NCBI GenBank assembly: GCA_002496485.1
Contig: DAJW01000042.1
Coordinates: 13,972-54,668, forward strand
From: Euryarchaeota archaeon UBA36
Lineage (GTDB): Archaea > Thermoplasmatota > Poseidoniia > Poseidoniales > Thalassarchaeaceae
DNA length: 40,697 nucleotides
Direction: 5' to 3'
Below are positions 1 to 40,697 of the stretch, in pieces. The position numbers and the translations under genes were made by a program. How positions within the stretch are numbered: position 1 is the first letter of the stretch; the number at the start of each line of letters is the position of its first letter. The notes beneath the pieces are model-generated. The model was not told the origin of the DNA. It saw only the letters and a list, made by a program, of their open reading frames with translations, and did no database searches.

Positions 1-1
1 A

Positions 2-1474
2 GAAGATGACCCAAGAAATCCTGGAGTTATTGCCGATAACGTTGGCGATAATGTAGGAGATGTTGCAGGAATGGGTGCTGACATATTCGAGTCATTTGTT
101 GGTTCAATAATAGCTGCAATGGTAATTGCACAAGCTTCTTCAGATATGTCATCTCACTATATAATTCTTCCAATTTTCTTGGGTCTAGTGGGCTATGGTG
201 CATCTATAATTGGAGTATTTAGCATGAATTTACTAAAATCTGGCGATCCTGCTGCCGCATTGAGAAATACGACATTTATTGCCGCGGGATTGTTTTGGTT
301 AGTAGGTTGGCTAGGAATTGATATTCTCGGATTAGAAACCGGGACTGAGCCAATGATTGCAGTAATAGTGGGTTCATTAGTTGGAATCTTAATTGGCCTA
401 GTTACAGAATATTATACTGGAATTGAAGATGTTTTTGGAATTAAACCCAAAGCAATACCGCATATAGGAAAAATGAGTCAGACGGGCCCAGCCACCAATG
501 CAATTGCTGGACTTTCTGTTGGCATGATGTCTACATTTTTACCAATTATTCTCATTGCAGGTGGAATCTTTGCAGCCAACCATATCATGACTTTGCCGGA
601 TAACTCAACATCGACTCATGGATTGTATGGAATCGCAATGGCTGCAATGGGCATGCTAGCTACTGTAGGAGTAACTATGACAGTAGACGCATATGGTCCA
701 GTAGCTGATAATGCTGGTGGTATTTCGGAGATGAGTGAGTTAGGGCCTGAAGTAAGAGAAATTACAGATGGATTGGATAGTATAGGAAATACAACAGCTG
801 CTATTGGTAAAGGATTTGCAATTGGGAGTGCTGCCCTAACTGCTTTGGCATTATTTGCAGCTTACGCAACTGCAGCTGGATTGCAAGCAAATCAACTAAC
901 ACTTACTGATCCGTTAGTCGTTGTGGGATTGTTGATAGGTGGAGCTTTGCCTTTTGTAGTTGCAGCAATGACAATGACATCCGTAGGAAAGGCAGCAAGT
1001 GAAATGGTCGAAGAAATTAGAAGGCAATTTAGAGAGATTGATGGATTATTGGAAGGTCGAGAAGGTGTCAAACCTGATTCGAAGACATGCGTCGATATTT
1101 CTACTCAAGCTGCACTGAAAGAAATGGTAGCTCCGGGACTTACTGCAGTATTCGCACCAGTAGTTGTTGGTTTTATTCTTGGTTCTGCAGCCCTTGGAGG
1201 ATTACTTGCGGGATCATTGGTTACTGGAGTTCTAATGGCCTTATTCATGGCTAATGCTGGCGGTGCTTGGGATAATGCAAAGAAAGCAATTGAGCAGGGA
1301 CATATTGATGGTTCACAAAAAGGCGATTCTTCTCATGATGCAGCGGTGATTGGAGATACTATTGGAGATCCATTTAAAGATACAAGTGGACCTTCATTGA
1401 ATATTTTAATTAAACTGATGTCAATTGTTGCAGTAGTGATAGCACCTGGACTGACTTTGACTGGATTGATTTAG
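2..1474 (+). CDS. hppA: Membrane-bound pyrophosphatase (V-PPase/M-PPase), K+-dependent type; 5' end lies outside the window
   Basis: Frame 2 is open from the window edge. Nt 2-70 read [23 protein letters not shown] and continue into MGADIFES, the canonical M-PPase motif. Later motifs are [28 protein letters not shown] and [23 protein letters not shown]. Ala in GNTTAA (Lys in K+-independent enzymes) marks the K+-dependent class. Confidence 0.95.
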
Positions 1475-1523
1475 GCGAACGATTATGCGTCAATCTCTTG
1501 ACTAAGGGTCGACACGGTCAATC

Positions 1524-2480
1524 ATGCAGTTAAACAATGGAGTCATTTTTACGGTTCTAATTTTGTTATCATCAATTAGTGGTTGCTTGGGCTCTGATGA
1601 TGATAAAGGTGAGGGCGATAATGACTTAGAAGTTCCAACTTGGAATGTTGGAGATTGGTGGCTTTATACATTCTCGACGCCCGATTACAGTGATGATACT
1701 GCTCGTCTGGTAGTAGCAAGCGATGAAGAGGAGGATGGAACAGCATATATGTTGGCCATATCTAGCCTTACTGAAGCTAAACGTCATTCAGTATTGAATC
1801 ATAATCCGTTCCTTGGAAGAATGACTCATACTAATTTGAGTACATTCGAAAATGGCATTCCACAAAATGTTTTGTCATTCCCCTTTACAAAATCAAATTC
1901 TTGGACTTTTTCACTTTTTACTAAGCAATGGTCTGCAAATGTAATAGGCATTGAGGGCGGGGCAGCTACTGTCTCGGCTAGTTCTACTGATGGGTCAAAA
2001 ATTGATTATGAATTTGATATAAGCCTGAAATTCTTCAGATCATTTATTTGGAAAAATAAAGATGGTGTTGACCAACTAAGAATGCAATTGGCCGATTATG
2101 GTACAAATCACACTGGAGAAGTTTTCTTTGTTAGAGGAGGTGATTTATACAATGGTTCATGGGTAGAATCGGGCATAGATTTCGAGATTAGAGACTCTTT
2201 CTTCGTAGAAAATCATCCTAATGATGGTGAATGGAATGAAATGGTTTACTTTTATGATGTAGAATGTGGAAGTGGCTCCTCATCAATTACATTGACTTTG
2301 CGGGATCATCTCTCGAGTTCGGTTATCACAAAGATTTGGGGACCAGGGGCAAGTGAAAAGGGTGTAATTGGCTCAATTGAATATCCAACTGAAGAGTATA
2401 CTTTGACAGCGACTTTTACTGGTAATTCTAATTTAAGAATAATTATTGCTGGAGCGATTACATATTCTTGGTCACTCTAA
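1524..2480 (+). CDS. Hypothetical secreted protein or lipoprotein
   Basis: ATG ORF of 318 aa. The N-terminal hydrophobic segment ends in a lipobox-like SISGC, followed by an acidic linker (GSDDDKGEGDND). I recognise no family. Confidence 0.6.
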   Translation: MQLNNGVIFTVLILLSSISGCLGSDDDKGEGDNDLEVPTWNVGDWWLYTFSTPDYSDDTARLVVASDEEEDGTAYMLAISSLTEAKRHSVLNHNPFLGRMTHTNLSTFENGIPQNVLSFPFTKSNSWTFSLFTKQWSANVIGIEGGAATVSASSTDGSKIDYEFDISLKFFRSFIWKNKDGVDQLRMQLADYGTNHTGEVFFVRGGDLYNGSWVESGIDFEIRDSFFVENHPNDGEWNEMVYFYDVECGSGSSSITLTLRDHLSSSVITKIWGPGASEKGVIGSIEYPTEEYTLTATFTGNSNLRIIIAGAITYSWSL

Positions 2481-2713
2481 AGATAATCCAATAAATTATC
2501 GGATCCTCCAACGAAAACTGGATTTCTACCTCTCAAATCGAATATCATTGGTACGGTCCTGTGACCAGTTTCTTTCACAATTTTTGAACGTAAATCTCCC
2601 TCATAATCAAGATTGACGACCTCAAAAGTGAGATTATTATTTTTTAGTGTCCTCTCGGCTAAATCACAATAAGGACAAATCGTTTGGGAGAATACGATAA
2701 ATTCTGAGTCTAT
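2477..2713 (-). CDS. Glutaredoxin-like protein (CPYC) without a canonical in-frame start; probable 1-nt frameshift relative to the ATG at 2730
   Basis: Own translation of the minus strand gives IDSEFIVFSQTICPYCDLAERTLKNNNLTFEVVNLDYEGDLRSKIVKETGHRTVPMIFDLRGRNPVFVGGSDNLLDYL*. The CPYC, TVP and GGSD motifs are glutaredoxin hallmarks. There is no ATG/GTG/TTG upstream in frame, so it is absent from the ORF track. See the first finding. Confidence 0.7.
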   Translation of the reverse strand: MDSEFIVFSQTICPYCDLAERTLKNNNLTFEVVNLDYEGDLRSKIVKETGHRTVPMIFDLRGRNPVFVGGSDNLLDYL

Positions 2714-2726
2714 TTTATTAAATAAT

Positions 2727-5081
2727 TCATGTAGTTGGAGCAGTTACTCCACCTCCCTCGTCCCTAAAGATTGGTGTTTCTCCCAAATCACCATCTTGTT
2801 CAAAATTCTGAATCTTACCTTCTAACTCTCTATCTGTCTGATCTACATCAATAAAAACCAATAAAATAACTGAAATTAGTGTGAAAGCTCCGCCAATATA
2901 CATACAGGTTACGAAATCGAAAATTTCTATCATATAATCTGTAAATTTATACCCGATGACAGCAGATAAATTGAGCATTGACATGTACGCAGTAAATTGT
3001 GACCCTCCTGCTTTACTGTAAGTTAATCTCATTGCTACAGCAATCATATTGATAATTGCAAATCCTACAATAAACCCTCTGATAACCAAAAAGAAAATCA
3101 TTACATATTTATTCATCCAGTAATTACTAAGTAAACCAATTCCTGCATTAGCTAGAGCTAGAAGAGTGAATCCCAACATTGCAAGTTCTCTGGTGCCATA
3201 GATATCGCCCATGAATCCACCAACCAGTTGACCAATCATCACTGCAAACACAACTAGTATTCCCATAATGAAATTGTATTCTGACTGAGTCCATCCCGAA
3301 TCTTCGATAAATATCTCAATAATTATTGGATCAATAAAGTACCAAAATTCTCCTAAAAGGCAGATGAATATGAAAATAAATGGTGATTTTATGGAGAATG
3401 CCGTAATTATATTTTTTACCTTATCGAGAAAATTTTCATTATCTGAATCAAGACTAGATTGTGTTTTTTGGATATTTTTAATTTCGACTTTTTCATTCCA
3501 TGGAAATAGTTTATCTCCTGGATTTTCTCTTAGAAATAGTGGCATCAACATTATTAGAAATAATAATGGCAATTGAATAGCTATTACAGTCTTAATTCCG
3601 AAGGGAACAACCAGTAAGCCTAATATCCCACCTCCAGCAATTATCCCAAACCTCTTGGATGCAAACATGAATCCATTAGCGGTCCCTACTTCTTCGGGTT
3701 GAAGGATATCTACTGCTAGAGCGTCGACACTAACATCTTGTAGTGAAGCAAATAAATTATGAATAAATAAAACAGTAGTTACTAAGGAAAGAGATTCATT
3801 AAAATCTGGTATGAATAGTAAGAAGCCTAATGTGATTATCATCCCTGTCTGGGCGAAAAGTACCCAAGGCCTCCTCCTACCGTAGCTTGGAATTTGAATT
3901 ACATCTATCATTGGGCCCCAAATAAATTTGAAAGTCCAGGGAAGAGCTACCAGTGCAAACAAAGCAGCAACATCATCGGCGCTTGAACCGTTATCTACTA
4001 AGAAAGCGGCAAATGCTACGGAAGTAAACCCCCATGGCAGTCCTTGAGCGGTGTAAAGTATTGATAATGAAACATATCTTCTAATTCTACTGTCAGATAA
4101 ATTTGAACCTGCCTTCCATTCTTCCTTAGCATTAATGAAGTATTCTGGCATTCTTGTGACGGGATCATATATTTTTGATTGAATTATTGCATTTATTCTG
4201 CTGTAGGAACTCAAGGATTTATCGGCGGCTTGTCCTTTTGATGCTGGGAAGAAGTTCTCATTCCAGTTTTCTCTGATCATTACAGAAACTAAAATTGCGA
4301 TCACTAGAAAAAATGGAATAAAGAAGACTGTAGAACTTAATGCTATAACTTCAGAATTTGATGAATTTTGTTCAAAGTTGTTTATTATTGGAAATTCAGC
4401 TTTTACTTCTAGATTTTCTTGATTATTTGAAAAATACATTCTGAAATTTCCTGTACAATCTGAACCGGGAATAGGAATTGGGGAATTACATTGAATATTA
4501 TTGACTGGAGGTGCGGAATATTCGATTTTAAAGGTTGGTTCTTCGGAGCTTTTATTCCATATGGAAATTGATTCATTTACTTCAATATTCCAAATGAGAC
4601 TGAAATCCTGGCCATTATTTACATTGTTTACTGATTCGGTATACTGAGAAATTTGGGTATCGCCTTTTAGAAGTGATATTGTGAGATCTTTGCATTCATT
4701 TCCTCCATTACAGTTTCCTGAATCAATTTGAAATGACATTTGGATTTGAATAGATTTAGGCCCTAAACTATCAGAAATGCTGTCTAAGTACAGATTTTCT
4801 AAAAATTCGCCTTGAAAATTGCATGTCAATTCCACGCTTACTATCTGACCTTCGGGAAATTCAATCTCACCATAACCATCGCTTGATGATCCAGTAGATT
4901 CGTTCTCATCGAAATGATTCCAACATTCTTCTAATTGTTCATCGCCCCAAAAAAACATATTGTTATTCGAAAGACTTGGTTGTGTATTATCTTCACTTTG
5001 AGCTAATGTATTCGTGACACCTAAACAAAATACCAACATAATACTGAAAAATATGTAATGGGGCATTCTACGGCTAAACAC
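2727..5081 (-). CDS. AmpG/PAT-family MFS permease fused to a roughly 250-aa N-terminal extracytoplasmic domain
   Basis: 784 aa. It has a signal-like N-terminus, an Asn/Ser/Cys-rich ectodomain and a TM anchor (FFIPFFLVIAILVSVMI). The polytopic core carries AmpG-family motifs: YTAQGLPWGF, PWTFKFIWGPMID, GRRRPWVL and LQDVSVDALAVD. Confidence 0.8.
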   Translation of the reverse strand: MFSRRMPHYIFFSIMLVFCLGVTNTLAQSEDNTQPSLSNNNMFFWGDEQLEECWNHFDENESTGSSSDGYGEIEFPEGQIVSVELTCNFQGEFLENLYLDSISDSLGPKSIQIQMSFQIDSGNCNGGNECKDLTISLLKGDTQISQYTESVNNVNNGQDFSLIWNIEVNESISIWNKSSEEPTFKIEYSAPPVNNIQCNSPIPIPGSDCTGNFRMYFSNNQENLEVKAEFPIINNFEQNSSNSEVIALSSTVFFIPFFLVIAILVSVMIRENWNENFFPASKGQAADKSLSSYSRINAIIQSKIYDPVTRMPEYFINAKEEWKAGSNLSDSRIRRYVSLSILYTAQGLPWGFTSVAFAAFLVDNGSSADDVAALFALVALPWTFKFIWGPMIDVIQIPSYGRRRPWVLFAQTGMIITLGFLLFIPDFNESLSLVTTVLFIHNLFASLQDVSVDALAVDILQPEEVGTANGFMFASKRFGIIAGGGILGLLVVPFGIKTVIAIQLPLLFLIMLMPLFLRENPGDKLFPWNEKVEIKNIQKTQSSLDSDNENFLDKVKNIITAFSIKSPFIFIFICLLGEFWYFIDPIIIEIFIEDSGWTQSEYNFIMGILVVFAVMIGQLVGGFMGDIYGTRELAMLGFTLLALANAGIGLLSNYWMNKYVMIFFLVIRGFIVGFAIINMIAVAMRLTYSKAGGSQFTAYMSMLNLSAVIGYKFTDYMIEIFDFVTCMYIGGAFTLISVILLVFIDVDQTDRELEGKIQNFEQDGDLGETPIFRDEGGGVTAPTT

Positions 5082-5127
5082 GGACTAACGGAATGAGCGT
5101 AGGGTTTGAGTCTTATCTATTGATTAT

Positions 5128-5994
5128 TCAATTATCTGTAATAATTCCTGCATGGTCATAATCCCAGTCAATAATTTTCCAACCGTTATTATTAATATGG
5201 GAAACTACATCATTTCTACGGTTTGGTGCACATAATAGAGCTGAACATCCACCTCCTCCCGCACCTAAAGCTTTCCATGCTACAACCTTATTACTCTCAA
5301 CCAAATTATCGATTACTGATTTGAATGGCCCTTGAATATCACTACTAATTTCATCCACCCCTCTGCTAACTTCTCTTAATGATTTGACAATTAGGTCCCT
5401 CCTGTCGGCTTGTAACCCATTAGCCATCAATTTAGTCGCAGACCTAATTTTGGAAAGTCCATTAATAACCTGTTCATCTCCATTGGCATATCTTTTCCAG
5501 ACTACTTCCTGTAATTTTCCTGAATCTCGAGTAGTTCCTGAGAATGCCAATATCATGTTTTTTCTTAGCCAATTCAGTGATGATTTCATTGGCTCAAATG
5601 GCAATATTTCTACGGATTTGCCGATGAAGAGAAGGTGCTGAAATCCGCCATGCGCGGAAGCCCAATGGTCTTGCTTTCCACAAATATTGCCACTTTTCAA
5701 CTCATCTTCAAATGCTTTTTGAGCAATGTTATGAGAATCTAAATTAGGAAATTTCATAGCATTTATAGCGACATTCATTGCACTGCTAGTACCTAATCCT
5801 GCCCCTCTTGGAACATCAAATTTTATTTCAATATCGTCTAAATTATTTTCATCTATTCTGGAAACAGTTACTCTCTTATCTATAGTGAAATTTACTACTT
5901 CTCCGCCATAATCATAGGGATAAGGTCCAACATCGGTCCAGCCGCCTGCGAGATCAATTCGAACGGGAGCTGAAATCGACCTCATATTGAACAA
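5128..5994 (-). CDS. GHMP-family kinase, fucokinase/HddA-like sugar kinase
   Basis: N-terminal PVRIDLAGGWTDVGPYP, GHMP motif II PRGAGLGTSSAM and motif III KALGAGGGGCS. At 288 aa it is short for the family. The substrate cannot be called from sequence. Confidence 0.75.
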   Translation of the reverse strand: MFNMRSISAPVRIDLAGGWTDVGPYPYDYGGEVVNFTIDKRVTVSRIDENNLDDIEIKFDVPRGAGLGTSSAMNVAINAMKFPNLDSHNIAQKAFEDELKSGNICGKQDHWASAHGGFQHLLFIGKSVEILPFEPMKSSLNWLRKNMILAFSGTTRDSGKLQEVVWKRYANGDEQVINGLSKIRSATKLMANGLQADRRDLIVKSLREVSRGVDEISSDIQGPFKSVIDNLVESNKVVAWKALGAGGGGCSALLCAPNRRNDVVSHINNNGWKIIDWDYDHAGIITDN

Positions 5995-6050
5995 GTATCC
6001 GAGAGGGCTTTAGACATCATTTTTTCTAGTACCGAAAAACATGGATATCA

Positions 6051-6773
6051 ATGACCCCTCCGCGAGGCATGCATCCTAACTTGGAGAGGGCAATTAATGC
6101 TTTCAAAATGGGAAATCCAGTAATGATTTTTGATTCCGATTTTAGAGAATGTGAAACCGATTTATTATGGCCTGCTAGTGTAACAAATCCCGAGATAATA
6201 AGGAAATTAAGAAAAGACTGTGGAGGATTATTATTCTTGGCTATTGGTGATGAAATTGGAGATTTATTTGGGCTTCCTTGGTTACAAGACATTCATACTC
6301 ATCCAACATTGATTTCAGAAAATCCTGTGTTGAAAAATTTAGTCACTAACGACTTACAATACGATTCGCGTTCAGCATTTACTCTATCTATGAATCACAG
6401 AAAAACCTACACTGGGATTACGGACAGGGATCGTGCATTGACCACTAGGAGATTTGGCGAGTTGGCTTCTGAAATGTTATCATCTGGTGTTTCTAAAGAA
6501 GTTGCTAGAGCGCGTCTAGGTTCTGAATTTAGAACCCCGGGCCATATCCCAGTTTGTAGAGAAACGCCAGGGGGCCTTTCGTCTAGGCAGGGACATACTG
6601 AATTGGCTGTCGCAATTGCTAGGCTTGCCGGTCTTTTGCCTTGTACAATAGGTGCTGAGATGTTGGAACCTGAAGGAGATAATGCTCTTTCAGTAGATAG
6701 TGCGAAAGAATATTCTAGAATAAATGATATTCCAATGATAACCGGTGAAGATATAATGGAATTCTTAGAGTAA
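6051..6773 (+). CDS. ribB: 3,4-dihydroxy-2-butanone 4-phosphate synthase, archaeal type
   Basis: LERAINAFKMGNPVMIFDSDFRECETDLLWPA, RKDCGGLL, FRTPGHIP and GHTELAVAIARLAG resemble the Methanocaldococcus-type RibB. Confidence 0.9.
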   Translation: MTPPRGMHPNLERAINAFKMGNPVMIFDSDFRECETDLLWPASVTNPEIIRKLRKDCGGLLFLAIGDEIGDLFGLPWLQDIHTHPTLISENPVLKNLVTNDLQYDSRSAFTLSMNHRKTYTGITDRDRALTTRRFGELASEMLSSGVSKEVARARLGSEFRTPGHIPVCRETPGGLSSRQGHTELAVAIARLAGLLPCTIGAEMLEPEGDNALSVDSAKEYSRINDIPMITGEDIMEFLE

Positions 6774-6775
6774 TA

Positions 6776-7252
6776 ATGATTGGGGAGTTGGAAATGACCA
6801 AAGTAATGGCAGTAGGTGTATTTGATCTCCTACATGCTGGGCATTTGCACTATGTTGAGCAAGCTAAATCTCTTGGTGATGAATTAATTGTCGTTGTAGC
6901 CCATGATGATACAGTTAGAAAGCAAAAACATGAGCCCATTACTGGTCATGAATTACGCTGTAGGATGGTTAAAGGGTTAAAGCCAGTAGATTCTGCAATA
7001 GTTGGAAATCCACCATCCACTCCAATTTTCAAGATTCTGGAAAAAATAAAACCAGATATTATTGCCTTAGGGTACGATCAAAAACACTCTATTGATTCTG
7101 TTAGATCCGGTCTTGATAAACATGGTTTCAAATCTGTGAGAATAATCAGAGTTGATGGCTTATCCGATGATTTGGATGGTACTAGAAAGATTATCTCAAA
7201 AATTCTTGATTTGTGGCCTAATAATGAAGGTGGACCTTACGAGGAAGATTAG
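6776..7252 (+). CDS. ribL: FAD synthetase (FMN adenylyltransferase), archaeal RibL type
   Basis: Cytidylyltransferase-fold motif VMAVGVFDLLHAGHLHYVEQAKSLGDELIVVVAHDDTV, plus LKPVD and KPDIIALGYDQ, as in archaeal RibL. An alternative start is the ATG at 6794. The stop abuts the ribE ATG. Confidence 0.85.
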   Translation: MIGELEMTKVMAVGVFDLLHAGHLHYVEQAKSLGDELIVVVAHDDTVRKQKHEPITGHELRCRMVKGLKPVDSAIVGNPPSTPIFKILEKIKPDIIALGYDQKHSIDSVRSGLDKHGFKSVRIIRVDGLSDDLDGTRKIISKILDLWPNNEGGPYEED

Positions 7253-7849
7253 ATGTTTACCGGAATAGTCGCAGGAACTGCTGAGATAATAAAAATTAAT
7301 GAAAATAATGGATTGAGAAGTTTTTCCATCGATTTACAGGCATTTTTAGGAGATTTGGTAATTGGTGCTAGTGTTTCAATAGACGGAGTTTGTCTGACAG
7401 TAGTTTCTATCAATGGAAGTATAGTAGATTTTGATGTGATCGGTGAAACTTTGCAGAGAACAACCATGAGTATGAAAAAGGAAGGAGATATCGTGAATAT
7501 TGAAAGATCGTTAAAATTTGGAGATGAATTGGGTGGGCATATTTTATCGGGGCATGTAATGACTAAAGCCCGTATACTCGAAATTGTGAATAAGGGAGAG
7601 GGAATAGATATAATTATTGAAAATGTGGAAGATGTTGTACCTTACATTATGGAGAAGGGATATATCGCTGTAGATGGAATATCTTTGACCGTTGGCACGG
7701 TTACAACTGATTCATTTTATTTACATATTATTCCAGAGACATTGCGAATTACTACCATTGGTCAAAAAAGAGTAGGGGAATTCGTAAATCTCGAAATTGA
7801 CTCTCAGACTCAAACCATAGTTCAGACAATAATGAGGAGGGAAAAATAG
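7253..7849 (+). CDS. ribE: Riboflavin synthase, bacterial/eukaryotic two-barrel type
   Basis: Starts MFTGIV. It shows the typical internal duplication: GASVSIDGVCLTV in the first half and GYIAVDGISLTV with IPETL in the second. Confidence 0.9.
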   Translation: MFTGIVAGTAEIIKINENNGLRSFSIDLQAFLGDLVIGASVSIDGVCLTVVSINGSIVDFDVIGETLQRTTMSMKKEGDIVNIERSLKFGDELGGHILSGHVMTKARILEIVNKGEGIDIIIENVEDVVPYIMEKGYIAVDGISLTVGTVTTDSFYLHIIPETLRITTIGQKRVGEFVNLEIDSQTQTIVQTIMRREK

Positions 7850-7850
7850 T

Positions 7851-8246
7851 ATGAAAATAGTGATTATTTGTGGAGAATTCCATAAAGATGAAGCAAATAA
7901 AATGATAGATTATGCGATTGATGAGGCAAAAATTAGAAAATGTGAGATTGTGAATATTATCAAAATTCCGGGTTCTATGGAAGCTCCATTAGCTCTTGAA
8001 AGAGCATTGAAAAAAGACTCGATTGATGGAGCAGTTGTTCTTGGAATTATAGAAAAAGGGGAGACAAAACACGGGCAAGTAATTGGACAAGCAGTTACAA
8101 ATTCCATTATAGATTTACAAATTAAACATAACAAGCCAATAGGTCTCGGTATCATTGGCCCGGGAGCAAAAGCTGAACATATAGATTCCAGACTTGAGTC
8201 GCACGCAAGATCTGCGGTAAATGCTGTATATACAATGAAGGAATAA
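7851..8246 (+). CDS. ribH: 6,7-dimethyl-8-ribityllumazine synthase, short archaeal form
   Basis: 131 aa. IPGSMEAPLALERALKKDSIDGAVVLGIIEKGETKHGQVI and PIGLGIIGPG parallel archaeal lumazine synthase. Last gene of the rib operon. Confidence 0.85.
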   Translation: MKIVIICGEFHKDEANKMIDYAIDEAKIRKCEIVNIIKIPGSMEAPLALERALKKDSIDGAVVLGIIEKGETKHGQVIGQAVTNSIIDLQIKHNKPIGLGIIGPGAKAEHIDSRLESHARSAVNAVYTMKE

Positions 8247-8257
8247 TCCTAAAACTA

Positions 8258-8584
8258 CTATTTATCGCCAGGTAAGCGCATTTCTGGTAGTTCAGTTGAA
8301 ATTGCCTCATCCATCTGTTCTACGGTAATTATGGGTGTTAATTTTCCTTGAAAACCACCCCAAGCACCGATTGCTAAAGAAAATTTAATTGCCATTGATT
8401 CTGATGGAATATCTAGAATCATTAGGAAATCTTTCTCACCATAACACCAGTAGTATGCTTCCAAAGTTCCACCCATGGAATTAGCTATTTTTTTAGCTTC
8501 TTCATGTCTTGCTGTTCCACTTTCACTTAGTAATCCTGCAGCTCCTTCCGCAGTGTAGTTTCCTGAATACAAAAATTTAGGCAT
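8258..8584 (-). CDS. GYD-domain protein
   Basis: 108 aa. N-terminal MPKFLYSGNYTAEGAAGLL and the overall size match the GYD family pattern. Confidence 0.7.
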   Translation of the reverse strand: MPKFLYSGNYTAEGAAGLLSESGTARHEEAKKIANSMGGTLEAYYWCYGEKDFLMILDIPSESMAIKFSLAIGAWGGFQGKLTPIITVEQMDEAISTELPEMRLPGDK

Positions 8585-8688
8585 GAAATCTCGAGATTTG
8601 GAATGATATATTATTATTTTGTAATTTTACATGAGTGCATATGATAATTTCTGTGAATATTCAAGTGATAGTTAGTGTTCGAAGTTAT

Positions 8689-9618
8689 ATGAGTGCGGGC
8701 GTGAAGAGAGTAATCATAGTAGGCTCGGGACCTGCTGGATATACTGCAGGCCTTTATACTGCTAGAGCATTGCTAGAACCCCTGATGTTTGCTGGTTATA
8801 TGTCGGGTGGGCAATTAATGTTGACATCGGATGTTGAGAATTTCCCAGGATATCCTAACGGCGTAGAAGGGCCCTCAATGATGTTAGAAATGAGGGAGCA
8901 AGCAGAAAAATTTGGACTAGAAGTTCAGGATAAAAATGTGGAGCGTGTTGATCTTACTGAAAGGCCATTTCGTTTATGGGTTGAGGATATAGAATACCAA
9001 GCTGAATCTCTTATTATTTGCACTGGAGCTGAAGCAATTTGGTTGGGGGCGGAAGGAGAAGATGAACAAAGGGGCAGAGGTATTTCCACGTGTGCGACTT
9101 GTGATGGGGCCTTTTTCAAAGATGAAGAGATAATAGTTGTCGGAGGGGGTGATTCGGCTATGGAAGAAGCCATTTTTCTTACCAGATTTGCCAGTAAAGT
9201 TACTATTATTCATAGAAGGGACGTTTTCAAGTCTTCAAAAGTAATGTTTGATAGGGCTTTAAACAATCCAAAAATTGAAATTAGAAAATTTAGAACAATT
9301 AAGAAATGGCTATCTGATGAAAATGGATTAACTGGAGCTTTACTTGAAGATCCTAGAAATGGCGAAATAGAAGAAATTATGTGCAGTGGTGCATTTATTG
9401 CTATTGGGCATAAACCGATAACCAAATTTTTGGATGGTCAGTTAGCTACTGACGATGAAGGATATATTATTAATGTCGAAAATACCATGACCAGCGTTCC
9501 AGGAGTTTTTGCTGCTGGTGATGTAGTCGATAAGAGATATCGGCAAGCAATCACTGCTGCTGGAATGGGTTGCCAATCTGCAATCGATGCGGAAAGATGG
9601 TTGGAAAATCAAGATTAG
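8689..9618 (+). CDS. trxB: Thioredoxin-disulfide reductase
   Basis: FAD site VIIVGSGPAGYTAG, redox-active CATCDG, NAD(P)H site VVGGGDSAMEEA with HRRD, and C-terminal GVFAAGDV. I prefer the ATG at 8689 over 8635 because the extra 18 residues precede the Rossmann start. Confidence 0.9.
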   Translation: MSAGVKRVIIVGSGPAGYTAGLYTARALLEPLMFAGYMSGGQLMLTSDVENFPGYPNGVEGPSMMLEMREQAEKFGLEVQDKNVERVDLTERPFRLWVEDIEYQAESLIICTGAEAIWLGAEGEDEQRGRGISTCATCDGAFFKDEEIIVVGGGDSAMEEAIFLTRFASKVTIIHRRDVFKSSKVMFDRALNNPKIEIRKFRTIKKWLSDENGLTGALLEDPRNGEIEEIMCSGAFIAIGHKPITKFLDGQLATDDEGYIINVENTMTSVPGVFAAGDVVDKRYRQAITAAGMGCQSAIDAERWLENQD

Positions 9619-9619
9619 C

Positions 9620-10027
9620 ATGGGCCGTTCTGAATTTTATATTGCTGGAAGAGGTAAGACAAAAGTAAAATTACCAAGATCTTTAATAGCTAACTTACTT
9701 TTTTCTACCCATATTTTAATTTTGATTTATATCGCCTTTGGTTGGATTAGTTCTGTTAAGTGGGTATTATGGGGGCATATTTTTCTTTATTCGGGAATTG
9801 AATTATTATGGAAAATATCTGGCTCTTGTTTCTTGACGGATTGGGAGAGAAAGATTAGAGGAATTACTGAACCTACTTCAGACACACTTTTTATGGTTAG
9901 AATAATTAAATATTTCACTAGGATTGAAGTTTCTCCAGAAAAATCAATTTTTTTCGTGAAAATTTGGGGTAGAATTGCTTGTTTAATTTCTATAATTAAA
10001 CTGTTAATTGATTATAATTTGAATTAA
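9620..10027 (+). CDS. Small membrane protein, DUF2784-like
   Basis: Two or three hydrophobic helices and a CFLTDWERKIRG segment that resembles the CPLT..E..LR motif of DUF2784. The ATG at 9620 follows the trxB stop directly; the 9587 start would overlap trxB. Confidence 0.5.
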   Translation: MGRSEFYIAGRGKTKVKLPRSLIANLLFSTHILILIYIAFGWISSVKWVLWGHIFLYSGIELLWKISGSCFLTDWERKIRGITEPTSDTLFMVRIIKYFTRIEVSPEKSIFFVKIWGRIACLISIIKLLIDYNLN

Positions 10028-10068
10028 ATGACCGAAGAGCAAATGTGTATAGGCGATGTAGCATTAAC

Positions 10069-11172
10069 ATGGATGTACCACTTGATGGCAATGAGATTAC
10101 TAGATATTCCAGACATTTGAATCTTCCACAAGTTGGGTTAGAGGGGCAACTGAAGTTGAAAGATGCTTCAATAGTTGTAGTTGGGGCAGGTGGTCTTGGC
10201 TCACCAGTACTTCTTTATTTGGCAGCAGTTGGAGTGGGTAGAATTGGAATTATAGATAATGATGTGGTTGAATTATCAAATCTACAAAGACAAATAATCC
10301 ATAGTAATTCAAGAATTGGTGAATCTAAAGCAGAATCTGCCGCATCAAGAATTTCTGATTTAAATCCCAGAATTGAAGTTATACCTATGAATATTAGACT
10401 AAATAATGAAAATGCTTTGGAGATATTGAGAGAATTTGATGTAGTGATTGATGGAACTGATAATTTTGAAACAAGATATATTATCGGGGACATCTGTGAA
10501 GAATTAGGAATTCCTTGGATTTTCGGAAGTATTCATAGATTTGATGGGCAGGTTTCTACTTTTAATTACAAAAATGGGCCAAATTATCGGGATTTATTTC
10601 CCTCTCCTCCGCCTCTTGAACTAGCTCCAAATTGTGAAGAGGCCGGAGTTTTAGGGGTTTTACCTGGAATGATTGGGGCAATACAGGCTACAGAATCGAT
10701 TAAGATTATACTGGAGATTGGAGAGGTACTAAGAGGTAAATTACTAACATTAGATGCTTTGACTATGGAAATGAGAATATTGAAATTCTCCGCGAATTCT
10801 AATAGACCTAATGTTGGCCAAGATGAAAATAGGGTAGTATTTGATATGTTAGAAATTAGTCCAGTTGAGTATCAAAATAAAAAAAATAATGGTTGGGATA
10901 CATTTCTTCTTGATGTGAGGAGAGCTGATGAGGAAGAAATTACAAGAATTAGTGGTACTGATCTTAGAATAGAACATTTATTGATACCAGACAGAGTTTC
11001 AGAACTCCCTAAAGATAAGGATATTGTAGTATATTGCAGAAGTGGATTCAGATCCGCTGCAGTAACTCGATTTCTTTCTGAACTAGGCATTTTTTCTGGA
11101 AATATCTACAATCTCCGTGGCGGAATTCATGAATGGTCAGATACTGTAGATAATAATATTATTAAATATTAG
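10069..11172 (+). CDS. moeB: MoeB/ThiF-type adenylyltransferase (E1-like) with a C-terminal rhodanese domain (MoeZ/MOCS3/UbaA-like)
   Basis: YSRHLNLPQVGLEGQLKL, the nucleotide loop VVGAGGLGSP, DNDVVELSNLQRQ, and a C-terminal rhodanese active site VVYCRSGFRSAA. The ATG at 10069 is preferred over the GTG at 10045. Confidence 0.85.
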   Translation: MDVPLDGNEITRYSRHLNLPQVGLEGQLKLKDASIVVVGAGGLGSPVLLYLAAVGVGRIGIIDNDVVELSNLQRQIIHSNSRIGESKAESAASRISDLNPRIEVIPMNIRLNNENALEILREFDVVIDGTDNFETRYIIGDICEELGIPWIFGSIHRFDGQVSTFNYKNGPNYRDLFPSPPPLELAPNCEEAGVLGVLPGMIGAIQATESIKIILEIGEVLRGKLLTLDALTMEMRILKFSANSNRPNVGQDENRVVFDMLEISPVEYQNKKNNGWDTFLLDVRRADEEEITRISGTDLRIEHLLIPDRVSELPKDKDIVVYCRSGFRSAAVTRFLSELGIFSGNIYNLRGGIHEWSDTVDNNIIKY

Positions 11173-11221
11173 TGGTATCATTGACTGTAGTTAACCGTTT
11201 TAATGTGGTTTTATATCAAAA

Positions 11222-11230
11222 TTTTATAAA
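11222..11230 (+). promoter_or_regulatory. Candidate TATA-like element upstream of the E1 fusion gene
   Basis: TTTTATAAA lies within the 141-nt AT-rich spacer. A second TTTATA at 11264-11269 is about 45 nt from the ATG. Neither is validated. Confidence 0.25.
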
Positions 11231-11313
11231 AAAATAAAAATATTTAGTAAATTGTGGTGAACTTTATAGCTAGTTAACGAATATTTGTTGTACTAGTTAT
11301 TCTTCGCATAGGT

Positions 11314-14202
11314 ATGTCGCGGTTAAGGCAGGGCATTTGGAAGTGTCCGGATTGCTCTAAGCATCAAACTTGGAAAACCAAAAGAGATGGAGTGAATAAA
11401 TTAGATAGAAAATGCATTGGTTGTGGTAAAAGAGCCAGATTTACCATTGAAAGATCTTCATCCGGTCAAGGCAGGTCTAGATCTGTTGAGATATGGGAAA
11501 GATCGATATTGTATGACTTCGAGGACTTAGATCATGAAGTGAATCTAAGAGATGATATGGATGGAAAAGGAGATAATTTAGCATTTCAACCTGAGTTATC
11601 TACAGAAATAGGGGAAAATCAGTCTGATTTACCTCCTATTAGGGGAGTATTTTGGGATCCAGAAAGGGCTTTAGAATTCCAAAAATTGGTTGACTCTGAA
11701 GAAATCAAAAGGCGGTTTATGACTTTCGTAGCTGAGAGGCATGATGGTTATCTCGGAGTAGTTGCTGATTGTTGGATTAAAGCAGAATTTCCTGATAAAT
11801 TAAATGGGGAAGCATTTCATGAATATACAAAAATACTATTGGATGAGATTTTTAATAATCTCTCAAATAGGACACTTGAGCCTAAATTATCGGAATTGAG
11901 AGATATAGAAATTATCCCCATGAGATTGGGGACTTCCTTCCTTTCTAGAAGATTAGCAAGATTAATCACAGATCTAAAGCTCTGCTTGCGGAGAATAGGA
12001 TACTTGTACACAATTACTACACAACATAGAATTGATTGGCAACGTTGGATGATTAGGACTAGATTATTGGATGAGGAATTAAAGTCAATTTTCTCTGAGG
12101 GTTTGAAGACTCATGATGGACAAGATTTTGGCGGTAAAGGATTCAGATCTACATGGCAGGAAGCTATAGTTGCTTGTGCATCTCCTCTGACAAAGGCAAT
12201 TAATCTGCCAGAAGATCAATTCGACAAAGCGGATATTGTCGCTCCGATGATTAGAGATGTTGGGCTTGCATTAGCAATGGGACAGACTCCCTTGGAGATA
12301 ATGCTAGCTCAAGTCGGTAAGGCAGAGTCATACATGGATGGTGGAAATCCCAATAGTGGAGGTAGGGACTTGCATATAGGAAACTGGGAAAAGGGTATTC
12401 TTCCACCTACTGCCCCATTGCCCATAGCTAGTGCTACAACAACAGGAATAGCACTATCAGCAAAAAAAATGAATATTCCAAGATTTCATTTTGCTCCAGT
12501 TGGAGAAGGGTGTAGTAGTAGTGGAGAATTCTGGGAAGCAATAAACTTCGCTGGGGTAAGAGGTTTGCCAATCTGCTATATGATACAGAACAACCAAATT
12601 GCACTTGATACGTTTGCTTCAAAGCAATCGGGGGCTGAAACCTTCGGTGACAAGGGATATGCTGTAGGGATTCCATCATGGACAATTGATGGATCAGATC
12701 CGGATCAATTCTTCGCATCAATTTCTGTAGCAAGAGAATTTGCTACTATGGGTGGTGGGCCAACGCTAATACATGTGGAAACTATGAGGGGTTGTGGTCA
12801 TGCTCACCATCATGATGATTTGTACTTAGGCTCAATAAGTGGAAATCCTCCTGGATATGTTGATCGTAAATTGATTGAATATTGGGCCAATAAAGATCCT
12901 TTATCAAATCATGCAGAAAAAATGATTCATCTTGGTATCGATGAGAAGATACTCTCCAATATTCAGAGTGAAGAAGAGCAGTTAGTGAAGAAATGCAGAA
13001 AAGAATTGGAAGAAATTAGTTGGCCAGAAGGAAACTCGGTAAAAATCGGAATTACCTCAATTAGCGATGCATTTAGTCATTCTGAGCAGTTTTCTAGGAT
13101 TGAAAATACATCAGAAATTGTAAAATCACCCTTGAATATAGGGGAAATGGGGATAGAATTTTCCAATGTCGCAAATTCTTGGACATATAGTAGGTCAATT
13201 CAAAATGCTATGGTAAAAATCGCCGAAATTTTTGGTGATAAATCGATTTTTATGGGCGAAGATATGGAAATCGCTGGAGCATTTGGAATGAATTTACCTT
13301 TGAGAGCTAAAGGTCATCAAGAAAAATTACTTGATATGCCTCTTTCTGAATCAATCATTATTCATTCTGCTACTGGGGCAGCTCTTGGGGGCATGAGACC
13401 TATTGCGGAGATTCAATTTGGCGGTTTTGCAGCCCTAGCTATGAATCCCCTGATAAATAATGCAGCTCAATTAAGATGGAGGTGGGGGGCTGAAGTGCCA
13501 ATGACAATCAGAATCCCTTTAGGTGCAAAAACAAGGAGTGGGCCCTATCACGCTAATATGATTGAATCGTGGTTTGCCAACGATCCTGGATTAGTAATAG
13601 TCTTTCCAAGTAATCCTCAGGATGCATATGATCTATTGATTGAAAGTCATAATCTCCCAGATCCTGTTATTTATCTTGAACATATAGGACTTTATGGTTT
13701 GAGGGGAGGAATGACTGGTTGGGGAGATAATATTAATCAACTTGTTAAACCAAATGATGTAATGGAAAGAATCGAAAATAATGAAAGTACAATCGGGAAG
13801 GGTAAGTTAATTCGGGGAGGAAGGGATATTACGATCGTAACCTGGGGTGCAATGGTTCATGTAGCTATAAAAACCGCAAAAATCGCTTCTGAGAGAGGAA
13901 TAGAGGTTGAGATAATAGACTTGAGAACTTTATTGCCATTTGATTCGAAGATATGTGTGGAATCGGTCAATAGAACTGGTAAATTGCTAGTTCTACAAGA
14001 AGCTCAATGGACTGGTGGTTTTGGTCACACAATTAGTAGTAGGATTATTGAAGAGTCGTTTTGGAATTTGGAATATCCTCCTGTAGTAATTGGAGCACTT
14101 GATACTCCTGTTCCTTTTTCTCCAACTCTAGAGGATTTTACTATTCCTTCTGCAGATATTGTTCTTAGACACATTGAAAGGGCGTGTTCAGAAAAAAATT
14201 AG
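11314..14202 (+). CDS. Fused 2-oxoacid dehydrogenase E1 component (alpha + beta, TPP-dependent) with a roughly 230-aa N-terminal extension that carries a zinc ribbon
   Basis: The TPP motif is GEGCSSSGEFWEAINFAGVRGLPICYMIQNNQIA, followed by ETMRGCGHAHHHDD. The beta-like half has GEDMEIAGAFG, PLSESIIIHSATGAALGGMRPIAEIQF and the C-terminal transketolase-like ITIVTWGAMV. The N-terminus has CPDC-x19-CIGC. Confidence 0.85.
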   Translation: MSRLRQGIWKCPDCSKHQTWKTKRDGVNKLDRKCIGCGKRARFTIERSSSGQGRSRSVEIWERSILYDFEDLDHEVNLRDDMDGKGDNLAFQPELSTEIGENQSDLPPIRGVFWDPERALEFQKLVDSEEIKRRFMTFVAERHDGYLGVVADCWIKAEFPDKLNGEAFHEYTKILLDEIFNNLSNRTLEPKLSELRDIEIIPMRLGTSFLSRRLARLITDLKLCLRRIGYLYTITTQHRIDWQRWMIRTRLLDEELKSIFSEGLKTHDGQDFGGKGFRSTWQEAIVACASPLTKAINLPEDQFDKADIVAPMIRDVGLALAMGQTPLEIMLAQVGKAESYMDGGNPNSGGRDLHIGNWEKGILPPTAPLPIASATTTGIALSAKKMNIPRFHFAPVGEGCSSSGEFWEAINFAGVRGLPICYMIQNNQIALDTFASKQSGAETFGDKGYAVGIPSWTIDGSDPDQFFASISVAREFATMGGGPTLIHVETMRGCGHAHHHDDLYLGSISGNPPGYVDRKLIEYWANKDPLSNHAEKMIHLGIDEKILSNIQSEEEQLVKKCRKELEEISWPEGNSVKIGITSISDAFSHSEQFSRIENTSEIVKSPLNIGEMGIEFSNVANSWTYSRSIQNAMVKIAEIFGDKSIFMGEDMEIAGAFGMNLPLRAKGHQEKLLDMPLSESIIIHSATGAALGGMRPIAEIQFGGFAALAMNPLINNAAQLRWRWGAEVPMTIRIPLGAKTRSGPYHANMIESWFANDPGLVIVFPSNPQDAYDLLIESHNLPDPVIYLEHIGLYGLRGGMTGWGDNINQLVKPNDVMERIENNESTIGKGKLIRGGRDITIVTWGAMVHVAIKTAKIASERGIEVEIIDLRTLLPFDSKICVESVNRTGKLLVLQEAQWTGGFGHTISSRIIEESFWNLEYPPVVIGALDTPVPFSPTLEDFTIPSADIVLRHIERACSEKN

Positions 14203-14252
14203 CATTATTGTAATACAATACAGTCATTAGTGAATGTTAATGGGGAGCAAAT

Positions 14253-15212
14253 GTGTCTGATGTGATAATGGATATTATCGGTATTCTAGTCGGTTTTATT
14301 CTCCTAATGAGCGGTGGAGAATCATTGGTACAAGGGGCAATAAGAATTTCTGATCAGCTTAAAGTTCCAAAATTATTAGTTGGTTTCACTGTTGTTGCTA
14401 TTGGAACCTCACTTCCTGAACTAGCAGTGGCACTAGAAGCAGTCAGACAAGAAGCCGCAGAAATCGCAATTGGTAGTGTAATAGGTTCCAATGTTGCAAA
14501 TGTAATGCTTGTTTTGGGTGCTGCTGCTATTATGGGTTCCTTTGATCGCCCTGAAGATGGAGTAAAACGAGATGCTTTGGCTGTAATAATCGCCACTGTA
14601 ATTTTCTTGGTTTTTGTGTTCATGGGAGAGGTTTCAATGATTGGTGGAATATTTATGTTAACGATTTTAATATTATACATTGCATACTCCTATTATATTG
14701 GCATGAAACATGGAGATAGTGGAGATTTAGAAGATTCATGGTTGCCTGATAATATGTATTTGGCAATTCTGGCATGTTTTTTGGGTGGAGTTATGATTTG
14801 GTTCGGTGCGACAATATTAGTTTCGGGTGCCACAGGTTTGGCAGAAAAATTTGGAATTTCTGAAGCAATTATTGGGCTAACTATTGTTGCCTTGGGCACA
14901 TCTCTTCCAGAATTAGCAGTAACAGTAGTAGCTGGATTAAGGGGTCAAGGCGGAGTTGCTATTGGGAATATTCTTGGATCTAATCTAATGAATATATTAG
15001 GAATAATTGGTACTTCTGCTATTGTATCTGGGGGGATGATTGTGGGAAGTCAATTTTCTGAATTCTATGGAATTTGGATGGTTCTTATCACATCTGGATT
15101 TGTAGCATTTCTGATTTTTAGAGAAATTAATATATCAAAAAATCTAGGGTTCTTTATGATTTCAACTTATATTTCATACATGGCATACTTGGCATACTTA
15201 GGCGTTGTATAG
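14253..15212 (+). CDS. Na+/Ca2+ (CaCA family) exchanger, YrbG/NCX_Mj-like
   Basis: Ten-TM-like profile with the two alpha-repeat signatures GTSLPELAVALEAV and GTSLPELAVTVVAG, each followed by GS(N)xxN. Start is the GTG at 14253 or the ATG at 14268. Confidence 0.85.
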   Translation: MSDVIMDIIGILVGFILLMSGGESLVQGAIRISDQLKVPKLLVGFTVVAIGTSLPELAVALEAVRQEAAEIAIGSVIGSNVANVMLVLGAAAIMGSFDRPEDGVKRDALAVIIATVIFLVFVFMGEVSMIGGIFMLTILILYIAYSYYIGMKHGDSGDLEDSWLPDNMYLAILACFLGGVMIWFGATILVSGATGLAEKFGISEAIIGLTIVALGTSLPELAVTVVAGLRGQGGVAIGNILGSNLMNILGIIGTSAIVSGGMIVGSQFSEFYGIWMVLITSGFVAFLIFREINISKNLGFFMISTYISYMAYLAYLGVV

Positions 15213-15231
15213 AGTAACTTGAGGAATTAAT

Positions 15232-15810
15232 TTGGAACAAAAGATTTGTTGTGTGATTCTTGCAGCTGGAAGTAGTAAAAGAATGGGAGAAGAAAAGGCC
15301 TTAGTTAGACTAAATGGGGAATCATTAATTTCATGGATTTCGAAGAGATTGGTGAAAATAGGGCTTAATCCAGTAATTGTAACAAAAAAAGAGATTTTTG
15401 ATTCTGTTAAGAGTGATGTTTATCCAAACAAGGTAATACTTAATCGATCTCCTGAATTAGGCAGAACTGGATCAATTAAGGTTGGAATAAATTATCTAGA
15501 TGAACATTGTAGTGGAGATTACAGGTTGATTATAGTGCCTGTTGATAGACCGGGATTCTCGGATGAGACACTTCTTACTCTGACTTACTTACATGAAACT
15601 AGTTGCCCTCAAAAAAATAATATCGGCGGCCATCCAATTATCCTATCTCCCTCTGACGTTGATATTGTGAGGAATTCAGATTCTGCTAAATCATTAAGAG
15701 ATTTAGTAGATACTAAGAGATTTGAGGTTAGAGATGAAAATATTCATTTGAATTTAGATACAAAGAAGGATTTGGAAGAATTTAGGAAGATTTTTACTGG
15801 CATAGGATAA
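15232..15810 (+). CDS. mocA: MobA/MocA-like molybdenum cofactor nucleotidyltransferase
   Basis: TTG start. N-terminal CVILAAGSSKRMGEEKAL and PVDRP are typical of MobA-like NTP transferases. The context next to xdhC and a Mo-hydroxylase favours the cytidylyltransferase role. Confidence 0.7.
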   Translation: MEQKICCVILAAGSSKRMGEEKALVRLNGESLISWISKRLVKIGLNPVIVTKKEIFDSVKSDVYPNKVILNRSPELGRTGSIKVGINYLDEHCSGDYRLIIVPVDRPGFSDETLLTLTYLHETSCPQKNNIGGHPIILSPSDVDIVRNSDSAKSLRDLVDTKRFEVRDENIHLNLDTKKDLEEFRKIFTGIG

Positions 15811-15843
15811 AAAAATTGAATTGTAGTACTTGTTCGGGGCATT

Positions 15844-16653
15844 ATGGAAATACTAGATTATCTAGCGGATGCTGATCCAGTAATTCAAGCATTTTTTGCG
15901 GGGTTATTCACTTGGGGGATGACTGCAGCGGGAGCAGGTCTTGTATTTTTCTTTAAAGAAATTAATCGTGGAGTTCTCGATGGGATGTTGGGTTTTGCTG
16001 CTGGAGTAATGATTGCAGCTAGTTGTTTTGGATTATTAGGTCCAGCCATTGACCAAACTAACGGAGAAGGTTTTTGGAAAGTTTTTCCAGCTGCAGTGGG
16101 TTTTATTCTTGGTGGGGTATGTATGAGGCTAATTGACTATTATTTACCACATCTTCATCCGGGTGCACCTCCAGAAGAGACAGAAGGAGTAAAGACGAAT
16201 TGGCATAGGAGTATGTTACTAGTTTCGGCGATCACTTTACACAACATTCCTGAAGGTCTTGCTGTAGGAGTAGCTTTTGGTGCTGCAGCTACTGGAGATA
16301 GTATGGGTGCTGCTATAGCACTAATGATTGGAATAGGAATACAGAATTTCCCTGAAGGTGCTGCAGTTTCTGTTCCATTGAGAAGGGAAGGTTTGAGTAG
16401 GAAGGAGAGTTTTTTATGGGGCCAATTGTCTGCCCTAGTTGAGCCAATATCTGCAGTTCTAGGTGCTGCTGTGATTGTATATATGAATCCTATTCTACCT
16501 TATGCTCTTGCATTTGCAGCCGGAGCAATGATTTTCGTAGTTGTGGAAGAACTGATTCCTGAATCCCATAGGGGAAAGAATGGAGATATTGCAACTATGG
16601 GAGTAATGATTGGATTTACGATAATGATGATTTTGGATGTTTGGCTTGGATAA
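15844..16653 (+). CDS. zupT: ZIP-family divalent metal (zinc) transporter
   Basis: Polytopic protein with the paired motifs HNIPEGLAVGVAFG and QNFPEGAAVS, typical of ZupT/GufA. Confidence 0.85.
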   Translation: MEILDYLADADPVIQAFFAGLFTWGMTAAGAGLVFFFKEINRGVLDGMLGFAAGVMIAASCFGLLGPAIDQTNGEGFWKVFPAAVGFILGGVCMRLIDYYLPHLHPGAPPEETEGVKTNWHRSMLLVSAITLHNIPEGLAVGVAFGAAATGDSMGAAIALMIGIGIQNFPEGAAVSVPLRREGLSRKESFLWGQLSALVEPISAVLGAAVIVYMNPILPYALAFAAGAMIFVVVEELIPESHRGKNGDIATMGVMIGFTIMMILDVWLG

Positions 16654-16668
16654 TACAAAATGACATAG

Positions 16669-17520
16669 TTGGTAATGGGAGCGGAAACTGTGACTCGTAC
16701 AACGCTGGACTGGGTTTTAAAAGAATTAGATGAAGGGTCTGTAGTTGCTTTAGCTACCGTAATAGAAGCCAGTGGAAGTGTTCCTGGAAAGCCTGGAGCT
16801 AAGTTGGCGATTTCATCGAGTGGAGAGAGACATGGTACCGTAGGTGGAGCAGGTTTGGAAAGGAAGGTAGAGTCATCACTAGAAGAACTTCTATCGCAGA
16901 AAAATTTCTCTAAGAAGGGTAAGATTGAGGTATTTATGCTGCATAAGGATGGTAGAGGATTAGAAGTTACTAAATTGGATAGTTTATGTGGTGGAAAGGT
17001 CACCATATCTATGGAAGTGATGCTGCCAATGCCACATTTACTGATTGTTGGAGGTGGTCACGTAGGACTGAGTATAGCAAATTGTTGTAAATCTCTAGGA
17101 TGGAAGTATAGTGTTCTTGATGTAAGGAGTGAATATTCGGATGTAGAACGATTTCAAAATGCTTCTGAACTCCACACATCAACAGTAAAAGATTTCCTTA
17201 AATTACAATATAAAGATAGTTTAGAAAGATTTTCTGATATACTATTATTGGGTCATGATTGGAAAATTGATCAAGAAATGCTAATTGGAATTTTACGGGA
17301 ATATGAAGGAGTTGCGCGACCAAGAATTGGAGCAATAGGTTCCAAAACAAAATGGTCCGCATTTAAGTCCGCAGCTATAGAAGAAGGAATTTTGGAAGAT
17401 AGATTAGATAATGTTAGATGCCCGATTGGAATTGATATTGGTGCTGATTCTCCGGAAGAAATTGCAATCGCAGTTTGTGCAGAAATAATAAAATTTGAAA
17501 AAAATAAAAAATCTCAATAG
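16669..17520 (+). CDS. xdhC: XdhC/CoxI-family molybdoenzyme maturation protein
   Basis: N-terminal XdhC_CoxI-like region (VALATVIEASGSVPGKPGAKLAI, GTVGGAGLE) and C-terminal Rossmann region (LLIVGGGHVGLSIA, IGADSPEEIAIAV). Start is the TTG at 16669 or the ATG at 16675. Confidence 0.8.
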   Translation: MVMGAETVTRTTLDWVLKELDEGSVVALATVIEASGSVPGKPGAKLAISSSGERHGTVGGAGLERKVESSLEELLSQKNFSKKGKIEVFMLHKDGRGLEVTKLDSLCGGKVTISMEVMLPMPHLLIVGGGHVGLSIANCCKSLGWKYSVLDVRSEYSDVERFQNASELHTSTVKDFLKLQYKDSLERFSDILLLGHDWKIDQEMLIGILREYEGVARPRIGAIGSKTKWSAFKSAAIEEGILEDRLDNVRCPIGIDIGADSPEEIAIAVCAEIIKFEKNKKSQ

Positions 17521-17565
17521 AAAAAAATATCTTTAGAGATAGGTGGCTAACCTAATACTCATAGG

Positions 17566-18159
17566 ATGATTCCCCCTGTGAGTAGCATGGTCGAGTTCCG
17601 ATTACCTATGTTACCACAACCGGGAGAAGTGGTTTGGTCGGTAAAGATCAATGGAATAGATGTAAAACTAAATATAGAAAGTAATGCCATTTTATTGGAT
17701 GTTTTACGGGATCAAGCTGGAAGTCTTGGTACAAAAAGGGGATGCGATATGGGTACATGTGGTTGTTGTTCAGTACTTGTTGATGGTGAGCCAAGATTAT
17801 CTTGTCTTACTTTAGCTGCTGAACTTAATGGTCATGAAATTACAACGGTAGAAGGTCTAGCTAATGGGCATCATCTTCACCCCATACAAAAAACATTTAC
17901 AGAGTTTGGTGGTAGTCAGTGTGGTTTTTGTACACCTGGTTTCTTAGTGGTTTCTTCCGCCTTATTATCCGAGAATAATGATCCTACAGACGAAGAAATT
18001 AAGACGGCAATTGAGGGAAATCTTTGCAGATGCACAGGATTCCAACAAATAGTCGATTCTATTCGAGCAGCATCTGATATCATAAAAGAAAATAATTCCA
18101 TTGAAGATTCGACTTCTGCAAAAAGTAATCCTCATCCAGGATTCATGGAGGGGGGCTGA
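17566..18159 (+). CDS. Molybdenum hydroxylase small subunit, two [2Fe-2S] clusters (CoxS/HcrC-like)
   Basis: The Cys patterns GCDMGTCGCCSVLVDGEPRLSC, then QCGFCTPGF and LCRCTG, are the canonical plant-type and type-II 2Fe-2S motifs of the xanthine dehydrogenase family. Confidence 0.9.
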   Translation: MIPPVSSMVEFRLPMLPQPGEVVWSVKINGIDVKLNIESNAILLDVLRDQAGSLGTKRGCDMGTCGCCSVLVDGEPRLSCLTLAAELNGHEITTVEGLANGHHLHPIQKTFTEFGGSQCGFCTPGFLVVSSALLSENNDPTDEEIKTAIEGNLCRCTGFQQIVDSIRAASDIIKENNSIEDSTSAKSNPHPGFMEGG

Positions 18160-18160
18160 A

Positions 18161-20941
18161 ATGTCCAAAGATAAAGATAGCAAGGAAATTCAAGGTTACA
18201 GGCAACAGCCTGGTAAGTTACCATTCTCTAAGCCTGGCTCTGGTGGGAAGAATTCATTTTCAAAACCGATAGATTTGGAAAATATTCCTGTTTCTCAGAA
18301 TGGCCGTAAAGACCAGCCATGGGGACCACACCGTCATGATTCATTGATTAGCGGACAGGTGATAGGGCGACCAACAGCTTTGGTAGATAGTGCTTGGAAA
18401 GTTACTGGTCAAGCACAATATGGGGACGACATAAGACTCCCCAATGAATTGATTGGAAGAATTGTAAGATCGCCATATCATTATGCTAAAATATTATCAA
18501 TCGATTGTTCAGATGCATTAAATCTTCCTGGTGTAGTTGCAGTTGCTACGGGAATTGATGCTAAGAACAAATTCGGCGTATTGCCAGTTACAAAGGATGA
18601 GCATGCGATGGCAGTTGACAAAGTCCGCCATGCAGGTGACTTAATTGCATGCATAGCAGCAGAGAATGAAAACATTGCTAGAGAGGCTGAAAGATTAATT
18701 AAGATTGAGTATGAAATACTAGAATCGATCCATGACATTGAAGATGGATTGGAAGATAGTGAGTATCCTATTCATGATAGGGGGCAATATCATATTGGTA
18801 ATTCAAACATTCAGAAAAGAGTATTTCAAGAATTTGGAGACATATCCTCATTAGAAAAAAATACAGTAGCTAGTCACCGATCAAATTGGACATTTGCTGG
18901 AGTGAATCATGGTTTTACTGAGCCTCATGCAGTGGTAGCTAATTGGAGTCCAGATGGTAGATTGACATTGTACACGCCCCAGCAAGTACCTCACTACGTC
19001 CATAGATCTTTAGCTGACGTGTTAGAAATTCCTATGCATCAGATTAATGTCCACAGGACATTCGTAGGTGGGGGTTTTGGAGGAAAATCGGATCCATTTC
19101 CTCATGAGATGTGTGCCGCTATTCTTGCTAGAAAATCTGGAAGACCGGTTAGGATAACTTTTGATAGAGAAGAGGTTTTTTGGGTTAACAGAGGTAGGCA
19201 TCCATCGAAAATAGAAATGAATTTGCATGCGGATTCAGAGGGGAGAATTTGTGGAATTGAAACAGATGCTCTGATAGATGGTGGAGGTTTTGCTTCGTTT
19301 GGTCATGTAACTACCTATTACAATGGAGTATTACATACTGCTCCATACGAGATAGGTTCATTTCATTATACTGGAGCCCGAGTTTGGACAAATAAACCAG
19401 CTAGTGGTGCTATGCGAGGACATGGTGCAGTTAACTCAAGGTGTGCAGTAGAAGTCGGATTGGATGATTTAGCAGAAAAACTAGAAGTTGATCCAATAAC
19501 GCTTAGACTGGCGAATTTACTCCCACCTCATTCGGCCACCATTACTGGTTTTAGAGTAACCAGTATTGGCATGAGAGAATGTTTGGAAAGAGTAAAGAAA
19601 GAAAGTGGTTGGTCTGAAAAATTTAGAAAAATGCCCCTAGGAAAGGGAATAGGAGTAGGATGTGGTTTCTTCATTTCGGGAAGTGGACTTCCCATACATT
19701 GGGATCCAAATAAATTTCCTCATGCAACAGTTCATTTGAAAATTGACATGGATGGTGGTGTGACAATACATACCGGTGCAGCGGAAATTGGACAGGGTTC
19801 AGACACAGTAGTTTCGCAATCAGTTGCTGAAGTACTTGGACTTCCTCTAGATATGATTAGAATTAGATCAAGAGAGTCTGATACCTCTCCTGTTGATTTG
19901 GGATCATATTCATCCAGAGTTACATTCATGAATGCGAATGCAGCGATTTCTGCTGCTATGAAAATTCGCGATGAGTTGATTAAAGCGGCCTCTGATATAA
20001 CTGGAGCATCATTAAACAGTCTGATAGTCGGAGATAGGCGAATATTTGATAAAAATGACCCGGCAATCGGGGTTTCTTATCTAGAAGCATTACATAAATC
20101 TCAAGAAGAAAAGGGGGCACTAATTTCATCTGGAGCTTATAGGACGCCCCCTATGGGAAAAACGCACAAAGGGGCAGCCGCAGGTCTAGCTCCTGCATAT
20201 TCATTCTCAGCTTATGTTGCTGAAGTTTCTGTAGATATTGAAACTGGTAAAACTACTGTCGATAAGGTGTGGGCAGCGCATGATTGTGGAAAGGCTTTGA
20301 ATCCATTAGCCGTTAAAGGGCAAATAATAGGTTCATGTCACATGGGGCTTGGACAAGTTCTGTCTGAAGAGATGCGATATGGAAGATCGGGACATCTTAT
20401 GAATCCAGATTTTCTAGATTATAAGATACCAAGCATACATGAAATGCCGGAAGTAATTCCAATAATTGTTGAGTCGAACGACCCTGAGGGGCCATTTGGG
20501 GCCAAGGAAGCTGGGGAAGGACCATTACTTCCAATACTTCCAGCAGTTTGTAATGCCGTTTACGATGCGATAGGAGTCAGAACCGAAGAATTGCCTATAA
20601 CATCTGAAAAAGTTTTCAAATTGGTAGAAAAAAAATGTAGACTGCAAGGGATTTCAAACCCCTTAGATTTGAAATCCCCAAGATTAGAATTTTCAGATCT
20701 CCAAAATACCTTGGATAAGAGAGCTCAATTGCACTCTAAAAGAGACATTGAGCGGAGATTGAATTCCAACCGTGAGGAATATTATAATGGAGCTATTTTT
20801 GGACTTGAGCCGACAAAATCTCCAGAAGAGATTGATGACAACTGGTCTGTTAGAGTCATCCCGGAAGAAAATTATCTTCTATCACCTAGATTGGCTGGAA
20901 GTGCTTGGAAACATATCGAAAGAAGGAATATGGGTGATTAA
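18161..20941 (+). CDS. Molybdopterin-binding large subunit of a xanthine dehydrogenase / aldehyde oxidase family enzyme; substrate unknown
   Basis: Motifs VGGGFGGKSD, SGAMRGHGAVN and GAKEAGEGPLLP. The ATG at 18161 sits one nt after the small-subunit TGA, behind GGAGGGGGG. About 75 aa at the N-terminus and 100 aa at the C-terminus lie outside the usual core. Confidence 0.9.
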   Translation: MSKDKDSKEIQGYRQQPGKLPFSKPGSGGKNSFSKPIDLENIPVSQNGRKDQPWGPHRHDSLISGQVIGRPTALVDSAWKVTGQAQYGDDIRLPNELIGRIVRSPYHYAKILSIDCSDALNLPGVVAVATGIDAKNKFGVLPVTKDEHAMAVDKVRHAGDLIACIAAENENIAREAERLIKIEYEILESIHDIEDGLEDSEYPIHDRGQYHIGNSNIQKRVFQEFGDISSLEKNTVASHRSNWTFAGVNHGFTEPHAVVANWSPDGRLTLYTPQQVPHYVHRSLADVLEIPMHQINVHRTFVGGGFGGKSDPFPHEMCAAILARKSGRPVRITFDREEVFWVNRGRHPSKIEMNLHADSEGRICGIETDALIDGGGFASFGHVTTYYNGVLHTAPYEIGSFHYTGARVWTNKPASGAMRGHGAVNSRCAVEVGLDDLAEKLEVDPITLRLANLLPPHSATITGFRVTSIGMRECLERVKKESGWSEKFRKMPLGKGIGVGCGFFISGSGLPIHWDPNKFPHATVHLKIDMDGGVTIHTGAAEIGQGSDTVVSQSVAEVLGLPLDMIRIRSRESDTSPVDLGSYSSRVTFMNANAAISAAMKIRDELIKAASDITGASLNSLIVGDRRIFDKNDPAIGVSYLEALHKSQEEKGALISSGAYRTPPMGKTHKGAAAGLAPAYSFSAYVAEVSVDIETGKTTVDKVWAAHDCGKALNPLAVKGQIIGSCHMGLGQVLSEEMRYGRSGHLMNPDFLDYKIPSIHEMPEVIPIIVESNDPEGPFGAKEAGEGPLLPILPAVCNAVYDAIGVRTEELPITSEKVFKLVEKKCRLQGISNPLDLKSPRLEFSDLQNTLDKRAQLHSKRDIERRLNSNREEYYNGAIFGLEPTKSPEEIDDNWSVRVIPEENYLLSPRLAGSAWKHIERRNMGD

Positions 20942-21925
20942 ATGAAGATGCCACCATTTGAATTATACACTCCTGATTCAATTGAGCAAGCTTTAGAAAT
21001 TTCAGGAAACCTATCAAGAGAAAATAAAGAATTTGATTGGATAGCAGGAGGTACCGACTTGTTACCAAACTATAAATGGCATATCAATTCCAAAAATTAT
21101 GTAATCTCATTATCTTCCATTGACGAATTAAGAAAATTAAATAATGTCCATATTGGGGCCACTGTAAGTATTTATGATTTAGCAAATTCCCCTACTACGC
21201 ATCCAGTTCTAGCGAAAGCGGCAAACTCAATTGCGAGTGTAATGATAAGAAGGTCTGGTACGGTGGGTGGCAATATATGCTTAGATACACGATGTTACTG
21301 GTTAAACCAGTCTGAAACATGGAGAGAGTCGATAGATTGGTGTCATAAATGTGATTGTGGTACAGGAGCTGATTGTAGAGTAATACCTAATCAGAATACT
21401 CTATGTGTTGCTACTTACCAAGCCGATTTAGCCCCAGTTCTTATGTGCCTAGGAGCTGAAATTCACCTACTCAGTCATAAAGGAAAAAGATCAATGAAAC
21501 TGGAAGATTTTTTTGAGTTGGATGGGATAAAAAGAAATGTTTTATTTCCTGGTGAATTTATTACTCATGTGAGTATACCAAATGACTCTGCCGAATGGAT
21601 TGGGGACTATCAGAAGCTAAGACAAAGAGATTCATGGGATTTCCCAGAAGCGGGAGTAGCGGTTCTTTGGAAAACTAACCCTGATAATACGATTAAAGAT
21701 TTGAGGATTGCCACTACTGGTTTAGAATCGATTCCGGCTATTCACCACAAGGAAGTGGGAGAGGCACTTACATCTTGGAAGGGGGAAGATTCAGTGGATG
21801 ATCTAGCTGATTCAATAAGAAAAGCAGTGAAGCCTGTACAAAATACTTGGTTTTCTCCTAATTATAGAAAAAAGATGGTCAAGGTATTAACAAAGAGGGC
21901 GTTTGGTAACCTACTGGTGGAGTGA
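20942..21925 (+). CDS. FAD-binding medium subunit (CoxM/HcrB-like) with a Cys-rich insertion
   Basis: FAD_binding_5-type motifs IAGGTDLLP and SGTVGGNI. The start abuts the large-subunit stop. It has a roughly 40-aa insertion with 7 Cys (residues 113-155). Confidence 0.85.
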   Translation: MKMPPFELYTPDSIEQALEISGNLSRENKEFDWIAGGTDLLPNYKWHINSKNYVISLSSIDELRKLNNVHIGATVSIYDLANSPTTHPVLAKAANSIASVMIRRSGTVGGNICLDTRCYWLNQSETWRESIDWCHKCDCGTGADCRVIPNQNTLCVATYQADLAPVLMCLGAEIHLLSHKGKRSMKLEDFFELDGIKRNVLFPGEFITHVSIPNDSAEWIGDYQKLRQRDSWDFPEAGVAVLWKTNPDNTIKDLRIATTGLESIPAIHHKEVGEALTSWKGEDSVDDLADSIRKAVKPVQNTWFSPNYRKKMVKVLTKRAFGNLLVE

Positions 21926-22908
21926 TGGGGAAATTGTCATTCAGAACTTTTGTGGCGTCAATTATTATTATTTCATTTGGAGTAAATTTTGTTTCGGCTC
22001 AGGAATTATGTCAGTGCTCAATGGAAATAATATATCCAGGAGATGATGATGAGTTGTTTGAGGTATCAGATGAAGGTAGCGTGAATGTAGAATTTTATTT
22101 CGATAATTCTGGATTAATCGATTTACAAGTAGAATTCGAATATGATATTCCCTTTGATGCGGATTATGATGGCCCTGAAACAGCTACAATCTCCGGAAAT
22201 AGCAATGATTCTTTCCAAATCAAGATATCTGGAATTGATGTTGGAAGTATTTTAGGTGGATCTAGTGAGAGTTTCTCCATAGAAGCTGAAATAGTTGGAA
22301 GACAGGGAGTACCGGATCTCACTTCATTGGTCGGAATAGCGGAAACAAAGAATGCATCCAGTGGTTTAAAAATACCAGAAATATACAATTTAGAGGTAGA
22401 AATATCTGATCCATTCGGGCCAATAAATTCTGGTTCTAGTACTAATTTGATCGTTACAGTAACAAATTCGGGAAATATTGCAGATGGAATTGAAGACTTG
22501 GAAATTACTGATGATTGTCCACTGATGACAACGGAAGAATTACTGCCTGATTCATTTGCATCTTCAATGCAACCAGAATTTCTTTCTAGTGGCATTAGTT
22601 CTGACTCACAGGAACTGGAAATAACCGTCTCAGAAAGTCATCCAAAAAGAAATTGCGACATAGAGATTATGATAACTTCGAAAGCTTCTGCGGCTAAAGG
22701 AAATACAGTTATTTCGAGGGATGAGGTTAGAATCTCAGTAGAACCTGGATTGAAGGATGAAGGGGGTAGTGGAAGCTCGGATAATGGGGATGGTGACATA
22801 GTAGTTGAAGAAGTAGTAACTACTAGTTTACCTGGACCAAATATAATTTTGATAGTATTGTCAGTCTTAGCGGCCTCATTAATCCATAAACGATTACAAG
22901 AAAATTAA
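21925..22908 (+). CDS. Secreted protein with a CARDB-like beta-sandwich segment and a C-terminal PG-x hydrophobic anchor
   Basis: Signal peptide FVASIIIISFGVNFVSAQE. NLIVTVTNSGNIADGIEDLEI resembles CARDB repeats. The C-terminus is a Gly/Ser/Asp linker followed by LPGPNIILIVLSVLAASLIHKR. The ATG overlaps the upstream TGA (TGATG). Confidence 0.6.
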   Translation: MGKLSFRTFVASIIIISFGVNFVSAQELCQCSMEIIYPGDDDELFEVSDEGSVNVEFYFDNSGLIDLQVEFEYDIPFDADYDGPETATISGNSNDSFQIKISGIDVGSILGGSSESFSIEAEIVGRQGVPDLTSLVGIAETKNASSGLKIPEIYNLEVEISDPFGPINSGSSTNLIVTVTNSGNIADGIEDLEITDDCPLMTTEELLPDSFASSMQPEFLSSGISSDSQELEITVSESHPKRNCDIEIMITSKASAAKGNTVISRDEVRISVEPGLKDEGGSGSSDNGDGDIVVEEVVTTSLPGPNIILIVLSVLAASLIHKRLQEN

Positions 22909-23020
22909 AAAAAATTTGAGATAATATAGTAATTTTCGGGCAACAATCATCAGGAACATATAACTGTGAATCATCGGTCGCAGCCACGCTATTGATGGGT
23001 TTAATTCATCAAATCTTATT

Positions 23021-24655
23021 TTGGGTGAAAATATGGCTGAGGCAAAAGAGGTTGAGAAGCGTTTTAATAGGGCAGTAATGGTTTCTTTGACTGTTACTTC
23101 TATTTTATTACTAATTTTACCTATGTTTTTTGTTGTTGGAAAATCTACAACTTTTTCAGCTTATGAAGAAGAAGAAATTTGGCAAGTATCAGATATGAGA
23201 GAAAGCTTATCCGGAGATTGTGAAGGTCAATCAAACTCGGACTGTGAATATTACTTTGTAGCAAATACAATGTCTACGCCAATGTTGGTTAACGACTGGA
23301 AAGACCCACATAGGACTCTTTTAGCCATTATTGGTCCGGAAAAACCGATAGATGAAACTGAAGCTCAAGAGATTTATAAATTTGTTACCGAAATGGGTGG
23401 AAAAGTTATTGTAGCATCTGATAATACTAATGCAAATCTTCTTGCCAAGAAATTTGGGGTTACTTTTTTTGACAAACCTCTTTTAGATGAAAAACAGCAC
23501 TGGGTTGTTAACCGTGGGAATTCGGTCGATATTTCTTGGTTGAATGTTTGGAGTGCAACTTCAGTAGGACAAGATACTGAGAAGATGTCGACCGCAGCAC
23601 TAATGCAGGGTTGTTCAGATTTTCAAATTCAGAATTACAATCCGGTAGACTGCCGGATGCCAGTAATGTACAGGTCTCCAACGGGATTGAAATTTGAAAA
23701 TTTAGAAGACGATTTAACCAACAGGGAAGTCATGACACTAGGAGCTGCTTCTGAATCTGCTTTTATTGACATAGAAGGAGATAATGATCCAACTAATCTC
23801 AATAATCCTGCTCCAGGAGATCTAAAGTTGATGATGAGATTTGACTACCCAGGAATTAAAGCATTTGATCAAATATCAGACGATGTTCAGACAGCATTTT
23901 CCAATGATTATGGAGAGCTTGAAGTCACTGGAAGTATTGTTTTTGTGTCGGATGAAGAGGTATTTTCAAATTTCCTATGGAATTTAGACTCGGCAGAGGA
24001 ACAAGGGCTCACTAAGGACTGTAGATCGATAGGAGAATATACACTCAATAATTGTTGGACTAAAGAAATCCTAAGTAACAATGAATGGGGAGGAAATGAA
24101 CGTTTTTTTAGAGTTCTAATTCATGATATGATGGAATTTGATAATCTTAATTTATCTGCACAGATTAGGCAGGGCACTTTTGCAGGAGATAGGTCAAATT
24201 TCCAAGTAGTTTTTGATGAAAGTAGACATGTAACGGGAGTAATATCTGCTCCATTTGTAGAAACAATGGGAACTGTAGTTCTTTTGACTTCTAATGATTT
24301 TTTGAAGTGGCTGGTGGTTCTGAATGTGGGACTTTTGTTACTTGTAGCTATGATGATAGTTCCTGAAAAAGAAAATTGGCGACATGTTTTTGATTTGACT
24401 AAATTTAATCGAAGACCGAATAAAATGGAGCCTGAGAGCTATAGGCAAAGGGTTCAACAAGCTCTTTTTTCCAAAATTAGAATACAGAATGATTTGACAA
24501 GGGATCAGATGGCAATGATGCCACCACCAGAGATTCAAGCATTGATTGGAGATCCGAGGCTTGTGGAATTGGCTTATAGCCAAAGCCGCACGTACTCGCC
24601 ACAAGAGTTACGCCAGCTGATGCAAGCAATACGAAGATGGGGAAAAAATAATTGA
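23021..24655 (+). CDS. Membrane-anchored DUF4350/GldG-like protein, first gene of the MoxR operon
   Basis: N-terminal TM, a large ectodomain with AIIGPEKPIDETEAQEIYKFVTEMGGKVIVASDNT and VVFDESRHVTG (patterns typical of DUF4350/GldG-like proteins), a C-terminal TM and a roughly 100-aa cytoplasmic tail. Start is the TTG at 23021 or the ATG at 23033. Confidence 0.55.
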   Translation: MGENMAEAKEVEKRFNRAVMVSLTVTSILLLILPMFFVVGKSTTFSAYEEEEIWQVSDMRESLSGDCEGQSNSDCEYYFVANTMSTPMLVNDWKDPHRTLLAIIGPEKPIDETEAQEIYKFVTEMGGKVIVASDNTNANLLAKKFGVTFFDKPLLDEKQHWVVNRGNSVDISWLNVWSATSVGQDTEKMSTAALMQGCSDFQIQNYNPVDCRMPVMYRSPTGLKFENLEDDLTNREVMTLGAASESAFIDIEGDNDPTNLNNPAPGDLKLMMRFDYPGIKAFDQISDDVQTAFSNDYGELEVTGSIVFVSDEEVFSNFLWNLDSAEEQGLTKDCRSIGEYTLNNCWTKEILSNNEWGGNERFFRVLIHDMMEFDNLNLSAQIRQGTFAGDRSNFQVVFDESRHVTGVISAPFVETMGTVVLLTSNDFLKWLVVLNVGLLLLVAMMIVPEKENWRHVFDLTKFNRRPNKMEPESYRQRVQQALFSKIRIQNDLTRDQMAMMPPPEIQALIGDPRLVELAYSQSRTYSPQELRQLMQAIRRWGKNN

Positions 24656-24672
24656 ATAAAGGAGATAAAAAA

Positions 24673-25728
24673 ATGAATGCAACAACACCAGCAGATGGAG
24701 CACAGGCTAAGTCGTCTAGTGCTAGTGATAATGCACTAGCCAAAAAGGCAGAAGCAGCCAGAGGAAATAGTAAGACGAATGAAGTTCTGACAGCAACAGG
24801 AGCTATGGGGAAGGCCATTAGTTCTGAAGTTCAGAAAGTGATAATTGGGAAATCTCATGTTATTGATAATGTAATGGTAGATATATTATCTAATGGTAAT
24901 CTTCTCTTCGAAGATTTTCCGGGTTTAGCAAAAACTCTGATGACTAATACATTTGCGGATGCTTTGGGGTGTGATTTCAAAAGAGTGCAGTTCACTCCAG
25001 ATTTATTACCAGCGGATATCACTGGGACAAATATTTACGATGCCAAGAAAGGTGAATTCTCGTTTAAGCCCGGACCGATTTTCTGTAACTTACTACTATC
25101 TGATGAAATAAATAGAGCCCCACCAAAAACTCAAGCAGCCCTTCTTGAAGCAATGCAGGAGAAGCAAGTAACTATTGGTGTTGTAACTCATAAGCTGCCT
25201 TCGCCATTCTTGACAATGGCAACTCAAAATCCAGTTGAGCAAGAAGGAACTTATCCCCTTCCAGAGGCCCAATTAGACAGATTCATGATGAAGATGATGG
25301 TTGGGTATCCCGATAGAGCAGATGAGGATGAAATTCTACAAAGAAGGATTGCTAGAAAGAAAGACGATGTGGATGTAAATACAATTACTGAACCAAATAT
25401 AGTTGTTAAAATGCAAGAATCTTGTGAAGATGTCTACGTAGACCCTGCAATAAGGATGTATATGGTTGAGATAGTAGCTAGGACCCGAGAAGATCCTCGA
25501 GTTCTAGTGGGATCATCACCTAGGGGCTCTCAGGCGCTGCTGAAGACTAGTAGAGCTGCTGCTGCAATGAGGGGTAGAGATTTTGTTACTCCGGACGATG
25601 TTAAGTCGATCGCGGAATTAGCAGTAGCACATAGACTGATTTTAAAACCTGAGCATCAAATTAAAGGACTAGAGACTGGAAAGGTAATTCAGGAAATTTT
25701 GAGACAAGTTCCAGTACCAACTGTCTGA
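24673..25728 (+). CDS. moxR: MoxR-family AAA+ ATPase (AAA_3)
   Basis: Walker A variant EDFPGLAKT; Walker B and sensor LLSDEINRAPPKTQAALLEAMQEKQVTI; QNPVEQEGTYPLPEAQLDRF; C-terminal lid GSSPRGSQALL. The ATG at 24673 is preceded by AAGGAG. The TTG at 24652 overlaps the upstream stop. Confidence 0.9.
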   Translation: MNATTPADGAQAKSSSASDNALAKKAEAARGNSKTNEVLTATGAMGKAISSEVQKVIIGKSHVIDNVMVDILSNGNLLFEDFPGLAKTLMTNTFADALGCDFKRVQFTPDLLPADITGTNIYDAKKGEFSFKPGPIFCNLLLSDEINRAPPKTQAALLEAMQEKQVTIGVVTHKLPSPFLTMATQNPVEQEGTYPLPEAQLDRFMMKMMVGYPDRADEDEILQRRIARKKDDVDVNTITEPNIVVKMQESCEDVYVDPAIRMYMVEIVARTREDPRVLVGSSPRGSQALLKTSRAAAAMRGRDFVTPDDVKSIAELAVAHRLILKPEHQIKGLETGKVIQEILRQVPVPTV

Positions 25729-25748
25729 GGTTTTAGGAGTATGCAGAA

Positions 25749-27068
25749 ATGGCTTGGAGTCGTAAATCAGCGATGTTCGCTTCGCTGTCTATTGCGATGT
25801 ACTTGCTTGGTTTAGTACTTAGAAATCAGCAGCTAGTAACTGTGGCAGTTGTCCTACTCTCTTTCTTGACTTGGGCGGCACTTAGGACAGCTCATGGAGA
25901 TGTTTCTTCCTCGGGCAGGAGAATTGAAGATAATCAATTAGATGAAGGTGTACAGTTACAAAATATCGTAGCAATGAGGAAGGTTTCTACATCTAGAGTT
26001 TTTGAAGATGGGGAAATTGATGTAGTTGTTAGATTACAAAATAGATCAAATATTGCTAAAGTAATAGAAGTTAGAGATAGAGTTCCAGAAGTAATGAGGA
26101 TAAAGAAGGGTGCAAATTATGTTCTAATGGAAATTGGTCCACAAAGAGAAACTGAAATTTCTTATACTATTGAAGCTCCATTGAGGGGATTTTACACTAT
26201 AGGTCCAGTATGTATTAGGGTTCAAGATGAATTCGGACTATTTCATAATGAAAAAGAAATTCAGCTATACGATGACTATCTAGTATTCCCAAAAATGGAA
26301 GACATTAAGGATGCAATGATAAAAAGTAGAGTTCCGAAGATTTTTACTGGTGCCGTAGCTATCAGAAATCCTGGAGAAGGTTCTAACTTTTTCAACCTAA
26401 GAGAATACCTTCCAGGAGATCCGATGAGAAAAGTAAATTGGAAAGCAACTGCAAGACAAGATGGTAAGATGATGGTGAATGAATTCGAAAGGGATGCAGT
26501 TAGTGACGTTGTCTTGATTGTTGACAGTAGAGAGGTCAGTGAGACGGGACCTGTAAGTAGGAACTCCTTAGTTTTCAGTACTAGGGCTGCAGCCAGTCTA
26601 TCTCAGTATTTTCTTTCTAGGAGAGATTCTGTGGGCTTAGTTGTATACGGGGATGAAATAGTATCTGTTGATCGAGACACGGGTAAAAAACAACTTTACA
26701 TTCTTTTGACCAAACTAGCAGGAGCTATGGCTAAGGGAAATACTCCATTGAAGATTGTAACAAACAGAATTATGCCTCACATTAATAGAGGTAGTCCAAT
26801 AATAATAATGTCACCTCTAGAGGATGATCCGACAATCGTAGATGCAGTGAGAGATTTACGTTCAAGAAGTTTTGAGGTAACAATACTCTCCCCTAGCAGC
26901 TTAGAGTTTGAATTTGATGCTAGAAGACTTGACAGAACTGGATATGAGGTACTAAAAACTGAAAGAGATATTATGATTTCTGAACTTAGGGGGTTGGGAG
27001 CAAATGTAATGGATTGGGAGCCTGATATGCTCTTAACTACTGCACTGGCAGGGGCAAGAGGTTTTTGA
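25749..27068 (+). CDS. DUF58 protein (vWA-like partner of MoxR)
   Basis: Two N-terminal TM helices, the hallmark DUF58 motif FNLREYLPGDPMRKVNWKATAR, then a vWA-like DVVLIVDSRE segment. Confidence 0.85.
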   Translation: MAWSRKSAMFASLSIAMYLLGLVLRNQQLVTVAVVLLSFLTWAALRTAHGDVSSSGRRIEDNQLDEGVQLQNIVAMRKVSTSRVFEDGEIDVVVRLQNRSNIAKVIEVRDRVPEVMRIKKGANYVLMEIGPQRETEISYTIEAPLRGFYTIGPVCIRVQDEFGLFHNEKEIQLYDDYLVFPKMEDIKDAMIKSRVPKIFTGAVAIRNPGEGSNFFNLREYLPGDPMRKVNWKATARQDGKMMVNEFERDAVSDVVLIVDSREVSETGPVSRNSLVFSTRAAASLSQYFLSRRDSVGLVVYGDEIVSVDRDTGKKQLYILLTKLAGAMAKGNTPLKIVTNRIMPHINRGSPIIIMSPLEDDPTIVDAVRDLRSRSFEVTILSPSSLEFEFDARRLDRTGYEVLKTERDIMISELRGLGANVMDWEPDMLLTTALAGARGF

Positions 27069-27077
27069 GGTTATAAT

Positions 27078-28001
27078 ATGGTCGAAAAGAAAGGTCCTGT
27101 AGATACTTCCCACCTTTATGAAGGAAAGGTAGTTAGATCGTCTGCGCCCAGTAGAAAAAGGGCTGCAGGAAATATAAAGAGAGATACTGAAATACCAATG
27201 GATGCAGTGCCTGAAGTATTTGTTCCAAGTTGGATTGAAACCATTTTTGGTGGCCCAATAGTAACAAAAACTGAATTTCTTCCACCGGATAGAATGGTAA
27301 CTTCACTTCAGATAAGAGCTTCTATATCTCTTTTGATTCTATGCTTTCTGACCTTCATGATAACCCCGGTCTCGGGAACAGTTTGGTTTTCATTATCCAA
27401 TATTTTGGGCATTACCTTCTTGGGTACAATTTTTCATTTGGGACTTATTATGATCGGTTTAGTGGGCGGTTTCTATGGATTATTTCAGCGTGATCAGCGA
27501 GCATTGCTAGCATCATATGTAGCATTGATGATTGTAACTATAAGATTTGCAGGCAGTAAGGTAGAATTCGGACTTAGTTTTATGCCTGAAGGTGAGTTCT
27601 CCCAGAAGCTTCTACTTATTCTCTATGCGATTATTCTAGTTATGTATATCGAAGTTTCCAGTGGAATTATTCGATTTTCAATGTTAGATACATCAATAAG
27701 AAAGGGGGAGGTATACGTAATGAATGTTAACAAAATTACTAACCGATATGGTAGAGCATTGACAGTTACCCCCGTGGTTGCAGGATTAGTTGCAAGTTTG
27801 ACACTATTCATCAATCTAATTGTTCCATTTTTTGTGGGCATATTTGACCCAGTTTCTGCCAATAGATTGAGAGAAAGTGTTGAATTGACTAGTGTTTATG
27901 GAGTTGCTCTTGGAACAATGCTTGTCTTTATTGTAATTGCAGCGATGTTTGCAATTAACCTACCTTTGAGAATACAACAGTATATGGAAAGTAGAAATTA
28001 A
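27078..28001 (+). CDS. Polytopic membrane protein of unknown function, last gene of the MoxR operon
   Basis: 307 aa. A basic N-terminal tail of about 75 aa, then at least 6 hydrophobic helices. It starts 9 nt after the DUF58 gene. No recognised motif. Confidence 0.6.
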   Translation: MVEKKGPVDTSHLYEGKVVRSSAPSRKRAAGNIKRDTEIPMDAVPEVFVPSWIETIFGGPIVTKTEFLPPDRMVTSLQIRASISLLILCFLTFMITPVSGTVWFSLSNILGITFLGTIFHLGLIMIGLVGGFYGLFQRDQRALLASYVALMIVTIRFAGSKVEFGLSFMPEGEFSQKLLLILYAIILVMYIEVSSGIIRFSMLDTSIRKGEVYVMNVNKITNRYGRALTVTPVVAGLVASLTLFINLIVPFFVGIFDPVSANRLRESVELTSVYGVALGTMLVFIVIAAMFAINLPLRIQQYMESRN

Positions 28002-28784
28002 TTAGATTTCTAAATCTACTATTACAGGAGCATGGTCTGAGACGATTAGTCCACCTTCTCTCATAACTTCTGCCGAAACTAATGATTTTCTTGCTGCTTG
28101 GTTTGCGAGAATATAATCAATTCTCCATCCTCTGTCTCTTTCTCGAGCATTTCGGAAATTCGACCACCAAGTATACGGTCCTTTCATTTCTCCCAAATGA
28201 TTTCTAAGTAAGTCAAACCAACCTGAATCTAACATTCTAGTGAACCATTCTCTTTCATGCAAAAGGAATCCTGAAGTATTCTTATTTCCCACGGGATCCC
28301 AAATATCATTCTCAGTATGAGCAATATTAAGATCGCCGCATAACAAGGTTGGTTCTCCCGAGTCTAGATACTTTTTAGACCAAGACATCAAATCTTCTAA
28401 CCATTGATCCTTGTAATTTTGCCTATCTAATCTTGAAGAGCCATTTGGAAGATAAATATTTATGCAAGTCAAATTATTATGTTTTGTTACCAAAACTCTA
28501 CCTTCTGGATCTCTAACTTCATCTAGTTGTGTATCAATTCCTCTCTCAATCTCTATCATTCCTATACGAGAGCAAGACATGACTCCCGAATATCCCTTTT
28601 TCTGTGCTGGATGCCAAATTAACTCATATCCTTCTGGTTCTTTCCAATCTTTGGGCATCTGCTCTGGTAAAGCTCTTACTTCTTGAAATAACATAATATC
28701 TGCATCAATTCTCTCTATGAAATCCTCAAGACCTTTGCGAACTGCAGCTCTAATTCCATTTAAATTCCAAGTTACAACCCTCAT
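28002..28784 (-). CDS. xth: Exodeoxyribonuclease III / AP endonuclease
   Basis: MRVVTWNLNGIRAA, FQEVR, LCGDLNIAH, WRIDYIL and SDHAPV are the EEP-family ExoIII motifs. Confidence 0.9.
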   Translation of the reverse strand: MRVVTWNLNGIRAAVRKGLEDFIERIDADIMLFQEVRALPEQMPKDWKEPEGYELIWHPAQKKGYSGVMSCSRIGMIEIERGIDTQLDEVRDPEGRVLVTKHNNLTCINIYLPNGSSRLDRQNYKDQWLEDLMSWSKKYLDSGEPTLLCGDLNIAHTENDIWDPVGNKNTSGFLLHEREWFTRMLDSGWFDLLRNHLGEMKGPYTWWSNFRNARERDRGWRIDYILANQAARKSLVSAEVMREGGLIVSDHAPVIVDLEI

Positions 28785-28788
28785 AATA

Positions 28789-31239
28789 TCACTGTGAAAA
28801 ATCTTTGATTTTCTCTACCAAATCCATTTTTGAAATTCGCCACATTCCATAAGGTGTTAGAATTACAGAAATTAAAGTGACCGTACTAATTAGAACTAGG
28901 GTCACAGATAAATTCAAACTAACTGTAATATAGAACGACCATGTAAGGAATGAAGATAATAGAAGTTGAGTTCCGGCTATAGTGAAAATGCAAGCGCTAA
29001 TTCCCCCTATTATTCCTATCACTAGGTGTTCACCCAGCATCATTGAGCCGATCCTCTTTATCGGTGCTCCAAGAACTCTAAGGGTCGCGATCTCTGAGTC
29101 TCTTTCTGATAGATTCATTAGAAGAGTATTGAATAATACCACCACTGCGATAATTAGACCTAATGCTAGAATTGATCCAAATATCGCTTGTTGTTGCTCC
29201 AGTATCGACTCAAAGCTACTAATTGCATCTTGTTTTTGGGAAATTCCAATTGATAATTGGGCGAGTTGATTATCCATTTCCCCTCCTTCCGGTAGATCTA
29301 TCAGAACGGAAGTGGCCTCTATTCCAATTATTGGGGATAAGTCTTGACGATGAAAATATATAGTTCGTGTGATTTCACCTTGGGTTATACCTGAAATTTC
29401 AATTTCTTTTGAAATTGATCCAAACATTATTTTTTGAGTTTCTCCTATATTCCAATCCAAAAAGAATTGCGTCCCCTCATCTATCAGGACTTGAGTTATT
29501 TCTGAATTTTTACTTGGAATATTGCCTTCTTTCAAATTTACTCCATACATTGAGTTAGTTTCTGTAGAAATTTCATCTAAACCAACAGTTGATATAAAAC
29601 GAGAGTCACCTGTTATTGTTGCGGGGAATTGTAACATTAACTCGTAGTTAGCTCCATTTTCATTAGCCCAATCTATTACGTCTTGTTCTTCTGATGGTGC
29701 AATATTAGCATTTATATCCCAATTCTGCCTATCTCTAACATTTCCTACTATAGATTCTTCCATTGATTCCATCATCACCATAATAGATCCAAAAATCAAC
29801 ATTGAAAGTCCTACCGCGAAAAATGTGAAGAGTAGCCTCACAGGTTTTCTTATACTTGATCTGATTGTAAGCCCAACTGTTGAAGGGAACATAGAAGTGA
29901 ATTTCTGAATTCTTCTTGAAGAAAGTCTAACCTCATGCTGACCACGGAGTATCTCCAACGGCTGAATCTTTGATGATTGAATCGCCGGTGAAATTCCGGA
30001 AAAGAGAACTACCAAAATTGCTGTTGCAGAAATCTGAAAAACTATCGAGTTGATGTTTGCAGGTTCCAAAATAGGTATTCCTAGAATGCCTTCATAGATA
30101 TCAAGCATCGCTGGACCACCTAAGGTTAGGCCGAAAATAGAACCAAAAATACATCCAGTTACTCCTATGAATAAAGGCATTAGAATATACCCCGGGATTA
30201 TCACTCTGCGGGGAATTCCTAAAGTCCTAAGTATTGCAATCTCCCTTGCTTGAGATTGAACTAGTCTTTGTAGGCTAAGGAAGATAGTTATGCCTGCTAC
30301 TATAGCTATCATAGCAGTAACGGGTACATATGTTTGCATTGCACTCTCTGCATCAAGTCTTAACAGTTCCACTGAGGATATTTTTGATCTACTATATGCA
30401 CTAGAAGGATTATCATCTTCATCACCTAAAAGAGAATTAATCTTTTCTAATAGTGAAGAAAGTTGTTGACCTTCGATTTCTTCCGTAGATTCTAAGTCAT
30501 AATCAGGAGTTCCTTGGATATCAATAAGGAGTAAGTTTGCTACGCCAGAATCTAGATTAGCTAATTTTTCCAATCCTTCTGATGTTAAATAACCAGTCGC
30601 TAATGTTCCTGGTTCAGCTGGAAATAATGATCCTTCCTCGGCGAAATAAAGATGATTTGAATGGAAACCAATTCCTACAACATCGAAATCGATGCTGCCG
30701 GATCCGGACCCGATAGTAATTGAATCGCCAATAGAAATGCTCATTCCAGTAGCGACTCTAGAGTCTACAACAATCTCGTTATCATTAATGGCCTCTACTC
30801 CAGATGCCAATGGATGATTTGGAATCCAGACCCTATCTATATTTCCTTCATCAATTCCATGCCAAATAGAAGGAATGATGATATCATTTCCTTCTGAATC
30901 TTTATGAAACATTATTCCTTCTCTCTTTAATCTGGGTTCACATTCTTTGAATTCTAAATCTGATTGGTCTAAAAATAATTGATTTATTTTCTGACATAGG
31001 ATTGCTGATTCTTCCTCGCTCCATACTCCACTCGGATTTTCTATCCATATATCAGGTAAATTTAGTCCATTTTCAGTATCTGCATATATGTCATCATACA
31101 TCTGTGAAGCTGTATGAGCATAAGATGCGAAAGCTACTCCAGCGAACACTCCTACGGTAACTAGTAAAGTTACTGCGATTAGTCTAATTCTAGTTCTCAT
31201 TAGACTGCGAGTTAATCTCTTAGTTAGAAGTATTAACAA
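28789..31239 (-). CDS. ABC transporter permease with duplicated FtsX/MacB-type domains and two large extracytoplasmic domains
   Basis: 816 aa. Each half has an N-terminal TM, a roughly 250-aa ectodomain, and three TMs with FtsX-like segments (AILRTLGIPRRVI and ATLRVLGAPIKRI). Confidence 0.85.
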   Translation of the reverse strand: MLILLTKRLTRSLMRTRIRLIAVTLLVTVGVFAGVAFASYAHTASQMYDDIYADTENGLNLPDIWIENPSGVWSEEESAILCQKINQLFLDQSDLEFKECEPRLKREGIMFHKDSEGNDIIIPSIWHGIDEGNIDRVWIPNHPLASGVEAINDNEIVVDSRVATGMSISIGDSITIGSGSGSIDFDVVGIGFHSNHLYFAEEGSLFPAEPGTLATGYLTSEGLEKLANLDSGVANLLLIDIQGTPDYDLESTEEIEGQQLSSLLEKINSLLGDEDDNPSSAYSRSKISSVELLRLDAESAMQTYVPVTAMIAIVAGITIFLSLQRLVQSQAREIAILRTLGIPRRVIIPGYILMPLFIGVTGCIFGSIFGLTLGGPAMLDIYEGILGIPILEPANINSIVFQISATAILVVLFSGISPAIQSSKIQPLEILRGQHEVRLSSRRIQKFTSMFPSTVGLTIRSSIRKPVRLLFTFFAVGLSMLIFGSIMVMMESMEESIVGNVRDRQNWDINANIAPSEEQDVIDWANENGANYELMLQFPATITGDSRFISTVGLDEISTETNSMYGVNLKEGNIPSKNSEITQVLIDEGTQFFLDWNIGETQKIMFGSISKEIEISGITQGEITRTIYFHRQDLSPIIGIEATSVLIDLPEGGEMDNQLAQLSIGISQKQDAISSFESILEQQQAIFGSILALGLIIAVVVLFNTLLMNLSERDSEIATLRVLGAPIKRIGSMMLGEHLVIGIIGGISACIFTIAGTQLLLSSFLTWSFYITVSLNLSVTLVLISTVTLISVILTPYGMWRISKMDLVEKIKDFSQ

Positions 31240-31245
31240 ATATTC

Positions 31246-31929
31246 TCACTCCACATTTGTATCGGAAATAACTTTTCCACTATCAATTCTAATTACTCTA
31301 GTGGCATATTCTATTAGGGATTCATCGTGAGTGACGAAAATGCACGTTATATCTTCTGCCTCACACGCTTCTACTAGAACTTTCATTACCATTGATGAAG
31401 TTGTAGAATCGAGATTTCCAGTCAGTTCATCGCCGAGTAATAATCTAGGTTTTTTTGCTAGACTTCTAGCAATTGCTACTCTTTGTTGCTGACCGCCGCT
31501 GATTTCTGCTGGAAATCTGTCGGCTTCTGCTTCAAGGCCCACAAGTTTCAATAAATTTTTAGCTCTATTTTCGTCTCTTTCATCTGCTAGTTCTTGGATA
31601 AGAAGTATATTTTCCAATACGGTTAAGTCTTGAAGTAGGTTAAAAAATTGAAACACATATCCAATATTTTCCCTTCTGAATGATGTCATTGATTCCGAAT
31701 TATCTTTTGGTACTGTTTTTCCTGAGAAATTGTATTCTCCACTTGTTGGTGAATCTAGTGCAGAGAGACAATTCAGGAGAGTTGACTTTCCAGAACCTGA
31801 TGGTCCTAATAATATCACTCTTTCTCCAGCATTTATCTCTATATTTACTCCATCTAGGGCCTTAACTACTCCAGAAGGCATTTCATAATATCTCTCTATG
31901 TTTTTCAACTCTACTAATGAGTTCACCAT
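31246..31929 (-). CDS. ABC transporter ATP-binding protein, MacB/LolD-type
   Basis: Walker A GPSGSGKSTLL, Q-loop, signature ISGGQQQRVAIARSLA, Walker B LLLGDELTGNLD and H-loop VTHD. Confidence 0.92.
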   Translation of the reverse strand: MVNSLVELKNIERYYEMPSGVVKALDGVNIEINAGERVILLGPSGSGKSTLLNCLSALDSPTSGEYNFSGKTVPKDNSESMTSFRRENIGYVFQFFNLLQDLTVLENILLIQELADERDENRAKNLLKLVGLEAEADRFPAEISGGQQQRVAIARSLAKKPRLLLGDELTGNLDSTTSSMVMKVLVEACEAEDITCIFVTHDESLIEYATRVIRIDSGKVISDTNVE

Positions 31930-31964
31930 ACAATGCCGAACTTGTGAGATTTTATTGACCTTTG

Positions 31965-34103
31965 CTATGCTTCAGAAGCCCCAGAAAAAAATGCCATTGA
32001 ATCACGAAATAGTTCTTCCCTTCTTCTTTGTCTATTATTTCTGATATGAATCCATGTAAATGCTATAACTAATAGAATTAAAAAGGGGAAAAATGCTTCT
32101 GCATGGTATCTCTCCATGAATTCAATAATTCCTCTGGCAGTATATGCCCAAGTTATAGAAGCTATTGACCCACCTATCAAACATGCAATTAGCACTCTTT
32201 CAAACTTCATCCTAGAAACTAACCCTAGCATAGCTCCAACTAATACCCCACTGGCCATAAATGGTATCCAGACAAAAACAATTAATCCCCAGAATCCGTA
32301 CTTATCGATTCTTGATCTATTTTTTTGGGCCACGAACTCTACAGTCGAGAGAATATCGCCCATGAATGGATTTTGTAGAAGTGCTCCAGAAATCCCTCCT
32401 CTCTTAGCTACCATTGCTTCGCCACTAAGTTCTTCAGAACCTTGTTCCACCCTTCCTGCTACTGCTCTGTCTGCTAATGTTGAGCGTTCATTACGAGCAC
32501 TGACCACTAAAGTTCTTTTTCCAATATATTCAGATAGTTCTGATTTTAATTGTTCCCTTAAATCGCCTTGAAGATTCTTATATGTTGGTTTGAATAGGAA
32601 ATATGCGAATCGTGAGACGGGCCTGTATATTACTCTAACAAATACTGACTCTTCATCTGCCATTATTGCAGATCCATAGTCTGCAACATCATGTTTCTTG
32701 AACCATCTTCTCATACTTTCTCCAAATGCAACTTCTAATTTTCCGAAATTACTCATACTACTAAAGAAATCCTGATAATCCTCTAAAATCTTCAGTTTAG
32801 TATAATCAATTTGATCTAATGAAGTGGGTTCAATAAATTCTGTTCTATCGCGATTTTTATTATGTTCTTTATCGATTCTATTAGTTTTCAGTTGAAGTGG
32901 CCTCATTTCTCCAAATATAGCAAATTCTGATAAAATTTCTTTTATTATTCTGGCTTTTACATCTACTGGAGTTGCAATCGTTCTCCTAGTAATTTGATAT
33001 GGTAAAAATACATCTATAGAAATAGCCCGATCTTGAACCTTCATTGTGTCATAATCGGGCCTAATTTGTAATCTCTGGCTTGCTTTAATGATAGTCTTAT
33101 GAATCAATCTATGCATTTGTTCTGATGTTAGTACATCATCTGTCTCCCGGTGATATAGTCTATGCATTAGTGGATATTGTACGCACAAGAAAAATACTGA
33201 CATTCCCATTGAGACTAGTGCCATAAACCAAGGAGGGACTTGCGCACTTCCGCCTGTTAACATTGCAGTCTCTCTTCCACCTACCCACTCAGCTCCCATC
33301 AAGACCCATCCCCATGCACCTAATTGCTGAAATGTCCAACAAGCTCGAGATTCTTCATCTATTTTTTCCATAGTTTTGTAAGTTTCTTTAGCCCCCCATA
33401 GAGAGGATTTTTCCTTCAATTCTACATTAATTATTATGGATTTAGAATGGAAAATCGTCGCAGGATCGGAATTTAACTTACTAAGACTTTCATTGAATGT
33501 TAGATTAGAATAATCCGAATTATCATCTGACCAGACATGGAGTTCAATTGAAACATCATATTCTCCCTGACCGAGAATTTCATCATCTATAGATAAAGAT
33601 AAATCTCCCTTACCACTTATAATTTCTATCAATTCAGTTTCATTGGAGAATTTCACCATAAGTATTGAAGAATTTTCGGGGGCATTTTGACTACTGACAT
33701 GTAAATTATAATCTTCATCAATCCAATTCTGAAACCATATTTGTTCAGACTTATCCACGCATTCATTTGGATCTAAAATAGTTCCCGAAGTTGCCTTATC
33801 AATATTTATTGAATCGCCCATCAAGATTCCTGATGATGCAATTAAGATTGTTCCAAAAAATACCACTCCTGCTGTTAAGCCAAATACTAGAGTATAATCA
33901 TCAATTGTTCTAGGTAAAATCGTATTTACTAAAAATCTTTTATCGGGATTTGTCCTTCTTTCGCGTATTCTAGATAATTCTGAATCAATACTATCCTGTT
34001 CAATGTTGGAAGCTAATTTCTTCAAGTCTTCCAGATTGACTTCTCCGTCTTCATTGACATCAAGAATTTCTGCGATTCCAGTATTGGTATCGTCAGATGG
34101 CAT
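31965..34103 (-). CDS. Multidomain membrane protein: N-terminal EF-hand loop, ectodomain, cytoplasmic domain and a C-terminal Sm_multidrug_ex-like (COG2426) membrane module
   Basis: 712 aa. DVNEDGEVNLED at residues 15-26. At least 3 TMs in the N-terminal half. The C-terminus KYGFWGLIVFVWIPFMASGVLVGAMLGLVSRMKF resembles the small multidrug export protein family. The middle 300 aa are not recognised. Confidence 0.6.
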   Translation of the reverse strand: MPSDDTNTGIAEILDVNEDGEVNLEDLKKLASNIEQDSIDSELSRIRERRTNPDKRFLVNTILPRTIDDYTLVFGLTAGVVFFGTILIASSGILMGDSINIDKATSGTILDPNECVDKSEQIWFQNWIDEDYNLHVSSQNAPENSSILMVKFSNETELIEIISGKGDLSLSIDDEILGQGEYDVSIELHVWSDDNSDYSNLTFNESLSKLNSDPATIFHSKSIIINVELKEKSSLWGAKETYKTMEKIDEESRACWTFQQLGAWGWVLMGAEWVGGRETAMLTGGSAQVPPWFMALVSMGMSVFFLCVQYPLMHRLYHRETDDVLTSEQMHRLIHKTIIKASQRLQIRPDYDTMKVQDRAISIDVFLPYQITRRTIATPVDVKARIIKEILSEFAIFGEMRPLQLKTNRIDKEHNKNRDRTEFIEPTSLDQIDYTKLKILEDYQDFFSSMSNFGKLEVAFGESMRRWFKKHDVADYGSAIMADEESVFVRVIYRPVSRFAYFLFKPTYKNLQGDLREQLKSELSEYIGKRTLVVSARNERSTLADRAVAGRVEQGSEELSGEAMVAKRGGISGALLQNPFMGDILSTVEFVAQKNRSRIDKYGFWGLIVFVWIPFMASGVLVGAMLGLVSRMKFERVLIACLIGGSIASITWAYTARGIIEFMERYHAEAFFPFLILLVIAFTWIHIRNNRQRRREELFRDSMAFFSGASEA

Positions 34104-34170
34104 AGTTTAATGAGGGAACGAGTCGCGTATATTTGTTGCTCAGAAATGCTAAAAAAAAATGAAAAAATGA

Positions 34171-34178
34171 TATATAAA
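34171..34178. promoter_or_regulatory. Candidate archaeal TATA box in the divergent promoter region
   Basis: TATATAAA sits in the only AT-rich 137-nt spacer between the divergent 712-aa gene (start 34103) and the giant gene (start 34241), flanked by A-runs. Confidence 0.3.
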
Positions 34179-34219
34179 TTACAAATCTTTTTTTGACGTA
34201 TAGTGGTAATTTTAATGTC

Positions 34220-34236
34220 CTCCTACGTAGTAGGAG
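34220..34236 (+). promoter_or_regulatory. Possible 5'-UTR hairpin that overlaps the GGAG ribosome-binding site of the giant gene
   Basis: CTCCTAC-GTA-GTAGGAG gives a perfect 7-bp stem with a 3-nt loop and ends 4 nt before the ATG at 34241. Confidence 0.3.
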
Positions 34237-34240
34237 AAGT

Positions 34241-37200
34241 ATGTCCAGTGTTAACCGGGTGTCGACCCCCCTCGCCCTACTTCTCATAACATTGATGATT
34301 TCAGCCCCATTATCCGGCTGTACTGGAAATATGGTTGATGATGAATTTGAAATTTCTTCTGAGCAAAATGAAGAATCTGAAAAAATTCAGACAACAGATG
34401 AAAACGAAAATACTGTAGATGAATATTATGATAAATCCGAAAGTGAAATCGGTAAACAATTAGTTGAAGATGGGAAGCAATCGGAAATTGGAATTCCTGA
34501 TTTAGAAAATCCAATTCACGGATGGGAAGACTCAAGTAATATAGGTGAGGCACTTTTACGGAATAGGAAAGCATCATATATACCGACACAGGATTGGGAA
34601 GTTAGGACTGGAGAAGAACTAATTCAGGGATGGAATGTTCTGGCTCATAGCTACCCCTTACCTACTGAATGGATGAGTGATCTAGCTGAAATTGGAGTAG
34701 AATGTGTAAGTTTCTTCTACCCGCAGGGATTGCACTGTAATGTACCTAATATAGCTCCTAACATACTTTTGGAATATGGCGTAATTGGGGCTTTCAAATT
34801 AGACTCTACTGATAAATTTGATTTAGAAACTGTCGCAATAATGAAGGGTGAAAAACAAGCTAGTGCCATTAAGAACGGTGATCTATATGTTGTAAATATC
34901 GTTTTTTCGGGATCATTTGATGCGCATTTATCCAGTCTAGAAAATGACCTTTTTCAAAATATAGAGTTTTTTTCAGGGCGTTTTGCCACAGTTGAAACCG
35001 ATATTTTTGGCTTTGAATGGTTATCCAATCAGGATTATATCGAATGGATGGATTTGGAGCTTCCCATTACTCTCGAAAATGATGTAGGCGCGGATATCGT
35101 AAATGCAGATTGGGTCAGGGATTCTGCAAATATGGGTGGTCCTTTGAACACTCTAACGGGTTCTGGTGTCATAGTTGGAGTAATGGATTCAGGACTTGAT
35201 AATGCAGTTGTTTGTAGTGATTTAGCTGATTGTAATACAAAGAATTCAGGAATAATGTCTGATTTCCAGGGACGGATTGTGGGAGTTGAGAATTTTGTAC
35301 AGTGCGGAAATTCAGATGGCCCTGAAGATCCTGATGGGCATGGAACACACGTTGCAGGCACTGTTCTTGCGGATGGTTCGAGTAGCACAGGTAGTGCAGA
35401 ATATTCCGGAATTGCACCAGAAGCTATGATTTATATGCAGTCAGTTCACTCTGTATGTGGCTCCAATCCTGATGATGAATTGGCAACACCTTCTGACTTT
35501 TCAACTATTTTTCAACCAGCTTATGATGCTGGGGCAAGGGTCCATACAAATTCATGGGGTGCTAATTATCAAAATAATGGATACCATACCTACGCACTGA
35601 GAATTGATACGCAGGCTCACAACCTAGATGACCTTACCATTCTTTACGCAATGGGTAATGATGGGTTGGATTCCAACGCAGATGGAGAAGTAGATACTGG
35701 ATATATGAATACACATGCGACTGCAAAGAACATCATTTCTGTAGGTGGCTCTGAAAATTACAGAGAAGGTTCCAATATCATAACTTGGGATGATTTTAAA
35801 TTTAAAAGTGGAGCATTAAAATTTACTGAACCACCTATTTACGGTGACAGTGTGGTTGATGATATTGACGGAGTAATGGCTATTTCCAATAGGGGACCTA
35901 CTTCCGATGGGAGATTAAAGCCAGATATATTGGCACCGGGATCTTTTATTGCATCAACTCTTTCATCTGAAGCTAGCTGTGACTGGGGAGTTCCTCAGAA
36001 TCCTTCTTACTGTTACATGACGGGAACTTCGATGGCAACACCAATGGTTGCTGGTGGTGCAGCACTGATTCTGGAATATTTGAATAATCAAGGGATTGCG
36101 AATCCAGCTTCTGCATTAGTGAAAGCAATGTTAATCGCTGGTGCCCATGACATGGAAGGACAATATTCATCCGGCGGCTCAGATAGTGAAAATTCTGCTG
36201 CTGAATCTGCACCAAACGTCCATGAAGGTTGGGGTAGAATGGACCTGCAGGGTTCCATTCAGACTGGATTTACTGAAGGAATTAATATTTCAACATATGA
36301 AAGTCACTCACTAAAAATGGAAGTTCCTGTGGGAATTTCTGATTTCAGAATAGTACTTTCATGGAATGATCCACCTAATACGCCTTCTGCACAAAAACAG
36401 CTAGTTAATGATTTGGATATTGCTTTAAGGGACCCTACTGGTGTATGGTATGACTATGATAATGATGATGTAAACAATTTAGTGGGAATATCTGTATCAG
36501 CACCTGATCCAGGTGATTGGGAAGTTATAATTAATGGGACTAATGTGCCTAATGGGCCTCAAGAATATTATTTGGCTTCAAGTAATGGATTGGCGATAGG
36601 AGATTCGAGAAATCCTGTTTCTGGAATTTTAAATTCTGCTGGATTCCAATCTGGATCACTTTTTACTGAAACCACCTTATCAGCAGGAGAGAATCATTTT
36701 TGTGCTATTTTCGATGATTCTTCACTGCATTGTAGGGGAGATAATAGCTATGGTCAGCTTGGAGATGGCACTAGCACTAATAGACTTACAATGACCGAAG
36801 TAGCCCTAGATAATGGTAGAACAGCAGTTTCTGTCAGCTCCGGCAACCATCATACTTGCGCGATTTTGGATGATGCTAGTCTTCATTGCTGGGGGCGTAA
36901 TAACAAAGGTCAACTTGGTTTTGCTGGAAGTTCATCTTCTACCATGCCTACTGAAGTCAATTTTGGTTCATTGTATCCAGTCCAGATTTCATCCGGGAAG
37001 AGTCATAATTGTGTAATTTTAAACGATGCAAGCCTACAGTGTTGGGGAGATAATAGCTATGGTCAGCTTGGAGATGGTGGTATTGTGGATAGATACACAC
37101 CCGCTACAGTGAATTTTGGAAGTAAAAATGTACTAGCTGTTTCTGCTGGTTCTAATCATACTTGTGCATTACTTGATGACCAGAGTTTGGAATGTTGGGG

Positions 37201-40200
37201 GAGTAATGAATTTGGTCAGCTTGGTGATGGAACGACTGATGATGAGTATTTTCCTTCAACCGTCGTATTGGGCGGTTCATCAGTTGCGGTTTCCTCTGGG
37301 GATGGACATACATGTTCACTACTTTCTGATAAAACTCTGAAATGCTGGGGAGATAATAGCTATGGTCAGCTTGGAGATGGAACTCAGGTATCAAAATGGT
37401 CGCCAGAAGTAATCGAGTCAGATGTCGTCAATATTGATTCGGGGAATAATCACAACTGTTTGATTGATATTAATCAAGTTCTGAAATGTTGGGGAAAAAA
37501 TAACATGGGACAAGTTGGAGATGGAACTACTAGCATGGCATTTTCTCCTACTGAGATAAGTCTAGGTCCAGTAATTAATCCATTGTCAGTTACATCTGGT
37601 AGCACAATTTCTTGTGCGGTAACTAGTAATGATTTACTGAAATGTTGGGGTGAAATTGGTGAAAATTCTGTACCTGTATCATCTCCAATAACTGTGGATT
37701 TACCAAGATGGACATATATAAATTCGGCTGAGAGAGATCTAGATGGAGATGATGAATTGAACATCTTTGATACTCATGGAGCTGGAGATTCTGATGGAGA
37801 TGGGTTTGCTGGTGGTGATGACTATGACGATAATAATCCAACTAAGGCAAAATTTTGTCCAGTTCCTACATATGGAAGGTATGTTTGCCTACCAGCAACT
37901 AAGGGTTTCTATGTGGATACTCCGGGAACTTCAGTCAAGAGTCCAGCCAGAGTTGGTCATTATGTAGCAAATGATGGAGCATCTAGTGATTCTCCGTGTC
38001 CACCAGGGACATATCAATCTCTCACTGGACAGACATCTTGCGATGATGCAAGAGCAGGATATTATGTTGAAAATCCTCAGTCGGAATTTGATACTCCTTG
38101 TCCTGGCGGGACATTCAATACTGAAACGGGATCAACATCAGTATCTGATTGTAGAGGATCTGATCCTGGATATAACGTTCCAATTCTTACTGAAATAACA
38201 CTGGGCTCATTCCATTCATGTTCCATATTAGATGATGGTTCAGTAAGTTGCTGGGGGAGTAATGAATTTGGGCAGCTTGGAGATGGGACCCGAGAATCTA
38301 AACATATTCCTACTAAGGTTCTACTTCCACAAGGAAAAAGAGTGGATGGGTTAAGTTCAGGATCTTACCATAATTGTGCAATTATTGATGATGATACTTT
38401 TAGATGTTGGGGGAGTAATGAATTTGGTCAGCTTGGTGATGGAACTAGTATTGAAAGAACAAGTCCAGTTATAGTTTCCTTAGGAGGGGGAAAGACAGCA
38501 ACCAGCGTGTCATCTGGTGAAGGTCACACATGTTCAATTTTGAATGATAAAACAATCAAATGTTGGGGCGATAATAGTAATGGTCAGCTTGGAGATGGGA
38601 CAAGAACGGGCAGTCACAGTCCAATTGCAGTTAATCTGGGTGGTAGTGATTTGGCTATTTCTATCTCCTCTGGATCATACCATACTTGTGCATTAACTAC
38701 AACTAGGGATGTTAAGTGTTGGGGAGATAATTATCACGGACAGTTAGGATTAGGAGATAATGTAGATAGATTGGTTCCTAATCTAGTAACCTTACCTGCT
38801 GATACTGATGTAATATCGATTTCTTCTGGTTCATTTCATACTTGTGCTGTGTTGAATAATGGTGAAGTATATTGCTGGGGCTTTAATGCATATGGTCAGC
38901 TTGGAGATTCTTCAACAAACAATAGTAATATCCCTGTAAAATCTAGATTACTAGAAAATCAAATTTCAACACAAGTTTCATCCGGTGTTTTTCATACCTG
39001 TTCATTACTTGATGGGGGAGAAATTGCTTGTTGGGGAGATAATACGGTTGGACAACTGGGGGATGGGACCTCTACTTCCTCGACTATACCAATTATTGCT
39101 GACTTACCTGTAGATAGTGCTGCATTATCAATATCCGTAGGGCAAAGACATTCATGTTCCATATTAGATGATGCTACACTTTATTGCTGGGGCTATAATG
39201 AATTCGGGCAGCTTGGTGATGGAACGACTGATAATAGTGATTCTCCAAAAAATATAGACTTAATGCATGGTTCAGCTGCCCAAATTCAATGCTCTCCAGG
39301 AACTTATCAGCCAGATTCTTCTCAGACATCTTGCATCCTTGCTGATAGAGGTTATAGTGCCCCATCAGGTGGAGCTTTAGATCAAATTGGATGTACTAGA
39401 GGATATTATTCAAGTCTAAGAGGGCAGGCAACATGTTCTGAGGCTTCTATTGGCTACTATGTTGACGAATTACTTGCAACCTCTCAAACGGCTTGTCCTT
39501 CCAATACTTCTACCATAAATCGAGCAAGTGGAAATATAGATTTCTGTATTGAAGATTTTGATGGTGATCTTATTCCAGATGTTTCAGATTTGGATGACGA
39601 TAACGATGGAGTAAGTGACAGATTTGATTTATGGCCATTAGATCCTGAGTTAGCATTAGATGCGGATGGAGATGCTATTGCAGACAGTGTTGATGTTGAT
39701 GATGATAATGATGGAGTTAATGATACTGAAGATTTGTTTCCAAATAATCAAAATGAATGGGCAGATGAAGATAATGATGGCATAGGAGATAATTCGGATG
39801 ATGACGATGATAACGATGGAAGAGTTGACTCCTTCGATAAGTTCCCAAATAATCCTTTAGAATGGTCAGATTTTGATGATGATGGCATAGGGGATAATGA
39901 AGATGATAATGACGATAATGATCAATTCTTAGATTCTGTAGATGCCTTTCCCAATGATGCGACAGAATGGTTGGATACAGATTCTGACTCTATTGGAAAT
40001 AATGCAGATGATGATGATGATGGAGATGGTTTCACTGATGATATAGATGTATTCCCTTTGCTATCCACTGAATGGCTGGATACAGATGGAGATAGTTTTG
40101 GTGATAATATAGACATGTTTGATGAGGGCGGTTTAGTAATTGATGGAATCACTTATAGATTGGCCGAAAACGATGTTAATTGGTGGATTGACTCTGATGG

Positions 40201-40675
40201 TGATGAAATTGGAGATATTAGTCAAATAGATTTAGAAAAAGGAATAATTGTTGGAGACCAATGTCCAGACATTCCTGGAATTAATTATACTGAACCCCAA
40301 TTAAATCATGGAATTGTCGCAAAGGGTTGGTTACTAGGATGCCCGAAGGAAATCGAAGAAATCGAAGAAATCGAAGAGGAAGTCGAAGAGTCGGGGCTTG
40401 AAGCAGCATTAATCAAAGATACAGATGGAGATGGTCAACCTGATGCTTATGACCTTGATGATGATGGTGATGGAATTACAGACTGTGTCATTACTGACAG
40501 AGATTGCATTCCCGATGATAAATATCCTTTAGACGCTACGAGACCATTCGATAACAATTCATGGTCTATGATTTTAGTTAGCTTTGGATTTATTTCATTG
40601 GTGGTTTATCGGCTGGTGGGATGGCAACGTAGAAAAATTGCTAAACTTAAATCTAAAAGAATTAGGCTAGATTAA
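34241..40675 (+). CDS. Giant cell-surface subtilase (S8) with two RCC1-like propeller arrays, ephrin-receptor-like Cys repeats, thrombospondin-type-3-like Ca-binding repeats and a C-terminal TM anchor
   Basis: The ATG at 34241 gives a signal peptide MSSVNRVSTPLALLLITLMISAPLSGC; the TTG at 34193 is the ORF-track start. Catalytic triad: VMDSG (Asp codon 35186), HGTHVAG (His codon 35339) and GTSMATPMVAG (Ser codon 36029). See the domain features below. Confidence 0.9.
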   Translation: MSSVNRVSTPLALLLITLMISAPLSGCTGNMVDDEFEISSEQNEESEKIQTTDENENTVDEYYDKSESEIGKQLVEDGKQSEIGIPDLENPIHGWEDSSNIGEALLRNRKASYIPTQDWEVRTGEELIQGWNVLAHSYPLPTEWMSDLAEIGVECVSFFYPQGLHCNVPNIAPNILLEYGVIGAFKLDSTDKFDLETVAIMKGEKQASAIKNGDLYVVNIVFSGSFDAHLSSLENDLFQNIEFFSGRFATVETDIFGFEWLSNQDYIEWMDLELPITLENDVGADIVNADWVRDSANMGGPLNTLTGSGVIVGVMDSGLDNAVVCSDLADCNTKNSGIMSDFQGRIVGVENFVQCGNSDGPEDPDGHGTHVAGTVLADGSSSTGSAEYSGIAPEAMIYMQSVHSVCGSNPDDELATPSDFSTIFQPAYDAGARVHTNSWGANYQNNGYHTYALRIDTQAHNLDDLTILYAMGNDGLDSNADGEVDTGYMNTHATAKNIISVGGSENYREGSNIITWDDFKFKSGALKFTEPPIYGDSVVDDIDGVMAISNRGPTSDGRLKPDILAPGSFIASTLSSEASCDWGVPQNPSYCYMTGTSMATPMVAGGAALILEYLNNQGIANPASALVKAMLIAGAHDMEGQYSSGGSDSENSAAESAPNVHEGWGRMDLQGSIQTGFTEGINISTYESHSLKMEVPVGISDFRIVLSWNDPPNTPSAQKQLVNDLDIALRDPTGVWYDYDNDDVNNLVGISVSAPDPGDWEVIINGTNVPNGPQEYYLASSNGLAIGDSRNPVSGILNSAGFQSGSLFTETTLSAGENHFCAIFDDSSLHCRGDNSYGQLGDGTSTNRLTMTEVALDNGRTAVSVSSGNHHTCAILDDASLHCWGRNNKGQLGFAGSSSSTMPTEVNFGSLYPVQISSGKSHNCVILNDASLQCWGDNSYGQLGDGGIVDRYTPATVNFGSKNVLAVSAGSNHTCALLDDQSLECWGSNEFGQLGDGTTDDEYFPSTVVLGGSSVAVSSGDGHTCSLLSDKTLKCWGDNSYGQLGDGTQVSKWSPEVIESDVVNIDSGNNHNCLIDINQVLKCWGKNNMGQVGDGTTSMAFSPTEISLGPVINPLSVTSGSTISCAVTSNDLLKCWGEIGENSVPVSSPITVDLPRWTYINSAERDLDGDDELNIFDTHGAGDSDGDGFAGGDDYDDNNPTKAKFCPVPTYGRYVCLPATKGFYVDTPGTSVKSPARVGHYVANDGASSDSPCPPGTYQSLTGQTSCDDARAGYYVENPQSEFDTPCPGGTFNTETGSTSVSDCRGSDPGYNVPILTEITLGSFHSCSILDDGSVSCWGSNEFGQLGDGTRESKHIPTKVLLPQGKRVDGLSSGSYHNCAIIDDDTFRCWGSNEFGQLGDGTSIERTSPVIVSLGGGKTATSVSSGEGHTCSILNDKTIKCWGDNSNGQLGDGTRTGSHSPIAVNLGGSDLAISISSGSYHTCALTTTRDVKCWGDNYHGQLGLGDNVDRLVPNLVTLPADTDVISISSGSFHTCAVLNNGEVYCWGFNAYGQLGDSSTNNSNIPVKSRLLENQISTQVSSGVFHTCSLLDGGEIACWGDNTVGQLGDGTSTSSTIPIIADLPVDSAALSISVGQRHSCSILDDATLYCWGYNEFGQLGDGTTDNSDSPKNIDLMHGSAAQIQCSPGTYQPDSSQTSCILADRGYSAPSGGALDQIGCTRGYYSSLRGQATCSEASIGYYVDELLATSQTACPSNTSTINRASGNIDFCIEDFDGDLIPDVSDLDDDNDGVSDRFDLWPLDPELALDADGDAIADSVDVDDDNDGVNDTEDLFPNNQNEWADEDNDGIGDNSDDDDDNDGRVDSFDKFPNNPLEWSDFDDDGIGDNEDDNDDNDQFLDSVDAFPNDATEWLDTDSDSIGNNADDDDDGDGFTDDIDVFPLLSTEWLDTDGDSFGDNIDMFDEGGLVIDGITYRLAENDVNWWIDSDGDEIGDISQIDLEKGIIVGDQCPDIPGINYTEPQLNHGIVAKGWLLGCPKEIEEIEEIEEEVEESGLEAALIKDTDGDGQPDAYDLDDDGDGITDCVITDRDCIPDDKYPLDATRPFDNNSWSMILVSFGFISLVVYRLVGWQRRKIAKLKSKRIRLD
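35159..36250 (+). other. Peptidase S8 (subtilisin-like) catalytic domain within the giant ORF
   Basis: D-H-S triad motifs in the canonical order and spacing. It is followed at about 36250-36650 by a P-domain/PPC-like beta-sandwich (FRIVLSWNDPP, GDWEVIINGTN). Confidence 0.85.
36650..37700 (+). repeat. RCC1-like repeat array 1: six canonical blades plus one degenerate blade
   Basis: The motif H-x-C-x(9)-CWG-x-N-x-x-GQLGDG recurs about every 50 aa. The seventh copy (LLKCWGEIGENS) is degenerate. Confidence 0.85.
37856..38152 (+). repeat. Cys-rich ephrin-receptor-like (GCC2_GCC3-type) repeats, block 1
   Basis: CPVPTYGRYVC, CPPGTYQSLTGQTSC and CPGGTFNTETGSTSVSDC fit the C-P-x-G-[TY]-[YF]...C pattern. 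Confidence 0.6.
38183..39262 (+). repeat. RCC1-like repeat array 2: seven canonical blades
   Basis: Seven copies of CWG-x-N-x-x-GQLG, each preceded by [FY]H[ST]C. Confidence 0.85.
39290..39547 (+). repeat. Cys-rich ephrin-receptor-like repeats, block 2
   Basis: CSPGTYQPDSSQTSC, CTRGYYSSLRGQATC and CPSNTSTINRASGNIDFC. Confidence 0.6.
39554..40120 (+). repeat. Thrombospondin-type-3-like acidic Ca2+-binding repeat array
   Basis: About 11 D-x-D-x-D-G-x-x-D loops, many within a longer unit D-x-FP-x(3-4)-EW-x-D-x-D-x-DG-IGDN-x-D. Two more loops lie at about 40420-40480 and a short set at about 37735-37850. Confidence 0.75.
40349..40390 (+). repeat. In-frame 9-nt tandem repeat (GAAATCGAA x3 plus degenerate copies) encoding EIEEIEEIEEEVEE
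   Basis: Three perfect units at 40349-40375, followed by GAGGAAGTCGAAGAG. Confidence 0.9.
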
Positions 40676-40697
40676 ATGGTGCAGGGGACAGGATTTG

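Follow-up and report, generated by a model that had tools for sequence, protein, structure and literature searches.

A Clade-Specific RCC1-Propeller Stalk Variant of a Membrane-Anchored Subtilase Family in Marine Group II Archaea

Overview of the Gene and Its Product

The gene located at 34241..40675 (+) of the window, i.e., of the whole 40,697-nucleotide stretch of DNA that was analysed, is a clade-specific stalk variant of an anchored subtilase family found throughout the Poseidoniales. The host is a Marine Group II archaeon of the Thalassarchaeaceae type (Marine Group IIb). No other planktonic archaea are as abundant in surface oceans as Marine Group II, the members of which are uncultured and are considered to feed on external protein. 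The literature describes them as proteolytic heterotrophs, and their MAGs carry 1-4 extracellular S8 genes (PMC6864105). The dominant extracellular peptidase families of these archaea number four and include S08A, and few transcripts in their transcriptomes are more abundant than those of extracellular peptidases (PMC4660358). Their TSP3 genes have been interpreted as adhesion factors (PMC6461757). Members of the present family have already been counted both as "extracellular subtilisin S8" (PMC6864105, PMC4660358) and as "thrombospondin genes" (PMC6461757). Giant prokaryotic proteins with RCC1 and TSP3 arrays and N-terminal S8 domains have also been discussed (bioRxiv 10.1101/2023.11.21.568195); a literature search found no paper on the combination of S8 with a double RCC1 array itself.

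The open reading frame is intact and encodes 2144 aa counted from ATG. Two alternative starts on the + strand, TTG at 34193 and ATG at 34241, lead to the same stop (end at 40675), and alignment revealed that the start common to the orthologs is ATG 34241. Versions of 2114, 2126 and 2144 aa from independent assemblies align without gaps at 99.7-99.9% identity, and none of the DNA repeats within the gene exceeds 95 nt, their identity being 60-84%; a chimeric or collapsed assembly was therefore rejected. Thus, the original prediction of a surface protein of about 2140 aa combining a subtilase, two RCC1 arrays, Cys repeats and TSP3 loops was borne out, and its domain order, archaeal origin and surface location were all correct (Table 1). 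The domain scan that it had proposed placed Peptidase_S8, RCC1, Ephrin_rec_like and TSP_3 each above the respective Pfam cut-off.

Table 1. Features of the subtilase gene and its upstream region (positions in the window).
Feature	Residues (aa)	Position	Strand	Basis
Upstream element GGTAATTTTAATGT-CCTCCTAC-GTA-GTAGGAG-AAGT		34205..34240	+	Ortholog DNA alignment
Signal peptide, ends in lipobox L-S-G-C	1-27	34241..34321	+	Sequence reading
Acidic low-complexity linker	28-88	34322..34504	+	Sequence reading
Two-lobed N-terminal pro-domain	89-279	34505..35077	+	Homolog conservation, AF2, Foldseek
Flexible junction pro-domain/catalytic domain	280-302	35078..35146	+	AF2
S8 subtilase catalytic domain, KP-43 type	303-668	35147..36244	+	Pfam, PDB, Foldseek
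Catalytic D316 (DSG)	316	35186-35188	+	Homolog alignments
Catalytic H367 (HGTH)	367	35339-35341	+	Homolog alignments
Oxyanion N473 (GND)	473	35657-35659	+	Homolog alignments
Catalytic S597 (GTSMATP)	597	36029-36031	+	Homolog alignments
Beta jelly-roll C-domain of KP-43-type subtilases	669-790	36245..36610	+	1wmd alignment, AF2
RCC1-like propeller 1, seven four-stranded blades, last degenerate	810-1154	36668..37702	+	WD40_RLD, AF2, Foldseek
Acidic Ca-loop segment SAERDLDGDDELNIFD...DSDGDGFAGGDD	1160-1200	37718..37840	+	Sequence reading
Ephrin_rec_like Cys-rich repeats, set 1, 6 Cys	1206-1304	37856..38152	+	Pfam PF07699
RCC1-like propeller 2, seven canonical blades	1315-1680	38183..39280	+	WD40_RLD, blade register
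Ephrin_rec_like Cys-rich repeats, set 2, 6 Cys	1684-1769	39290..39547	+	Pfam PF07699
TSP3-like acidic Ca-loop array, ~12 loops	1772-1995	39554..40225	+	TSP_3, motif list
Two-Cys segment (C2008-C2034), EIEEIEEIEEEVEE acidic stretch, two TSP3-like loops	2008-2090	40262..40510	+	Sequence reading
C-terminal anchor: RPF motif, TM helix, basic tail, stop codon		40541..40675	+	Ortholog conservation

Protease Head

Bioinformatics analysis revealed that the head is a KP-43-type subtilase with its beta C-domain. Pfam PF00082 (Peptidase_S8) covers aa 307-665 with 137.7 bits against a cut-off of 21.8. The D/H/S triad, read as intact from the start, and the oxyanion asparagine (D316, H367, S597 and N473) are invariant in alignments of 16 and 36 sequences and are also aligned to KP-43 of Bacillus sp. 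KSM-KP43 (PDB 1wmd). Homology to this enzyme runs through the catalytic and beta C-domains (E 8.3e-58; query 282-509 and 534-780 against chain 3-190 and 192-432), and Foldseek gave a TM of 0.89, an rmsd of 2.7 and 34% identity. The domain that follows the catalytic one had been described as a P-domain-like sandwich; the sandwich is present, but it is the beta C-domain of KP-43-type subtilases, aligning with 1wmd residues ~300-432 (AF2 strands with pLDDT 83-96). The Pfam PPC match at this site is weak (18.1 bits, under the cut-off of 25.9).

SubHal (5fax) likewise has a homologous catalytic domain and a C-terminal beta jelly-roll. Both KP-43 and SubHal differ from the window protein in being soluble secreted enzymes of ~434 aa, without a stalk, a TM anchor or, in the deposited chains, a two-lobed pro-domain. 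Tk-SP of Thermococcus kodakarensis (ProN-Tk-SP, 3afg) is an archaeal enzyme that likewise combines a propeptide with S8 and beta jelly-roll domains (613-620 Foldseek columns, E 4e-34; sequence E 7e-17); however, this enzyme is a small soluble one with a single-lobe propeptide and with neither repeats nor an anchor.

N-Terminal Region

The "about 290 unmatched residues" of the original prediction proved to be an acidic linker followed by a conserved, confidently folded two-lobed pro-domain. The linker is poorly conserved and is in part an insertion relative to the homologs. The pro-domain is conserved across Marine Group II homologs, including C155 and C166, and was modelled by AF2 with pLDDT 78-97 (pTM of the whole model, 0.89). 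In the model, its second lobe (pLDDT 78-94) shows a beta-alpha-beta-beta-alpha-beta order that fits subtilase I9 propeptides. Foldseek alignments to pro-forms (3afg ProN-Tk-SP, 3whi, 2e1p) extend over 500-620 columns, which is more than the length of the mature enzymes. Profile matches to the pro-regions of pro-subtilisin E and Csp are marginal (E 0.02-1.3), and a Pfam scan of aa 1-300 returned no family at E <= 1 and thus no I9 propeptide match. The junction between the pro-domain and the catalytic domain is flexible (pLDDT <50 at model residues 196-218) and is a candidate autoprocessing region, as judged from the model.

The signal peptide ends in L24-S-G-C27, which matches the lipobox pattern [LVI][ASTVI][GAS]C. 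Ortholog alignments showed that the lipobox lies within an insertion of 11 aa, which only the window protein and a relative of 82% identity (L002) have; it is absent from 10 of the 12 RCC1-type orthologs as well as from P0001-P0014, the other orthologs having a plain signal peptide. The predicted lipobox-type signal peptide is therefore present as such, but its reading as a lipoprotein signal is weak because the lipobox is not conserved. In this species, it could attach the N-terminus to the membrane before processing.

Propellers and Repeat Modules of the Stalk

The blade register agrees with the predicted composition of the two RCC1 arrays, i.e., six canonical blades and a degenerate one (CWGEIGEN) in array 1, and seven blades in array 2, where blades are spaced by 48-52 aa and each holds a C-x9-C pair. 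The arrays scored 252 and 287 bits, respectively, with WD40_RLD (cut-off 150). In array 1, the RCC1_2 profile matched seven stretches and the RCC1 profile six, while both matched seven in array 2; over the whole protein, Pfam marked 13 RCC1 / RCC1_2 stretches (RCC1-like families PF00415 / PF13540 / PF25390). Structure prediction, another of the checks originally proposed, was run on propeller 1 and yielded a closed seven-blade RCC1-like fold of 28 strands (pLDDT 86-98), for which the best Foldseek match was UVR8 (TM 0.89, rmsd 1.8, 360 columns), followed by RPGR, HERC2 and RCC1. Propeller 2 is colinear with propeller 1, together with the first set of Cys repeats, at 35% identity. No guanine-nucleotide-exchange or Ran-type function is expected of these propellers, because the RCC1 domain is extracellular here.

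The view that the RCC1, Cys-repeat and TSP3 modules are mainly eukaryotic did not hold. The blades are of the common prokaryotic C-x9-CWG type (Pfam RCC1_2); 7988 of the 8000 scored candidates of the blade homolog search were significant, and those named among the best matches belong to Chloroflexota. A search of representatives with aa 1-1200 returned many giant multi-RCC1 proteins, with P0257 and P0001 the only orthologs among the best 150, and this mostly multi-RCC1 set is uninformative on S8+RCC1 fusions outside the clade. A recent eukaryotic origin of the propellers is unsupported, given that the best matches are prokaryotic RCC1 proteins and that the cassette is shared with archaeal paralogs. 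The ectodomain of plant ACR4/CR4 (7a0k, 7a0j) likewise has an extracellular seven-blade RCC1-like propeller, a Cys-rich domain and a TM helix, and its propeller matches the fold of propeller 1 (E ~5e-16, 16-19% identity, rank 48-49); this is a distant match from a eukaryotic receptor kinase, and the likeness is to be taken as an analogy of layout and not as demonstrated homology of the whole arrangement.

Ephrin-receptor-like Cys repeats were found in both predicted regions (PF07699, Ephrin_rec_like / GCC2_GCC3), with 32.5 bits for set 1 and 39 bits for set 2 at a cut-off of 23.1. The acidic segment preceding set 1 has two loops (aa 1166-1194), and the AF2 model of this segment together with the Cys-rich part (aa 1157-1330) is of low confidence (pLDDT <40). 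The main TSP3-like array comprises 11 contiguous loops at aa 1772-1958 and one more at aa 1984, and two further loops lie at aa 2060-2085, in agreement with the expected 11 or so contiguous loops and 2-3 nearer the C-terminus. TSP_3 (PF02412) reached 32.7 bits (cut-off 25) over four stretches only when aa 1766-1964 were scanned alone, and was not listed in the whole-protein Pfam scan at E <= 0.01. The NCBIfam model throspo3_MtsC matched the array with an E-value of 8.6e-9, under its cut-off. Judging by its motif, D-x-D-x-D-G-x-x-D, each loop is a putative Ca2+ site. The segment at aa 2008-2090 has no Pfam match; its "LPGN.LGCP" motif and loops are conserved in orthologs.

C-Terminal Anchor and Known Anchored Subtilases

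The predicted EIEEIEEIEEEVEE stretch, TM helix and basic tail are all present. The helix (aa 2108-2128) contains Y-R and is followed by a basic tail of 16 aa, QRRKIAKLKSKRIRLD; the RPF motif, the helix and the tail are conserved in all of the RCC1-type orthologs. No NCBIfam sorting-signal model, including those of the archaeosortase / PGF-CTERM type, matched the last 85 aa at E <= 10, and when 3496 ORFs from 1.38 Mb of Marine Group II loci (flanks of this gene) were searched with an HMM of the last 50 aa, the matches were all orthologs. A C-terminal sorting signal was thus rejected within this sample.

With this layout, the protein belongs to a known kind, the cell-envelope-anchored multidomain subtilases. 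The cell-envelope proteinases of Gram-positive bacteria (lactococcal/streptococcal CEP, C5a peptidase ScpA/ScpB, SpyCEP) display a protease outside the envelope by the same logic: a long spacer of several domains separates an N-terminal S8 head from the C-terminal cell anchor. These enzymes (matches 7edd, 5xya, 31mr, 6vjb and 3eif; head E 1e-5 to 1e-10) are weak relatives in sequence and fold. Their stalks, however, consist of PA, Fn3 and other domains without RCC1, Cys-rich or TSP3 modules, and they are anchored to peptidoglycan by LPXTG/sortase.

Distribution of the Family and Origin of the Stalk

A total of 574 relatives came from species-representative genomes. The best 80 loci, which were fetched, belong to Marine Group II (Poseidoniales) or to unclassified archaeal MAGs, with the sole exception of a Methanolobus locus (L081). 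The head and the C-terminal anchor define a family that occurs across Marine Group II archaea. The homolog-search lists included no protein longer than ~1400 aa and no self-match, and the full-length orthologs came from genome and metagenome loci.

The RCC1-type architecture was found in 12 fetched genome loci (L002-L012, L061) and on 11 further metagenome contigs. The complete ORFs among these encode ~2130-2210 aa and share the anchor and a count of 14 blades, and the RCC1-type heads (n = 13, the window and 12 loci) form one clade in the distance tree. The combination had not been recognised as a described architecture; it now appears as an RCC1-stalked form of a family-wide anchored subtilase. 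About 65 of the fetched loci have TSP3-like loops only. These orthologs (e.g., L014, 1874 aa; overall 1560-1910 aa) share the signal peptide, the pro-domain and the KP-43-type head (35-45% identity) and the C-terminal TM anchor, and in most of the complete ones a C-terminal TM helix can be recognised ahead of a cytoplasmic tail, which is long and Pro-rich. They differ from the RCC1-type proteins in having no blades and no Ephrin_rec_like matches, but 17-31 Cys-containing TSP3-like loops instead, and Pfam finds PF00082 alone. Their genomic neighbourhood is also different, and an unrelated 634-aa ABC protein occupies the upstream-neighbour position. Among the RCC1-type loci, gene neighbourhood is conserved. 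No functional link to the upstream FtsX, ABC and 712-aa membrane-protein genes was shown, this synteny being confined to the RCC1-type clade.

The stalk cassette also occurs in two protease-less surface proteins from "Euryarchaeota archaeon", P0277 (1232 aa) and P0271 (2025 aa, a partial record, NCBI MDB3870679.1). Pairwise BLAST showed that their junction, linker and Cys-repeat sequences are shared with the window protein (E 1e-9 to 1e-24), with the common motifs PGFQxGSIF, SERDxDGD..LNIFD (the junction of the Ca-loop segment) and C..G.YGRY.C; a homolog search with the propeller/Cys junction (aa 1136-1330) returned nothing at E <= 1e-3. Both proteins have RCC1 and Ephrin_rec_like matches in Pfam, and P0277 has TSP3-like loops and a C-terminal TM helix as well, but they have no S8 head, no pro-domain (P0271 being partial) and another number of propellers. 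A single recruitment probably brought the cassette in from protease-less surface proteins of archaea of this kind, and it would have replaced most of the TSP3-like array used by the other Poseidoniales orthologs.

Upstream Palindromic Element

An invariant palindromic element was observed directly upstream of the start codon. It includes a TATA-like TTTTAAT, the centre of which lies at about -28 relative to the ATG, and a 7-bp inverted repeat, the middle 3 nt of which vary and the 3' arm of which is GGAG. The element is identical in nine aligned species, the proteins of which are ~45% identical, and the DNA further upstream is unalignable. A single copy is present in every one of the 12 RCC1-type genome loci and in L001, the contig from which the window was taken; the 69 other loci, the TSP3-only ones included, have none. 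The 11 further metagenome contigs also have the element, always before the same gene family. In the window, one match was found against 0.04 expected. The leader had no match in Rfam, and the z-score of its RNA fold is only -1.8.

Proposed Role and Alternative Explanations

As judged from sequence and with moderate confidence, the product is most likely a pro-enzyme that is displayed far from the cell and digests external protein for a peptide-feeding heterotroph. It would be exported by Sec and fold as a zymogen in which the pro-domain docks onto the active site, autoprocessing would take place in the flexible junction (aa 280-302), and the C-terminal helix would keep the protein tethered. 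The protease head would be displayed outside the cell envelope at the tip of a stalk stiffened by disulfides and Ca2+, this stiffness being expected only from knowledge of the families concerned. The stalk consists of a unit of propeller, Ca loops and Cys repeats, a second unit of propeller and Cys repeats, ~12 TSP3-like loops, the Cys segment, the acidic stretch and two loops. The head would cut dissolved or particulate protein into peptides, which the peptide-dependent heterotroph would take up. The two propeller/Cys units are putative rigid spacers and probably offer binding surfaces for substrate or particles; we infer that the propellers act as spacers or binding modules, and a putative Ca-dependent attachment coupled to extracellular proteolysis is a reasonable reading. 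A more far-reaching version, to which we assign a low probability, is that the propeller and Cys units are specific receptors of a "capture-and-cleave" organelle, the expression of which is switched by a dedicated regulator acting on the start-codon palindrome. If true, such an organelle would define the niche of one Thalassarchaeaceae clade, with a phytoplankton-derived polymer or a defined protein substrate as the candidate ligand.

It seems unlikely that the protein is mainly an adhesin or structural envelope protein, the S8 head of which serves self- or neighbour-processing (maturation, shedding) and not feeding. About 1350 of the 2144 residues belong to repeat modules of kinds annotated as adhesive, TSP3 genes have been read as adhesion factors in Marine Group II (PMC6461757), self-action has been proposed for the N-terminal S8 domains of giant proteins (bioRxiv 10.1101/2023.11.21.568195), and the cassette exists without a protease in P0277 and P0271 and therefore has a function of its own. 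However, the head is conserved across all Poseidoniales and the stalk is swapped between clades, so that the protease stands out as the constant function. Enzymes of the KP-43 type are degradative proteases with a broad range, and the homology of the head to KP-43 argues in the same direction. So does the abundance of Marine Group II extracellular peptidase transcripts, with S08A among the four dominant families (PMC4660358). Still less probable is a recognition-and-attack device directed against other cells (phytoplankton, microbes), in which the propellers would bind a surface ligand and the protease would damage the envelope. Marine Group II archaea correlate with phytoplankton blooms (PMC8821943), giant peptidase, RCC1 or TSP3 proteins have been linked to predation in some bacteria (bioRxiv 10.1101/2023.11.21.568195), and the receptor-like layout of ACR4/CR4 is found among the fold matches of propeller 1; against this, some surveys found Marine Group II populations to be mostly free-living (PMC6864105), Pfam and NCBIfam scans detected no toxin, pore-forming or lytic glycosidase domain in the protein, its genomic neighbours are housekeeping or transport genes, and most Poseidoniales orthologs have no propeller at all.

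The mode of tethering may also be questioned: the mature enzyme may be cut near the membrane, set free into the water and thus not be cell-bound or, in this species, an N-terminal lipid anchor may tether both ends. Self-trimming of extensions is common among subtilases, both KP-43 and Tk-SP are secreted in soluble form, and the window protein and L002 have the lipobox. Both variants are nevertheless quite improbable. Few non-catalytic parts of the RCC1-type orthologs are as well conserved as the TM helix, the RPF motif and the basic tail, which would be hard to explain for a discarded anchor; the lipobox is missing from most of the same orthologs, and removal of the pro-domain would take an N-terminal lipid anchor along with it.

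Significance

The analysis reveals no new mechanism, and the protein, though of unusual build, does not represent a new type of system. Across the order, the head is the constant part, while the stalk appears to have been swapped once for a double-propeller cassette, and the gene is large, intact and syntenic. The RCC1-type genes also share an invariant putative control element. Together, these findings provide concrete targets for transcript mapping, metaproteomics and heterologous expression and, in addition, a marker that separates a Thalassarchaeaceae clade from the other Poseidoniales, and the family as a whole is a strong candidate for the main cell-surface protease of Marine Group II.

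Architecture and integrity of the giant protein

The giant gene is a single uninterrupted ORF, the product of which is strongly acidic (346 D + E versus 101 K + R) and contains 53 Cys residues. Pfam analysis supported all of the modules named in the original prediction, namely Peptidase_S8, RCC1, Ephrin_rec_like and TSP_3, with the TSP_3 match being obtained only when its region was scanned by itself. The predicted blade register, six canonical blades plus one degenerate blade in array 1 and seven blades in array 2, matches the count made here; the blades are spaced at 48–52 aa, and a C-x9-C pair is found in every one of them. The predicted feature is real and was correctly described, and it is kept across a clade of abundant marine archaea.

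A chimeric or collapsed ORF was ruled out by the gapless agreement of assemblies and by the divergence of the intragenic repeats. Assemblies from ENA, JGI, Tara and NCBI contribute the 35 members of the protein's 90% cluster, and an identical protein is present on a 103-kb Tara Oceans contig. Versions of 2114, 2126 and 2144 aa align without gaps at 99.7–99.9% and differ solely in the called start. The intragenic DNA repeats are no longer than 95 nt and 60–84% identical, a divergence too great for a short-read assembly to collapse them.

Features of the window (nt) and of the giant protein (aa)
Feature	Position	Strand	Details
Fused E1 dehydrogenase	11314–14202	+	962 aa; E1_dh, Transket_pyr and Transketolase_C on one polypeptide
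Molybdopterin dehydrogenase	18101–21925	+	xanthine/CO-dehydrogenase-type large subunit and its FAD subunit
MoxR/DUF58 genes	23021–28001	+	MoxR-type AAA ATPase (AAA_3); DUF58 protein; weak DUF4350/ABC_transp_aux protein; unannotated 307-aa ORF
Divergent upstream block	28002–34103	-	Exo_endo_phos, 260 aa; FtsX-domain permease, 816 aa; ABC ATPase, 227 aa; membrane protein, 712 aa, C-terminal Sm_multidrug_ex/VTT domain
Palindromic element	34205–34240	+	36 nt, adjoins ATG
Giant ORF	34193 (TTG) or 34241 (ATG) to 40675	+	2144 aa from ATG
Pro-domain	aa 85–279		two alpha/beta lobes (model)
Junction	aa 280–302		disordered (model)
KP-43 match	aa 282–780		E-value, 8.3e-58
Peptidase_S8	aa 307–665		Pfam, 137.7 bits
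RCC1/RCC1_2			Pfam, 13 stretches
WD40_RLD			Pfam, array 1, 252 bits; array 2, 287 bits
Propeller 1	aa 810–1154		28 strands (model)
Ephrin_rec_like	both Cys-rich regions		Pfam, 32.5 and 39 bits (cut-off 23.1)
TSP_3	aa 1766–1964		Pfam, 32.7 bits (cut-off 25)
Acidic loops	aa 1772–1995		11 contiguous + one
Acidic loops	aa 2060–2085		two, near C-terminus
Acidic loops	after propeller 1		two

Protease head and pro-domain

The match to the Bacillus protease KP-43 (1wmd) spans both the catalytic domain and the C-terminal beta domain, which accounts for the "P-domain-like sandwich" reported earlier. No variation occurs at residues D316, H367, N473 and S597 in two alignments, of 16 and 36 homologs. The features that define the S8 family and the KP-43-type group were examined and are present, the protein belongs to both, and enzymatic activity is predicted. 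In the AlphaFold2 model of aa 85–800 (36 sequences; mean pLDDT, 82.3; pTM, 0.89), the two lobes preceding the junction are confidently folded, the second one having a beta-alpha-beta-beta-alpha-beta order. Foldseek ranks KP-43 first (TM, 0.89) and aligns the model over 500–620 columns to the pro-forms ProN-Tk-SP (3afg), pro-subtilisin E (3whi) and pro-Tk-subtilisin (2e1p). Thus, the approximately 290 residues originally described as unmatched hold a pro-domain, as indicated by fold and by position before the catalytic domain. Since an I9 propeptide was not matched in Pfam and gave marginal matches in a profile search, the zymogen reading is drawn from this fold and position. Taken together, sequence and model identify the head (pro-domain, S8 domain and beta C-domain) as a predicted KP-43-type pro-subtilase.

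RCC1 propellers and Cys repeats

Modeling of aa 795–1330 yielded seven four-stranded blades (pLDDT 86–98) for propeller 1, while the Ca-loop and Cys-rich part of the same model stayed below 40. The propeller superposes on complete RCC1-like domains, first that of UVR8 with a TM of 0.89 and an rmsd of 1.8 Å over 360 columns, followed by those of RPGR, HERC2 and RCC1. When aa 795–1330 were searched against 5.8 billion proteins, using a homolog index of proteins apparently up to about 1400 aa, 7988 of the 8000 scored candidates were significant; the top matches are "alpha-tubulin suppressor-like RCC1 family" proteins, and the named ones belong to Chloroflexota. The search of representatives also found giant proteins bearing as many as 25 RCC1 stretches. 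The blades are therefore of an ordinary prokaryotic extracellular type, and not eukaryote-like as had been proposed. The first unit of propeller and Cys repeats is colinear with the second at 35% identity, which points to an old tandem duplication.

Family distribution and history

In species-representative genomes, 574 relatives of the head were found. The best 80 loci come from Marine Group II (Poseidoniales) or unclassified archaeal MAGs, with the exception of L081 (Methanolobus), and were split into two types by ORF and blade-HMM analysis. Orthologs with the double-propeller stalk (RCC1-type) occupy twelve loci (L002–L012, L061), the names of which include Thalassarchaeaceae, MED-G35 and REDSEA-S42_B7. 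Eleven of the twelve have ORFs of 2129–2210 aa with exactly 14 blades and 9–13 strict TSP3-like motifs, and L007 is a fragment. The other type, with TSP3-like loops and zero blades (TSP3-only), comprises about 65 loci from Poseidoniaceae, Poseidonia and others; its ORFs of 1560–1910 aa carry 17–31 TSP3-like motifs together with a TM helix, behind which comes a long tail that is often rich in Pro. All 13 RCC1-type heads group into a single clade when 78 heads are placed in a neighbour-joining tree.

The stalk cassette (propeller, Ca-loop and Cys repeats) is also carried by two archaeal proteins in which no S8 head was found, P0277 (1232 aa) and P0271 (2025 aa, partial; NCBI MDB3870679.1, "Euryarchaeota archaeon"). 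P0277 consists of a signal peptide, "PGFQxGSIF", a propeller, "SERDxDGD..LNIFD", a propeller, "C..G.YGRY.C" Cys repeats, TSP3 loops and a TM helix; P0271 is built from those elements too, signal peptide included, with a larger number of propellers and with Cys repeats at its end. Non-propeller parts match these two proteins with pairwise E-values of 1e-9 to 1e-24. The cassette looks like a display scaffold that can be reused, and the simplest history would be one fusion of an order-wide protease head with a pre-existing surface scaffold.

Protein termini

The lipobox L-S-G-C lies inside an 11-aa insertion seen only in the window protein and in its 82%-identical ortholog L002; the remaining orthologs start with a plain signal peptide. 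At the C-terminus, [quoted passage not shown] is kept in every RCC1-type ortholog (two of the eleven ORFs exit the contig end, and all nine complete ones share the anchor). This segment matched no sorting-signal model in NCBIfam, was absent from other ORFs in the 1.38 Mb sampled, and is read as a family-specific type I anchor. In TSP3-only orthologs (L045, L047, L052, L054–L057, L063, L067 and others), a long cytoplasmic tail behind the TM helix ends in the conserved Pro-rich motif ...EFGLNR.IPPPPPGFE, which is missing from RCC1-type proteins with their basic tail of 16 aa.

Upstream element and gene neighbourhood

The start codon is adjoined by the block GG(C/T)AATTTTAATGT-CCTCCTAC-NNN-GTAGGAG, which contains a TATA-like TTTTAAT and the inverted repeat CCTCCTAC-NNN-GTAGGAG, its 3' arm providing the GGAG preceding the ATG. 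Although the proteins are only about 45% identical, the block is identical in nine aligned species, with variation confined to the 3-nt center; farther upstream, the sequence is unalignable among them. It occurs once per locus in all twelve RCC1-type genome loci and in the window's own contig, and precedes a gene of the RCC1-type family in each of eleven further metagenome contigs (L083, L084, L107, L109, L129, L147, L167, L178, L179, L183, L189). It was found in 0 of 69 other loci, and no second copy exists in the window (0.04 expected). The sequence suggests either a BRE/TATA promoter for an mRNA that is nearly leaderless, combined with a palindromic operator, or a hairpin hiding the GGAG ribosome-binding site; as the stem is invariant, covariation does not separate the two. 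The invariance of the DNA also explains why a "GNFNVLL.RRS" peptide looks conserved when ORFs are lengthened upstream to a TTG or another start.

The divergent upstream block is conserved in all twelve RCC1-type genome loci, and a GpsA-like gene is conserved downstream of RCC1-type genes. This neighbourhood differs from that of TSP3-only loci, where the upstream block was not found. Elsewhere in the window, the MoxR/DUF58 genes resemble a Bat-like operon, and the E1 and molybdopterin dehydrogenase genes are ordinary metabolic genes.

Proposed function

An export signal and a pro-domain come before an intact KP-43-type protease; behind it stand two propellers, Cys-rich modules and Ca-loop modules, and one TM helix lies at the C-terminus. 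The protein would be exported by Sec, fold as a zymogen and undergo autoprocessing near the junction; retained by the C-terminal helix, it would hold the head out on the end of a stalk stabilised by Ca2+ and disulfides, and external protein degraded by the head would feed the cell. The propellers may serve as spacers, in binding or in both roles. Marine Group II archaea have been described as proteolytic, with 1–4 extracellular S8 genes per MAG (PMC6864105); in their transcriptomes, extracellular peptidases rank with the most abundant transcripts, and S08A is one of four dominant families (PMC4660358). TSP3 genes have been interpreted as adhesion factors (PMC6461757), and a role primarily as an adhesin is possible at a lower probability than the nutritional one. 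The same holds for a protein aimed at other cells, and for an enzyme that is released or tethered at both ends.

The logic of head, spacer and anchor is shared with Gram-positive cell-envelope proteinases; however, because the stalk domains and anchor chemistry differ and the similarity is weak, the giant protein is placed outside that group. For giant proteins of prokaryotes, RCC1 arrays, TSP3 repeats and S8 domains at the N-terminus have already been published (bioRxiv 10.1101/2023.11.21.568195). The literature search found no paper on an archaeal protein that joins S8 to two RCC1 propellers, and the census of S8–RCC1 fusions covers groups beyond the RCC1-type clade incompletely. The giant protein has ecological relevance and is well suited to experiments, but in its mechanism it is as expected.
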